This document shows, piece by piece, positions 1 to 64,000 of a stretch of 64,000 bases of DNA (positions are counted from its first letter, which is position 1; every line of letters begins with the position of its first letter). Made by a program: the position numbers and the translations under genes. The notes under the pieces were generated by a model. That model was given only the letters and a program-made list of their open reading frames with translations. It was not told where the DNA came from and did no database searches. Source of the DNA: a virus; the IMG/VR virus record IMGVR_UViG_3300008952_002488, positions 64,001-128,000 of that record. One strand, 5' to 3'.

Positions 1-2
1 CA

Positions 3-218
3 TCCACCCCAGAGGGCGTGGCGTCCTATGTCCCCTTCAAGGGTAGTGTGCGTGATATCCTCCGAGACCTAGAAGGAGGGATTAAGTCTGGACTTTCTTA
101 TACCGGCGCTCGGGACTTGACAGAACTGCGCCACAAGGTAGAATGGGCTCGCCAAACTTCTGCGGGAACCCAAGAGAGTGGAACTCATATTTTTACACAG
201 AATGGAACAAGAAAATAA
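3..218 (+). CDS. IMP dehydrogenase / GMP reductase, C-terminal fragment (5' end outside window)
   Basis: PEGxASYVPFKGSV..L..L.GGIKSGLSYTGARDL.EL is the conserved C-terminus of the IMPDH/GMPR family. Confidence 0.85.
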   Translation, partial: STPEGVASYVPFKGSVRDILRDLEGGIKSGLSYTGARDLTELRHKVEWARQTSAGTQESGTHIFTQNGTRK

Positions 219-541
219 TGTTTTATAGAAAATCACCAAAAGAACAACAAGAAGATATTGACCGTCAACCAACGGATTTTGAGGTTCAGTATAGCGAGAG
301 CCCAACCTGCTTTGAGGTCCACGAAAAGTGGAAACTTCCATGCGATCAAACTGAGTGTCGCAACTTTATGAATTTCGAAGAAGATCTCAACTGCGCCGTG
401 GTTTGTGCCCGCAAGAATGAAAACGGACTAAGTTTGCGAGAAGTTGCGGAGCGGATGGGGGTCAGCTTCCCAAGAATCAGCCAGATTGAACACGCTGCGT
501 TTAAGAAATTAAAAGCTGCTGGGGTTTTTGAAGAAGAATAG
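218..541 (+). CDS. Stand-alone sigma70 region-4-like HTH protein with Cys-rich N-terminus
   Basis: LSLREVAERMGVSFPRISQIEHAAFKKLK matches sigma region 4.2; ATG overlaps upstream TAA (TAATG); several Cys upstream. Confidence 0.75.
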   Translation: MFYRKSPKEQQEDIDRQPTDFEVQYSESPTCFEVHEKWKLPCDQTECRNFMNFEEDLNCAVVCARKNENGLSLREVAERMGVSFPRISQIEHAAFKKLKAAGVFEEE

Positions 542-561
542 GGTTTTTTCTATATTATCAA

Positions 562-570
562 ACTATTTAT
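562..570 (+). promoter_or_regulatory. Candidate late promoter ACTATTTAT
   Basis: ACTAnTTA box recurring in intergenic gaps before structural-type genes. Confidence 0.55.
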
Positions 571-618
571 TTTTGATTGCGCTCATTGCGTGAATCTATA
601 AAAGGAGAAAACATCACA

Positions 619-1152
619 ATGTCGAAGAAAAAGGCACTCATTAAAGAAACAGTAGTTCGTCGCTGGGGTAAGCTTGCTAACATCCATCCCTTGACTGAAA
701 CTTTCCTTGAGGATACAGACCTGTATGAACAAGAAGAGGAAGGGGAGGAACTCGACGCTGAGGAAGCTGGTGCGGAAGACATGGAAGTACCCGTTGAAGA
801 ACCCGGCGCTGAAGAAATGGACGCAGCGGCTCCGGCAGGAGAAGAGGAAGCTGTTGAGCGCATCGTCACTGCCGTTGTAGATGCCATCGCCGACGAAACA
901 GGTGTTGACATTGAAGTCGAAGGTGAGGCTGGAGAAGCCGAAGGCGAAATGGAAATGGAAATGGGCGAAGAGCCACCTGAAGCGGTCGCTCTCGAAGAGC
1001 CTGCTGCCGAAGAGGAAGAGCCCGCTCCCGCTGGACGTGATATGGCTTACAACCGCAAGGATGAAGAACTCAACATCGATATGATTGACGATGAGGACCT
1101 TACCGAAGCAGTTCTCAAGCGAGTGGTTGAACGACTCCTTCGCCGCAAGTAA
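619..1152 (+). CDS. Highly acidic putative prohead scaffolding/internal head protein
   Basis: SD AAGGAG before ATG619; very Glu-rich; N-term LIKETVVRRWGKLANIHPLTE and C-term helix LTEAVLKRVVERLL. Confidence 0.55.
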   Translation: MSKKKALIKETVVRRWGKLANIHPLTETFLEDTDLYEQEEEGEELDAEEAGAEDMEVPVEEPGAEEMDAAAPAGEEEAVERIVTAVVDAIADETGVDIEVEGEAGEAEGEMEMEMGEEPPEAVALEEPAAEEEEPAPAGRDMAYNRKDEELNIDMIDDEDLTEAVLKRVVERLLRRK

Positions 1153-1168
1153 TCCTTCGGGAGAAAAC

Positions 1169-2113
1169 ATGAACCGTTTTCAAGCAAACGACCTCCGTAA
1201 TTTGATTACCGAGGTCGTTTCTGCTTATCAGGCAGAAAAAAGAAATAAATGGCTACTGGAAAGCCCCGAAGTAATTGAGGAAGGGGTCTTTGATCCCGGC
1301 ATCCTCAAAGCAATCTTCACGGCTGGCGGACCAGGCAGCGGAAAATCTTTTGTAGCAGACATGCTAATGGGAGCCCGATCTCTTGAGCCGCCTCACGCAA
1401 GATACTTTGAGGAAAACACTTCGTATCTTCCTAGCGGCATCAAGTATGTCAACTCTGACACGCTCTTCGAGAGAGGACTCATGAAGATGGGCATCAGCCC
1501 GAAAGACCTTGCGGATATCGAGGGACTGCCCAGCGACGAGTTGTGGGATATCATTCAGGGCGGCGACCCAGAATCTGTTCGCAATGTAGCCAAAGGACAG
1601 CTTAATGCCAAGCGTGCTTTTTTTGAGAGCGGACGCCTGGGTGTGCTGGTTGACGGAACCGGCCGCCAATACGACAAAATCCTGGGACAAAAAGAAAAAA
1701 TGGAGAAGCTAGGATACGACACCGCAATGGTGTTTGTGAACACTTCTCTTGATGTTGCCCAACAACGCAATGCAAACAGGTCACGCCAACTTCCCGAGGA
1801 AACAGTAGAAGACCTGTGGACTCAGGTACAGGAAAACCTGAAAGCCTACGCTCAACTTTTTGGAAACGACTTTACAATTATTATGAACGATGCCCCAGGG
1901 CCACCACCTGACTCAGCGGTCAAAGGACTGGACGACTTTGTGGATGCCCCGGTCAAAAACCCAGTCGGACAAGCGTGGATTGAGGGCGAACTTGAACGCC
2001 GTGGCGTCCAAACTCTTGAGCCCGGCGGAGCAGGCGGTTTCCGTGGAGACCGAGAATCTGCCGAGCGGATTGCTCGTATGAGACAAACAAGAGACGAACA
2101 GGGGGCAGAGTGA
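1169..2113 (+). CDS. P-loop kinase (zeta toxin/AAA_33-like) with leader peptide
   Basis: KAIFTAGGPGSGKS Walker A, NSD, LVDGTG, MVFVNTSLDVAQQRN..R.R lid; N-term DLRNLITEVV leader. Confidence 0.8.
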   Translation: MNRFQANDLRNLITEVVSAYQAEKRNKWLLESPEVIEEGVFDPGILKAIFTAGGPGSGKSFVADMLMGARSLEPPHARYFEENTSYLPSGIKYVNSDTLFERGLMKMGISPKDLADIEGLPSDELWDIIQGGDPESVRNVAKGQLNAKRAFFESGRLGVLVDGTGRQYDKILGQKEKMEKLGYDTAMVFVNTSLDVAQQRNANRSRQLPEETVEDLWTQVQENLKAYAQLFGNDFTIIMNDAPGPPPDSAVKGLDDFVDAPVKNPVGQAWIEGELERRGVQTLEPGGAGGFRGDRESAERIARMRQTRDEQGAE

Positions 2114-2487
2114 CCTTTGACGTCCTCAAGCTGCTAGAAGAAGAAGGCTACATCAAAGACGGTGAAGACAATTTAGTTCACGCCGAAAAAGCTTTCTTTG
2201 CAGCCCGAGTCATGAAATGGATTAGAAACAAGGTTCAGACTGAGCCTGATTTTGATCTACCTGCCTACTTAACCATGTTGATGTATTATAAAACAGATAT
2301 GGCAGACTTAAAGTTTTCGGAAGATGAAGATAAACTACTATACAAGATGAAGAATCCAGACAGGGAGGTGCAGGAAATTGTGGACTCACTTATTAAAAAT
2401 CTTAACAAGCCTATTTCAGAACCTTCCAAAAAAGAAGGAGCAACCACCAGTGCATCCGAAGATGCTGATGGAACTCCTGACCCCTAA
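2110..2487 (+). CDS. Hypothetical protein
   Basis: GTGA overlap with upstream stop; fills gap in operon. Confidence 0.6.
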   Translation: MTFDVLKLLEEEGYIKDGEDNLVHAEKAFFAARVMKWIRNKVQTEPDFDLPAYLTMLMYYKTDMADLKFSEDEDKLLYKMKNPDREVQEIVDSLIKNLNKPISEPSKKEGATTSASEDADGTPDP

Positions 2488-3088
2488 AGACATAAAGTCA
2501 TACTTTGCTGCCAAAGGATACAAGTTTTTTGACACTCCCGACAGGAAACTAAACCTTAACATAATTGGCGTGCGCCGTGACAACCAGGGAACCAACACCT
2601 TTGATGATTTTCTGCTTGTAATGTATCGGGAAGAAGAACTGATGATCAGTCATCGCTGGCAAGCCACAACTGACCCAGGGAAGTACTGGCTAGAAAACCC
2701 AATGAACCCGAAAGGCACAGCCGTCCTTTCGCCAGGTCAGTACCGAGGCACTTGGCAGCTTGGTAAACACCAAGGAAAATACGAGGCACTTGTTCAGAGA
2801 AGACCAGTAAAAGTTTGGCGGGACAATAACAAAGATGAGGTTATAGATTATAATAATATAACACTTCTATCTGAGGAGGGTTATTTCGGAATAAACATTC
2901 ACCGCAGTAATCCGTATGACCAGTCGTACCTTGTCAACAAATGGAGTGCCGGCTGCCAAGTTTTTAAAAAAGCGGAAGATTATAATAAGTTTATAGAACT
3001 TTGCAGAGAGTCAGCGAAGATCTACGGCAACAGCTTTACTTACACCTTGGTTGACGAAAAAGATTTGAGGAAACACCTAAATAGTTGA
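2462..3088 (+). CDS. L,D-transpeptidase (YkuD)-like peptidoglycan-acting cysteine enzyme
   Basis: GINIH-x14-SAGCQV motif (H...SxGC), TTDPG and PGQY motifs; start at 2462 or 2468. Confidence 0.6.
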   Translation: MLMELLTPKDIKSYFAAKGYKFFDTPDRKLNLNIIGVRRDNQGTNTFDDFLLVMYREEELMISHRWQATTDPGKYWLENPMNPKGTAVLSPGQYRGTWQLGKHQGKYEALVQRRPVKVWRDNNKDEVIDYNNITLLSEEGYFGINIHRSNPYDQSYLVNKWSAGCQVFKKAEDYNKFIELCRESAKIYGNSFTYTLVDEKDLRKHLNS

Positions 3089-3096
3089 CTATTTAT
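3078..3096 (+). promoter_or_regulatory. Candidate late promoter ACTATTTAT (3088-3096) inside palindrome TAAATAGT-TG-ACTATTTA
   Basis: Perfect 8-bp inverted repeat; motif shared with other late-type gene starts. Confidence 0.55.
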
Positions 3097-3124
3097 ATGT
3101 AGCACTTTTGGGAGAGCTTTATTT

Positions 3125-3952
3125 ATGCAACATAGATTAATCATGGAGAATTGGCGCAATTTTCTGGAACAGCCGGGGGATCCATTCCTTATTTACGAAA
3201 GAAAAGGTAAAATAGAGCAGGTAAATTTTCAGCACCTGCTAAAGGAAGTTGACCGAGGTAAAGTATCACACAAGCAAGCGTACCTAATTTTTGAAAGAGC
3301 GTTTGATTATGGGGAAAGACAGCTTCTAGAAGAAGGACTTTGGGATCTTATTGTTCAAGGATACGACAAAGCCGGTGAAATTGTTAGCAATGTCGCCGCC
3401 GACGTCAAGGCAGCGTGGGAAAAAGTAAGCGATTTTTATTTGAATATGATGATCAAGGCGATGGGACTGGCCAGCCGTGGCATTCAGTTCTTTTCCAAGT
3501 ATGCCAGAAAAGTGTTAGATGCGATTGATAAGTTTCAGGAGAAGCATCCTATACTTTATAAAATTATTGTTGCTGTTATAATCATTCTGATTATTTACGC
3601 TTTGTTTGGGTCGTCTAACGCTCAAGCAGCAGTTCGGGTTGGCGACAAAACTATGACCGACACAGAGTACAAGGCTGTCCAAGGGGTGCTAGAGACGGCA
3701 TCAAGAGATGCTTCAATTGCCGACGTAGGATTCAGAACCGCTGTTGGCGAGGCGCAAGTAGCCCTCCAGCAAGCCCACCAAACCGGCGAATCAATTAATA
3801 TAAATGATCTAGCGCCTACTGTGCAGGAGGCTTGGAGTATCGTGGACACCACTTTAAACACAGCAGCCCAAGGCGATAAGGCCGCTGGTCAGGTGTTTAA
3901 TCTATGGTACAAGCTTGGCGACGCTCTTAGAATCACAAGCATAGGAATGTAA
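3125..3952 (+). CDS. Leader-bearing putative virion/ejection protein with one TM helix
   Basis: MQHRLIMENWRNFLE leader; LLEEGLWD; hydrophobic IIVAVIIILIIYALFG. Confidence 0.6.
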   Translation: MQHRLIMENWRNFLEQPGDPFLIYERKGKIEQVNFQHLLKEVDRGKVSHKQAYLIFERAFDYGERQLLEEGLWDLIVQGYDKAGEIVSNVAADVKAAWEKVSDFYLNMMIKAMGLASRGIQFFSKYARKVLDAIDKFQEKHPILYKIIVAVIIILIIYALFGSSNAQAAVRVGDKTMTDTEYKAVQGVLETASRDASIADVGFRTAVGEAQVALQQAHQTGESININDLAPTVQEAWSIVDTTLNTAAQGDKAAGQVFNLWYKLGDALRITSIGM

Positions 3953-3962
3953 GGAGAAAATA

Positions 3963-4418
3963 ATGTCCCAATATAAAATCACTAAAAAACGGTTAGCGCA
4001 AATCATAAAAGAAGAATACCAAAACCTTCAAGAACTTGAGGACCCTCGCAGCCCAAGCCCAATGTCGTGGGAACACGAGGGTGCGGCTGACGACTTCAGA
4101 AATCAGATTATGAATTTGGTCTTCAAATTAGCGCCCCTCACTCTTGATCCCAAGACTGCCAACGCCGTCGAAATTGAAATTCGAGATGTACTTAACACTC
4201 TCAACATTGGCACAAACCCAAGAGACCAGTACCGCCAAGAAGAATCCAAGAAAGCCAAGAAAGATTTTGATGGTGATGGTGAGGTAGAGTCCGCAGAAGC
4301 GGAGTGGAAGGGTTCTCGGGACAAAGCAATTGATAAAGAAAAGGAAGACGAGAAAGTTAGCAAGGAATCGCTGGACTCTATTCGTGACCTGATCATGCAA
4401 GAACTAAAGAACCTCTAA
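3963..4418 (+). CDS. Leader-bearing putative internal head protein with DxDGDG motif
   Basis: YKITKKRLAQIIKEEY leader; KKDFDGDGEVES..EW.GSRDKAI EF-hand-like loop; SD AAGGAG. Confidence 0.6.
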   Translation: MSQYKITKKRLAQIIKEEYQNLQELEDPRSPSPMSWEHEGAADDFRNQIMNLVFKLAPLTLDPKTANAVEIEIRDVLNTLNIGTNPRDQYRQEESKKAKKDFDGDGEVESAEAEWKGSRDKAIDKEKEDEKVSKESLDSIRDLIMQELKNL

Positions 4419-6496
4419 TGTATGCGCCGTTTAAGCAACATCATCTTGACTACGTTGCCAGCGTTCCCGCCGTTAACAATGAGTTTGCAGACAAAGTAAA
4501 AGAATTAGACCACAGGCTTCAGAAAAACGGCTTGGCTTATAAAAATTGGGATACAATGACAGATCACCAGCAGGAGATCTTTTCTCAAAGCCTGTTCCTT
4601 GATGGTCAGTGTGCAAACAGTGTACAGGATTATGTTAGAGGTGCTGCCCATAGCTGTGAGCCCTGTGCGGTCGAGGAACTTCACCACCACTCCCCAGCTT
4701 TAATGCGAGCGATTGACGAAGAGAAAGAAAAACTTCCTGACATGAAGGTAAAGATTGGGGAAAGTTTAAATATTTTTAATGGACTCATCGACGTAGTGTT
4801 GGAGCAAATATTGTTCGAAGAAGAATCGGAAGATCAACGATATGCATCAGTTAATGAAGCGGTACAAGAGATCCTGGCAGCGGCTAACTCCGAAGTAACA
4901 ACTAACGGTGCAGATGGAGCAGGTGCCCCTCCGCAAAAAAAAAGAGATGGCACATACGGAAACGCCAAGATGTGGCAATACACTAACACACTAGGTCCCC
5001 AGTCTTCCCGCCTAGAATTGCTTAATACGGTAAAAGCTAAACTCACTGAACTGGGGGCTACGGATTTTATAGACTACAAAGAAGCCTTTCGGGGATTTCG
5101 TGCCATTTGGCCCGATGGCTTCAATTACGGACTAAAGATATTTAAAGGTGGAGCGAAGGGCATCGGAAACAAGGGAGATATTCTAGAAGGGTTGTTGGCG
5201 TCTGCCTTTTATTTGCGCTTTCTAGATCCAGATGGGGAACTTGACGCTAATGATATTTTTAAGACGGCTCGCTCGTTAGGTAAAAATGCGACGTCCAATA
5301 GGAGCGGAAAGGGTAAAAATGGATCGGTAGGACCAACACCATCAGGAAAAGACGGAGAAGACAAAGTAACTCTCAGAGTGGGGTTAGCCAACGGAGTGTT
5401 CAGTGACTTGACGGCGGTAAAAGAAGATGCCGACGATACCGAAGAGGAGGTGGGCGTTTGGGACGACGACCTTCGCCCCTTGGCGGTGGGAGCCGCCAGG
5501 GCAGCAAGTACCCGAGGCGCTAAAGAACTAGCCAAAACACTATGGGAAAGCCAGGTGGATAATATCGTGGTTAGCGCCATGGGTTTGGAGGGACAGACTG
5601 TAACTAAGGCAGACTTGCAGGTCACTATTGATGGAAGGCCCGACCTAGACTTTCCCGACGCCGCTGGCGCAACTCTTAAAACAATCGGAAACTTGTCGCT
5701 GAAATATAATTCTACCCTCTTGGGACAAACGGGCAAAAGCTGGACAGGACCCAAGGGAATCCAACAAATGATAAAAGACATGTTTATGGTGGATGTGGGA
5801 GATCAGTCAGATGCCTGGCAAAAGGTGTTGGATACTTATGCAGGTACTGAGCAAGGGAATGACAAACTCAAGGAAGCTTTGTCTGATATGGTGATGGCGA
5901 AAGTAGAAGCTCAACTTGCGCCCATTTTCAACCCGCCTGGCAAAGACGAAGAGGCGGAAGCACAGGCTAAAAAAGCTCTACTCACAGCTATCGAGGGCGG
6001 CGTTCGCAAAGCCGGCACAGGATATACAGCCGAACAGATTGCTGATGCGGGACAGGATACACCTCCGATGGGATTCTTGTCTATTGGCAACGAGACTGCC
6101 TATTATTTAGATTTTTACGAGTCTTTGACGAAGGCGATGCAGGATACAGCCGACTTGGCTGTGGTTCACAAAAAAGATGAGGGCGAGAATCCTATGTTGC
6201 TGTTTTATGATAGAAGTAAACTTACCAATGATGATGACCCAAGCTCCGCCCCCTATCCTGAACCTAGAACAAAATCCAGTCCTAATGTATTATTCTCTTA
6301 TCGGGGGAAGCCCGAAAACAAAGGCAAAACATTTAGGACCTACATTGAGTACGGACCCCGGTTGAAAGAGTTGACGGAGATATTTGATGACGATGCCCAG
6401 GCACAAATCCAGCAAGCGGCCGCTGAAGCTGTTGAGCCCGCAGGTGCTGACGATGCTCCTGATATCACTTCTCCCGACGTAAGTCCAGCACAATAG
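4418..6496 (+). CDS. Large protein, possible PD-(D/E)xK restriction-endonuclease-fold nuclease
   Basis: 692 aa; GNKGDILEG helix, KADL and LSLK motifs in PD-(D/E)xK order; adjacent to methylase. Confidence 0.4.
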   Translation: MYAPFKQHHLDYVASVPAVNNEFADKVKELDHRLQKNGLAYKNWDTMTDHQQEIFSQSLFLDGQCANSVQDYVRGAAHSCEPCAVEELHHHSPALMRAIDEEKEKLPDMKVKIGESLNIFNGLIDVVLEQILFEEESEDQRYASVNEAVQEILAAANSEVTTNGADGAGAPPQKKRDGTYGNAKMWQYTNTLGPQSSRLELLNTVKAKLTELGATDFIDYKEAFRGFRAIWPDGFNYGLKIFKGGAKGIGNKGDILEGLLASAFYLRFLDPDGELDANDIFKTARSLGKNATSNRSGKGKNGSVGPTPSGKDGEDKVTLRVGLANGVFSDLTAVKEDADDTEEEVGVWDDDLRPLAVGAARAASTRGAKELAKTLWESQVDNIVVSAMGLEGQTVTKADLQVTIDGRPDLDFPDAAGATLKTIGNLSLKYNSTLLGQTGKSWTGPKGIQQMIKDMFMVDVGDQSDAWQKVLDTYAGTEQGNDKLKEALSDMVMAKVEAQLAPIFNPPGKDEEAEAQAKKALLTAIEGGVRKAGTGYTAEQIADAGQDTPPMGFLSIGNETAYYLDFYESLTKAMQDTADLAVVHKKDEGENPMLLFYDRSKLTNDDDPSSAPYPEPRTKSSPNVLFSYRGKPENKGKTFRTYIEYGPRLKELTEIFDDDAQAQIQQAAAEAVEPAGADDAPDITSPDVSPAQ

Positions 6497-6513
6497 AAAG
6501 AAAGCGAGGATAA

Positions 6514-7326
6514 TTGAAATCTCTTTTAAGATACCCAGGTGGTAAAACAAGAGCCCTCAAACACATTACACCTTATTTCCCAAAAAACCTGACAGAAATT
6601 GTCAGTCCCTTTTTTGGTGGCGGGTCTATTGAGATTCACTACGCCTCGCAAGGTGTGCGAGTTCATGGCTATGACATCTTTGAGCCGCTCGTAAACTTCT
6701 GGCAACATGTCCTAGAAGACCCCAAGGGAATGTCCCGCCTTCTTGAGGAAATGTTTCATCCGTGTACAAAAGATATGTTTCTTCAGTATCAGAAGAAGCA
6801 GGGCTGGGACCACATGGATAACACTCACATGCTTTGGCGAGAGATGCGAGCCTGTATGTATTACGCTTTAAACCGCTCGTCATTTAGCGGGGCAACTATG
6901 AGCGGCGGATACTCACAACAAGCAGCAGACAAGCGGTTCACCCAAAGCAGCATTGACCGCCTTAGAAACTTCTCATGTCCCTTTCTAACTGTAAAGCAAG
7001 CGGACTTCACCGACAGCCTACGGAGACACGACGATGAAACTTTTATCTACGCTGACCCACCATATCTTTTGGAAAAGTCTACTCTATACGGTGAAAGGGG
7101 TTCGGCACATAAGGACTTCGACCACCAAAGTTTTGCGGAAGAAATCAAAAAGAAAAACAACTGGGTGATATCTTACAACCCTCACCCTGAAATTCTGGAA
7201 CTATACAAAGATTATAAAATAGTATACCCTGAATGGGCATATGGTATGTCCAAAGACAAGAAGTCCAAGGAGATACTGATACTTAACGTTAAGGAGAATG
7301 AAGATGCGTTATTTACTGATGATTAG
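6514..7326 (+). CDS. dam: Dam-like N6-adenine DNA methyltransferase (D12 class)
   Basis: LRYPGGK, SPFFGGGS, LNRSSFSG, YADPPY motifs; TTG start with GAGGA SD. Confidence 0.9.
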   Translation: MKSLLRYPGGKTRALKHITPYFPKNLTEIVSPFFGGGSIEIHYASQGVRVHGYDIFEPLVNFWQHVLEDPKGMSRLLEEMFHPCTKDMFLQYQKKQGWDHMDNTHMLWREMRACMYYALNRSSFSGATMSGGYSQQAADKRFTQSSIDRLRNFSCPFLTVKQADFTDSLRRHDDETFIYADPPYLLEKSTLYGERGSAHKDFDHQSFAEEIKKKNNWVISYNPHPEILELYKDYKIVYPEWAYGMSKDKKSKEILILNVKENEDALFTDD

Positions 7327-7831
7327 TTTATTGTTGCCTGCGATGGCAACAGCAGAGGAGCAGCGAATTGGTTTTGTTGCTGGCTCGACCCACGGTGTGG
7401 GGCTTGGTTATAGCAGGCAGTTTGACGATGGTCGAGGCTGGCAAGTCTCACTCCTGCCGATTGTGGATGAAGACTTCGATTCGACTGTTTTTGTCGGCGG
7501 AACACTTTTTCACACACTTAACTCTACCAGTTGGGGGCGTGCCTATTGGTCGCTAGGTCTCGCTGCTTTTTACCACCGAGACAGCGGCGACCACTGGGAG
7601 TATGTATGCGATGACAACGGTGACAACTGTAGGGACATAGAGATCACAGGGCAACTTGACGAGGGTGTTATGTTCTCGTTTGGTCCGGGTGTTGGGCTTG
7701 AGCGCCGATGGAAGCAGTTTGCCGTAGCTTTGGAGTTGCCGTTGGCAATTCAGGTTGGGTATGCAAATCATCAGTTTGGATTCTTGGGGATGCACCCTAT
7801 TCCTAACTTCTCGTTGATGTATTTTTGGTAG
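7298..7831 (+). CDS. Small outer-membrane beta-barrel protein
   Basis: Signal peptide ending ATA; alternating G/hydrophobic strands; C-terminal aromatic beta-signal FSLMYFW; Cys pair in a loop. Confidence 0.65.
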   Translation: MKMRYLLMISLLLPAMATAEEQRIGFVAGSTHGVGLGYSRQFDDGRGWQVSLLPIVDEDFDSTVFVGGTLFHTLNSTSWGRAYWSLGLAAFYHRDSGDHWEYVCDDNGDNCRDIEITGQLDEGVMFSFGPGVGLERRWKQFAVALELPLAIQVGYANHQFGFLGMHPIPNFSLMYFW

Positions 7832-7843
7832 GAGAAAAACAAT

Positions 7844-9430
7844 ATGAATGATGACCACATCTTGTTTGGTGATGAAATTAGACAGAAGCTTCTTTCTGGT
7901 GCTAATAAATTGACTGATGCGGTGGCTTCGACTCTTGGACCTCGTGGGCAAAATGTAATTCTCTATAGACGTGGTGCTGACCCTGTTATCACAAAGGATG
8001 GCGTAAGCGTTGCCCGTGTTGTAGAACTTGACGACGATTACGAGCAAGCAGCAGTGGAGGTGCTTCGCCAAGCAGCCCTCCAAACAGAAAAGACGAGTGG
8101 CGATGGCACAACGACCAGTACTGTTTTGGCTCGTGCCATACTGCTAGCAGCCAACAAGCACATTGCTGCCGGTGCCTCATCTACTGATATCAAGAGAGGG
8201 ATTGATGCAGCAGTTGAGGCAATATGTGACAGGATTACAGAACTCGCACAGCCAGTTTCCAGCGAGGAAGAGATCCGACATGTTGCAACAGTTTCTGCCA
8301 ACGGCGATGAGGCTATAGGGGCATTGATTGCCGAGGCAGTGGCTGCCGCAGGAAAAGACGGGTCTATCACCATTGAGGAAAGCCGTTCCCTGAAAACTAT
8401 TCTGGATGTTGTTGAGGGCTTCCGCTTCGATGGCGGCTTTGTCTCTCCACAGTTTGTAACAGACCAGAGGCGTGCAGTTATAGAATATAGAGATGCCCTC
8501 GTGTTTGTGACCGACGAGACTTTAGACAATGTTGAGGAGATGCTGTCAATTTTAGAGGTGGTGGCTCGTGATGGTCGCCCCTTTGTTATTGTGGCGGAAG
8601 AGATTGAGGGTCAACTTCTTGCGGCATTGATTATGAATCGTATGCGAAATGACATGAAGATTGCCGCAGTCAAGGCACCCAAGTACGGCGAAGAGCGACG
8701 CAGCCTTCTGGAGGATATTGCGCTGGTTACGGGAGCCACCTTCGTCAGCAAAGATAGTGGTATCAGACTCAGGGATGTCAAGCTGGAGCACCTGGGGTCT
8801 GTGAAAAGAATAGAGATCAGCAAGAGACGGACTATCTTATCTGACAGCGACGTTGACTATGGGGAATTAGAAAAAAGAGTAGAGTCCCTCACCGCTCTTA
8901 TGGAAGACACAGAAGACCTCAAGGAAGCCGAAGCAATCCAAGAGAGAATAACAAGACTTCAGTCTGCCGTCGCCGTCGTTCGCATCGGAGGAGCAACAGA
9001 AATCGAAGTCACAGAAAAGAAACACAGAGTTGAGGACGCCTTAGAGGCAGTCAGGTCAGCACAAGAGGAGGGGATTGTTCCTGGCGGCGGCACAGCTTTG
9101 ATAAAAGCTGCTCATGCGGTAAGGGTTGAGCTAGCCAACGAGGACGAACTTCGGGGCGCTCAAGCTCTAGCAGAAGCGTGTACGGCTCCAATGAAACAGA
9201 TACTCAAGAATGCAGACGTGTCCTCGGACCTAGTGATAAATACCCTTCCTCATGATGAAGAGAGTCTTAATGTTGGCTTTAATGCTAGGACTGAAAACTT
9301 TGAAGATTTAATCGAGTCGGGCGTCATCGACCCAGCAAAAACTGTGAAGTGTGCGTTACAAAACGCCGCTAGCGCAGCGGGAACGCTGCTCACAACTAAT
9401 TGTGCTGTTTTAAAGAAAGGTGGTGAATAA
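7844..9430 (+). CDS. groEL: Chaperonin GroEL (phage-type, no GGM tail)
   Basis: TLGPRGQNV, ITKDGVSVA, GDGTTT, AVKAP.YG, GIVPGGG, GVIDPAK. Confidence 0.97.
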   Translation: MNDDHILFGDEIRQKLLSGANKLTDAVASTLGPRGQNVILYRRGADPVITKDGVSVARVVELDDDYEQAAVEVLRQAALQTEKTSGDGTTTSTVLARAILLAANKHIAAGASSTDIKRGIDAAVEAICDRITELAQPVSSEEEIRHVATVSANGDEAIGALIAEAVAAAGKDGSITIEESRSLKTILDVVEGFRFDGGFVSPQFVTDQRRAVIEYRDALVFVTDETLDNVEEMLSILEVVARDGRPFVIVAEEIEGQLLAALIMNRMRNDMKIAAVKAPKYGEERRSLLEDIALVTGATFVSKDSGIRLRDVKLEHLGSVKRIEISKRRTILSDSDVDYGELEKRVESLTALMEDTEDLKEAEAIQERITRLQSAVAVVRIGGATEIEVTEKKHRVEDALEAVRSAQEEGIVPGGGTALIKAAHAVRVELANEDELRGAQALAEACTAPMKQILKNADVSSDLVINTLPHDEESLNVGFNARTENFEDLIESGVIDPAKTVKCALQNAASAAGTLLTTNCAVLKKGGE

Positions 9431-9472
9431 AAACACAAGTCTAACGACTAATTAAAACAGCCGGTTTCATAC

Positions 9473-9507
9473 AAAAGACCAGAGTATTTTATGCCTGGTC
9501 TTTTTTT
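9473..9507 (+). terminator. Intrinsic terminator after groEL
   Basis: AAAAGACCAG...CTGGTCTTTTTTT stem plus T-run. Confidence 0.6.
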
Positions 9508-9523
9508 ATATTGGAGCACTCAA

Positions 9524-9982
9524 ATGAGCGATGATCTTTTAAAACTTGTTTTGCAAAAAGTAGAAAATATGGAGCACAAAATCACTAGTGCTAAGTCGCT
9601 CAACGGTGGGTTTGATAAATTAGCGATAGATGTTGAGCACATCAAAGATTCCCAACGGGAAGTCCTTGACGCCGTGCGAGGCGTAAAGAAAAGCCTTTAC
9701 GAGCCAGACTCAGGGCTTTTTAGCCGAGTTAAAGAGTTGGAACTGGAATCAGCACGACGCCAAGAATATATTAATGAAACTAAACCCATTGTGGCACAAC
9801 ATCAAGAAGTTCTTATGTGGAAGAATCAAGTCCAAAAAGATGTGGACGAGGTAGAGGAGCTTCGTCTTGAGGTATCTAAGCTTCAAGACTGGAAAGCAGG
9901 TATGCAAAAGGTCATCTGGCTCATAGCAACTGCTGCTGGTGGTATGTGGGTTAAGCACTTTATGGATCTCGTGATGAAGTAA
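9524..9982 (+). CDS. Coiled-coil protein with C-terminal TM helix
   Basis: GGAG SD; heptad pattern; C-term VIWLIATAAGGMWV. Confidence 0.6.
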   Translation: MSDDLLKLVLQKVENMEHKITSAKSLNGGFDKLAIDVEHIKDSQREVLDAVRGVKKSLYEPDSGLFSRVKELELESARRQEYINETKPIVAQHQEVLMWKNQVQKDVDEVEELRLEVSKLQDWKAGMQKVIWLIATAAGGMWVKHFMDLVMK

Positions 9983-10116
9983 GATGTTTACTTTGTTTGT
10001 CGCTGTCGTATGCTTAGGTGGAGCGATCTATTATCGCAATCGCTGGAAGAAATGCGAGAAGCAAAAAGAAAATCTATCTAAAAATCGGATGTTGTGGGAA
10101 GATTGGGGAGAATAAA

Positions 10117-10476
10117 ATGAAAAACTGGAAACCTTTTTTTATTGAGAACAGCAAAGTTCCTGTTGTTCTCTCTTATTTTGCCCCCATTCAGATATGGGCT
10201 ATTACTTTATTCTTTTTGGTCTTTTGTAAAGGAGAGTTGGGAGAGGTTACGAAGCGCCACGAGACAATACACTTCCAACAATTTTTAGAGACAGGTGTTA
10301 TTGGCATGGTCGCTTTGTATTTGTGGGATTACCTTCATGGTTATATCAAATATCGAGACGGAGCAGAGGCCTATAGAAGAATCAGAGCAGAACAGGAAGC
10401 CTATGAAATGGCTGATGATCCTGATTACCTCGCAACTCGTCCACGTTTTTTGTGGATAAAAAAATATAAAGTATAA
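10117..10476 (+). CDS. Small zincin-like metallopeptidase
   Basis: RHETIHFQQ..E HExxH and downstream EQEAY; GGGGAG SD. Confidence 0.65.
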   Translation: MKNWKPFFIENSKVPVVLSYFAPIQIWAITLFFLVFCKGELGEVTKRHETIHFQQFLETGVIGMVALYLWDYLHGYIKYRDGAEAYRRIRAEQEAYEMADDPDYLATRPRFLWIKKYKV

Positions 10477-10483
10477 ATAAAAC

Positions 10484-10533
10484 TTGACCTACCCTAGATG
10501 TATGCTAATATACATATGTAAGGGAGACAGGTA
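10484..10533 (+). promoter_or_regulatory. Early promoter (TTGACC-N13-TGCTAATATAC) plus leader GTAAGGGAGAC
   Basis: Shared architecture with six other copies in the window. Confidence 0.85.
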
Positions 10534-11169
10534 ATGGGTTATTGGCATCAAATGTATCCTCGCCCTCAACGGGCTGAACGAGTGGAACTCACAAACGGGG
10601 CAGCCCGCTTTGAGTCCCTGATGTCCAAAGAGTTGTCGGAGCGTGACCGCAAGTTTGCTGGGTCTCTCAAGCGTCAGTTTGAGGATGGCGGCAAGTTGTC
10701 CGTCAAGCAAGTCGAGTGCCTTGAGCGTATGGAAGAGCGGTACTCCGACGAGGCTATCGTCGCCCGCAACGAGTGGGAAGCAAACTACAAAGCAAACCAT
10801 CGCCCCCTCGCTCAGATCTGCGCTCAATACTACCGCACCACCACTTACTTCCGTGACCTTGCTACCAAGGTTCTTTTGGATGAGGACTTCGTTCCCACCG
10901 AAAAGCAGTTTAACGCTCTCACCAAAAACAAGTATGCCAAGAAGGCCATCGCTGCTGCGGTTGAAGCGCCTGCCTTCCCTGTCGGTTCGCTCTGTAAGGT
11001 GCGTGCCAACTACAACTTGGTCCAGCGTCGTGACCTTCACGATCAGGTTGGTCTGGTGGTTGCTAACCACCCCGTCGGGCTCTACGCCTCCTCAACCATC
11101 CTTGTAAATGGCGAGCACGTCAAGCTCCAAGACCGTTGCTTGAAGGCGGCGAAGAAGAAAAAGAAATAA
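10534..11169 (+). CDS. Early protein, GC-rich codons, C-terminal SH3/KOW-like domain
   Basis: F..SL..QF...G.LS.KQ motif; AFPVGSLCKV. Confidence 0.75.
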   Translation: MGYWHQMYPRPQRAERVELTNGAARFESLMSKELSERDRKFAGSLKRQFEDGGKLSVKQVECLERMEERYSDEAIVARNEWEANYKANHRPLAQICAQYYRTTTYFRDLATKVLLDEDFVPTEKQFNALTKNKYAKKAIAAAVEAPAFPVGSLCKVRANYNLVQRRDLHDQVGLVVANHPVGLYASSTILVNGEHVKLQDRCLKAAKKKKK

Positions 11170-11221
11170 CTTAACAAAATCTCAATAATGAGACATAATC
11201 CTATTAAGGAGGATTTCGTAT

Positions 11222-11749
11222 ATGCGAGCAACAATTAGTTTTGAGGCGGATGTGTCCAGGGTAAACGACATTATGCGCTCTTTGGTTTTGGAGGAGTCCA
11301 ATGCTCTTCAGGACGCTTTCATCTGCCTGGAGAAGGCAACTGCCGACCGCATCGTGGAGGGCGTGTCCGAAGCTCTGAATCATATTTATACCGTAGCGAA
11401 TCAACTGGAGCAGTACCGAGACATGATGCTTGGATTTGAGCGTGCTCGGTTTGAGACAATGCTACCACAACCAGCGCAAGAATCTCTTGAGAATCTTGGT
11501 AATATCAGAGAAACTATCGAAGAGACGAAGAGAAATGTTCAAGGAGTCGAAGAAGCTCTGAGTAATATGTCTACCATGGATCCAAACGACATTCCCGCAG
11601 CGGAGCCAGTGTTCGACCCTAGCGAGTTTGACCCCTCTCAATTGAAGGGGTTAAAGGATACGGTTACCCAAATGAGGAGGTTTGCTAATTTTATTAAGGG
11701 GGCGGAAGATTCCTCCCTAGGAGAAGAACATGAACCTCAAGAAGGGTGA
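11222..11749 (+). CDS. Hypothetical helical protein
   Basis: Strong SD AAGGAGG; upstream TTAACA-N17-CATAAT. Confidence 0.7.
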   Translation: MRATISFEADVSRVNDIMRSLVLEESNALQDAFICLEKATADRIVEGVSEALNHIYTVANQLEQYRDMMLGFERARFETMLPQPAQESLENLGNIRETIEETKRNVQGVEEALSNMSTMDPNDIPAAEPVFDPSEFDPSQLKGLKDTVTQMRRFANFIKGAEDSSLGEEHEPQEG

Positions 11750-11957
11750 CCTAGTATATCTGCCTTCGGATATTACACTCCTTGACACTGGGGACCCATC
11801 GGCACCTGTTGATTGGATAAGATTATCTGAGCCTAGTATGGCTGTAATGGTAGAACCTAATTTTAATAACGAAAACATTTATCACAAGGTTCACGTCAAA
11901 GGAGACGATTGGCTTGTGCGAACAATTGATACAATGGAGGTAATGTCCCGTGCTTAA
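11730..11957 (+). CDS. Small SH3/KOW-like protein
   Basis: MNLKKGDLVYL; AGGAG SD. Confidence 0.6.
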   Translation: MNLKKGDLVYLPSDITLLDTGDPSAPVDWIRLSEPSMAVMVEPNFNNENIYHKVHVKGDDWLVRTIDTMEVMSRA

Positions 11958-12261
11958 AGTTTCAGAAGTATATGAAAAACAAGTTAAAACATTTAAGGAG
12001 CGCCCCGACGGCTCTGAGTTTGTTAGTTTTGAAAAGATTTATGACACACGAGAGTGTTTACTAAACACGGAATATGTTGTTTCTATCCACCCTCATGAAT
12101 TTACAACTTCTGTGGATCATAGTAGGTTGGAGGGTAGATTTCCCGAAGGGACAAAGTTCTGTACCTTCGTGCTAGATGGCAATTCTTTTCGCTCATCTGA
12201 AATTGTCGTGGTTGGGTCTTTTCAAAAGTTTTGTCGGCTGTTGCAGGAAAATGACTCATGA
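11950..12261 (+). CDS. Hypothetical protein
   Basis: GGAGG SD, coupled to neighbours. Confidence 0.6.
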   Translation: MLKVSEVYEKQVKTFKERPDGSEFVSFEKIYDTRECLLNTEYVVSIHPHEFTTSVDHSRLEGRFPEGTKFCTFVLDGNSFRSSEIVVVGSFQKFCRLLQENDS

Positions 12262-13040
12262 GCCTGCCAACTTGGGGCGAACTATGGGACTATCACTGCA
12301 CCTTGAAGGATGTTGGGAACAGGACTCATGGGCTCCCCAGGCTCGGCGGCCTTTCCCGAAAATTGAATCCTTTTTATGAAGAGATGGCTTCACGCCGCTA
12401 CAACTACGCTGCGTCATCAGATAAAGCCGCTTTTCGTTTGGTGTTTCTCAAGGATGTTCTGAAGAATCCAGACAATAAAACCTTGGTCCGCAAAGGAAGG
12501 TTCATCTGGTGCAAAAATATAAGATACGAAGGACAAGGCAAAGAAGGTCTGCGTCAAATTTCTTTTACTGTTGACAAAGGTAAGAAAAGATTTCTGGTAT
12601 CAGAAAATAATGTCCTTTGTGTCCCGTCAAAGATTTTCATAAACAACAATAGGTATTTTCGAGAAAAGGAAAAAACATTTACTGCCTTCTCATCGGTGTT
12701 TGCCTATAAAAATACTTTTAATATGATGCTCAAGGAGAGTGACCTCGACCGCCAAGATTTTCAAGATCTCATTAACAGAGATAACCCTTATAAGCCAGGG
12801 ACATTAGTTGCCCCTCGTCTTGGGTATTTTTACCCTCAGCGAGCGAACACCATGCGTTCTACCCCGAAGAATGACAAAGATAAACTAAAACTAACTGCCG
12901 AGCACCCGTATGGTATTATTATTGGAAGTTTTCCCGACAACAGCGACTATTCAGGAAGAGAGTTTTACCGAGTTAGGTTCGGAGATACTACTTATGAAAG
13001 GGTACACCCAATTCAAATGGAGGTTGTAAATGAAGTTTAG
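12258..13040 (+). CDS. Hypothetical protein with C-terminal SH3-like domain
   Basis: ATGA coupling; YKPGTLV...GIIIG...FYRVRFG. Confidence 0.65.
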   Translation: MSLPTWGELWDYHCTLKDVGNRTHGLPRLGGLSRKLNPFYEEMASRRYNYAASSDKAAFRLVFLKDVLKNPDNKTLVRKGRFIWCKNIRYEGQGKEGLRQISFTVDKGKKRFLVSENNVLCVPSKIFINNNRYFREKEKTFTAFSSVFAYKNTFNMMLKESDLDRQDFQDLINRDNPYKPGTLVAPRLGYFYPQRANTMRSTPKNDKDKLKLTAEHPYGIIIGSFPDNSDYSGREFYRVRFGDTTYERVHPIQMEVVNEV

Positions 13041-13287
13041 ATTATACACAAAGACTAGCTGTCCTTATTGTCATATGGCGGTAAGGTTATTGGCAGATCA
13101 TCAAAAAGAATTCGAGTGCTATGCTTTGGATCAGCAGCCTGATCTATTGAATGAGATACAGAACACATACAACTGGAATACCGTACCAGTAGTTGTAGAA
13201 ATCACCGAAGGTCAAGAAAAGTTTATCGGCGGCTATACCGATTTAAAAGAGTACCTAGATACTGGAAAGCAACTGCTGAAGGGGTAA
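13030..13287 (+). CDS. grx: Glutaredoxin
   Basis: CPYC active site, TVP, FIGGYTDL. Confidence 0.92.
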   Translation: MKFRLYTKTSCPYCHMAVRLLADHQKEFECYALDQQPDLLNEIQNTYNWNTVPVVVEITEGQEKFIGGYTDLKEYLDTGKQLLKG

Positions 13288-13292
13288 AGCAT

Positions 13293-13895
13293 ATGATATG
13301 GACTTCGACTATTTCGCCACTGGTGAAAGATGTAGAGCTAAGGAAGCCCCCAATCATTGTGAGGGTCAACAAGTTTACAGAAGATTCTGCAAAAAAGTTT
13401 CACCACGAGATGGCGCAGGCTCACAACACAGGGCAAAAGGTAATTCCGATAGTCATTGATTCGTATGGGGGGCAGGTTTACGCTCTTATGTCTATGATTG
13501 CAGCTATTGAATCTGCCGAACTTCCGGTTGCTACCATTGTTGAGGGTAAGGCAATGTCCTGCGGTGCGGTACTTCTGACCTTTGGAGAGCAGGGAATGAG
13601 ATTCGCCGACCCTAACGCCACTGTTATGATTCACGATGTGAGCAGCGGAGGCTGGGGAAAGATCGAAGAACTTAAAGCAGACGTGGCAGAAGCCGAGCGC
13701 CTCGACGAAAAGATTTTCACTATGATGGCTCGTAACTGCGGTAAGAAAGATGATTACTTTAAGAAAAAAGTTTTCAACAAGAAACACGCTGATTGGTTCA
13801 TGGATGCCGCCGAAGCCAAGAAACACGGGCTCGTTAACCATTTGCGCTTACCTAAATTGTCTCTCAAGATTGGGGTTGAAATTGATTTTGAGTGA
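13293..13895 (+). CDS. clpP: ClpP-family protease subunit
   Basis: IDSYGG.V, G.AMSCG (catalytic Ser), VMIHD (His), DWFMDA.EA..HGLV. Confidence 0.92.
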   Translation: MIWTSTISPLVKDVELRKPPIIVRVNKFTEDSAKKFHHEMAQAHNTGQKVIPIVIDSYGGQVYALMSMIAAIESAELPVATIVEGKAMSCGAVLLTFGEQGMRFADPNATVMIHDVSSGGWGKIEELKADVAEAERLDEKIFTMMARNCGKKDDYFKKKVFNKKHADWFMDAAEAKKHGLVNHLRLPKLSLKIGVEIDFE

Positions 13896-13911
13896 CCGAT
13901 CAGTCTATGCA

Positions 13912-14226
13912 ATGAAGTTTAAAACCTTTTTTGCGGGCATCGAAGCCGCCCAGAGAGATTTAGATTACTTAGAAGACTTTCTAAAGAACCCTTATGATCA
14001 GTTTGTTATTCGAAATATCGGAGATTTTTGCCTTGCTGTCACAGCCCTTTCGACACAATTGGATTATATGACCAAGAGCCTAGCTAAAAATCAGGTTTCA
14101 GATGACGGCAAGTTATTATACCTGTCGGAAGAGCAGTTAACTTCGCTTGGCTTTTATTCAGATTTAGCTACTTCATCTGTTGAGAAAATAAGAACATCAT
14201 GTGGTATTGATTTGGAGATTAATTAA
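13912..14226 (+). CDS. Hypothetical protein
   Basis: ORF in operon context. Confidence 0.55.
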   Translation: MKFKTFFAGIEAAQRDLDYLEDFLKNPYDQFVIRNIGDFCLAVTALSTQLDYMTKSLAKNQVSDDGKLLYLSEEQLTSLGFYSDLATSSVEKIRTSCGIDLEIN

Positions 14227-14414
14227 TGCTGCATGGTTATAGGTTTGCTATATTTTTTCTAGTTGCGTGTATTTTTCACGACGTATATTATGAAGTAGTG
14301 ACCGGATTTACCTTTGGGTACGTCGCTGCGCTTTTTTATTACGTTATGCGATATAGCGAGCTTATGCACTTTTACAAGGAGAACAACCAAGGTGAAAAAA
14401 ACGACAAAAAATAA
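14226..14414 (+). CDS. Small membrane protein
   Basis: TAATG coupling; two hydrophobic segments. Confidence 0.5.
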   Translation: MLHGYRFAIFFLVACIFHDVYYEVVTGFTFGYVAALFYYVMRYSELMHFYKENNQGEKNDKK

Positions 14415-14631
14415 GAACATAGTTGATATTGGGGATATTCGCCACTCAAGGCTGACTCACACCCTGAGTTTTACGGTAGCATGTAGCCCAGAAGCGATTC
14501 GAATGGTAGAAGATTTTGCCGGACGAAACGACATGACGGCTGAAGAAACAGCAGAGGAGCTTAGAAAGGTTCTTGAGACTGGCATATTTACGAACTATCA
14601 CCGTGGTGGACTACGGATAAAATACAGTTAA
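14392..14631 (+). CDS. Hypothetical protein
   Basis: GTG start after AAGGAG SD. Confidence 0.5.
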   Translation: MKKTTKNKNIVDIGDIRHSRLTHTLSFTVACSPEAIRMVEDFAGRNDMTAEETAEELRKVLETGIFTNYHRGGLRIKYS

Positions 14632-14834
14632 TGTGGTTTAGGTTCTATACGGGAGTAGTGGTTGCTGCTTATTATCCGATCTATTTGACCATTTTGGCAA
14701 CGGATAAGATCAAACAAAAACTAGGAGTCTAAAAATGGTTAGAGACTTTGCTTCATGCACTATAGCCGCTGCTGCCGGTTTTGCTTTCCTTGGCGTTATT
14801 GCTGCTATTATGATACGGGACACTCTGAAGGAAA

Positions 14835-15302
14835 TTGATATTGGTCCATTTAACTGATGATGGTTGGGTTTCGTTAGGCGGCGAAGCTATCGCCGATATT
14901 CGCATTCGGATTAAGAGGCGATTTGATGCCGAGCGATTTACATTTCACGTTGGAACGGATAGCAAGTCCTACCTTGACCATACGATTATTACTACAACGA
15001 TTTGTTTCCGAGAGAGTGGACACGGCGCTTTGGTAGCATACCAGCGAAATAAAATAGATAACTTTAATAATATTACCGAAAGACTTTTACACGAAACCCT
15101 TGTTTCGTTGGAGGCCGCCCGCCTGGTTCAAAGTGTTACTGGCGAATTGCCCACGGTTCATGCAGACGTAAACACCAAGGAATCAGCCTTGAGTTATAGA
15201 ATGCTTAACGTCATAGTGGGAATGGTCACAGGGATGGGCTTTCCGGTGAGAGTAAAGCCTGATGCCTGGGCGGCTGACATAGCAGACATGTTTACGAGGT
15301 AA
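14835..15302 (+). CDS. RNase H-like YkuK/DUF458 family protein
   Basis: VGTDSK, ERLLHE...SL..A, VHADVN, KPDAWAA..AD. Confidence 0.8.
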   Translation: MILVHLTDDGWVSLGGEAIADIRIRIKRRFDAERFTFHVGTDSKSYLDHTIITTTICFRESGHGALVAYQRNKIDNFNNITERLLHETLVSLEAARLVQSVTGELPTVHADVNTKESALSYRMLNVIVGMVTGMGFPVRVKPDAWAADIADMFTR

Positions 15303-15351
15303 CTCTCGTGTGGTATAATGAATAGCAACAAAAACAAGGAAAGGAGAAACC

Positions 15352-15753
15352 TTGATTATCTCTGAAGAAGAACAACTAAGAAGAATTAAAGAGTTTAAGA
15401 GGTTTTGCCGTAAGAACAGACTTAGATTAAAAGAGTCGGCTGATGGGCTACCTATTGCTACGGCGATAGGAAAGTTTAAAGACGATCAACTGTCTTGCTT
15501 CTTCGAAAAAGACATGATGTTGTTATACGTCCGCCGAGACACCAAGAATCAATTCACCTTCCTCAAGAAGAGGTTGATAAGCATGGGGTGTGAAGAACAT
15601 GCCATCGGCGATGATGAGGGAGTTTTTAGGGTCGGTCACTTTGACGTTCCTGCTGTTGCCAAGCATCTCAAGATCGTCAAAGGCAAAGCCAAGGTTAGGA
15701 ATCCCACCTGGCTCAAAAAGAAAAAGACAAGGAAAGAGTTTGATGTTCGATAA
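15352..15753 (+). CDS. Basic hypothetical protein
   Basis: AAGGAG SD, TTG start; upstream TTTACG-N17-TATAAT. Confidence 0.6.
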   Translation: MIISEEEQLRRIKEFKRFCRKNRLRLKESADGLPIATAIGKFKDDQLSCFFEKDMMLLYVRRDTKNQFTFLKKRLISMGCEEHAIGDDEGVFRVGHFDVPAVAKHLKIVKGKAKVRNPTWLKKKKTRKEFDVR

Positions 15754-15961
15754 GTCCCCAATTCCTAAAGAGTATGAACTTGATGATATTCGAGTGATGT
15801 TGAGAAGATGCGGCGAAGACCCTGCGTTGATGAAGTTTGTTTCCAATGTTCTGATTGCTGCGGGATACTGGCACAAGAGGGCCAATCTTTACTTGATGAT
15901 GCAACCTTTATATTTCTTGTTCGGTTTTGTGGCCTGTTATCTTGTGATGGGTCAAAATTAA
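15743..15961 (+). CDS. Small protein with C-terminal TM helix
   Basis: MFDKSPIP...LYFLFGFVACYLV. Confidence 0.55.
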   Translation: MFDKSPIPKEYELDDIRVMLRRCGEDPALMKFVSNVLIAAGYWHKRANLYLMMQPLYFLFGFVACYLVMGQN

Positions 15962-15962
15962 C

Positions 15963-16175
15963 ATGTTAAAAGTTGGAGATCTCGTTAAAGAGTGTGTTCC
16001 GCTAATGGCGGGCGATGTTCCCGAGCGGCTTGGTGTTATCCTAGAGGAGCCACACTCGTCTGCCCTCAAATGGTATAAAGTTTTATTTGACAAGCCCGAA
16101 ATGATTCATTGCAACGCCTTGAGGAAAGTGGAGACTTTTTCGGGGGAAACGAATAATATTTCAGCAAAAGAGTAG
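15963..16175 (+). CDS. Small SH3/KOW-like protein
   Basis: MLKVGDLVKE...GVILE...YKVLF. Confidence 0.65.
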   Translation: MLKVGDLVKECVPLMAGDVPERLGVILEEPHSSALKWYKVLFDKPEMIHCNALRKVETFSGETNNISAKE

Positions 16176-16241
16176 CGAAGCTCGCCAAATTTTTTTTCAC
16201 AACATAGTTAAAATTAGACCCTTTAACAAGCAGGCAGGAAA

Positions 16242-16709
16242 GTGAAAATACGAGTTGCATTTTGTAAAGAGGAAACTACATGGCACCTCAAAATGGTGAA
16301 ATGGTGGACAAAGAGCAACTATTCGCACGCAGAGCTAGTATTACCCGACAACCGTTCCCTAAGCATTTCACCCGTAGAACTAAAGGGCGTGAGACAGCAG
16401 ACAGAAATAGACTTTAGCGACAAAGAGTTGTGGGACACTGTAGAGATCGACGTCGATGAGAACCAATACAAAAGGCTGCTTAACTTTTACAACAAAACCA
16501 AGGGCGATGGATATGACTGGATCGGAATGCTACTATCACAGTTCACTCCGTTTCACGTCAAACGCATCGGGCGCTGGTATTGCTCCGAGTGGATTGCATA
16601 CGCCCTGAGAATTATATGTGTGGTTGACGATGTGTACGCATACGCAGATCTGTCTCCGCAAAGGTTATACGAACTGCTGCAAAAACCGAGTGACTCAAGT
16701 GCCGACTAA
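16242..16709 (+). CDS. Permuted papain-like NlpC/P60 (YaeF/YiiX-like) amidase
   Basis: YSHAEL (His) precedes YDW.G and WYCSEWIA (Cys). Confidence 0.8.
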   Translation: MKIRVAFCKEETTWHLKMVKWWTKSNYSHAELVLPDNRSLSISPVELKGVRQQTEIDFSDKELWDTVEIDVDENQYKRLLNFYNKTKGDGYDWIGMLLSQFTPFHVKRIGRWYCSEWIAYALRIICVVDDVYAYADLSPQRLYELLQKPSDSSAD

Positions 16710-16950
16710 AACGAAAGAAGCAGCCTGTTATTATCCGGGTGCGCTTATCCAAGCAGCCAAAAACATATATTCGTCTTCGACCGATCCAATGTTTGAAGCA
16801 GAGATTATAAAAGAAGGCACTGTTGGCGTTTTAGTCCAACGCCATGAAGACGGGTACCATTGGAATGTCAACTTTTTAGGCAGACACGATTCGTGGTGGT
16901 GCAGCGCAGCAGAATTTATACCTTACAACTTAAACGAAACAAAAAAATAG
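16690..16950 (+). CDS. Small SH3-like protein
   Basis: YYPGALI...GTVGVLV...WNVNF; start uncertain. Confidence 0.5.
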   Translation: MTQVPTKTKEAACYYPGALIQAAKNIYSSSTDPMFEAEIIKEGTVGVLVQRHEDGYHWNVNFLGRHDSWWCSAAEFIPYNLNETKK

Positions 16951-16980
16951 TGTAATATTAATCCACGAAAGGAGCCAACA

Positions 16981-17298
16981 ATGGCAAATTACAATTATCA
17001 ACAAATCTACGAGGAAGAACTGAGTGAAAGTATCAAAACTTCTTTGGAACTACCCCGTGGATTTTATGAGCTATCACACCAACAACGGATGATGGTCGAA
17101 GAGCTTGTGGATTTCGGAGCGAGGCAGGCAACCGATGCCGTGCTCAATCCGGAAGTTCTCCAAGACACGGCTGCCCTAGCGGCGGAGATGGGTGCTCAAC
17201 TGTACCAGTTCGCAAACATGGTGAGCGAACATGTTCACGACGTGGCACCTTTCGACCACTTTGAGGCTTCTTCGGACCCAACGGATGAGTCTATTTGA
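16981..17298 (+). CDS. Hypothetical acidic protein
   Basis: AAGGAG SD. Confidence 0.65.
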   Translation: MANYNYQQIYEEELSESIKTSLELPRGFYELSHQQRMMVEELVDFGARQATDAVLNPEVLQDTAALAAEMGAQLYQFANMVSEHVHDVAPFDHFEASSDPTDESI

Positions 17299-17593
17299 AG
17301 CCGGCGATTTAGTGGAGGTCCAACAACAGCAGGGTACACGCCCATGGACGCTTTGTAATAGGACCACTGCGGAAGGGCACACGCTCGAAGAGTGCTTGTC
17401 TTTTGGTGACGTCAAAGATGAATGGAATCGATTAGTTTATAAGTGTTTCCACAAAAAAATCGGACTAATAAGGAAGGTTGTCAACAACAAACTTGGACAA
17501 CCACTGATCTACGAAATTGAGTTCCCCGAGGGAATATATTCCTGTAAAGCTATTTTAGCAGACAAATACCTAAAAAAAATAACTAGAAATTAG
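17285..17593 (+). CDS. SH3/KOW-like protein
   Basis: FEAGDLVEV...IGLI...YEIEF. Confidence 0.6.
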   Translation: MSLFEAGDLVEVQQQQGTRPWTLCNRTTAEGHTLEECLSFGDVKDEWNRLVYKCFHKKIGLIRKVVNNKLGQPLIYEIEFPEGIYSCKAILADKYLKKITRN

Positions 17594-17709
17594 GCAAAGT
17601 ATTAATAAGATTGGTATTTCGGCAGCCTATTTAATGTTAGGCGACCCTCGGGTATATACCTGACACCACCAGGGAGGGATCGGCATGTGGAGCATAGGAG
17701 GAAATAATT

Positions 17710-18198
17710 ATGCCAAAGGTAAAAATTACAGACACTAGAGGTCTGGAACAATCAACGGGGTCTGGTCTTGATGTCGAAAGTCCAGTAAGGCTTCGTTCAG
17801 GTAATGCAGCATCCGGCGCACCAAGCTTGATGGTGGCTACCCAGGCTCACGCAGAGCCAGGAACTAGCAACCAGACAATCACCATCACCCAGTTAAAGAC
17901 GGGCATTTTGGCTGATGACCCAGAAGGAAATGCCAACTGGACACTGCCGACAGCAGCGTTGCTGGTGGCTGGTCTTCCAGGCTATGTAGTTGGCGATTGC
18001 CTTGATTTTACAATTGTCAATGAGGCTACTTCGACGGTAGATGAAAAGATCACCGTGGTAATGGGTACTGGCGGAACTGCCGTTGGACTTATGGTTGTGG
18101 ATAGCCAGCTAGTTGCTGGTATTCGTGGCTCTGGTAGTGGGATGTTTAGAATTAGAATAACATCTGCCTCGGCGTATACATGCTATAGATTGGCTTAA
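17710..18198 (+). CDS. Putative virion structural (capsid decoration/fibre) protein
   Basis: T/G/A-rich beta protein, WTLPTAALLVA..GDCLDFTIVN; late box at 17626, AGGAGG SD, terminator downstream. Confidence 0.6.
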   Translation: MPKVKITDTRGLEQSTGSGLDVESPVRLRSGNAASGAPSLMVATQAHAEPGTSNQTITITQLKTGILADDPEGNANWTLPTAALLVAGLPGYVVGDCLDFTIVNEATSTVDEKITVVMGTGGTAVGLMVVDSQLVAGIRGSGSGMFRIRITSASAYTCYRLA

Positions 18199-18223
18199 AG
18201 TCTTTCACGACATGTGTTACACT

Positions 18224-18246
18224 AGGCATCCGCAAGGGTGCCTTTT
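18224..18246 (+). terminator. Intrinsic terminator (GCAA tetraloop)
   Basis: AGGCATCC-GCAA-GGGTGCCT-TTT. Confidence 0.7.
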
Positions 18247-18264
18247 GTATTTTATGGAGCAGAC

Positions 18265-18579
18265 TTGAGCGAACAAAAGAAGAAGCCTCGCAAAGATAGA
18301 GCGAGAGCCAAGAAGAAAAACCACAAGTTGACCAAACGGCATATCCAAATGATCCGCTCTCAGAGGGGAAAGATGTCTGTGCGTGAGATATCCAAATGGT
18401 TTGCTCGCCAGACTCACTACATTTATAAATGCTCTCCGACGATGGTTCACTATATTTTAACCGAGAAGTATCACAAACCCAAGGAAAAACAACTCTCTAT
18501 CTACGATTTGATAAATAATAGCGAATTAGATGAAAAAAACCTTGACGAAATAGACCCTCGTGATGTAAACTATGAGTAA
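18265..18579 (+). CDS. Basic HTH-like DNA-binding protein
   Basis: KLT..HIQMIR...MSVREISKWF...CSPTMVHYIL; TTG start after GGAG. Confidence 0.55.
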   Translation: MSEQKKKPRKDRARAKKKNHKLTKRHIQMIRSQRGKMSVREISKWFARQTHYIYKCSPTMVHYILTEKYHKPKEKQLSIYDLINNSELDEKNLDEIDPRDVNYE

Positions 18580-18588
18580 GGAAAAGAA

Positions 18589-18762
18589 ATGAGTTACGAC
18601 CCTCAACTTATAAAGCAGTTGTTTAGTGCGTTTGAGGCGCTTAATGAGGGCTGCGAAGAGATGTATAGGTTAACCATGGCACACAATCAAGCTATCAAAG
18701 ACCTGCAAAAAAGAATAACTATTTTAGAAAAAAAGTTAGATGAAAAAGATAATTCACGTTAA
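18589..18762 (+). CDS. Small coiled-coil protein (57 aa, not in ORF track)
   Basis: MSYDPQLIKQLF...IKDLQKRITILEKKL; AAGGA SD. Confidence 0.55.
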   Translation: MSYDPQLIKQLFSAFEALNEGCEEMYRLTMAHNQAIKDLQKRITILEKKLDEKDNSR

Positions 18763-19006
18763 TCAGCATAAGATCCGTGCCAACACCAAGCATGGAACAG
18801 ATGATCCTGTTTTAACGGTAAAAACATATAAAGAAAACAAATATGCCCACGAGGCTATACTAAAGACCAAAAATGGTGTAGAGTTTGCTAAGGTGATATA
18901 CAGTCCACACAAACCGCTGAGTTGCGGGGCGAGGGTCTGGATTGAGCTAGACACGGACACTACGGATGTTGATTTGATTGTTAGAGAAGGAGAAAACAAT
19001 GACTAA
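18740..19006 (+). CDS. Conserved phage protein
   Basis: IIHVNQH.I..N...PVLTVK...YSP.KPLSCGARVWIE motif familiar from T4-like marine phages. Confidence 0.7.
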   Translation: MKKIIHVNQHKIRANTKHGTDDPVLTVKTYKENKYAHEAILKTKNGVEFAKVIYSPHKPLSCGARVWIELDTDTTDVDLIVREGENND

Positions 19007-19181
19007 CAGCAATGTACTAAACAAGTGGACTGAGCTTAAAACGCTCGTGGAAACTATTGAGGACGACGTTCAAAAGAACGCCACTGGCAACAAAGCTGCC
19101 GGCACTCGTGCTCGCAAAGGACTTCGATCCTTGAAGAACACAGCTTCTGAGCTTGTTCGTCTCACGCTCGGAAAGGAATAA
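18999..19181 (+). CDS. Hc1-like (histone H1-like) nucleoid protein
   Basis: GNKAAGTRARK signature; AAGGAG SD. Confidence 0.8.
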   Translation: MTNSNVLNKWTELKTLVETIEDDVQKNATGNKAAGTRARKGLRSLKNTASELVRLTLGKE

Positions 19182-19183
19182 TA

Positions 19184-19624
19184 ATGAGCACCACAGCAAC
19201 ACAGGGTGATACCGTAAAGGTTCACTACGAGGGAACCCTCAACGACGGCTCACAGTTTGATAGCTCCTACGACAGAGGCGAACCCATCGCATTTACTGTT
19301 GGAGGAGGGCAGATGATTCAAGGGTTTGATGACGCTGTATTTGGAATGACCGTCGGAGAAGTTAAAAATATTACTTTGGCTCCGGGTGAAGCCTATGGTG
19401 AGCCTGATCCGGATGCATTCACCGATCTCGACAAGAGTACCTTTCCGGAGGATTTTGAGTTCACCACTGGCGATAAGGTTCCCTTGTCTGGTCCCGACGG
19501 GACGTATTTCATTGGCACCATCACCGAAGTTAGAAACACAGACGTCACAATTGATCTCAATCACCCGATGGCTGGCAAAGACCTGAACTTTAAAATCGAA
19601 TTACTAGAGATCGGAGAAAGCTGA
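19184..19624 (+). CDS. FKBP-type peptidyl-prolyl isomerase (SlyD/FkpB-like)
   Basis: VKVHYEGTL.DG..FDSS, IQGFDDA, EAYG, DLNHPMAGKDL.F. Confidence 0.93.
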   Translation: MSTTATQGDTVKVHYEGTLNDGSQFDSSYDRGEPIAFTVGGGQMIQGFDDAVFGMTVGEVKNITLAPGEAYGEPDPDAFTDLDKSTFPEDFEFTTGDKVPLSGPDGTYFIGTITEVRNTDVTIDLNHPMAGKDLNFKIELLEIGES

Positions 19625-20136
19625 TGGACTCTACGAGAAGCTTTGTTAAAATCTACAAGGTCAGTCCCGAAGAAGCTGAAGATTTTCAATTCGACTTCGA
19701 ACCAACGGAAGGCGATCTTCTCCAGCAGCTTGTACCAAACAATGATGATTGGGGAGGCATTGGCTGGATAGAATTAGAAGAATACGAATATAATATTCAC
19801 GATGAATCGATGCACCTCACTCTGGAAACCAAGTGGGCTGCGCCTACCGAGTGGCTGAGGAATGCTAGCATCGGTATTCATTATTTTGAGAACAAGCTCA
19901 TCACCATGGCAACAATCCAGAAGGATGAAACCTGTGTGACTGGCGTCGCAGTCATGGACGGCGAAATCCTCCAAAATAAGACCATTTTTGAGATGGAGTC
20001 AGAAGAAGTCGGCAAATATTACGACGACGAAGAGCATGACTACGAGCTAGATGACCTAGATATTAAAATTTGGGACTCAATCGGTAAATTCGTAACGGTT
20101 TGCCAGCAATTTTACCTCAAAGGGGATGAAAAATGA
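19624..20136 (+). CDS. Acidic hypothetical protein
   Basis: TGATG coupling; ETKWAAP.EW motif. Confidence 0.6.
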   Translation: MDSTRSFVKIYKVSPEEAEDFQFDFEPTEGDLLQQLVPNNDDWGGIGWIELEEYEYNIHDESMHLTLETKWAAPTEWLRNASIGIHYFENKLITMATIQKDETCVTGVAVMDGEILQNKTIFEMESEEVGKYYDDEEHDYELDDLDIKIWDSIGKFVTVCQQFYLKGDEK

Positions 20137-20462
20137 AATTAAAGCTGTATGGAATAGAGGTGGTAGAAGTAGCAAGGAAGTTTCCTGAATTTGTTTTAGA
20201 CAGTAAAGAGTTTCCAGAGTTAGAACTGGAGATGCAAGCTGTTGCTGAAGCTGATTTCATGGGAGATCGCAGAGGCACTCAGGATGCTCTAGAGACGCTG
20301 TACGATAAGATGTACGAGACTCGTGTAAAGGGGAGCCTGGACAATTCCAGCGAAGACGTTATGTCGATTGTTGGCCCTTTCGACGACGCAGAAAACATGA
20401 TCGAAGACTACGGTGATACCGAGATTACCTTTCGCTTATCAGGCGTGGATCAAGAAGATTGA
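20133..20462 (+). CDS. Acidic hypothetical protein
   Basis: ATGA coupling. Confidence 0.6.
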   Translation: MKLKLYGIEVVEVARKFPEFVLDSKEFPELELEMQAVAEADFMGDRRGTQDALETLYDKMYETRVKGSLDNSSEDVMSIVGPFDDAENMIEDYGDTEITFRLSGVDQED

Positions 20463-20582
20463 AACTTCTGGCTGCAAGAGTATTATTTTTCTTTGCTAGG
20501 CTGTTTCAAAGCAGGGGGATGCTCCTTGGGCAGTGGTTCCAAAACAAGGGCATCCTCGTGCTCTCTAAGGTGAGGATCAAAC

Positions 20583-20885
20583 GTGATTAGTATGCTTTTA
20601 GCGGGGCTGATTGCAGCACCAAACTACAGTGTAGAACGCAAAATGACCCCACGCCGGGTCAGAGCAAAAGCACACCAAATCGTACAAATGTTGAAGAGGC
20701 AAGATCCTCGTGTTCTTCGTTCGGTGATGTATTATATGGGGTGGGTTCCGAAACTAGAGTTCAAGCGTGAGAAATCGCCGGCACCCTGTAAAAAAGATAA
20801 ATACAAATCACAACTGGATAAGCTAAACGAATGGGAACTTGATATGCTATTAGATATGGCAGGCATCCCAAGGAAGAAACAATGA
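20583..20885 (+). CDS. Hypothetical protein with short hydrophobic N-terminus
   Basis: GAGGA SD, GTG start. Confidence 0.55.
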   Translation: MISMLLAGLIAAPNYSVERKMTPRRVRAKAHQIVQMLKRQDPRVLRSVMYYMGWVPKLEFKREKSPAPCKKDKYKSQLDKLNEWELDMLLDMAGIPRKKQ

Positions 20886-21274
20886 AATATATTATTCTGA
20901 CCTCCCTATTTCTCACAGCAGTCGGAGGCTGTAAGATTGCCCCAGTCAAACACTATACATCCCACGAATGCTGTCAGCGACTGAGCCTTCACAATAAAGA
21001 GATGGAGAAGTTCACCCGCTATTGCAAGGTTGCCTTGTTCCTGCATCGAGGGGACACAGTAGATGATAAGAAGATTAAAGAGATAGCCCAGCGTGGTGTC
21101 AACGTTTGCAAGTTTGTTTTCGGAGTACAGACAGAAGAGCAACTACTGTCAGTTTCTGACCTGAATGAGGGTTACCACAAGGTTCGCCATTACATCATCA
21201 GAAACCCCTCTGAGAATGGTTGGCTATCACCACTTGACTGCGACCCGCTGCAACCAACTTGCGAGGAATTCTAA
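20882..21274 (+). CDS. Cys-rich lipoprotein
   Basis: Signal peptide with AVGGC lipobox-like end; 7 Cys. Confidence 0.6.
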   Translation: MKYIILTSLFLTAVGGCKIAPVKHYTSHECCQRLSLHNKEMEKFTRYCKVALFLHRGDTVDDKKIKEIAQRGVNVCKFVFGVQTEEQLLSVSDLNEGYHKVRHYIIRNPSENGWLSPLDCDPLQPTCEEF

Positions 21275-21278
21275 AGCG

Positions 21279-21500
21279 GTGAAGTTCGAGTTCCTATATC
21301 GCTGCGAGCATGGCGAAGAAGTCAACAACGGTCTTAAAGACAAGTGTGTATTCGAGTTCGTTTTCGAAGAAGGTCCGCACCACTGCCCAATATGTGGACA
21401 CAAATTAACCCGGATTTCTAGCGGACCAACTGTATCGGAAATCCTCCGCAAAGGAGAGCAAGAGGCCGCCCGCTACAACAAGAAAGGCACACAAAAATAA
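21279..21500 (+). CDS. Zinc-ribbon (FmdB-like) protein
   Basis: Y.C...C.FE...CPICG..L.R. Confidence 0.55.
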   Translation: MKFEFLYRCEHGEEVNNGLKDKCVFEFVFEEGPHHCPICGHKLTRISSGPTVSEILRKGEQEAARYNKKGTQK

Positions 21501-21501
21501 A

Positions 21502-21630
21502 ATGCAATCACTTCTAATAGGACTAGTAGTAATAACAGCAGGATTCCTTACAGGCAGAGCAATACACAGCTTTGTTAACTTTGTTATGGAAGCTATAGAG
21601 AAACACAACAGGGAGAATAGGGATGAGTAA
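21502..21630 (+). CDS. Small membrane protein (42 aa)
   Basis: MQSLLIGLVVITAGFLTG...; fills gap. Confidence 0.45.
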   Translation: MQSLLIGLVVITAGFLTGRAIHSFVNFVMEAIEKHNRENRDE

Positions 21631-21769
21631 AGACAGTCTCAAAAGAGTAGTAGATAGAGTAAAGAACAACATAGGTAAGCGTAGCAACATGGTATTGCTA
21701 GAGGTGCTCGTTATGGTTGCTGCTGGTGTAACTATTGGCTGCGCTGTTGGCTACTTCTTGTTCTTTTAG
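21623..21769 (+). CDS. Small membrane protein (48 aa)
   Basis: GGGAG SD; C-terminal TM VLVMVAAGVTIGCAVGYFLFF. Confidence 0.5.
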   Translation: MSKDSLKRVVDRVKNNIGKRSNMVLLEVLVMVAAGVTIGCAVGYFLFF

Positions 21770-21899
21770 ATAACTGTTCAGCCTTTTGTTCAACAAATGC
21801 TGGATAATGACTGCAAAAGTTGTATTATTTATAAGTGATTGTTTTTACAATCTAACGCAGCCATTAGATACAGAAAATAAAGCGTTATCAAGGGATTAT

Positions 21900-21949
21900 G
21901 CTATTGCCAGCCATTGTCTGCTTTTGTCAGCGTTTGTCTGAATGTGCCT
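21900..21949. repeat. 10-bp phased degenerate repeat GCnwTTGyCw x4-5
   Basis: GCTATTGCCA GCCATTGTCT GCTTTTGTCA GCGTTTGTCT (GAATGTGCCT). Confidence 0.6.
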
Positions 21950-22011
21950 AATACATGTATAATCGATAGCAGTCAAGGGCAAAGAAAAGTGAGAAAAAAG
22001 CACATAAAAAG

Positions 22012-22063
22012 TTGACAGACTGTGTATCCATGCTAATATACTTATGAGAGAGGGAGACACTAA
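22012..22063 (+). promoter_or_regulatory. Early promoter TTGACA-N13-TGCTAATATACT plus GAGAGGGAGAC leader
   Basis: Repeated promoter class with A-tract UP element. Confidence 0.88.
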
Positions 22064-23104
22064 ATGTCTGTAGACTTCAAGACTTTTGTGAGCCTAGCAC
22101 CCAGCGTGAGTGCTGCTCGATTGCCGGTTCTTCTCCGTGGTCGCCACGGTATTGGTAAGAGCCAAGTTGTTTATCAGTTGGCTGCCGCTGCCGGCTTGCC
22201 TGTTGTTGAGCGTCGTGCCAGCCAGATGACCGAGGGTGACTTGGTTGGTCTGCCTAGCATCGAAGGCAATCGCACCGCCTTCAATCCTCCTGATTGGTTT
22301 AAGCAGGCTTGTGAAGAGCCGGTGGTCTTGTTCCTCGATGAGGTTGACCGTGCTACCTTGGAAGTTCGCCAAGGAATCTTTGAGTTGACGGACAGCCGGA
22401 AGCTCAACGGTCACAACCTTCACGACGATACGCTGATCTTCGCTGCCGTCAACGGCGGGGAACACGGCGAGAACTACCAAGTGAATGAGATGGATCCTGC
22501 GGAACTTGACCGCTGGTCTGTTTGGGACATTGAGCCCACGGTAGAAGATTGGCTCGCATGGGCTAAGAACAATGTTGACGGTCTCATTTGGGACTTCATC
22601 AACCAAAACCGTGCCCACCTTGAGCACAACGGTGACATTGAGCCGAACAAGCGGTATCCCAGCCGTCGGTCTTGGGATCGCCTTGACAAGGTGCTGAAGC
22701 AGGCAGACGCTTTGGAAGCCAGCCCTGCAATGTTTAACCTGGCTCAGAGCTTCGTCGGCTTCGAAGCTGCTGTCGCTCTCAACGACTACGCTAAGAACTA
22801 CGAGCGGGTTGTCACGGTTGAGCAACTGCTCGAAGGTGAGCGGGTGGAAGCCCTGGCTGCTTTCTCCCTGAATGAACACTGCGCCTTGATCGAAAAGGTC
22901 GAGGCTGAAGAAATCCTCAAGGCTGAACTCAGCGAGGGTCACCTTGAGAACCTTGCCAACTACTTCGTGACGCTGCCCAGCGAGGCTGCCATGAAGCTTT
23001 GGGGAGTGATCTCCCAAGCCGGTGTCCAAGACAATGTGGTGAAGTTCCACGGTGCCAACGAAGGTGCTGTCGGTGCCCACCTCTCCAAAATCCTGGGAGC
23101 CTAA
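22064..23104 (+). CDS. MoxR-type AAA+ ATPase
   Basis: GRHGIGKS Walker A, LFLDEVDRA Walker B, AAVN sensor, MDPAELDRW Arg finger, PSRRSW. Confidence 0.92.
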   Translation: MSVDFKTFVSLAPSVSAARLPVLLRGRHGIGKSQVVYQLAAAAGLPVVERRASQMTEGDLVGLPSIEGNRTAFNPPDWFKQACEEPVVLFLDEVDRATLEVRQGIFELTDSRKLNGHNLHDDTLIFAAVNGGEHGENYQVNEMDPAELDRWSVWDIEPTVEDWLAWAKNNVDGLIWDFINQNRAHLEHNGDIEPNKRYPSRRSWDRLDKVLKQADALEASPAMFNLAQSFVGFEAAVALNDYAKNYERVVTVEQLLEGERVEALAAFSLNEHCALIEKVEAEEILKAELSEGHLENLANYFVTLPSEAAMKLWGVISQAGVQDNVVKFHGANEGAVGAHLSKILGA

Positions 23105-23126
23105 CTCTCTCTCATCCCAGGTCAGG

Positions 23127-23155
23127 AGCCCGGCGCAAGCTGGGCTTTCTGTTTT
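23127..23155 (+). terminator. Intrinsic terminator
   Basis: AGCCCGGC-GCAA-GCTGGGCT-TTCTGTTTT. Confidence 0.7.
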
Positions 23156-23173
23156 GAGGGCAGCAATAAAAAG

Positions 23174-23222
23174 TTGACAAACACTGGATCAATGCTATTA
23201 TACTAGTGGAGAGAGGGACAGC
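23174..23222 (+). promoter_or_regulatory. Early promoter TTGACA-N13-TGCTATTATACT
   Basis: Repeated promoter class. Confidence 0.88.
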
Positions 23223-24443
23223 ATGAGCTTTGACCTTAAACTGCACGCTTACCGACTGCTCATGGATGAGCCGTTCTTTGCTGCACTCAGCCGCAAGATT
23301 GAGAAGCGTGCCGACTATGGCATCCCAACTGCTGGTGTTCGGGTTGATCCCGACTCTGCTCAGTTTGAGATGATCTACAACCCTGACTTCTTTGCCAGCC
23401 TGCCTGAAGAGCAGGTTCGTGGTGTTCTCAAGCATGAGTTCTACCACTTGATCTTCGAGCATGTCACCAGCCGTAAGCCAGAGGGAGTTCCTCACAAGGC
23501 TTGGAACATTGCTGCTGACCTGGCTATCAACAGCCACCTCCAAGGTGAACTGCCCGAGATGGCATGTATGCCTGGTGTCGGTCCCTTCGAAGATCTTCCA
23601 CTACACAAGACCGCTGAGTGGTACCTTGCCAACCTGCCCAAGAGTGAAGAGGGTGAGGGCGAAGGTGATAGCTCTGAGAGCGGTGAGGGCGATGCTAGCG
23701 GTGAGTCCGGTGGCGAGGGTCAGCCTAGTGCTGGCAACCCTGGCAGCTTTGATGATCACTCCGGTTGGGATGACAACGCTGACAGCCCTGCCCAGCAGGC
23801 AGCCAATCAGATGGCAAAGGAACGCCTCAAGCAAGCCATGAAGGATGCTGCCCAAGAGGCTAGCCAGTCTGCCAAAGGCTGGGGCTCAATGAGCGGGGAA
23901 GTAAAACAAGAAATCTTAAAACGACTGGAGACCAAGGTAGACTGGAAGAAGGTACTGAGGTACTTCATCAAGACCTCCCAGCGTGCCAGCCGCAGGTCCA
24001 GCGTCAAGCGGATCAACAAGCGGTATGCCTACATTCACCCAGGCAAGAAGACCCAGCGGCAGGCAAAGATTGCCATCGCCATTGACCAGTCCGGCTCTGT
24101 CAGCGATGACATGCTGTCACAGTTCTTCGGAGAACTCAACAAGCTAGCCAAGCTGGCAGAGTTCACGGTGGTGCCCTTCGATACGGATGTTGACGAGAGC
24201 AAGGTCTACGTTTGGAAGAAAGGTCAGAGCAAGCCAGCCGAGCGTGTGCTCTGCGGGGGAACCTGCTTCAACGCTCCCACCGATTACGTCAACGCTAACA
24301 GCTTTGATGGTGTCATTATTCTGACGGACATGGAAGCTCCCAAGCCCAAAGCCTGCAAGGCTCAACGGATGTGGATGACGGATGAGCGTGGTGCCAGCCG
24401 TCCCTACTTCAAGACCAACGAGAAGGTAATCCAGATCGATTGA
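23223..24443 (+). CDS. Metallopeptidase plus vWA domain protein (DUF2201-like), MoxR partner
   Basis: HEFYH, NIAADLAIN, acidic linker, DQSGS MIDAS, GGT.F, LTD. Confidence 0.9.
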   Translation: MSFDLKLHAYRLLMDEPFFAALSRKIEKRADYGIPTAGVRVDPDSAQFEMIYNPDFFASLPEEQVRGVLKHEFYHLIFEHVTSRKPEGVPHKAWNIAADLAINSHLQGELPEMACMPGVGPFEDLPLHKTAEWYLANLPKSEEGEGEGDSSESGEGDASGESGGEGQPSAGNPGSFDDHSGWDDNADSPAQQAANQMAKERLKQAMKDAAQEASQSAKGWGSMSGEVKQEILKRLETKVDWKKVLRYFIKTSQRASRRSSVKRINKRYAYIHPGKKTQRQAKIAIAIDQSGSVSDDMLSQFFGELNKLAKLAEFTVVPFDTDVDESKVYVWKKGQSKPAERVLCGGTCFNAPTDYVNANSFDGVIILTDMEAPKPKACKAQRMWMTDERGASRPYFKTNEKVIQID

Positions 24444-24519
24444 TTTTGCGGGAAGCAATTAAAAGTATTAAAACAATAGGAGAGAGTCACAACTACAGCC
24501 AGCACCCTGCTTTTAATAC

Positions 24520-24548
24520 TTGACAGCACATGCTAGCTATAGTATACT
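24520..24548 (+). promoter_or_regulatory. Canonical sigma70 promoter TTGACA-N17-TATACT
   Basis: Near-consensus hexamers at 17-nt spacing in an intergenic region. Confidence 0.75.
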
Positions 24549-24674
24549 AGTGGTATGCCAGCCCTTGCCTGCCCCCTAATCTATGTCCCTACCCCCTGGG
24601 TGCGGTCTGCCTGCGCTAAGTACATTCGTGACACACACCGAAATTTTTCCAGAATTAAAAACGAAGGATAGAAA

Positions 24675-24854
24675 ATGGAAAATAATAAAATCCTCATCAA
24701 TCGTATCAATGAGACAGACCAAAGTTGGGGATCATTACCTCCACTCATTCTGGCTGCTTATGATGTTCTTCTAGAAGAGGACACCTTTTGGGATCCGGTA
24801 ACACACGGTACCTATCCTCTCCCAGTTTGGTGGCAGTCCTTGGGGAATGCCTAG
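24675..24854 (+). CDS. Hypothetical protein (59 aa, not in ORF track)
   Basis: AAGGA SD; MENNKILINR...; coupled to next gene. Confidence 0.55.
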   Translation: MENNKILINRINETDQSWGSLPPLILAAYDVLLEEDTFWDPVTHGTYPLPVWWQSLGNA

Positions 24855-25078
24855 TGAAGGCTGGAGATTTGGTAGAAGTAAAAAAGAATGCATCTATTAT
24901 ATCTCTAAGAGGATCTGTTGGCATCATTGTCCAATACCTCGGGAAAGCTCTAACAGGAGATCCAGACGTTCTAGAACATGGCTGCTCTTATTATGAAGTT
25001 AACATAGCTGCCAGCGGCAATCAAATCTTAAAAGAAACAGAACTCAACCTAATACCAAGGGAAGAAAGAAAAAAATGA
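24854..25078 (+). CDS. SH3/KOW-like protein
   Basis: (M)KAGDLVEV...GSVGIIV...YEV. Confidence 0.65.
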   Translation: MKAGDLVEVKKNASIISLRGSVGIIVQYLGKALTGDPDVLEHGCSYYEVNIAASGNQILKETELNLIPREERKK

Positions 25079-25278
25079 AAGTTGGAGACTTAGTAGAGTT
25101 TTCCTATGGAAGAGTAGGAGGACAGATTGGCGGCATTGGAGTGCTCGCAGAAATGGGCTACCATGGCAGGCATAGAGTTTTGTTCATGGGGAAAGCTTAT
25201 TGGGTGCCAGATGCCTGCATTACTAAACTTGTCATAAAAAGGAGTGAAGATAAAAATGACAAACACAAACTCAACTAA
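25075..25278 (+). CDS. SH3/KOW-like protein
   Basis: MKVGDLVEF...GIGVL. Confidence 0.65.
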
Positions 25279-25450
25279 CAACACAGAGCTATATACTAGC
25301 ATCATGAAATACGAGCAAGGAGAGTTGGACAAGAAGCAAACCATTAAACTCTTCCAAGAGCTAGTTGACAGCGGGCTTGCATGGAACTTACAAGGGCACT
25401 ATGGGCGCACAGCTTACGATATGATCCAAGAAGGACTAATAAAGGCATGA
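25256..25450 (+). CDS. Conserved phage protein
   Basis: I..YE.GEL......LFQ.LVDSG.AW.LQG.YGR.A..MI..G motif typical of a widespread phage family. Confidence 0.7.
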
Positions 25451-25499
25451 GCAGTGAAATTGCGGGAAAACATTTAAGCGGCGCATGGGGAACCGTTCG

Positions 25500-25709
25500 G
25501 TGAAGGTTGGGGATATTGTCCAGCGCCGTAGGCATGGGGGATCTTTCCAGCATCCTCGTGCAAGTGACCGCAAGCAGGAGATCGGTCTCGTTGTTGAGGT
25601 TCTAGCCGAGCAAGGCAGTGTTCCTCAGCTTCGAGTGCAGTTCCCCAGCAATCCCGATAAACCCTTATGGTTTTTTAGCCATCAGGTTCGGAAGGTTTCG
25701 AATGATTAA
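25500..25709 (+). CDS. SH3/KOW-like protein
   Basis: (M)KVGDIVQ...IGLVVEV...RVQF. Confidence 0.6.
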   Translation: MKVGDIVQRRRHGGSFQHPRASDRKQEIGLVVEVLAEQGSVPQLRVQFPSNPDKPLWFFSHQVRKVSND

Positions 25710-25768
25710 TATATTGGCATACTCTTTCGCCGTAAGGGCGTGCTTTGCCAGCCAAGAAGGGATATACT

Positions 25769-25990
25769 TTGAGCAGAGACTTTAAGGTTGGCGATCTTGT
25801 TCGGGTTAGGAAGGGTTCGGAAGTCTTCCGTGATCTGCCTGCTACTGCCGGCTTAGTACTGGTCACGAACGAGTTGCCAACTAGTCCCCGATTCTTTTAT
25901 GGCGTTGTCTGCTCTACTGGCGAGGAACACCTTTGGAGCTATGATCAGTTCTTGTTAGTTTCCAAAGCTAATGGTGATAAAAATTTCTAG
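25769..25990 (+). CDS. SH3/KOW-like protein
   Basis: FKVGDLVRV...GLVL. Confidence 0.6.
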   Translation: MSRDFKVGDLVRVRKGSEVFRDLPATAGLVLVTNELPTSPRFFYGVVCSTGEEHLWSYDQFLLVSKANGDKNF

Positions 25991-26010
25991 AAAAAAATTT
26001 GGAAGGACTT

Positions 26011-26151
26011 ATGTTGTTATTTGCTGAAATTCTAGTTAACGTTTTACTTGTGTGCGTGTTATCATTTGGGTGTGCTGCCATTGTCGCTTCGGCGTTCTTT
26101 GGGGTGCCCGCAAATGAGAAGAGAAAAGAGAAGCTAGATGAACCTGATTGA
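26011..26151 (+). CDS. Small membrane protein (46 aa)
   Basis: AAGGA SD; long hydrophobic N-terminus with charged tail. Confidence 0.5.
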   Translation: MLLFAEILVNVLLVCVLSFGCAAIVASAFFGVPANEKRKEKLDEPD

Positions 26152-26443
26152 AGATAAGGGTCCCGTAACTTTGGGGCACTTGGTTAGAATATCAAGTAAC
26201 GTTAATGAATTCTATCCTGATCTTGTCGGCAAGATGGGTGTTGTATTAAATGTTGATAAATGCATTGGTGATTATTCTGACCAATGCCGAGAGTACACAA
26301 TCCTTTTTGACAAAAAACAAGTAAAAATAAAAAACTTCCACCGAGATAGCACTATCCCTATCGATGGCGGGAACATCAATGAGACGGTTTTTACCGATGA
26401 AGAGATGTTCACAATTCTTTGGCACGAAGAGAAAGAAGAGTAA
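26138..26443 (+). CDS. SH3/KOW-like protein
   Basis: LGHLVRI...GKMGVVL...YTILF. Confidence 0.55.
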   Translation: MNLIEDKGPVTLGHLVRISSNVNEFYPDLVGKMGVVLNVDKCIGDYSDQCREYTILFDKKQVKIKNFHRDSTIPIDGGNINETVFTDEEMFTILWHEEKEE

Positions 26444-26790
26444 TGTTATATAAGTCATTGATTTTACTAGTATTTGCAAATATGTTTAATCAAGCCTATA
26501 AAGTTGAGCAAATCCAATGCCCTAAATGGGTGCCTGGAACAAATCAAGTTCTACCTCAAGGCGTAAGTCTATCACCTGAATTGGAATTAAAAAATCGAGT
26601 GCGATGCTATTGTGAGGTTGTGAAGGCAAAGGAGGCGCAGTGTCTCGCTCGCCATGTGCCGGCAACCATCTGTAAAGCCCGCACCGCTCGGTGGGTTGAG
26701 GACAACTTAAAACTCAAGGAAAGCTTCCAACTCGTTAATGGAGTATCTTCTCCGCCTAGACGAGACAGGATGATGAATGTCGAGCCGTAG
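26443..26790 (+). CDS. Exported Cys-containing protein
   Basis: TAATG coupling; hydrophobic N-terminus; 5 Cys. Confidence 0.5.
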   Translation: MLYKSLILLVFANMFNQAYKVEQIQCPKWVPGTNQVLPQGVSLSPELELKNRVRCYCEVVKAKEAQCLARHVPATICKARTARWVEDNLKLKESFQLVNGVSSPPRRDRMMNVEP

Positions 26791-27181
26791 AGGCGTTACT
26801 CTTATTATAGTTCTTGTTATGTCTGTGTTCATTGGTATGAGTGCAATGTTATTATTTTCTACCGTCAATATGGAAATGATGATTGCCGGCAATACACGGC
26901 GTATCAACCAAGCAAAAATTTCGGCGGCGAGCGGGCTCGCTCACTTCACTGCCCTCAACCTTACTTACGACACACTTAGAGACCGAGCTTCTGGTCTGCA
27001 AACTTTGCAGATCTTGCCCGACACCCAACTATCGACTAGGACACATTACGAGGTAAAGGTTCATTTTTATCCCCGCCTAAGTGAGCGGCAATATGTGGTC
27101 GAAAGCATCGGCTATTATACCAAGGGCAACAAGGTTCTTGCCTTGCATCCAATAAAAGCTCTCTTTGATGGCGGTCAATAA
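26777..27181 (+). CDS. PilX-like type IV minor pilin
   Basis: Class III signal RRG|VTLIIVLVM without Glu5, then E..IAGN.R...QA...A.SGL (PilX N-terminal pattern) and Y.VES.G. Confidence 0.75.
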   Translation: MSSRRGVTLIIVLVMSVFIGMSAMLLFSTVNMEMMIAGNTRRINQAKISAASGLAHFTALNLTYDTLRDRASGLQTLQILPDTQLSTRTHYEVKVHFYPRLSERQYVVESIGYYTKGNKVLALHPIKALFDGGQ

Positions 27182-27190
27182 AAAAACAAA

Positions 27191-27199
27191 ACTATTTAT
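27191..27199 (+). promoter_or_regulatory. Candidate late promoter ACTATTTAT heading the leader-protein cassette
   Basis: Motif identical to 562, 3088 and 44578. Confidence 0.6.
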
Positions 27200-27221
27200 C
27201 TATACCTACGGAGGTTTTAAA

Positions 27222-27353
27222 ATGATTACTAAAACTAAGCTCTGGAAGACAATAAGAGATGCATTGCGAGAAAATGCACGTTCTCAATCAATAACCGAAA
27301 AGGTTATGCAAAAGATTAAAGAGCAGGAAAAAGAAGAAAGTGAATCTAAGTGA
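27222..27353 (+). CDS. Small leader-type peptide (43 aa)
   Basis: GGAGG SD; MITKTKLWKTIRDALRE. Confidence 0.55.
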   Translation: MITKTKLWKTIRDALRENARSQSITEKVMQKIKEQEKEESESK

Positions 27354-27534
27354 GCTTAGAGACTTCATCAAGGAAGTTATAAAAGAAGCAGCCGAAGAAG
27401 GTAAGATGCAAAAAATTTATCGTCGTTCTTTTAAGGACATGATAAAGAAAACAAAATCTGGTAAAAATCCAAACACTGCCCCATTTACCGAAGAAGCTTC
27501 CGATGGCGGTGAATCAGGTCCGCCAAAACAATGA
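27340..27534 (+). CDS. Small leader-bearing protein
   Basis: MNLSELRDFIKEVIKE. Confidence 0.6.
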   Translation: MNLSELRDFIKEVIKEAAEEGKMQKIYRRSFKDMIKKTKSGKNPNTAPFTEEASDGGESGPPKQ

Positions 27535-28361
27535 AAAAACTAATGGACCGATGGCGAGTGTTCATCAATGAAGAAGTACTTAAAAAGATTTATGTTCACG
27601 GATATGTGAAGCCGGAAAAGGCTTTCCGTACACTTGTCGAGTGGGAAGCCTTTGTTAATACAATCCTAAAGTTCCAAAAAGACGGTCATTATATTAGCCA
27701 TAGTCATGGAGAGCTTGTGGGACCCGAAGAGTTAGTATCTCTTATAAAAGATTTTTATGGTTTCCAATTAAATGTTGATGTAGAGAGGTACGAACTCTTA
27801 ACAAGTAAAAATGTCCTTGATCATATTGAGGATTTTGTTAACCATAGGTTCTGGGGTTTAGAACAAGAGTTTAAAATATATTTTGATGACATCAGCGAAC
27901 TTCGATTTGCCTACTTTTATTCTCGTGGAGATCTCGAACCATACGTCTTGGTAGATGATGCTTTCACTGAGCAAGTATATGGATCAACCAACAATCCAAA
28001 AATATTATATCATTACACACACGAGGAAGGGGTCGAAAGAATCCAGAGAGCAATTGATGGCGGTGACCCTTTCGACATTTCTGCCTATACAGTAGCGCAG
28101 CGTGATTTCTTTCGCAAAAAATCAAATAAGATAATGAAGTTCGAAGGAAACGTTCGTGCCGGTTTTCGCAGTGATGTAAAATCTTATTCTGTTAGTAGTG
28201 GAAGAAAGTGCGTCAATCTTCATCGCATGGGATACCCAGGAAAAGATAAAAATAATCTCTGCACCAATCTGGAAGACGATTGCAATGGTGAACTGAGAAC
28301 ATCTTTGTGGAACGAGTTCATAGCCACACCAGTCAAAATCTTAAAGGTCTTCGATAAATGA
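27531..28361 (+). CDS. Leader-bearing protein with possible ADP-ribosyltransferase-fold C-terminal domain
   Basis: MKKLMDRWRVFINEE leader; LYHYT...I, DISAYT, WNEFI. Confidence 0.5.
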   Translation: MKKLMDRWRVFINEEVLKKIYVHGYVKPEKAFRTLVEWEAFVNTILKFQKDGHYISHSHGELVGPEELVSLIKDFYGFQLNVDVERYELLTSKNVLDHIEDFVNHRFWGLEQEFKIYFDDISELRFAYFYSRGDLEPYVLVDDAFTEQVYGSTNNPKILYHYTHEEGVERIQRAIDGGDPFDISAYTVAQRDFFRKKSNKIMKFEGNVRAGFRSDVKSYSVSSGRKCVNLHRMGYPGKDKNNLCTNLEDDCNGELRTSLWNEFIATPVKILKVFDK

Positions 28362-28807
28362 AACATCTAATGAGGGAGTGGAGAAAATTCCTCTCGGAGG
28401 GAGAAGTAAAGTACAGAGGCATTCTGATGATTAAACCAGACCCTGCAATAATTGCACAAGTGCAAGAGATGCAAGACACACTCCCAGAATATGGGGTCCC
28501 CTTAGAAGAAAAAGATCTCCATGTTACCTTGATTCATCAAAGTATCTTAAAGCCGTTTAAGAAGCAACTAAAAGAAATAGACTTCCCGCCCCCGCCTTCT
28601 ATAGAGATAGAACCCAGAGTTTTCCAGAGAAAATCTCCCGGCAAAGAATCATGGGCTACTAGGCTTTTAAATCAGGACGAGATGAGAGATTATGTAAGGC
28701 AGGTCATGGAGCTTCTCGGCAGCCAGAATACAGACCCAGAACCCGAACGAGTCTTTCACATAACGATTGGAAATCTCACAGGCAATCCGCACGACTCCGT
28801 AAGATGA
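28358..28807 (+). CDS. Leader-bearing 2H phosphoesterase (T4 57B/Acb1-like fold)
   Basis: MKHLMREWRKFLSE leader; two HxT motifs (LHVTL, FHITI). Confidence 0.8.
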   Translation: MKHLMREWRKFLSEGEVKYRGILMIKPDPAIIAQVQEMQDTLPEYGVPLEEKDLHVTLIHQSILKPFKKQLKEIDFPPPPSIEIEPRVFQRKSPGKESWATRLLNQDEMRDYVRQVMELLGSQNTDPEPERVFHITIGNLTGNPHDSVR

Positions 28808-29517
28808 TAGAAATCCTCAGAGAATTAATAATGGAAGAGATCGTCAGAGGCAGAGCCCTTGATCGCTATGCTACCATGGCTAGCAGGGAAACCATAAACG
28901 CCATCAAAGACGAATCGGTCAGAGAAGCTTTTAACACTAACGGCAGAGTTGACTTCGCACTGGACGTTCCCGAGATTACAGATGACATAGACTACTTGAG
29001 AACGATTATCATTAAGATGAGAGAAGGTGAATATGTTTCTAGTGATGGCTCTTATGAGTTTGATTTAGATGCTGATGATGAGCAGCGTAAGACTTCCGAC
29101 ATTTATGTAAACATTACTTTACCTCCTCGGTATGATGAAGATTATTCTTTTATGTCCCGCTTGGTTGCGGAGTTAAAGGAGACCTTCCGCCACGAGTTGG
29201 AGCACAGTTCCCAGAGCACCGAAGAGTTGATGGCTGTACAGCGAGCAGTACCCGACCGAGAGGTGTGGAAAGACTTGGAGACAGCGGAGGAATATTACCT
29301 TTCGGATGCTGAGGTGAAGGCTCATGTGGCTGGCATCTATAAAAAGGCAAAGAGTTTCCGAAAGCCCGCTACAAATGTGTTGGAGCGAGTTCTCAATATT
29401 ATCTACAATACAGGATTGTACTACGAGCACGACCCTGCAAAACTTGCAGAGTTGATGGAGAAGGTGCAAACACGCTGGGCGAACTATTTATTTGATAGAT
29501 ACCCGAGGGCTCAATAA
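28804..29517 (+). CDS. Leader-bearing zincin metallopeptidase
   Basis: MIEILRELIMEEI leader; RHELEH..Q, YY....EV.AH. Confidence 0.7.
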   Translation: MIEILRELIMEEIVRGRALDRYATMASRETINAIKDESVREAFNTNGRVDFALDVPEITDDIDYLRTIIIKMREGEYVSSDGSYEFDLDADDEQRKTSDIYVNITLPPRYDEDYSFMSRLVAELKETFRHELEHSSQSTEELMAVQRAVPDREVWKDLETAEEYYLSDAEVKAHVAGIYKKAKSFRKPATNVLERVLNIIYNTGLYYEHDPAKLAELMEKVQTRWANYLFDRYPRAQ

Positions 29518-30113
29518 TGAAACACAAACTTATAATGGAAAACTGGCGACTCTATGAGCAGCGGCTTTTATGGGAACAGGAGTTTGATGAATTTTTTAAT
29601 AAACACTTTGTTGTTCTTGAGGAAGGGTTTATAGATTGGGCCGTCTCTAAAGGTAGAGATGCCAAACAGGCAGTCATGGGCGTTATTAACGACATGAAAG
29701 ATTGGACGGCGGAAAAAATTAAAGAATTTGTTCAGTTTATGGGCAAGAAAATGCAAGCCTTCCTTCAAGGTCTGAGAGATAAAGGACTCCTTGGAAAATG
29801 GCAATCTAGGAAAGAACAAAGCGCACTGAGATTGCTGATGACAAACAAACACTTCGATCTCGCAGTCATGATTTTTACCACAATTGCAAAAATGACAGGG
29901 GGTTTTATTGTTGACAAAGTAGCAAAAATGCCAGAGTTAATACAGAGTGTTCTTAAATTGCTGGATAACCCAGTGGTTGCGTTGAAAGAGTTGTTCGGCG
30001 ATATTTCAGATATTAAGACATTGATTCAGAAATTTATGGCATATAGAGAAGATAGGAAAACTTTAAATGTAGCACAAATGGGAGACTGGTCAGATTTTGG
30101 AGGTCTTGTATAA
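29517..30113 (+). CDS. Leader-bearing amphipathic helical protein
   Basis: MKHKLIMENWRLYE leader; VLEEGFIDW; same layout as 3125..3952. Confidence 0.6.
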   Translation: MKHKLIMENWRLYEQRLLWEQEFDEFFNKHFVVLEEGFIDWAVSKGRDAKQAVMGVINDMKDWTAEKIKEFVQFMGKKMQAFLQGLRDKGLLGKWQSRKEQSALRLLMTNKHFDLAVMIFTTIAKMTGGFIVDKVAKMPELIQSVLKLLDNPVVALKELFGDISDIKTLIQKFMAYREDRKTLNVAQMGDWSDFGGLV

Positions 30114-30116
30114 ACC

Positions 30117-31247
30117 ATGAAACTCCTGATGGAAAACTGGCGCAAGTTCCTGAAGGAAGGCATCACCGATGTTGTCTATCATTATACTGCCGGTGTTGAA
30201 AAAGCAGCCAAGATACTTGAAGAGAATAGGTTCATGGCGTCAGGTGGATTTACCAAAGAGGTGGAGGCTGAGTTAGGTAAGGGTAAGCTTTATTATTTTT
30301 CCACCGCAAGAACACCAGCAAATGCTTACACCGGCAACTATCCACAAGGGGCTATTTTCAAATTGGATGGCCGGGCTTTGTCCCAAAAATATAAAGGAGT
30401 CCCTGTTGATTATTGGGCTGATCCAAAACGGGGCAGGTCATCTAAGAAAGCAGCCAATGTTGATGAGCCGGGGTCTATAGAAGGTTTTGAGGCAGAAGAT
30501 AGAATCCTTCTAGACGAACCCTATATTGATGATGCCGACACCTACATTGATGAGATACATTTTGCTATTCCGATTTATAAAAAGGAAAAGGATATGTTCT
30601 CAGGTAAAATAGAACGACGGGCCCGAAGTAGTATTGCCTGGTGGCAATTGGACGGATTACAACGAGGCGTGGCTGTGGCGGAACAAAGAAATATTCCTTA
30701 TTATATTCACATAGACCAAAGCACATATCCGCACGTTGAAGTTGGAAAGCGAAAAGCCATCACCAGTTTGTCTGACTTTTTGGTAGAACTAGAGAAGTCT
30801 GGTGTAAAAGTTGGTGAGCCGCCAGAGCCACTCGGTGCCGATTCTATGGCCGCTCGGAAAAAGAGGGGAGAAAGAAAAGAGTTCGGCGAAGATGAAATCT
30901 TTTTGTTTGTCCAAGCAGCCCAAGACATTCTTGCTGGGAAAGAGCAGTTTGAAGGAGCCAGCGTACAAGGTAAAGTTGGCTATAGAGAAGAAAGCGACCG
31001 CAAGGATTTAGGTAAGGTAATGTTCCGAAATCTTGCTGGTCAGCCAGATGGAGCGGGTCGTTTTTATAGGGATATTGATAACTCCCTTCATAACGCCGGC
31101 AAAAACCCCGAAGCCCGAAAAACTGTTGAGATGCTCGCCTCACTTATGCGGAGCACAAGGAAAACGACGATAAAAGATTTTGAAACCTATATAAATCAGG
31201 TCTATAAGCAGAACCATCCAGACGGAGACCCAACCGGGTATAGATAA
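30117..31247 (+). CDS. Leader-bearing ADP-ribosyltransferase-fold protein
   Basis: MKLLMENWRKFLKE|G leader; VYHYT...IL, YFSTAR, FKLDG..L, EAEDRI (H-S-E ART pattern). Confidence 0.6.
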   Translation: MKLLMENWRKFLKEGITDVVYHYTAGVEKAAKILEENRFMASGGFTKEVEAELGKGKLYYFSTARTPANAYTGNYPQGAIFKLDGRALSQKYKGVPVDYWADPKRGRSSKKAANVDEPGSIEGFEAEDRILLDEPYIDDADTYIDEIHFAIPIYKKEKDMFSGKIERRARSSIAWWQLDGLQRGVAVAEQRNIPYYIHIDQSTYPHVEVGKRKAITSLSDFLVELEKSGVKVGEPPEPLGADSMAARKKRGERKEFGEDEIFLFVQAAQDILAGKEQFEGASVQGKVGYREESDRKDLGKVMFRNLAGQPDGAGRFYRDIDNSLHNAGKNPEARKTVEMLASLMRSTRKTTIKDFETYINQVYKQNHPDGDPTGYR

Positions 31248-31249
31248 CA

Positions 31250-31540
31250 ATGAAAATTACAAAAGCCTTATTGAGAACGATTATCAAAGAAGAACTCCAA
31301 GAAGCCTTCGGGCTAGAGAAGGATTTTCAGCCTGGTGCTTCTGTACACTGGAATGTGTTAGCAAAAGTGATTAAGACCACAGCAAGCGGTCGAGAGAAAG
31401 TTGATTACGAAAGAATGATGATGACTGGAGAAGTTGTTGAGCTTATTACAAGCCCTGGTGCAGCATTGGGCGTTGCTATTGTTCGAGATCCCGACGGCAA
31501 CACACACGAGATAGAACTTTCAGAACTCACATTAGCCTAA
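31250..31540 (+). CDS. Leader-bearing SH3-like protein
   Basis: MKITKALLRTIIKEELQE leader; FQPGASV...GEVVE. Confidence 0.65.
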   Translation: MKITKALLRTIIKEELQEAFGLEKDFQPGASVHWNVLAKVIKTTASGREKVDYERMMMTGEVVELITSPGAALGVAIVRDPDGNTHEIELSELTLA

Positions 31541-31568
31541 CTTTTTAGTAGAAACTACTTATATTAAG

Positions 31569-32759
31569 ATGAGTATTTTCCGAGAACACAAAACAATTGC
31601 GGACAGAGCATCGGCTGATAGATCACGGCATCGTAAAAAAATTGAAAAAGCGATTAAAGACAGTGTTAAAGATGTTGTAGCCGAAGAAAGCATCATCGGG
31701 CAAAGCGGAAAAAAGAAAATAAGGATCCCAGTAAAAGGGATCAAAGAGCACAGATTTGTTTTCGGAGCCAATGAAAAAAATAAACGAGTTGGATCTGCCC
31801 AAGGTAAAAACATAAATAAAGGACAGAGGATCGGAAAGAAACAAGCTCCCACACAAAGTCAAGGAAACAAGCCCGGCAAAGAAGCCGGCGAGGAAATGTA
31901 TGAAATAGAAATGAGCCTAGAAGAGCTAGCGGAATATCTATTCAACGATCTAAACCTCCCTGAGTTGGAGAAAAAGAAATTTAAATTTATCACCGAAGAG
32001 AAAGTCAAACGCAAAGGTAAGCGACCCTATGGAATCCGTCCACGTTTATCAAAAAAAGAAACTATAAAACAAAAGATTAGAAGAAAGAAGGCTGCCATAA
32101 AGGCAGGTACTTATGATCCTAATAGTGAAGAGAGATTTACATTTCACGACAGCGACTTACGTTATAAACATATAGCCCCAGTGCAAAAAGAAAACACGAC
32201 GGCTGCTGTGTTTTTTATTATGGACGTGTCAGGATCTATGACAAAGGCAAAAAAATATCTTGCTCGAAGCTTTTTCTTTCTCCTTTATCAATTTCTAAAT
32301 CATCGTTATTCGGCGATAGATGTTATTTTTGTGTCCCATACTGCGGAAGCCAACGAAGTAAACGAGGAACAATTTTTTACACAGGTTCCTAATGGCGGAA
32401 CACTTGTCTCTACTGGATTAAAAAAGGTTGAAGAGATTATTGAGAAACGATATCATCCTAATAACTGGAACTTGTATACTTTTTATTGTGGGGATGGAGA
32501 CAATTGGCCAATCGACAATAAAGAATCTCTAGCCAACTTTCGAAAGTTAAAAGATATAAACCAAATGATGTGTTACACCGAGATTGGAGAAATGAGAGGA
32601 GTAAGTGATGCTTACTTATTTTCAGGTAAAGCAGAAAAGAAATTATGGGACTGGCTAAAGCTGATAGAAGATAAAGACTTTAAGCGAATAAGGATTGTGA
32701 ACCATAAGGACATATGGGCTTCCTTTAAAAAATTGTTCGGGGGAAATAATAATGTCTGA
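31569..32759 (+). CDS. yeaH: YeaH/YhbH (DUF444) vWA-type protein
   Basis: DR.RH, IPVKGI.E.RF.FG, L.LP.L, DLRY, MDVSGSM, GGT.VS, DGDNW. Confidence 0.92.
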   Translation: MSIFREHKTIADRASADRSRHRKKIEKAIKDSVKDVVAEESIIGQSGKKKIRIPVKGIKEHRFVFGANEKNKRVGSAQGKNINKGQRIGKKQAPTQSQGNKPGKEAGEEMYEIEMSLEELAEYLFNDLNLPELEKKKFKFITEEKVKRKGKRPYGIRPRLSKKETIKQKIRRKKAAIKAGTYDPNSEERFTFHDSDLRYKHIAPVQKENTTAAVFFIMDVSGSMTKAKKYLARSFFFLLYQFLNHRYSAIDVIFVSHTAEANEVNEEQFFTQVPNGGTLVSTGLKKVEEIIEKRYHPNNWNLYTFYCGDGDNWPIDNKESLANFRKLKDINQMMCYTEIGEMRGVSDAYLFSGKAEKKLWDWLKLIEDKDFKRIRIVNHKDIWASFKKLFGGNNNV

Positions 32760-34068
32760 TTGGTCTATGGAAGAGCTTCATGAATGGGATACAAAGATTT
32801 GTGCGCTTGGCCAAGCAATGGATCTTGACTGGTATCCTATTGAGTATGAAATATGTGACTATAAAGAAATGATTGGACATATGGCATACACAGGGCTACC
32901 CACACATTATCGCCATTGGTCATATGGAAAAGCATTTGATAGAATCCAGACAGAATACAATTTGGGAATGTCTGGTCTGCCTTATGAGATGATTATTAAT
33001 TCCAACCCGAGCATCTCATATCTCATGACCGAAAATCCGATGGCCACCCACATACTTACAATGGCACATTGTGTCGGTCACAGTGACTTTTTTAAGAACA
33101 ACCGTATGTTTGCTGAGACCGGGGCGGATACCGCCTTAGACCGTTTTAAAGCTGCCGGTAAACGTATCAAAAAATACATGGAAGACCCGAACATTGGTAT
33201 AGACAAAGTAGAGAAAATTATTGATGCCTGTCACGCCATCCAATTTCAAGTTCCGAGAACGCCGGGAGTTAAACGAAGAGATCCCAAAAAACTGAAAAAC
33301 TATTATCAACAACTGATGCTTAATGATAAGACCGGCTATTGGGACAATTTTGATTTAGAAAAAATACCGCTAGAGCCTGATCAAAATGTTCTTAGGTTTA
33401 TTGCTGATCACAATCGATTTCTTGAGAATTGGGAAATAGACATAATCAACATTATTGAGCAGCAATCACGTTATTTTGTTCCACAAGCTTGTACTAAGAT
33501 TATGAATGAGGGTTGGGCTTGTTTTATACATGAAAAAATAGTTAATGCTCTTAGGCTTCCCGATGAATATCACATTTCTTTTATTCGACTACATAACCAA
33601 GTAGTAAGGGCACATCTGGGAAGAATAAACCCCTACCACCTAGGCTTTAAGATGTTTAAATATATTGAGAAACACAAAGGATTTGAAGAATGTATGCGTA
33701 TAAGAGAAACTTGTAACGATGAGACATTTTTAAAAACACATCTTAACTATGATTTATGTAAGGAACTGAATTTGTTTAGTTATGCATTTAATAAGAGCGA
33801 AGGGATCAATAGAATAACTGAAGTTTCTGCGGAAGATACTTGGAGAACTATTCGGGACGACCTAATTAGGAATGTAGGTCTCAATTCTATACCTGTTATA
33901 GTTGTGGAAGAATTGCTACAAGATGGCACACTAATTTTAAAACATGTGCATGATGGAAGGGATCTAGAATTGACAGAAGCAAATAAAGTGTTTGAGCACA
34001 TTAACAATTTGTGGGAAGGTGGGGTAAGATTCACTACAATAATAGAAGACGATCTTTGGGAGTTTTGA
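32752..34068 (+). CDS. spoVR: SpoVR/YcgB family protein
   Basis: G.PT.Y.HWSYGK, YE.IINSNP, AHC.GHSDFFKNN, TKIMNEGWA, NPY.LG. Confidence 0.95.
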   Translation: MSDWSMEELHEWDTKICALGQAMDLDWYPIEYEICDYKEMIGHMAYTGLPTHYRHWSYGKAFDRIQTEYNLGMSGLPYEMIINSNPSISYLMTENPMATHILTMAHCVGHSDFFKNNRMFAETGADTALDRFKAAGKRIKKYMEDPNIGIDKVEKIIDACHAIQFQVPRTPGVKRRDPKKLKNYYQQLMLNDKTGYWDNFDLEKIPLEPDQNVLRFIADHNRFLENWEIDIINIIEQQSRYFVPQACTKIMNEGWACFIHEKIVNALRLPDEYHISFIRLHNQVVRAHLGRINPYHLGFKMFKYIEKHKGFEECMRIRETCNDETFLKTHLNYDLCKELNLFSYAFNKSEGINRITEVSAEDTWRTIRDDLIRNVGLNSIPVIVVEELLQDGTLILKHVHDGRDLELTEANKVFEHINNLWEGGVRFTTIIEDDLWEF

Positions 34069-34071
34069 TAG

Positions 34072-36015
34072 ATGACAAGAAATAACAAATCTGATAAGTT
34101 TCTGAAACTTGTTGGCAAACACCGTGAAAAAAAGAAAAAGAATAAGTTTCGTGGAACATTGTCCGATTATCTTAAAATAATAGAAGAAGACATTGGGGTT
34201 TCTAAACTCGCCCACCGAAGACTATTTGATGCCATCATAAACCATGGCATTACAAAGATGTCAAAATCTTCGGATCGTTGTAATAAACTTTTCAACGGCG
34301 AGAAGATAAGAACATATGATTATTTCCAAAGCAAGTTTTTTGGAATGGAGAGATCTCTAGCAAAGATTATGAGGTTCCTCCGTTCAGCAGCACTGAAGGG
34401 AGAAGAAAGTCGCCAGGTTCTTTTACTGCTGGGCCCAGTTGGTGCTGGCAAGTCTGCACTGATGGAACACATTAAAGGAGCCCTGGAAGAATGTGATCCA
34501 ATGTATCACATTGATGGGTGTCCTGTCCACGAGGAACCCCTCCACCTCATTCCTCGCTCTCTTCGGGAGGAGTTTCAAAAAATATATGGGATTCGCATTG
34601 AGGGGGACTTGTGTCCTGTTTGTAGGTTTAGATTAAAGGAAGAATTTGGCAGCGATTATACATCAATGCCCATTACGCAGTCATCTTTTTCTGTTCGTGG
34701 TAGACGTGGTGTAGGAGTTGTTCCACCAATGGACGCAAATAGTCAGGATGTGACAATTTTGGTCGGCAGCGAAGATATATCCAAATTAGATTTATACCCC
34801 GAAGATGACCCCAGGGTCCTTTCTTTAAACGGGGCGTTTAATGTTGGAAATAGAGGTATCGTAGAGTTCGTTGAAGTCTTTAAAAACGAAATTGAATTCT
34901 TACACACCATGATTACTGCCACTCAAGAGAAAGCTGTTCCTTCGCCAGGAAAAGGTCCCATGATATATTTTGATGGGGTTATCTTGGCGCACTGTAATGA
35001 GGCGGAATGGAACAAGTTTAAGTCAGAAAATACAAATGAAGCTATCTTGGATAGAATAGTTAGAGTAAATGTGCCGTACTGTTTGGAAGTAACTGAAGAA
35101 ATAAAGATTTATGAAAAAATGTTGGGACTATCTGACTTCGATGGTCACATTGCACCGCATACACTTGAGATTGCTTCGATGTTTGCTGTGTTAAGTCGAT
35201 TGCGTCCGTCCAATAAAGTAGATGCTCTTACTAAGATGAAATTATATGATGGTAAAGATGTGATCGAAAAGGGGCATGTAAAGAAAATAGACATTAATGA
35301 CTTGAGAGATGAGGCACGAGATGAAGGGATGACCGGGATCTCTACAAGATTCATCATGAAAGCAATTGATTCGGCATTGTCAGATAGTGAGAAAAATATG
35401 GTAACCCCCATATCCATCCGAGAAACGCTTATAAAGCAAGTCAAAGACCAAATAGTGGTAGAAGACGATAGAAATCGGTACCTTGATTTCCTTGGAAAGA
35501 CCCTTCACGATGAATATTTGAATATCTTAGAGAAAGAAATCACAAAAGCATTCGTTTCTGCCTATGATGAACAGGCAGAAGCCTTATTTAACAACTATCT
35601 GGACCATGCAGAAGCATATGTGAACATGTCCACTGTTAAAGATGCCATCACAAACGAAGAAATAACACCAGATGACAAATTTATGGAGTCAATTGAGGAA
35701 CAAATTGGAATTACTGGTACTTCTAAAGAGAATTTCCGAGTTGATATCACTGCATACATGTTTTCTAAGCTTCGGAGAGGCGAAAAAGTCGATTGGCAGT
35801 CGTATGCGCCACTCAAAGAGGCAATTGAGAGTAAATTGACCTCTTCAGTCAAGCAAATTTCACGAATTGTGACCAAATCCAAGTCTAGAGACAAAAAACA
35901 GCAAGGAAAGTACAATGAAATGGTAAAAACCTTGATTGATGAGTATGGATACGACGAAAACTCAGCAGAAGAGGTCATAAAGTTCGCCGCAAACAACTTA
36001 TGGCGAGATAGTTAG
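34072..36015 (+). CDS. prkA: PrkA/YeaG AAA+ serine kinase/ATPase
   Basis: LLGPVGAGKS, CP.HEEPL, GNRGIVEFVEVFK, AHCNE.EW, NEAILDR, EGMTGISTRF. Confidence 0.95.
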   Translation: MTRNNKSDKFLKLVGKHREKKKKNKFRGTLSDYLKIIEEDIGVSKLAHRRLFDAIINHGITKMSKSSDRCNKLFNGEKIRTYDYFQSKFFGMERSLAKIMRFLRSAALKGEESRQVLLLLGPVGAGKSALMEHIKGALEECDPMYHIDGCPVHEEPLHLIPRSLREEFQKIYGIRIEGDLCPVCRFRLKEEFGSDYTSMPITQSSFSVRGRRGVGVVPPMDANSQDVTILVGSEDISKLDLYPEDDPRVLSLNGAFNVGNRGIVEFVEVFKNEIEFLHTMITATQEKAVPSPGKGPMIYFDGVILAHCNEAEWNKFKSENTNEAILDRIVRVNVPYCLEVTEEIKIYEKMLGLSDFDGHIAPHTLEIASMFAVLSRLRPSNKVDALTKMKLYDGKDVIEKGHVKKIDINDLRDEARDEGMTGISTRFIMKAIDSALSDSEKNMVTPISIRETLIKQVKDQIVVEDDRNRYLDFLGKTLHDEYLNILEKEITKAFVSAYDEQAEALFNNYLDHAEAYVNMSTVKDAITNEEITPDDKFMESIEEQIGITGTSKENFRVDITAYMFSKLRRGEKVDWQSYAPLKEAIESKLTSSVKQISRIVTKSKSRDKKQQGKYNEMVKTLIDEYGYDENSAEEVIKFAANNLWRDS

Positions 36016-36095
36016 AAAAAAACCCAGTATTTTCAGTACTTTAGCTAAAATAGCCGAAAAAGTCATATTTTTGCCCACTTTTGTCCCTAAAAAAG

Positions 36096-36144
36096 TTGAC
36101 AGACCCCTAATCCATGATACTATACATATGTAAGGGAGAGAGAT
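36096..36144 (+). promoter_or_regulatory. Early promoter TTGACA-N13-TGATACTATAC plus GTAAGGGAGAG leader
   Basis: Repeated promoter class. Confidence 0.88.
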
Positions 36145-37053
36145 ATGGGTCGTACCAACCAATGTCAGGCTTGTGGGGATTGGGGTCACAATCGCCGTGG
36201 CTGCCCAGCAATCAAAGCAGCCCACGCCAGAGTTGAGAGCCTTGGGGAGAAGTACGGCATCGTGCTTTCGGAAGATGAGCGTGCTTACGCTTCCACTTCT
36301 TGGATCACCAAGATCAACGAGGCAGCCAGTGCTGCCGGCAACGCCGAGGACGAAGTTAACTACCGTGAGCGGTGGTATTGGGAAGAGCTTGAAGTGCGCA
36401 AGATTGCCCAGGCTCGCAAGAACAAGCGTGGCCGCACCTGCGGCTTCTGCGGCGAGGGCGGACATAACGCTCGTACCTGCGAACACAAGAAGCAGCACCG
36501 CAAGGACTGCAATGCCATGCAAAGTCTGGCTCACCGAGTTGTCGCTGCCTGCCTGAGCAAAGCAGGTCTCGTTCCCGGCGCTCTGATGCGGCTTCGGGAT
36601 TGGAGCATGGACAAGGATGATTACGAACAAAAGATGTGCATGGTTATGGGCATCAACTGGGAGCGGGTTGCCGACCCTGGTTATGACCACGACCATGGTT
36701 CGCCTCGCCGCTTAGACAGTTGGTTCAAAGGTCCAATCATCAAGGTTCGTAAGCCTGACGGTCAAGAGGGTTACCTTCGGATTCCTCAAAACATCAAGCA
36801 GCAAAGCCACTACAACTACTTTGAGAAGGAACCGGCTCAGTTCGGTTTGGTGAGCGGTGTGGTCGGTGGTCCTGTCAACAAGGACAGCGGCTGGAAGGGT
36901 GACAACGTGACCCTACTCAGCCCCGCTGCCCACGGGGTTTACCACTGGGGTGTCAACAAAGACGACGGCTCGGGCGAGCGAATTGTTGATGCTGACCTTG
37001 AGCCAGAAATCAACAACCTCATCAACCAAGTTTCAAACTGGTCAGAACATTAG
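36145..37053 (+). CDS. Early protein with two CCHC zinc knuckles
   Basis: CQACGDWGHNRRGC and CGFCGEGGHNARTC (CX2CX4HX4C); GC-rich codons. Confidence 0.8.
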   Translation: MGRTNQCQACGDWGHNRRGCPAIKAAHARVESLGEKYGIVLSEDERAYASTSWITKINEAASAAGNAEDEVNYRERWYWEELEVRKIAQARKNKRGRTCGFCGEGGHNARTCEHKKQHRKDCNAMQSLAHRVVAACLSKAGLVPGALMRLRDWSMDKDDYEQKMCMVMGINWERVADPGYDHDHGSPRRLDSWFKGPIIKVRKPDGQEGYLRIPQNIKQQSHYNYFEKEPAQFGLVSGVVGGPVNKDSGWKGDNVTLLSPAAHGVYHWGVNKDDGSGERIVDADLEPEINNLINQVSNWSEH

Positions 37054-37094
37054 AAAAGGGAATAAAAGCAAAAAGCTAGTTATATATTAATAGA

Positions 37095-37463
37095 ATGAAA
37101 AGCAGTAAAAAAGATAGCGATTTGTTTCAAAAGCTAAAAGAAGCTTTTGATTCACTTGCCCCAATGAAGCAAGATCCTTACCCCAAAGAGGCACTGGCTT
37201 TGGGGACATATGTTCGTGCAATAAGACACGACAAGTTAGGAGTCATTACTGATGCTTTTTATGGGGATCTTGATAAGGACGGGCAAAAGATAATTGTGTA
37301 TACAATATTATTGTTTCCTGGCACTAATCATTTTGGTTCCGCTGCTCATGAGAAATACTATGTAAGTAATGAGTATGAATATGATACAATTGCGTATCTT
37401 ATGCTACCGCCAACAGACCTTGCAAGCTTGACTGCTAAACTTGGGGGAGGGTTATTTTTATGA
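37095..37463 (+). CDS. SH3-like hypothetical protein
   Basis: LGTYVR...LGVIT...YTILL. Confidence 0.55.
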   Translation: MKSSKKDSDLFQKLKEAFDSLAPMKQDPYPKEALALGTYVRAIRHDKLGVITDAFYGDLDKDGQKIIVYTILLFPGTNHFGSAAHEKYYVSNEYEYDTIAYLMLPPTDLASLTAKLGGGLFL

Positions 37464-44628: not shown

Positions 44629-45723
44629 TTGGCTTTCGGACTGGTAGGCGCAAGCGGTTCTTTTATAGCAAATGCAGAAATGCTCGGTGGAATTGTCACT
44701 GGCTCGGGACAAGAGTTTTTAGCACTTCCAGTTTCAGGAACAGTTCTTGGCGGACTAAGCGGATTAACCACCAATGAATGGAGTCGCTTCTATCTTAGTG
44801 ATAGTTTTGGTAATGCGTCTGGTTCCGTTATCCAAGCTCTTAACTATCTGAGCGCAGCACTTGGCGGCGCTGGATCCGGGGACGTAACCGGGCCCGGCTC
44901 GGCTACTGATAATGCCATTGCTAGATTTGACGGATCCACCGGAAAAATTATACAGAACACAACAGGACTAGTAGCTTCTGATGCTGGTGTTTTGTCGAGT
45001 TCTGTGGGGGCTACTCTCGGAAATCTTATATTAAATGATGATGCTAGATCTCTAACACTTTCGGGCACAATATCTTCTTCTGCCGGCGCTACCTTTTTAG
45101 GGCACCTTTTTACTAACAATCTAAATGTTTCTGGTACCTTGACTGCGGCAAGCTTTACGCCGTCAGCAGTTTCGGGCGCAGTAAAAATAAATGTATTTAC
45201 GCATAAGATCCTTAGTAACAACAGTATTGAGACTTCAGCATCGCTCGTTGCTAAGACTACGGTTTCTGGTGCAGGTGCTGCATCGTTCGCATCTTTAACA
45301 ACAGAAGAAGCATCGATCTCTGTTGCTGGCGTTATGTCAGGTGCTGGTGGTATTTCAGGTCAAAGTCTAGTAATTGATAATCTTACTAAGATTAATTCTG
45401 GCGGTGTTCTTTCAAGCTCTGTTGGATCAACGCTTGGAAATCTGATTCTTAATGATGACTCTGTATCTTTAAAATTATCTGGATCGATGACCGGAAGCGG
45501 TTTGGCTACTTTCTCTAATATTTCCCTAGCACAAGGGGGGGGATATAAGCCGGCACTAATAGTATCGAGTAGTGCTATTTCTACAGCGGCTGATTCAGCA
45601 GCTATACCCAGAATAGTTTTACAAGGAACAGATAACTTAGGTAGCCTAGCAGATTTTATGATTTCAGTTAGCGGTGGTATCCTTAGAGTCGAACAATTAG
45701 AAGTGGGAAGTTGGCCGGTATAA
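44629..45723 (+). CDS. Fibre/spike structural protein (shorter paralog 2)
   Basis: N- and C-termini nearly identical to 42280..44520; TTG start; late box at 44578. Confidence 0.75.
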   Translation: MAFGLVGASGSFIANAEMLGGIVTGSGQEFLALPVSGTVLGGLSGLTTNEWSRFYLSDSFGNASGSVIQALNYLSAALGGAGSGDVTGPGSATDNAIARFDGSTGKIIQNTTGLVASDAGVLSSSVGATLGNLILNDDARSLTLSGTISSSAGATFLGHLFTNNLNVSGTLTAASFTPSAVSGAVKINVFTHKILSNNSIETSASLVAKTTVSGAGAASFASLTTEEASISVAGVMSGAGGISGQSLVIDNLTKINSGGVLSSSVGSTLGNLILNDDSVSLKLSGSMTGSGLATFSNISLAQGGGYKPALIVSSSAISTAADSAAIPRIVLQGTDNLGSLADFMISVSGGILRVEQLEVGSWPV

Positions 45724-45751
45724 AATATTCACTTATACACAGGCTTACATT

Positions 45752-46357
45752 ATGTCCCGCAAATTCAAAAAACTTAGCCTCCAATATTCCTTTCTACTTC
45801 TTGAAAAAGAGGAAGTGGATGACATATGTTTACAAATGGATAAACAAATAAATGAAGCAATAAAAGAAAAATATCCTGATGAATATGAATCATTGTTCTC
45901 TAGCAAGACTTCACCAATAGAAGAAACAAAGACAATAGAAGAAATAGAAGAAATAGAAGAAATAGAAGAAATAGAAGAAATAGAAGAAATAGAAGAAATA
46001 GACACAAAGAAAAAGAACAATGATATTAGAAAATTATATAGAAAAATAGCAGAAAAAACACACCCAGACAAAACTGGAGATAATAGTAAAGCAGAAATGT
46101 TTTCCGAAGCATCCTTGGCATATCAAGAAAATAATTTAGCAACTTTGTTGAATCTTGCTGGGCTGCTTAACATTGACTTGTTTGAATTATCTCCAAGTTC
46201 ATTTTTATTGTTGCAAAACAACATCACTTCTTTGTCAGAGGAAATAAATGCAAAAAAGAATTCTGCATCTTGGGCTTTTTATAATGCTAAATCTCAACAA
46301 GACAAAGATTCAGTTATCAACCTAATAATAAATCAGTTAAAGGGGAGTATAAAATGA
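45752..46357 (+). CDS. J-domain (DnaJ-like) protein
   Basis: IRKLYRKIAEKTHPDK. Confidence 0.75.
   Translation: MSRKFKKLSLQYSFLLLEKEEVDDICLQMDKQINEAIKEKYPDEYESLFSSKTSPIEETKTIEEIEEIEEIEEIEEIEEIEEIDTKKKNNDIRKLYRKIAEKTHPDKTGDNSKAEMFSEASLAYQENNLATLLNLAGLLNIDLFELSPSSFLLLQNNITSLSEEINAKKNSASWAFYNAKSQQDKDSVINLIINQLKGSIK
45935..45997 (+). repeat. Perfect 9-bp tandem repeat (ATAGAAGAA)x7 encoding IEE
   Basis: Read directly; an extra copy lies at 45917. Confidence 0.95.
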
Positions 46358-46387
46358 AATCAAAAAAAATAGATTTTAAAGTGTTAT

Positions 46388-47656
46388 CTATGGATCACCC
46401 TGACCAATACAAAGATCTTCAAAGATCTGGCGGATCTGCATAAAAACAGTCTCTGAATTCACCACAGGAGTATAAAGGCGACTCTGTTCTCCTCTTACCA
46501 TCCCCAAAAATGAATTATGGTGTTCGGGGAGAGCGAAAACAAATATCTCAAACCCATTATTAACAGCATAATCATTAACCTCAGTTACATTCCTTCCTGT
46601 AATAGTTTGAGCTATTTCATCAGTCATTAAGATTATTACTTTTTGGTTCCCCGTGGTCCACGAAAAAGGATACAAACCCTCCATCGACCACAAGGTCACA
46701 TCTATTGATGGCTCAATACCACCATCATCCATTAATTGGATAGCCTGCAAATATTGCAGGAATTCATCAGCGGGAACAAAATCATTTACCATTTCAGAGT
46801 GTCGGGTGGTCAGCGGGGTTCCGCCACCTGAATTTTGTCTGCCTATCACTGCTAAACCAAACCGAAAGTTGCTCGTTATCGGATCATCTAAAAGCGGAGT
46901 AATTCCTTCTATCATGGACTCTATCTCATCATCAAAAGAGCCGGAAATATCAATAACAAAAACAAGATCTACACCACGAGTATCAAAACCTTCGTCTACT
47001 TCGCCGTCGCAGTCGTTATCAAGGTTGTCGCAGATTTCTTCAACGGGAAGAACTTGCCCATCGCAAGGTCCATCAAACCCACCATCCTGACAATAACGAA
47101 CACCCGCACGACACTCGCCAATAGCCATTGAACCTTCGGGACCATCATAACAGACAATTGCCGTAGTATTAGCTACTCCTTCATCAACCGTTCCATCACA
47201 ATTATTATCCAAGCCGTCGCAGGTTTCTTCCGAAGGTCCAACATGCCCATCGCAATAAAGACTTCCATTATCACATTTCATCACACCTGGGGTGCAAATA
47301 CCAACACCATAATCAGCACCCTCTACAAATCCACATAGTTGATGTTGTTCTGGAAACGTTTCATCTATTAATAAATTACAGTCGTTATCTAATCCATCAC
47401 AAACTTCTTCTTCTGGTCCTGCTGCTCCGATGCACTCGGTCCACCCATCAAACGTACAGGTTCTAGCACCGTACCTGCAAATACCAGCTTTTTCAGGAGG
47501 ATCTTTGGGATTAAGGGATGTTAGGATCTGTCCGTTGTGATCACACACTTCAACAGTGCCGGGTGAACATTCCAAGGCAACCAACTGGTCATCATCTAGA
47601 CAAGCCTGGCAGGCGGTTAAAACCAAGGGAACAAAAAATAAACCCCAACGTTTCAT
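46388..47656 (-). CDS. Lipoprotein with Cys-rich 'CDGLDNDC' metal-binding repeats plus vWA domain
   Basis: LTAC lipobox; three E.CD.LDN.C repeats; DLVFVIDISGS MIDAS; LMTDE. Confidence 0.85.
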   Translation of the reverse strand: MKRWGLFFVPLVLTACQACLDDDQLVALECSPGTVEVCDHNGQILTSLNPKDPPEKAGICRYGARTCTFDGWTECIGAAGPEEEVCDGLDNDCNLLIDETFPEQHQLCGFVEGADYGVGICTPGVMKCDNGSLYCDGHVGPSEETCDGLDNNCDGTVDEGVANTTAIVCYDGPEGSMAIGECRAGVRYCQDGGFDGPCDGQVLPVEEICDNLDNDCDGEVDEGFDTRGVDLVFVIDISGSFDDEIESMIEGITPLLDDPITSNFRFGLAVIGRQNSGGGTPLTTRHSEMVNDFVPADEFLQYLQAIQLMDDGGIEPSIDVTLWSMEGLYPFSWTTGNQKVIILMTDEIAQTITGRNVTEVNDYAVNNGFEIFVFALPEHHNSFLGMVRGEQSRLYTPVVNSETVFMQIRQIFEDLCIGQGDP

Positions 47657-48129
47657 TCCATTGTAGCCTCAATACAAGCCTCATAAGTACTATAAAGAAC
47701 CATGGTTAAGGCGGTGCTATTAAAAACTCGAAATCGTGCTTTTTTAAGCGGGAGGTGTTCTTTATCATAGACATGGGTCATAATCAACGGCGGACTATTT
47801 TTAGATTGTGTTGGGATTTTAAAAGCAAACAAAAGAGAATCGCCCGGTGCATTCTGTAAAATGCCGGCAATGTAACCATCTTTTATAACATCAGGGATAC
47901 CAATTTGTATGGCTGAATTAGAGCCTGGTTCGGTGGTTATTTTATCACTAACGTGGACAACCCATTTACAATTGTCATTTTGTCCCGGTGTATAATAAGT
48001 TGATTTCTTTGGAATTATGGTTTGATATAGGTTGTTTGCTTTAATCTGAAAATGGAGGGCTACAGCACACGAAAGTGCCAATATTCCCAACAGCGTAACT
48101 CTTAATTTAGTTTTCGGAACACGAAACAT
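47653..48129 (-). CDS. Membrane-anchored/exported protein
   Basis: GGAG SD; N-terminal TM; ATGA coupling. Confidence 0.6.
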   Translation of the reverse strand: MFRVPKTKLRVTLLGILALSCAVALHFQIKANNLYQTIIPKKSTYYTPGQNDNCKWVVHVSDKITTEPGSNSAIQIGIPDVIKDGYIAGILQNAPGDSLLFAFKIPTQSKNSPPLIMTHVYDKEHLPLKKARFRVFNSTALTMVLYSTYEACIEATME

Positions 48130-48140
48130 AAAACCGCTCC

Positions 48141-48404
48141 TTATTGGAGTGGTTCTAGATCCAGTACCTCTCCTTTGGGAGACAAAATGATGAATGGCAT
48201 CTTTTTTATCTCTTTAGTAACTATGTTTTTGGTTTTGCTTTTTGTTTTCTTTTCTATCCAAACTAGAATCTGAGGTTTTTCTTTTACCTCTTTAACTTGT
48301 CCAATATAGGACCACTTGCCCTCTATCTTTTTCCAAATATCTGGAAACTCTGTAGTTTGTGACGAAAGTATCAGTAATCCTGATAATATGGTGCTGCTTA
48401 ACAT
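48141..48404 (-). CDS. Small exported protein
   Basis: MLSSTILSGLLILSS; AAGGA SD; minus-strand ACTATTTAT box at 48460-48452. Confidence 0.55.
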   Translation of the reverse strand: MLSSTILSGLLILSSQTTEFPDIWKKIEGKWSYIGQVKEVKEKPQILVWIEKKTKSKTKNIVTKEIKKMPFIILSPKGEVLDLEPLQ

Positions 48405-48485
48405 GTTATTGATATTCCTTACAGCAAATCTAGTGTGTTGATTTACTACGGATAAATAGTCCCCTTTCAATCTAGTTACTTTACT

Positions 48486-49376
48486 ATGATAAAAAAATCA
48501 CCAATTTACGTCAAGTTTCTTATATTATCGTTACTTTTACTTACAAGTTGTGTCAGCGGTTGCGTAACAGTTAACAATAAACCCCAAGTTTCAGAAGAAA
48601 TATTACCACGACATGCCTTTGTTCAGATAAAGCACTCTGTTGAGGTTGAGGGGTGCGGGATTGATGCCGAAACAAAAGAGGAAAAATGTCAAAAAGCTGT
48701 TATGCAGTATGTTTCCTCTGGAGCGTATGTATTTCATAGCGAAGTTTCTCAAGGTACTTCATATGTGTTAACTGCCGGACATTCATGTGAAACTAAATTC
48801 CCAAAAACACAAATCATCGAAGGGTTTAGAATTGAAAATAAAGGATCTACATTCAAAGCAGTTGATCTAAATGGTTTTCATCATGATGCGGAAGTGATTA
48901 TGATAAACCGGCGCTTTGACTTGTGTTTGTTGCGTGCTTCGAATGTTCTTTTAAATCCTCCTACTTTAAGGATCGCAGACAAAGAACCAAAAAGGGGAGA
49001 AACAGTCACGAATATGGCTGCTCCCCACGGATTATTTTGGCCAGGAACAGTACTGGTCTTTAAGGGACAATTTTCAGGTTATCATGATAAAGGATATTCA
49101 GTTTATACCCTCCCTACAAAACCAGGCTCAAGTGGTTCACCCATTATCAACAAAGACAATGAATTGGTGGGAGTTATTTTTGCGGGCTATTCAATGATGG
49201 AGAATGTTGGACTTTCCTCTCCTTTAGTTGCTATTAAAATATTTCTCAAAAAAGCAATAGCAAAAGGCGAAATGGAACTTTGGGAAAAGAGCAATACCCC
49301 AAGAATAAATACTCAAATAGATCGCCTATGGATTCAAAAAATGGAAGCAAAGCTTGAGAAAGTTTTTGGGAACTGA
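48486..49376 (+). CDS. Trypsin-like serine protease, lipoprotein
   Basis: LTSC lipobox; LTAGH, DLCLL, PGSSGSP catalytic triad motifs. Confidence 0.9.
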   Translation: MIKKSPIYVKFLILSLLLLTSCVSGCVTVNNKPQVSEEILPRHAFVQIKHSVEVEGCGIDAETKEEKCQKAVMQYVSSGAYVFHSEVSQGTSYVLTAGHSCETKFPKTQIIEGFRIENKGSTFKAVDLNGFHHDAEVIMINRRFDLCLLRASNVLLNPPTLRIADKEPKRGETVTNMAAPHGLFWPGTVLVFKGQFSGYHDKGYSVYTLPTKPGSSGSPIINKDNELVGVIFAGYSMMENVGLSSPLVAIKIFLKKAIAKGEMELWEKSNTPRINTQIDRLWIQKMEAKLEKVFGN

Positions 49377-49410
49377 AGTATTTATATGGAAAACTTCGTG
49401 AGGTGTCCAA

Positions 49411-49974
49411 ATGGCATTTAGTAACAACACTAAAACTCCACAGGGTACAAATTTAAAACCTTTCTCTAAAGGAACTTCTCGGGTTGCTTTGCAACCATTT
49501 GCAACACGATATCCTGCCAGTTTTGGCAGGCACTACAATGAGATTAATAATAATTTTCACAACGGAACTCCTATGCTTATATCCGGCTCAGGCAGCACAG
49601 CAGCACCAGAGGCTTCGGCTTGTGTGCATGTCGCTGATTTAAGTGCTCTTGATGAAGTTTATTTATGGGCGTCAAACGCTGGAGAAACAGCAGCCCAAAT
49701 TACTGTATCTTTTGTATCTGGGGGGTACATGGTTGACGGTAACACGCCTGCTGATGCAGATCTTGAGTACGCTTTAAATGCTCCTTGGCGAGTTGTCACA
49801 ACAGTTAGCTCAAAGTCGGGAATGGAGCTTGTCTATCCAGGGATCCCTCACACAAACAATGATGCAATTTTTGCAGTATCGTCAAATTCGCAAATATATT
49901 TATCTGGATTTGTAATGAGAAAACACAGAGTAAGTAAGACGGATATAAATCAAGGATATGACGGTACAGACTAA
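49411..49974 (+). CDS. Putative virion structural protein (paralog A)
   Basis: LDEVYLWASN, LVYPGIP, IYLSGFV.R; late-like box at 49377. Confidence 0.6.
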   Translation: MAFSNNTKTPQGTNLKPFSKGTSRVALQPFATRYPASFGRHYNEINNNFHNGTPMLISGSGSTAAPEASACVHVADLSALDEVYLWASNAGETAAQITVSFVSGGYMVDGNTPADADLEYALNAPWRVVTTVSSKSGMELVYPGIPHTNNDAIFAVSSNSQIYLSGFVMRKHRVSKTDINQGYDGTD

Positions 49975-50519
49975 TGCCTGGATTTAACGGACGTACTCAA
50001 AAAGTTCTCGGAAATACTTTATCACCAGCAGGGAATGTTGGCAGTATTAGGGTTAGTTTGTCGCACGCTGGTTGTGGACAAGACCCTAGCGGACATGACT
50101 TTGCTTTAACAGTTACAAATTCCTCCTCTTTTTGGCCTTGTGTAGTATCCTCCGGATCTGGAACACCTCAGATTATGAGTATTCATTCTGGTTCTTTATC
50201 TGATATGGACGAGTTGTATTTATGGGCAGTAAACAATGGTAGCTCTAGTGCGGAAATATCAATATGGTTTGATGATGATAGAACATTTGCTGCTGGATTT
50301 ACCAAAAATCGTAATACGATTATTACAACACTATACCCCTCAAGCAGCGCCGTCATGATTTGGCCTGGAATTCCTGTTACATCTTTTGATGAACAAACTC
50401 CTACTGTTTTATATGCAAGTGGATCTGTACATAGCCGAATAAGTTTGCACGGGTATGTAATTCGAAGAAAGAGGATCAATCCCAATGATCGTCTTGCTGG
50501 GTTTGATGCGAGCGAATAA
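49974..50519 (+). CDS. Putative virion structural protein (paralog B)
   Basis: MDELYLWAVN, MIWPGIP, ISLHGYV.R, shared with upstream gene. Confidence 0.6.
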   Translation: MPGFNGRTQKVLGNTLSPAGNVGSIRVSLSHAGCGQDPSGHDFALTVTNSSSFWPCVVSSGSGTPQIMSIHSGSLSDMDELYLWAVNNGSSSAEISIWFDDDRTFAAGFTKNRNTIITTLYPSSSAVMIWPGIPVTSFDEQTPTVLYASGSVHSRISLHGYVIRRKRINPNDRLAGFDASE

Positions 50520-50521
50520 AC

Positions 50522-50869
50522 ATGGGAATTATTAACAGAAGACAAACAGGACCATTGACCGATGTGAGAACCATCTCACCTAATGTAAGTGGAAACTTTT
50601 TAACCGCTACAGGAGTAGATGACCAAATAGCCTCTATCACCCCCGCTACGGCGGGCGAGATTTTGGGCGGCGGGTCCGTTGGTTCTCTTAGTTTGCAATC
50701 TCCAAATGGAGATTATTATTCAATTGGTGTAACAAACGGGGGTATTATGACAGCAATTTCTCAAAGCTTTGCTTCGAATACTGTGGTTCTAAAAGCAGGA
50801 GATGGTACATGTTACTCGATGACGGTTTCCAATGAGGGAACTATAACCATGACTAGCAGTAGTTGTTAA
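50522..50869 (+). CDS. Small fibre-like structural protein
   Basis: Two L.SPNG..Y.I.V.N.G-type repeats typical of fibre shafts. Confidence 0.55.
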   Translation: MGIINRRQTGPLTDVRTISPNVSGNFLTATGVDDQIASITPATAGEILGGGSVGSLSLQSPNGDYYSIGVTNGGIMTAISQSFASNTVVLKAGDGTCYSMTVSNEGTITMTSSSC

Positions 50870-50912
50870 CACTGATCCTAACTACTTATAATAACCAGCC
50901 TGGGAGATAAAA

Positions 50913-51161
50913 ATGAAATCTATTCTAAACGAGGTCACTAAAAAATTCCTTTTAAAGGAGGCATACACTTTTGATGCTTTTGCTTCCATACAGGCTTTAA
51001 GCGACATAGTGTCAAATATCAGGGTAACAAACAAAAGAGATACCAATCGTTTAAAACTTGCAAAAGAACATATTCGTGGTATAAAAAGACAAATGAAATC
51101 TTTAAATGAAAGAGTCGAGGCTCTCGAAGAAGAGTTAAATCTTTTAAAAGAGGAAAAATAA
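50913..51161 (+). CDS. Small leader-bearing coiled-coil protein
   Basis: MKSILNEVTKKFLLKE; late box ACTACTTAT at 50881. Confidence 0.6.
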   Translation: MKSILNEVTKKFLLKEAYTFDAFASIQALSDIVSNIRVTNKRDTNRLKLAKEHIRGIKRQMKSLNERVEALEEELNLLKEEK

Positions 51162-53135
51162 ATGGGTGGCATTGCCGGACACATGTCCCACCTATATGAT
51201 AATCCTAATTTAACCTTCAGTAAAATGAAGGAAATAATGGCTGCTGTTGCTGAGGCTGACCTCGAAGTGGAAGAGAAAGTTGACGGGCAAAATCTTTTTC
51301 TTTCTTATTCTATACCCGAAGGCAAAGCAAAGGGCGCACGAAACAAAGGAAATCTTAGAGGGAACGGATTAGATGCCGTTCAATTGGCAACAAAGTTTGC
51401 AGGGCGGGGCAACCTTGAGAAAACATTTGTAGAAGGATTTGCTGCTTTTGAAAGAGCGGTGGAAACCTTGAGCGACGAAGAGAAATTAGCTATCTTCGGA
51501 CCAAACGCTGATATTTGGTATAACGCTGAAATTATGGACCCTGAGTCTAGAAATGTAATCAATTACGATTCTAAGACACTCAAAATACATGATAGAGGTC
51601 ATTTTAAATTTGACAAAGAGTCCGGAGAGAAAACAGACGAAGATGTGTCTGCAAATCTTGCAGCATTGGATAGTCGCCTAAGACAAATGCAAGATTCCTT
51701 ATCAGAAGATAGATTTTCTTTTGTTAGAAGTGCCATCATAAAACTAGAAAAATTAGAAGATGAAGAAGCACTCAAGAAAGCATATGCATCTCTGGGAAAT
51801 GCTATGTCTGAAGCTGATGTGTCTGATTCTGATCGGGTTGGTCAATATGTTTTTAACCGACTACGGCAAGGTATAGAGGTAAATTTTTCTGACGAGTTAA
51901 AAACAGAAGCAATAAAGTACCTTTTAAAGCTACCTGATAATATTGGTCTTAGAGAATTAAAAAAACGAATGAACCCAGAAGAGGTATCAGATTTAACAAA
52001 TATTGTTAGAAATAAGCCCATCCTATTAAAACAAGCAATTCAGCCATTAGAATTAATTGTTCACGATTTTGCAGTCGAGGTTCTCAAGGGATTAGAAAGT
52101 ATGTTCATTGTTGATACTGATGCGGAAGTGCAACGGCAACGAACCGAACTTGCAAATGCCGTCAAGGAGATAGCAGAAGCAGGACCAGAAGATCCACAAA
52201 GCATGGAAGTGATGCAAGTTCACTTAAATAAGATAAAAGATATGAGCAATTTAACAACTCCTGCCGAGGGGATTGTCTTTGATTATGACGGGCACATGTA
52301 TAAATTAACTGGTAATTTTGCCCCCTTAAATCAAATTCTTGGGTTGTTTAAATATGGCGGTAAACAAAAGAAAGTAACCGTAGAAGCTCTAGCTACCACT
52401 GGGCAGGTATTGACAAAAAAAGAAGGAAAACGAATAGCCCTAATCCCAGGGGGTTTTAAACCTCCTCATGCCGGACATTTTTTGCTTGCCAAATACTTTG
52501 CAAACAAAAATGATGTTGACGAAGTAATAGTAATTGTTTCTACCAAATCAAGACCTCCTGTAACTGTTGATATGTCCGTTAAACTATGGGATCTTTATAC
52601 CAAAGATTTTCCAAAAATTAAAGTTCAAGCAGGAACGACCCCATCGCCAGTTGGAGATGTGTATGAACTAGTAGCAGATAACTCTGTGTTTAAAGAGGGA
52701 GATGTTGCTCTTTTGGGGAAAAGCGAAAAAGACGTTGATGATACAAGATTTGATAGAGCCCAATCATATGCTGAAAGACATAACCCTGGTGTAAGTGTCG
52801 AGCCTGTAATAACTCCCCTTTTTGCAGGAGGAGTAAGCGGAACACAAATGAGAAATTTGCTATTACAAGGTGAAGAAGGAAAAAACGAATTTAAAGCAAA
52901 CCTCCCTCGTCATTTAAATGCTGAAGAGAAAGAGGCAGCATACAATATACTGACAAGCCCAAATGAAGCCATAAATAATATCATAGACTCGACTATAGAG
53001 GAAATGTCAGCTATGTCTGCTGGGTCGGCTGAAATAGGTCCTGGGGCTTGGAGCGGTCGTCCCAATCGCTATAACCCTTATAGGAAAACTAAAAAACCCA
53101 AGGTTAAAAGAGCTAAACGCCAAAGGCGGAGATAA
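51162..53135 (+). CDS. Fusion of a ligase-like nucleotidyltransferase domain and an HxGH cytidylyltransferase-like domain
   Basis: GHMSHLYD, EEKVDGQN (KxDG), AEGIVF, YKLTG; C-terminal PGGFKPPHAGH and SGT.MR. Confidence 0.8.
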   Translation: MGGIAGHMSHLYDNPNLTFSKMKEIMAAVAEADLEVEEKVDGQNLFLSYSIPEGKAKGARNKGNLRGNGLDAVQLATKFAGRGNLEKTFVEGFAAFERAVETLSDEEKLAIFGPNADIWYNAEIMDPESRNVINYDSKTLKIHDRGHFKFDKESGEKTDEDVSANLAALDSRLRQMQDSLSEDRFSFVRSAIIKLEKLEDEEALKKAYASLGNAMSEADVSDSDRVGQYVFNRLRQGIEVNFSDELKTEAIKYLLKLPDNIGLRELKKRMNPEEVSDLTNIVRNKPILLKQAIQPLELIVHDFAVEVLKGLESMFIVDTDAEVQRQRTELANAVKEIAEAGPEDPQSMEVMQVHLNKIKDMSNLTTPAEGIVFDYDGHMYKLTGNFAPLNQILGLFKYGGKQKKVTVEALATTGQVLTKKEGKRIALIPGGFKPPHAGHFLLAKYFANKNDVDEVIVIVSTKSRPPVTVDMSVKLWDLYTKDFPKIKVQAGTTPSPVGDVYELVADNSVFKEGDVALLGKSEKDVDDTRFDRAQSYAERHNPGVSVEPVITPLFAGGVSGTQMRNLLLQGEEGKNEFKANLPRHLNAEEKEAAYNILTSPNEAINNIIDSTIEEMSAMSAGSAEIGPGAWSGRPNRYNPYRKTKKPKVKRAKRQRRR

Positions 53136-53145
53136 TTATAGAACC

Positions 53146-53967
53146 ATGAAAAAAATCAACAGAAATAAATTAATTGCCGAGCAGCTTATTCGTGAACATG
53201 TCAGGAAGCGGATATACAAGGCGGCATCCTCTAAAAAACTTCAGGAACAGAAACTAAGATCTGCAATAAGAAGGATTTTAGAAGCGGAAACAGGAACTAC
53301 AGAAGCCAGCGAACATACTGGAATTAATGTTTTGGCTGATTTACTCAAAAAAATAATACCAACCATTCAAGATGATTATAGTATGTTGACTACTTCTCCA
53401 GAACAAAGAGAGTCATTTAGGAATCATATAATTCATGCCATTAAAAACGCACTTAACCCCATCGAAGCGGCAGAAGTGAAAGAAGAATCAATAGTATATG
53501 AAATTGATCCAGACTTACTCTCTGAAAAGTTATCGATTGACTTGGATCCAGAGGATGATGCCTCCGAAAGTGTCGAAGGTGAATTTATCGATATCGAGGG
53601 CGGCGAGGAAGAAGAATTTGGTGCAGGACTCGATGATCAAAATGAAACAGGTAGAAATTTTGCCGCTGAGACTTTTAAATCCGTAGAAAAACAAATTGTT
53701 GACGCATATGATATGTTGGCTGACGAAAAAGATAAGAAACTATTTTATGATTATCTTTTAACCAATATGATGCTTTACTTTGATAAATTCGAGGATGAGT
53801 TAACAGCCTCGCTACCAGATGTGACAACCCCAGAATACGAAGAAGAAAAAGCTGAAGATGAGGCAGAAGAAACAGCACCAGAAGAAGAAGTAGAAGGCGA
53901 AGAAGAAGCAGAAGAAGCCGGCGCTGAAGGAGAAGCGGCCGCTGGTGAAGAAGAATTAGCAATTTAA
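53146..53967 (+). CDS. Acidic leader-bearing putative head protein
   Basis: LIAEQLIRE and LRSAIRRILEAE leader motifs; Glu-rich tail. Confidence 0.6.
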   Translation: MKKINRNKLIAEQLIREHVRKRIYKAASSKKLQEQKLRSAIRRILEAETGTTEASEHTGINVLADLLKKIIPTIQDDYSMLTTSPEQRESFRNHIIHAIKNALNPIEAAEVKEESIVYEIDPDLLSEKLSIDLDPEDDASESVEGEFIDIEGGEEEEFGAGLDDQNETGRNFAAETFKSVEKQIVDAYDMLADEKDKKLFYDYLLTNMMLYFDKFEDELTASLPDVTTPEYEEEKAEDEAEETAPEEEVEGEEEAEEAGAEGEAAAGEEELAI

Positions 53968-54058
53968 TTTTAATTTAACACTTTTAAATTTACTACTATA
54001 CTGCTCTTGTCAGCTTAAAGCTCTGAAAGCTATTGCTAGCAAATTGCCATTAAATAAC

Positions 54059-54087
54059 TTGACAACTATTGCGTATTATTGTATAGT
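54059..54087 (+). promoter_or_regulatory. sigma70 promoter of tmRNA, TTGACA-N17-TATAGT
   Basis: Consensus spacing; 10 nt upstream of the mature 5' end. Confidence 0.8.
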
Positions 54088-54097
54088 CTGATTATAA

Positions 54098-54423
54098 GGG
54101 GGTAACCGGTATCGATTGATGGGAAAATAGAAAAGGTGCAAGGGTGAGGGAAGCGTGGCTCACTAAAAACGCTTAAAACTTTAATCGCCAATGACGATTT
54201 CGAAATGGAGATGGCAGCTTAAAAACCTGACCTCCCATGAGGCGACGGCAGCCAATAAACAGAAAGCCGTATTTGGGTGTCCTAAGTGCTTTTGATTGTT
54301 TTAGCCGCAATAAAACGATCTAGTCAAGCGGGCTGTCTGACGAAAAAAACAGACCCAACCTTGTGAATGACCCCTTCTATAGAACTAGGCAAGACGGGAG
54401 TTCGATTCTCCCTACCTCCACCA
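54098..54423 (+). ncRNA. ssrA: tmRNA, tag ANDDFEMEMAA
   Basis: GGGGGTA/TACCTCC acceptor with G3:U70, A discriminator plus CCA; GGGAG-TTCGATT-CTCCC T-arm; tag ORF 54187-54222. Confidence 0.95.
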
Positions 54424-54445
54424 GCCGCCTTCGGGCGGCTTTTTT
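54423..54445 (+). terminator. Intrinsic terminator with cUUCGg loop
   Basis: AGCCGCC-TTCG-GGCGGCT-TTTTT. Confidence 0.9.
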
Positions 54446-54494
54446 CTTTCTCTCTCAGCTATTTACTTTAGAAGTGTTCCTGAAAGGAAAAAAT

Positions 54495-55802
54495 ATGACA
54501 AAGACATTGATTTTAGACACAAACGTTTATCTCACAGAGGTAAGCTCGTTATTTGCATTCGGAAAAAGTGATATTGCAATCCCAACAATTATATTGGATG
54601 AAATAGATAAACACAAACAAAGGCAAGATACGGCGGGATTTAATGCTAGAATGATGAACCGTGTTTTAGATAATCTGCGGAGAAAAGGTAGTTTATTTGA
54701 GGGAGTTTCTCTAGGAAGAGGGAAAGGGAAATTATATGCGGCACAATATGATCCCCGCTATATGCCGGCAGGAATGTCCACCCAAGATTCAGACAATAAA
54801 ATAATTGCCATAGCGATTCGTCTCAAAATGGAAGGCAAAGAAATAGCAATCGTCTCCCGTGATCTGAATATGAGAGTAAAATGTGATGCTTTTGGTTTAG
54901 AATGTCATGATTATCAACCACAAAAGGTGATTAAATCTGTAGAGAAGCTATTTGACGGATGTGAAGAGGTTCTAGTTGAAGGAGAGGTTATTGACGATTT
55001 TTACGAAGATAAAGAGATTCTTTTAGAAGAACAAAATATCAAACTGTTTCCAAATCAATATTTGATTTTAAGATCAGAAAAAGATACCAAAAAATCAGCC
55101 CTGTGTCGCTTTTTAAATTATGAAAAACCCTTGAGAAAAGTATATTCTTACCAAGATATATGGGGACTTTCAGCTAACAATAAAGAGCAGCAGTTTGCTA
55201 TGGATCTCTTATTTGATCCGTCGGTTTCTATAGTTTCGCTGACAGGACAAGCAGGAACTGGCAAAACACTCATAGCTGCTGCTTGTGGTCTAGAACAAGT
55301 CTTGAACAGTACAAGATCTTCGGGAGGTTACGACAAGTTAATAATTACTAGACCTGTACAGCCAATGGGTAGAGATATCGGTTTTTTACCAGGGACCCTG
55401 GAAGAGAAAATGATGCCATGGGTTGCCCCCATCAGGGATAATCTTGAGCATTTATTTGGGGACAGAACTGCGCTTGATCTGCACATGGATCAAGGAACCG
55501 TCGAAATTGAAGCAATGACCTATATTCGAGGTCGTTCCATCTCCAACGCTTTCATGATCGTTGACGAGGCTCAGAATTTAACACCGCATGAATTAAAGAC
55601 TATAATAACCAGGGTCGGACATGGAACTAAATTAGTGCTTACAGGCGATATTCAGCAGATAGACAATTCTTACGTTGACGCAGTATCCAATGGATTGACA
55701 TATGCAGTTGAGAAATTTAAACAATATGACATTTCTGGTCACATAACCCTTATTAAGGGAGAGAGATCTAAATTGGCAACATTGGCATCGGAGATTTTAT
55801 GA
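54495..55802 (+). CDS. phoH: PIN-PhoH (PhoH2/YlaK-type) protein
   Basis: ILDTNV and D.NMRVK PIN motifs; GQAGTGKT, GFLPG.LEEKM, YIRGRS, DEAQN, GD.QQID. Confidence 0.93.
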   Translation: MTKTLILDTNVYLTEVSSLFAFGKSDIAIPTIILDEIDKHKQRQDTAGFNARMMNRVLDNLRRKGSLFEGVSLGRGKGKLYAAQYDPRYMPAGMSTQDSDNKIIAIAIRLKMEGKEIAIVSRDLNMRVKCDAFGLECHDYQPQKVIKSVEKLFDGCEEVLVEGEVIDDFYEDKEILLEEQNIKLFPNQYLILRSEKDTKKSALCRFLNYEKPLRKVYSYQDIWGLSANNKEQQFAMDLLFDPSVSIVSLTGQAGTGKTLIAAACGLEQVLNSTRSSGGYDKLIITRPVQPMGRDIGFLPGTLEEKMMPWVAPIRDNLEHLFGDRTALDLHMDQGTVEIEAMTYIRGRSISNAFMIVDEAQNLTPHELKTIITRVGHGTKLVLTGDIQQIDNSYVDAVSNGLTYAVEKFKQYDISGHITLIKGERSKLATLASEIL

Positions 55803-56464
55803 GAGAATACATTTTCGAAAAAACCTCCAATATGACTCATCACTTTAAATTCGGCGGGATCGATGTACACATCGATGAGCCTCTTCCTGATGATATATCC
55901 ATAGAAAGGGTATTAAAAACAGTAGAACAAAAATTACCTTCAGTTTATTATCAAGATCTCAGGGCTGTGCGTGTGGGTTCTTACAAAGAATTTGACCGCC
56001 GCCAGGTAAATGCCTTATATAAAGACCAGACCTTGTTTATTTCTAACGAACAAGATAATATGAAAGATTTGTTGGATGATATAATACACGAGATTGCCCA
56101 CCACCTTGAGACAAAGGCTGCTGAGGAAATATATGGGGATCGTTTAGTAATTCGTGAATTTATTAAAAAGAGAGAACAAATGAAATTCGAACTGAGATCC
56201 GAAGGGTACTGGACTCAGGAGTATGATTTTAGAGAACTTAAATTTAAAGAATCTTTTGATGATTTTTTATACAAAAGAGTTGGAAAAAGGATGCTCCACA
56301 TGGTTACGACTGGTTTATTTATTCGTCCGTATGCTGCCGTATCACTAAGAGAATATTTTGCGACTGGATTTGAGGCATACTACTTAGGTAAACGAGATGA
56401 ACTATTCCAGATCAGTCCCGAATTGTATAATAAAATATCTGAACTAGATAAAATAACAAGATAG
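55799..56464 (+). CDS. Zincin-like metallopeptidase
   Basis: IIHEIAHH, YA..S.REYFA.GFE. Confidence 0.7.
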   Translation: MREYIFEKTSNMTHHFKFGGIDVHIDEPLPDDISIERVLKTVEQKLPSVYYQDLRAVRVGSYKEFDRRQVNALYKDQTLFISNEQDNMKDLLDDIIHEIAHHLETKAAEEIYGDRLVIREFIKKREQMKFELRSEGYWTQEYDFRELKFKESFDDFLYKRVGKRMLHMVTTGLFIRPYAAVSLREYFATGFEAYYLGKRDELFQISPELYNKISELDKITR

Positions 56465-56477
56465 AAAGCAGGTTACA

Positions 56478-57317
56478 TTGGCTGGCAAACATATTTCCTA
56501 CTCGGAGTGGAAGAACTGGCATATTTGCCCTCACTACCACAAACTCACCTACATTGATAAAGTAACTCAGTTCCAGGGCAACATTTTTACAGCCTTTGGT
56601 AAAGCCATTCACACTGTTTGTGAATTTACTTTGACTTCCCCCGAAAAGTACAGGGAAGCGGGCGCTATTGAGGAGTTAGTTAAAGAGCAATTCATCGCCG
56701 AACTCAACGCCCTGCCCGATGATGCCCAATTAGAAGCCAAAAGGGATTTCGCCCTCAAAGAGTGGCTGCTAAATGGCGTTCAAATCATCCCTGACCTTTA
56801 TCGCTGCCTTGCCGACAAGTTCGGTAAACTGGGTGAGGACTGGGAAGTGCTGGCAGCCGAAGAGCAACTCTACGAGCCCATCACAGAATTCACGGAAGCA
56901 GAAAAAAAGTTTAAAGGCTTTATTGACCTCGTAGTCTATTCCAAGAAGGATGAGAAAATCCACTTGATTGACTGGAAGACCTGCTCCTGGGGTTGGCGAC
57001 GTGAAAAGAAGAGCGACAAAATCCTCGCCTACCAACTCGTATTCTACAAGCATTTCTATGCCCAGAAGTACGAAGTTGACCCGAAAGACGTTGACTGCCA
57101 CTTCGTTCTATTAAAGCGAACAGCCAAGGCTGGGAAGAAAGCGGAGTTCGTGCGGGTGACGGCAGCTAAAAAAAGAACAACTGATGCACTTAACGCCTTG
57201 ACGAAAGCGTTGCATAATATTAACAAAGAGAATTATATCAAAAACCGTGCTGCTTGTACGAACTGTAAAGACCGCTTTGGAACTTGCGAGTTTTACCAGA
57301 CGGAATATTGTTCTTAG
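56478..57317 (+). CDS. Cas4/AddB-like PD-(D/E)xK exonuclease with Fe-S ligands
   Basis: ISYS...CP, G.AIH, E, GFIDL, IDWKT, QL..Y, C..C......C. Confidence 0.88.
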   Translation: MAGKHISYSEWKNWHICPHYHKLTYIDKVTQFQGNIFTAFGKAIHTVCEFTLTSPEKYREAGAIEELVKEQFIAELNALPDDAQLEAKRDFALKEWLLNGVQIIPDLYRCLADKFGKLGEDWEVLAAEEQLYEPITEFTEAEKKFKGFIDLVVYSKKDEKIHLIDWKTCSWGWRREKKSDKILAYQLVFYKHFYAQKYEVDPKDVDCHFVLLKRTAKAGKKAEFVRVTAAKKRTTDALNALTKALHNINKENYIKNRAACTNCKDRFGTCEFYQTEYCS

Positions 57318-57329
57318 GAGGAAATTTCT

Positions 57330-58598
57330 TTGACAGAAAAAAAGAAGATAAAAGTTTTAACAATTAGTGATCACCCACTATTACCCTCGGGTGTTGGAAC
57401 TCAAACAAAATATGTTATTCAAGCCCTTTTAAATACCGGAAAATTTCAGATAATATCTTTAGGTGGGGCGATAAAGCATCCTGATTATAATGTAACTAGA
57501 ACAGAGGAGTGGCTCGATGATTGGCTCATTTACCCAGTCGATGGATATGGAAACCAAGAAATTGTAAGAAGCATGATAGCTCAATATAAGCCAGATATTC
57601 TTTATTTTATGACAGACCCAAGATTTTATGAATGGCTTTGGCAGTTTGAGGACGAAATAAGATTAGCAGTACCAATGGTTTATTATCATGTTTGGGATAA
57701 TGGTCCAAGCCCTAGGTTTAATGCTCCATTTTATAGATCAAATGATTATATTGCAACCATTTCAAAAGTTACAAGCAACATAGTAAAAGAAGTTGCACCA
57801 GATGTTCCAGAGGAATATATCCCACATGCTGTAAATTCAGTGGTATTTCGGAAACACACATTGCCAGAAGAAATGGCAATGTTGAGGCAAATAAGAAAAG
57901 ACAATAATTTGGAAAATAAGTTTGTCTGCTTTTGGAACAACAGAAACGCTAGAAGAAAAATGAGTGGTTCTTTAGTTTGGTGGTGGAAGTCCTTCTGTGA
58001 TGAGGTGGGACACGATAAAGCAACACTGATATTACATACCGACCCAAGCGACCCACATGGACAACCTTTAGAGTTTTTAGCCCACGAACTTGGACTAATG
58101 AAAGGTCAGATACATTTCTCGAAAGAAAAAGTGCAACCTCAACAACTGGCAATTTTCTATAATCTTGTAGATTGCACGATAAATATTTCGGATGCAGAAG
58201 GTTTTGGGCTGTCCACGTTGGAATCTTTGTCTTGTGGAACCCCTGTTGTTGCGACAATGACTGGAGGACTCCAAGAGCAGGTGACCGACGGAGAGAACTT
58301 CTTTGGGGTTGGAATTGAACCTACTTCCCGAGCCGTTATTGGTTCACAGCAAGTCCCATATATCTATGAAGATAGAATAAACGAGGAAGTTTTCGTTGAT
58401 GCTCTTAAAAAGATATATTATGCGACAGAAGAAGAGAGGCAAGAGATGGGGCGAATGGGCATGGAACACGTTAAAAAGAACTATAATTTTGAGACTTTTA
58501 ATAAACAGTGGATCGATTTCATGTTAAGAGTTCATGAAGAGAGCGGATCTTGGGAAACAAGAAAGAATCACGAAGCCTGGGAGTTTATTGAATTATGA
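57330..58598 (+). CDS. Glycosyltransferase GT4 (GT-B)
   Basis: NRN..RK, AEGFGLSTLESLSCGTPVV. Confidence 0.9.
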   Translation: MTEKKKIKVLTISDHPLLPSGVGTQTKYVIQALLNTGKFQIISLGGAIKHPDYNVTRTEEWLDDWLIYPVDGYGNQEIVRSMIAQYKPDILYFMTDPRFYEWLWQFEDEIRLAVPMVYYHVWDNGPSPRFNAPFYRSNDYIATISKVTSNIVKEVAPDVPEEYIPHAVNSVVFRKHTLPEEMAMLRQIRKDNNLENKFVCFWNNRNARRKMSGSLVWWWKSFCDEVGHDKATLILHTDPSDPHGQPLEFLAHELGLMKGQIHFSKEKVQPQQLAIFYNLVDCTINISDAEGFGLSTLESLSCGTPVVATMTGGLQEQVTDGENFFGVGIEPTSRAVIGSQQVPYIYEDRINEEVFVDALKKIYYATEEERQEMGRMGMEHVKKNYNFETFNKQWIDFMLRVHEESGSWETRKNHEAWEFIEL

Positions 58599-59872
58599 TA
58601 AAAGTCTTAATAAAAGGACCAATTTTTAGTAGAAGCGGTTATGGCGAGCATACAAGATATATGTTTAGGGCACTAAATAGTCGTCCGGATCTTTTTGATA
58701 TTTTTGTACATCCGACTAATTGGGGGCAGTCAAGCTGGAATCTTGATTCCTCTGAGGAAACCAAAAATTTCGAAACTTGTGTAAACAAGTTGCAGCAGTT
58801 CCAAGGCAAATTTGATTTGTCGCTTCAGGTATTAATCCCAAATGAGTGGGAGAATTTAGCAGAAAAGAATATTGGAGTCACGGCTGCTATTGAAACAACT
58901 TATGCTTCGGCTCAGTGGATTCACAGCAGTAATTTCATGGATAAGATTTTTGTTACCTCTGAGCACGCCAAAAATACCTTAAAAAACCCGTCTCACACAG
59001 TTAAGACTGAAGATGGAAAAGAGCATATTATAAAACTTACAAAACCAGTTTCTGTGATTTCTTATCCATTTAGAGATATTAAAGCAGATAAATCCAGCCA
59101 CAAGAAAATAAAGCTGGATACAAAGTTTAATTTTTTAACCTGTGCTCAGATTGGACCTCGTAAAAACCTTATGAATACTATTCGTTGGTTTGTTGAGGAA
59201 TTTAAAAATGAAGAAGATGTCGGATTGGTTGTAAAAGCCCACCACATGAATAACAGCGTTTTAGACCGCAATAAAGTGAAGATGTTGCTTAGTCAAGCAG
59301 TTCACGGAGTTCCACACAGAAAATGTAGAGTTTTTCTTCTTCACGGAAATATGACTGAGGAAGAGATGAATTCTCTATATAAGCATCCAAATATTCATGC
59401 GTATGCAACAATAACCCACGGGGAAGGATTCGGTCTTCCTATTTTTGAGGCTGCTTGTAGTGGTTTGCCCGTCATAGCTCCCGCCTGGTCTGGACAAGTT
59501 GACTTCCTTTACGACAACATTAAAAATAAAAAATCAGGTAGACTAAAAAGGACACCAATGTTTACAAAAGTAAAGTATAAATTAGATAAGGTCCCACAAG
59601 AAGCTGTCTGGGAAAATGTTGTAGAAGCAGATTCACAGTGGTGCTATTCAGATGAGGCGGCTTATAAAAAAGCCCTAAGAGGAACCATAGAAGCCTACAA
59701 GAGCAGAAAGATTGTAGCAGGAAAGCTTCAAAAATCCTTAGAGAAGAGACTTGATCAAACGAAAATGTTCGAAAAAGTTGTAGAAGAAGTATTAGATGTA
59801 TACCCTGAAGATGTTGCTGAGTTAGAAGATTTTCTAGATGGTCTAGCATCTGAAATACAAGTGCATGAGTAA
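58595..59872 (+). CDS. Glycosyltransferase GT4 (GT-B)
   Basis: SGYG, PRKN, HGEGFGLPIFEAACSGLPVIA. Confidence 0.9.
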   Translation: MIKVLIKGPIFSRSGYGEHTRYMFRALNSRPDLFDIFVHPTNWGQSSWNLDSSEETKNFETCVNKLQQFQGKFDLSLQVLIPNEWENLAEKNIGVTAAIETTYASAQWIHSSNFMDKIFVTSEHAKNTLKNPSHTVKTEDGKEHIIKLTKPVSVISYPFRDIKADKSSHKKIKLDTKFNFLTCAQIGPRKNLMNTIRWFVEEFKNEEDVGLVVKAHHMNNSVLDRNKVKMLLSQAVHGVPHRKCRVFLLHGNMTEEEMNSLYKHPNIHAYATITHGEGFGLPIFEAACSGLPVIAPAWSGQVDFLYDNIKNKKSGRLKRTPMFTKVKYKLDKVPQEAVWENVVEADSQWCYSDEAAYKKALRGTIEAYKSRKIVAGKLQKSLEKRLDQTKMFEKVVEEVLDVYPEDVAELEDFLDGLASEIQVHE

Positions 59873-60710
59873 GATATTATTCATTGCCGATATATTTGCA
59901 GAAGAGTGGCTCGGCGGTGGAGAACTTAATAACCAAGAACTCATTGGGATATTGAGAGAAAAAGGACATGAGGTTCTGACTGTTAAAAGCGAAAATGTCA
60001 ATTTAGAATTTTTACAACATTGGCAGAATGACGCAAAATTTATCGTCTCCAATTTCATAAAACTGCCGGAAGAAGTAAAGCAACACCTTCAGGAGAAGCA
60101 TGATTATGTGATTTATGAACATGATCACAAATATTTGACAACTAGAGATCCATCTGTTTTCGAAAATTATCTAGCGCCGGATGAAAATATTGTAAATCTT
60201 GATTTCTATAAAAATGCAAGAGCCGTTTTTTGTCAAAGTAGTTTACATGCTGAGGTTGTAGAAAAAAACATAAAAACAGGAAATGTACATTCGCTTGGGG
60301 GAAACCTCTGGAGCCTCGAAATTTTAGATATGTTATCATCTTTATTCCACAAGGAGAAAAAGGAAAGATATTCGATATGGGACTCGCACAATCCTATAAA
60401 AAATACTTCGCTAGCTAAAGCTTATTGTCACAGAAATAAATTAGAATATGATCTTGTTGGAGAACTACCTTATAGGGAATTTTTAAATCGATTGACAGAT
60501 AATAAATACTTCATATTTTTACCTGAAACACTGGAGACCTTGTGCCGTGTCGTTGTTGAGTGCAGAATGGCCGGCATGACTGTTTTAACAAGTAAGAAGC
60601 TTGGTGCCACAAGTGAAGAGTGGTTCAAATTAAAAGGAGAAGAGCTTATAAGCTTGATGAAGCAGAAAAGAGAAACAATACCAGATTTGGTTTTGGAGAA
60701 ATTATTATGA
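59865..60710 (+). CDS. Divergent GT-B glycosyltransferase
   Basis: GGGE N-terminal loop; ETLCRVVVE.RM.G (Ex7E). Confidence 0.7.
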   Translation: MSKILFIADIFAEEWLGGGELNNQELIGILREKGHEVLTVKSENVNLEFLQHWQNDAKFIVSNFIKLPEEVKQHLQEKHDYVIYEHDHKYLTTRDPSVFENYLAPDENIVNLDFYKNARAVFCQSSLHAEVVEKNIKTGNVHSLGGNLWSLEILDMLSSLFHKEKKERYSIWDSHNPIKNTSLAKAYCHRNKLEYDLVGELPYREFLNRLTDNKYFIFLPETLETLCRVVVECRMAGMTVLTSKKLGATSEEWFKLKGEELISLMKQKRETIPDLVLEKLL

Positions 60711-61441
60711 ATCCAAAAGTTACAATTATAATACCTTGTTATAATTCGGAAAAGTATATCGAAAAGTGTTTGAGGTCTGCCTTATCTCAAACTTATGATA
60801 ATTTTGAGGTTATTTTTGTAGATAATGACAGCGGTGATGACAGCTTGGAAATCGCCGAAAAAATACAAGAAGAGTTCCCAGAACTCCTAATTGATACTGC
60901 CCCAAATTTATACCCATTTTCCTGGGAAGAACCAGTTGAGGCAGCTTTGTCTCTGGCTACTGGTGAATATTTTACAATTCTAGGATCAGACGACTATATT
61001 TCGGAAGATTATGTATCAAATTTCATGAAAAAGATTTTAGAATCCGAAGAAACCATTTTGGTTTTACAAAGCGGAATTAAAGGCATAGACGATAAGTCAA
61101 ATTTGATCGACCAAGATGTTTCTCACATTTATTCAAGTATAGAGGAATTTAAAGAACTCCTGCTGCAAAGATGTCCAGTAACAACTCCGTCCGTAGTTTA
61201 TAAAACAGAGCTTCACGGAAAAGGAATTGTAAGATGGCTGGCTAGCGAATATCTTGGGGCTGCCGATTATGATCTTTATTTTAATTTGGCTGATAATGAC
61301 GTTTATATCCATCCTGTCGGGGAGTGGCTTGGGTATTATTATCGCTGGCACCAAGACCAGGCAACATGGGGGATGCAAAAACAACCTCTAAATTACGACT
61401 TTATGCTCCAGAATCAATGGAGAGAAAAGTGGGGAATGTGA
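60707..61441 (+). CDS. Glycosyltransferase GT2 (GT-A)
   Basis: IIIPCYN, QTY.NFEVIFVDNDS.D, GEY...LGSDD, DYDL. Confidence 0.92.
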   Translation: MNPKVTIIIPCYNSEKYIEKCLRSALSQTYDNFEVIFVDNDSGDDSLEIAEKIQEEFPELLIDTAPNLYPFSWEEPVEAALSLATGEYFTILGSDDYISEDYVSNFMKKILESEETILVLQSGIKGIDDKSNLIDQDVSHIYSSIEEFKELLLQRCPVTTPSVVYKTELHGKGIVRWLASEYLGAADYDLYFNLADNDVYIHPVGEWLGYYYRWHQDQATWGMQKQPLNYDFMLQNQWREKWGM

Positions 61442-63237
61442 AAGTAAGAGTTGTTGACTATATTGCTAACAAAATTGATGAACTTGGTGTAAGGGATGTT
61501 TTTACTCTTACCGGCGGCGGTGCAATGTTCCTCAATGATTGTATTGCAAAACACCCAAATCTAAGAGCTATTTGTAATCACCACGAACAGGCTTGCGCCA
61601 TGGGTGCGGTAGGCTATGGAAAATACACTAACAATTTTGGTGTATCAATAGTGACCACTGGTTGTGGCAGCACTAACGCTCTGACTGGATTATTGGAAGC
61701 GTGGCAAGATAATGTCAAATGCTTGTTTATATCGGGACAAGTAAATAAATCACAAACTACTCATAATATAAACGTACCACTAAGACAACTAGGTGTCCAA
61801 GAGGCTAATATCGTTGATGTAGTAAGACCGATATGTAAATATGCAATTATGATAACAGACCCAAACAGGGTAAAGTTTGAGGTAGAAAAAGCAATTCATA
61901 TCGCCAGTGAAGGACGCCCCGGACCAGTTTGGCTAGATATCCCATTGGATGTACAGGGGGCTTTTATTGACGTTGATGATTGTCTTTCTTATCCCATTAG
62001 GAGAAATAACCACATAAAGAAAAAAATAACCCCAAGCGAGTGCGAATCCTTATCTGAGATGTTTGATAAAGCCGAACGCCCAGTGGTTTTAGTTGGGAAC
62101 GGTGTTCGCCTAGCTGATGCCACGGAACAACTCAAAACATTTGTTGAAAAATATAATATACCCACGGTAGCTACTTTTCTTGGCGTTGATCTACTAGAGA
62201 GTGATCACCCCTTGATGATCGGGAGGGTTGGAATCAAAGGGAATCGTGCAGCAAATTTCGCAATGCAAAACTCGGATCTTTTGATAACTATCGGTACTCG
62301 CTTAGGTGTTCCTGTGACTGGGTATAATTATGAGACCTTCGCTAGAGAGGCAAAGATCGTAGTTGTAGATATTGACAGAGAAGAACACCGGAAAAACACA
62401 ATCAAAATAGATAAACTGATTGGCTCCGATGCTAAGAACTTTTTAGAAATTATAAAGTTTAATAAAAAGGTTACCAAAGAATGGTCAGACACATGTTTGA
62501 GGTGGAAGAAAAACTGGAGAGTATGTAATCCGGAATGGAGCAAAGACAAAGAAGGAATAGATCTATATTATTTTATGGATCATCTCTCAAGGCAGAATAA
62601 AGATGACTCGGTTGTTGTATCTGATGCAGGATCCGCATACTATGTTCCTTCTCAATTTCTGGATATTAAAAAAGAACAAAGATATGTAACGTCTGGAGCA
62701 CAAGCAGACATGGGGTTTACGATCCCCGCCGCCATTGGGGTTAGTGTTGCAAGGGGAGATAAAGAGGTTATAGGAATTACAGGCGATGGATCTTTCCAAA
62801 CAAACATCCAAGAACTTCAGACAATAAAACATTATAACCTACCGATAAAACTTTTCGTGTGGAACAATCACGGATATTTGTCTATCAGAACAACACAGAG
62901 AAAGTTTTTTGATGGCAGATTTATAGGTGTTGACGGCGATTCTGGAGTGTCACTTCCAAACATAGAAAAAATTACCGACGCCTACGGGCTGAAGTATTTT
63001 AAGATTGAAACTGTTGAGGGGTTGGAAGATGGCATACAAAAGGTTCTGAATTATGATGGTCCAGTTGTGTGTGAGGTGATGTGTCAAAAATGGCAAGAAG
63101 TTGTTCCAACGCTTATATCGACAAAGACAAAAGACGGAAGAATCGTGTCTAGACCATTCGAAGATATGTATCCGCTCTTAACTAGAGAAGAATTTTACGA
63201 TAACATGATTATCGAGCCTATAAACTATGAGGAATAA
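61438..63237 (+). CDS. ThDP-dependent acetolactate-synthase-like enzyme
   Basis: HHEQAC.M.A, SGQ, GRPGPVWLDIPLDVQ, GDGSFQ.N.QEL...NN; GTG start overlaps upstream TGA. Confidence 0.92.
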   Translation: MKVRVVDYIANKIDELGVRDVFTLTGGGAMFLNDCIAKHPNLRAICNHHEQACAMGAVGYGKYTNNFGVSIVTTGCGSTNALTGLLEAWQDNVKCLFISGQVNKSQTTHNINVPLRQLGVQEANIVDVVRPICKYAIMITDPNRVKFEVEKAIHIASEGRPGPVWLDIPLDVQGAFIDVDDCLSYPIRRNNHIKKKITPSECESLSEMFDKAERPVVLVGNGVRLADATEQLKTFVEKYNIPTVATFLGVDLLESDHPLMIGRVGIKGNRAANFAMQNSDLLITIGTRLGVPVTGYNYETFAREAKIVVVDIDREEHRKNTIKIDKLIGSDAKNFLEIIKFNKKVTKEWSDTCLRWKKNWRVCNPEWSKDKEGIDLYYFMDHLSRQNKDDSVVVSDAGSAYYVPSQFLDIKKEQRYVTSGAQADMGFTIPAAIGVSVARGDKEVIGITGDGSFQTNIQELQTIKHYNLPIKLFVWNNHGYLSIRTTQRKFFDGRFIGVDGDSGVSLPNIEKITDAYGLKYFKIETVEGLEDGIQKVLNYDGPVVCEVMCQKWQEVVPTLISTKTKDGRIVSRPFEDMYPLLTREEFYDNMIIEPINYEE

Positions 63238-63240
63238 AAA

Positions 63241-64000
63241 ATGGCAACCGACCCAAAAAAGACAACTATTTTAACACTAAGGAGGCACAAGAGACAAGAA
63301 AAGAAATCTGTATTTGTGACCGCCTATGATTATCCACAGGCACTACTCGCTGACAAGGCGGGAGTTGATGGGATACTTGTTGGCGATTCTTTAGGGATGA
63401 CCACCTTGGGTCATAAAACAACTATACCAGTTACAATGGACGCTATGATTCTGCACGCCGAAGCAGTTGCCCGTGGAGCCAAGAGTGCTTTTCTGGTGGG
63501 AGACATGCCTTACATGTCTTATCAAGCTTCAAACAGCGAAGCAGTACATAATGCTGGTCGGTTTATTCGGGCTGGCATGGATTCTGTCAAAGTCGAGGGA
63601 GCGATGGTGGATCGTATCAAAGCAATTGCTGATGCCGGAATTCTCGTTCAGAGTCACTTAGGTCTCACCCCTCACACAAGAGCAAAGTTAGGTGGCTATA
63701 GAGTTCAGGGAAAAACTGCGGAGAGCACAGAAATTATTCTTAATCAAGCACTCGAACTACAAGAGGCCGGATGTGCCTTCCTTCTGTTAGAGGCGATGCC
63801 AAGAGAATCAGCACAAGCAGTAGCGAAAGAGTTGAGCATCCCGGTGTATGGTATTGGCGCTGGGGATTTGGTGGATGGTCAGCTTGTTATTATGCACGAC
63901 TTGGTTGGGTTATTTTGGGAGTTTAAGTCCAAGTTTGTTAAGAGATACTGCGAGGCTGGAGCCATTATTCAAACGGCTTTGGAACAATATGCCGAAGAAG
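63241..64000 (+). CDS. panB: 3-methyl-2-oxobutanoate hydroxymethyltransferase (partial, runs off window)
   Basis: Manual translation: VTAYDY, ILVGDSLGM, VGDMPYMSY, VKVEG, HLGLTP, GYRVQGK, GIGAG, DGQL; absent from ORF track because it has no stop. Confidence 0.92.
   Translation, partial: MATDPKKTTILTLRRHKRQEKKSVFVTAYDYPQALLADKAGVDGILVGDSLGMTTLGHKTTIPVTMDAMILHAEAVARGAKSAFLVGDMPYMSYQASNSEAVHNAGRFIRAGMDSVKVEGAMVDRIKAIADAGILVQSHLGLTPHTRAKLGGYRVQGKTAESTEIILNQALELQEAGCAFLLLEAMPRESAQAVAKELSIPVYGIGAGDLVDGQLVIMHDLVGLFWEFKSKFVKRYCEAGAIIQTALEQYAEE

Follow-up and report, generated by a model that had tools for sequence, protein, structure and literature searches.

In T-even phages, internal-protein loci pair a conserved targeting sequence with diverse cargo, and the concept of variable cargo bearing a targeting tag is already known (PMC3012670, PMC9026906). 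The T4 system was reported in 1994, as cited in those two papers, and the properties of its targeting sequence used for comparison here are those given in PMC9026906 and PMC5694885. In the giant phages phiKZ, 201phi2-1, and SPN3US, the propeptides of ejection proteins are cut by T4-related proteases after (A/S/G)-x-Glu (PMC5694885, PMC7411985). A further arrangement is represented by polyvalent proteins, giant multidomain polypeptides that are held to be delivered by the virion, and by effectors fused to MuF or portal proteins (PMC5512222, PMC9503650). In the uncultured marine T4-type phage described here, about twenty unrelated proteins bear short N-terminal tags that are interchangeable, and these are best read as the T4 capsid-targeting-sequence and internal-protein system in a large marine variant. 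A full-text search of the literature with the leader strings returned no relevant paper.

Coordinates refer to the analyzed window, a stretch of 64,000 nt, unless given as positions in the whole 172-kb genome. The cassette (27222-31540) comprises eight ORFs, c1 to c8, all on the plus strand, which overlap by 1-14 nt or are separated by 2-3 nt; the original prediction of eight tightly packed genes is thereby borne out. It opens with c1 (27222-27353, 43 aa), a small conserved protein whose N-terminus weakly resembles the leader type termed B, and c2 (27340-27534, 64 aa, GTG start), a small basic protein with a degenerate leader B. These are followed by c3 (27531-28361, 276 aa), which has leader A and a body with no assigned fold; c4 (28358-28807, 149 aa), with leader A and a 2H-phosphoesterase-like body; c5 (28804-29517, 237 aa), with a third leader type and a body containing an invariant HExxH; and c6 (29517-30113, 198 aa), with a variant of leader A. 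The last two genes are c7 (30117-31247, 376 aa), in which leader A precedes an ADP-ribosyltransferase (ART)-fold domain (residues about 15-210) and a helical C-terminal domain, and c8 (31250-31540, 96 aa), which has leader B and a small body. That the bodies are unrelated was confirmed by body-against-body BLAST, which gave one weak pair among 23 proteins, and in a profile comparison of c3 with c7 the alignment was limited to residues 1-24, i.e. the leader. Searches of Pfam and PHROGs with all eight proteins found no significant family, the sole sub-threshold match being LigT for c4. When cultured phages were searched at the DNA and protein levels with the cassette, c4, c5, and c8, no relatives emerged, and c7 is the only cassette protein among those searched to have relatives in cultured phages.

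The N-termini of the cassette proteins are amphipathic helices that close with hydrophobic-x-Glu. The N-termini originally quoted as amphipathic and ending in (L/I)xE were correct, and [LIVMF]-x-E occurs within the first 12-20 residues of all eight; the claim that all eight are related was too broad, holding for c3, c4, c6, and c7 (leader A) and for c8 (leader B) but not for c1, c2, and c5, whose N-termini are weak or different. Leader A is sharply defined and 14 residues long. Its HMM, run against a six-frame translation of the genome, picked out exactly eight ORFs at 21-32 bits (c3 28.3, c4 31.1, c6 21.2, and c7 32.1 bits among them), each at the initiator Met, with a clear gap to the next-best match at 6 bits. 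Leader B is found on about a dozen genes genome-wide, of which only c8 (45.4 bits) is a clear carrier in the cassette, c2 and c1 scoring 10.3 and 9.7 bits; the membership of c1 in the leader set is doubtful. The N-terminus of c2, whose body has a pI of 9.5, is closest to that of a gene at genome position 19475, inside the head module, and the counterparts of c2 in related contigs show leader B more clearly than this phage does. In a de novo all-against-all comparison of predicted N-termini, 41 pairs reached the threshold where shuffles yielded 0.33, and these 41 correspond to the A and B groups except for two pairs of true paralogues and one small pair. The mean helical moment of the leaders is 0.52, compared with 0.27 for other genes (p = 2e-9). 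The cargo of leader A consists mostly of enzymes of 150-380 residues, and many of the proteins with leader B are small and acidic and have low-complexity sequences. Internal copies of leader B exist too, two within a 395-aa protein (genome 1723-2910) and one within a 398-aa protein of a relative, so it is not strictly an N-terminal signal.

The leaders had been presented as a feature of the cassette, where they do occur, but the rest of the genome contains no fewer than 15 others. Two of these fall in the window, both on the plus strand: a leader-A gene (3125-3952, 275 aa, 27.2 bits) with its own ACTATTTAT box at 3088, and a leader-B-like gene (3963-4418, 151 aa, 14 bits) whose body resembles that of the leader-B gene at genome position 3236. 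Leader genes form about six clusters, the cassette being one; two clusters are directly upstream of the head module, and one leader-B-like gene is within it. The promoter-like ACTATTTAT box precedes c1 by 31 nt (27191-27199, plus strand). It had been taken as the only one for the cassette, but a second (29483-29491, plus strand) lies within it, 34 nt upstream of c6. Exact copies in the genome number 11 on the plus strand and one on the minus strand, against a shuffle mean of 1.2, and six of the 11 lie upstream of leader genes. Other copies are found 30-75 nt upstream of tail sheath and adaptor-like genes, and copies with one mismatch precede tail tube and scaffold-like genes. The box is common to the cassette and structural genes, and its temporal class can be gauged from these gene neighbors only.

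In related contigs, the locus between a pilin-like gene and yeaH is hypervariable between conserved flanks, and nearly all of its variable genes bear leaders. The cassette always adjoins yeaH-spoVR-prkA; c1 is kept at this position in eight related contigs, c8 is kept beside yeaH, and the cargo in relatives includes a P-loop kinase. Cargo families recur with leader A, leader B, the third type, other short leaders, or none, as well as within giant polyvalent proteins. Leaders and bodies recombine freely, and this much of the proposed address tag with swappable effector stands. Homologs of c7 in other phages have different short leaders, several of which closely resemble the T4 targeting sequence; among the cultured phages whose neighboring genes were compared, the leader of the c7 homolog is also found on unrelated neighbors in Alishewanella and Lu11 phages, and on neighboring paralogs in Mel-JY01. 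From one phage lineage to another the leaders differ, and the cargo remains the same.

Leaders are 12-18 residues long and close with [LIV]-x-E, the Glu being mostly residue 14; the leader A at 3125, which ends in F-L-E, is an exception. [LIV]-x-E stands ahead of the body in 102 of 102 c7 homologs and 50 of 53 c5 homologs, compared with 0.2 in background windows. The count for the c4 family was 46 of 84, an unreliable figure as the anchor was loose. Homologs of c7, c4, and c5 that have no leader begin directly at the domain and do so without the motif; the terminal motif belongs to the leader rather than to the domains. An assignment of the Glu to the ART domain was rejected because leaderless homologs do without it.

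The Peptidase_S77 (gp21) family cuts after the Glu of this motif. The phage encodes a gp21-type prohead protease of this family together with a T4-type head module, as Pfam matches to portal (PF07230, 3e-80), prohead protease (PF03420, 5e-28), and major capsid protein (PF07068, 3e-73) demonstrate, and its genome also encodes a terminase and an acidic scaffold-like protein. Within the first 58 residues of the major capsid protein there are four L-x-E motifs, those at 47-49 and 56-58 being near the position aligned with the mature N-terminus of T4 gp23. The protease itself has an L-Q-E ending at residue 9, resembling the L-I-E-9 of T4 gp21 (PMC9026906). Co-occurrence of a gp21-like protease with the leaders had been suggested as a check: Peptidase_S77 was found in 8 of 10 long contigs with a leader-tagged ART gene, rising to 6 of 6 for those at least 90% complete, proportions that lack a baseline because many large myoviruses have S77 regardless.

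Among the cargo, two ART-like domains had been predicted, and one of them is upheld. The AF2 model of c7 (pLDDT 85.3) aligned in VIA-align with Tpt1 at Z 9.2 (rmsd 2.8, 113 residues aligned) and with DarT at Z 7.3-8.6, the top seven rows all being Tpt1, DarT, or a similar nucleotide-ADP-ribose enzyme, and Foldseek ranked DarT first. Residues E14, H22, Y59, E125, and E127 are invariant. Although c7 has no Pfam match, its model supports an ART fold of the His-Tyr-Glu clade, DarT/Tpt1-like. For c3, whose homologs form 560 clusters in marine metagenomes, the second ART assignment is unsupported: the AF2 model was poor (pLDDT 63.5) with a best fold match of Z 3.3, and Atlas gave weak leads to ART families, with feature scores of 0.87 to ART clusters.

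The 2H phosphoesterase foreseen for c4 found support in two H-x-T motifs, of which H55, T57, and H134 are invariant or near-invariant across 45 homologs. The protein itself scores 21 bits against Pfam LigT, below the cut-off of 23.3; six of the 45 relatives match 2_5_RNA_ligase2 (best 5e-7), four LigT, and others HVSL and AKAP7, all of them 2H-clan models. Single-sequence PDB searches with c4 and c5 yielded nothing useful, but the best PDB profile match of c4 was an RNA 2',3'-cyclic phosphodiesterase (E 0.28) with both motifs aligned. Conservation of this kind supports c4 as a protein of the 2H phosphoesterase superfamily. None of the chains listed by the PDB profile search at E ≤ 1 was Acb1, which leaves room for a distant relation. 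The c4 family is also found as a domain inside proteins of 2537 and 4831 residues. What holds of the zincin protease proposed for c5 is the HExxH, present in 56 of 57 homologs (the exception being truncated). There were no Pfam or PDB matches, and the leads from Atlas, to LPD23 and SprT-like clusters, were weak, so that c5 is best described as a candidate zincin-like protein. Its orthologs have leader A, an 'LREYI'-type leader, other leaders, or none. An ortholog of c6, itself with no Pfam or PHROG match, has leader A in contig L016. The label of counter-defense applied to this cargo is a guess from domain types.

The tags are real and modular, and both the T4-type head module and the terminal motif are present. 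Taken together with the comparative evidence, this makes it probable that the leaders serve as T4-type capsid-targeting propeptides. The amphipathic helix of 12-18 residues would dock the tagged protein in the scaffolding core while the prohead is assembling, and the gp21-type protease (Peptidase_S77) would then cut after the Glu of the terminal hydrophobic-x-Glu; the freed cargo would stay in the head and enter the host cell along with the DNA. The cassette itself is a hypervariable locus at which leader-tagged genes are gained, lost, and swapped. Of the packaging reading first put forward, the tag on swappable cargo has comparative evidence behind it, and docking, cleavage, and delivery we infer by analogy with T4.

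Other roles for the leaders have to be weighed. One is that the helix docks, uncleaved, with another partner or place, such as the inner membrane, another part of the virion, a GroEL-like chaperonin, or YeaH-SpoVR-PrkA. Strong amphipathicity and a richness in Lys, Arg, and Glu would suit such roles, a chaperonin is among the gene products of the phage, leader B is not confined to N-termini, and the cassette keeps its place beside yeaH-spoVR-prkA. We nevertheless regard this as unlikely, given that leader genes also occur at five further genomic sites, all distant from prkA and some of them beside and inside the head module, that mere docking leaves the conserved hydrophobic-x-Glu unexplained, and that leaders closely resembling the T4 targeting sequence are found on the same cargo in other T4-type phages; the leaders are also too polar and too short to form a stable membrane anchor. 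Closer to the T4 model, and in our estimate somewhat less likely still, is a scheme in which the leaders target the prohead but remain uncleaved, or in which the tagged proteins are core or scaffold components that are degraded and expelled, acting as assembly factors rather than effectors. Targeting and processing are separable in T4, where an Asp in the final position prevents cutting yet leaves targeting intact (PMC9026906), and most core proteins are degraded and lost. The small, acidic, low-complexity leader-B proteins would fit such a fate, as would the protein with repeated internal B motifs, which is what would be expected of a multiply cut core protein. Against this, the Glu is nearly invariant, and the leader-A cargo comprises folded, conserved enzymes (ART fold, 2H, HExxH) whose catalytic-type residues are invariant, for which degradation makes little sense.

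The shared 5' ends might instead act as nucleic acid, serving translation or the mRNA as an element or offering homology for recombination, with the likeness of the peptides a by-product. The genes are translationally coupled, many have no obvious Shine-Dalgarno sequence, and the tandem leader-B genes at genome 2907-4267 are alike in DNA as well. However, most positions of leader A show synonymous codon differences that preserve the residue, which places the conservation at the protein level and largely refutes an RNA- or DNA-level explanation. The peptide sequence of the leader is retained even where body identity falls to about 30%, and a degenerate codon pattern retrieved 40 true N-terminal leaders in viral contigs. 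We consider this explanation very improbable.

Should the tags function as the T4 targeting sequence does, sequence alone would suffice to list the proteins injected by a phage, for a very common marine phage group that has no cultured member and is closed to virion proteomics. The cargo (ART fold, 2H, and HExxH here, and a P-loop kinase in relatives) would act before phage gene expression, and the enzymes among it would be good candidates for counter-defense or host take-over functions. Leader swapping between lineages provides a natural data set on the co-evolution of tag and head, and the leaders may supply new tags for loading foreign proteins into phage heads. More tentatively, this uncultured, abundant marine T4-type lineage might use a multi-address loading code, with leader A for enzymes of 150-380 residues, leader B for small, mostly acidic and core-like proteins, and further types exchanged between lineages. 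Were that so, each phage would have an injected proteome of 20 or more proteins that is readable from sequence, and different tags would set copy number, location, or fate in the head.

The likeness to T4 extends to a short amphipathic N-terminal peptide with a hydrophobic-x-Glu end on unrelated proteins, to gp20-, gp21-, and gp23-type head genes, to tagged genes in variable loci between conserved flanks, and to a cargo that includes an ART-fold protein, as T4 has in Alt. The leaders described here are, however, 12-18 residues in length compared with 10 in T4 and have other sequences; at least three types coexist in one genome, and one of them also occurs inside proteins. About 20 genes are tagged (roughly one gene in ten), where T4 has a handful; most of the cargo behind leader A is enzymes of 150-380 residues, in place of small basic proteins, and the ART is of the His-Tyr-Glu, DarT/Tpt1-like kind whereas Alt is Arg-Ser-Glu. 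[quoted passage not shown] Propeptides in that group are mostly longer than 100 residues and have a small residue before x-Glu, where Leu, Ile, or Val is found here, and the present tags are short, T4-like, and common to unrelated proteins. Polyvalent proteins contain the same domain classes (ART, 2H, and zincin-like), proposed to be packed in the head and injected (PMC5512222, PMC9503650), and the c4 family is itself shared with such giant proteins. In this phage, each domain is instead encoded by its own gene and carries a short tag, rather than forming part of a giant polypeptide or a fusion to a structural protein.

The leader peptides originally predicted for the cassette (eight + strand genes, c1-c8, window 27222-31540) were confirmed and found to extend beyond it. 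Leader A comprises 14 residues, roughly M-K-x-L-M-E-N-W-R-K-F-L-x-E. As the original prediction had proposed, a leader HMM was run against the whole genome, the single 171,926-bp virus contig of which the window forms bases 64001-128000. In six-frame translation it recovered exactly eight leader-A ORFs (21-32 bits; next match 6 bits), all on the + strand with the peptide at the start Met: c3, c4, c6 and c7, one at window 3125, and three at genome positions 7916, 50049 and 50744. Leader B (consensus M-K-I-T-K-x-x-L-R-K-I-I-K-E-E-L-x-E) was found on c8 and about eleven further genes, seven of them consecutive (genome 1240-4267) and one within the head module (genome 19475); c1 and c2 carry weak versions and c5 a third type. 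When all predicted N-termini were compared without supervision, 41 pairs emerged versus 0.33 in shuffles, essentially only groups A and B. The bodies behind the leaders bear no relation to one another. The leaders are amphipathic helices (residues 2-11 in the c7 model) and A and B have a common frame: both open with Met-Lys, have Arg-Lys at positions 9-10 followed by two hydrophobic residues (11-12), and carry Glu at position 14. Their codons vary synonymously, which shows that the peptide is what selection acts on. The leaders are present in the cassette as described but not confined to it, and roughly one gene in ten is a leader gene.

When IMG/VR was searched with a degenerate codon pattern covering eight leader-A residues, 41 sites matched. 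Of these, 40 are true N-termini, and they head a dozen or more unrelated bodies, one of them a P-loop kinase-like protein. Two other marine viral contigs (L119 and L096) have leader A at the head of P-loop (Walker A) kinase-like proteins; the zeta-toxin/AAA_33-like gene at window 1085-2113 lacks a leader. Within single cargo families the leader itself changes. Members of the c5 (HExxH) family carry this phage's own leader, leader A, an 'LREYI'-type, others or none, while those of the c4 (2H) family carry A, B, 'LREYI', a T4-like short leader, a leader plus linker or none, and also occur within proteins of 2537 and 4831 residues. The c7 (ART) family has lineage-specific leaders across 70 viral contigs and also has relatives in cultured phages: the one in Dickeya phage JA29 is leaderless, those in Alishewanella phage Slickus01 (L132) and Pseudomonas phage Lu11 (L133) have their own leaders, common to unrelated neighboring genes, and that in Microcystis phage Mel-JY01 (L008) has a leader common to three paralogs. 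The Lu11 leader (genes 0205-0207) lacks the Glu. Hydrophobic-x-Glu stands directly ahead of the body in 102/102 c7 and 50/53 c5 homologs against a background of 0.2, and since leaderless members of the cargo families lack it, the motif is part of the tag rather than of the domains. These comparisons indicate that the leader is a portable module exchanged within the c4, c5 and c7 families, as expected of the modular address tag with swappable cargo that had been proposed. Lu11, Slickus01 and Mel-JY01 could provide experimental models for such tags.

Searches of Pfam and PHROG with the eight cassette proteins gave a significant match for none; the sole result was that c4 (149 aa) matched a LigT-type model below threshold. 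Both His-x-Thr motifs of c4 are conserved, and this pairing supports its predicted membership of the 2H phosphoesterase superfamily; a specific link to Acb1 was not seen. HExxH is invariant in c5. Of two ART-like domains predicted, that of c7 stood: residues 15-210 adopt an ART fold in the model, closest to Tpt1 (Z 9.2) and then DarT (Z 7.3-8.6), and His, Tyr and Glu residues in it are invariant. For c3, however, neither profile comparison nor a fold search of the predicted model supported an ART fold, leaving weak feature-based leads only.

The eight ORFs are real, co-directional and, as claimed, tightly coupled: adjacent genes either overlap by 1-14 nt or lie 2-3 nt apart. A pilin-like gene lies upstream and a yeaH-spoVR-prkA trio downstream. 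Eleven related contigs have flanks of 75-93% identity, formed upstream by AAA5, DUF2201 and the pilin-like gene and downstream by yeaH, spoVR and prkA. The gene content between them varies from contig to contig, making the locus hypervariable. Nearly all genes gained or replaced there bear leader A or B; c5, with its own third leader type, is variably present, and one relative has seven consecutive leader-A genes. The conserved left border, the small pilin-like protein with its hydrophobic N-terminal segment (window 26777-27181), had no Pfam or PHROG match; before it lie a MoxR-like AAA_5 ATPase and a DUF2201 metallopeptidase/VWA protein (window 22064-24443), a pair that is conserved ahead of the cassette in relatives too. 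The complete trio of yeaH (DUF444), spoVR and prkA (window 31569-36015) follows the cassette immediately, is kept in all related contigs at 75-90% identity and has a one-mismatch copy of ACTATTTAT 15 nt upstream of yeaH.

The coding (+) strand has 11 copies of the 9-mer ACTATTTAT versus 1.2 expected, and the - strand has one. All coding-strand copies (e.g., window 3088, 27191, 29483 and 44578) lie 30-80 nt upstream of a start codon; the box is strand-specific and intergenic. Leader genes follow six of the 11, two of these six being in the cassette, before c1 and c6, where a single box had been described. Other exact or one-mismatch copies precede tail sheath, tail tube, adaptor-like, scaffold-like and giant structural genes. 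The box is a candidate late promoter, its class judged from neighboring genes only; it is distinct from the T4 late consensus TATAAATA, of which this genome's coding strand has few copies (3). Two neighboring genes at window 42280-44520 (746 aa) and 44629-45723 (364 aa), each with an exact or one-mismatch box upstream, have about 30 N-terminal residues in common and are probably paralogous structural proteins.

The genome encodes a large terminase, T4-type portal (PF07230, 3e-80), prohead protease (genome 17706-18299; Peptidase_S77, PF03420, 5e-28), acidic scaffold-like protein, gp23-type major capsid protein (PF07068, 3e-73), tail sheath and gp19-like tail tube. Among sequenced phages, the closest relatives of the capsid protein share only ~40% identity with it, and homologs of the cassette proteins form hundreds of clusters in marine metagenomes; the phage therefore belongs to a distant, abundant and uncultured T4-type lineage. 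It also encodes a GroEL-type chaperonin (window 7844-9430; Cpn60_TCP1, 7e-64) and a PhoH-like ATPase with a fused PIN domain (window 54363-55802).

T4-family prohead proteases cut after Glu, in T4 at (Leu/Ile)-x-Glu, and the N-terminal propeptides that serve T4 as targeting sequences are 10-20 residues long (PMC5694885, PMC9026906). The capsid protein here has four Leu-x-Glu motifs within its first 58 residues, two of them near the aligned position where mature T4 gp23 begins. In the phage's protease a Leu-Gln-Glu ends at residue 9, resembling Leu-Ile-Glu-9 of T4 gp21 (PMC9026906). As to the suggested co-occurrence of leaders with a gp21-like protease, Peptidase_S77 is present in 8/10 long contigs with a leader-tagged ART and in 6/6 that are at least 90% complete, figures that lack a baseline frequency for such phages. 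We consider it the most likely mechanism, and a reasonably probable one, that the leader would direct its protein into the head by T4-style capsid targeting, that cleavage after its Glu would follow, and that the cassette would serve as an exchangeable payload locus. A weak point of this capsid-targeting reading is the internal copies of leader B. A 395-aa protein (genome 1723-2910 of this contig, L001) has a leader-like start and two internal copies at about residues 166 and 258, and a 398-aa protein of a relative (L012:9065-10260) has one at residue 238. Such proteins may be polyproteins with several cleavage sites or products of gene fusion; alternatively, leader B may act as a binding module and not purely as an N-terminal signal.

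It has been argued that ART and 2H domains are commonly packaged into myovirus heads by way of fusions and of polyvalent proteins (PMC9503650, PMC5512222). Separate short-tagged genes would be an alternative route to the same end. The capsid-targeting principle itself has been known in T-even phages since the 1990s; what we regard as new is the leader sequences themselves, the coexistence of several leader types in one genome, tagging at the scale of about one gene in ten, a cargo rich in predicted enzymes, the swapping of leaders inside cargo families, and the occurrence of all this in an abundant uncultured marine lineage.
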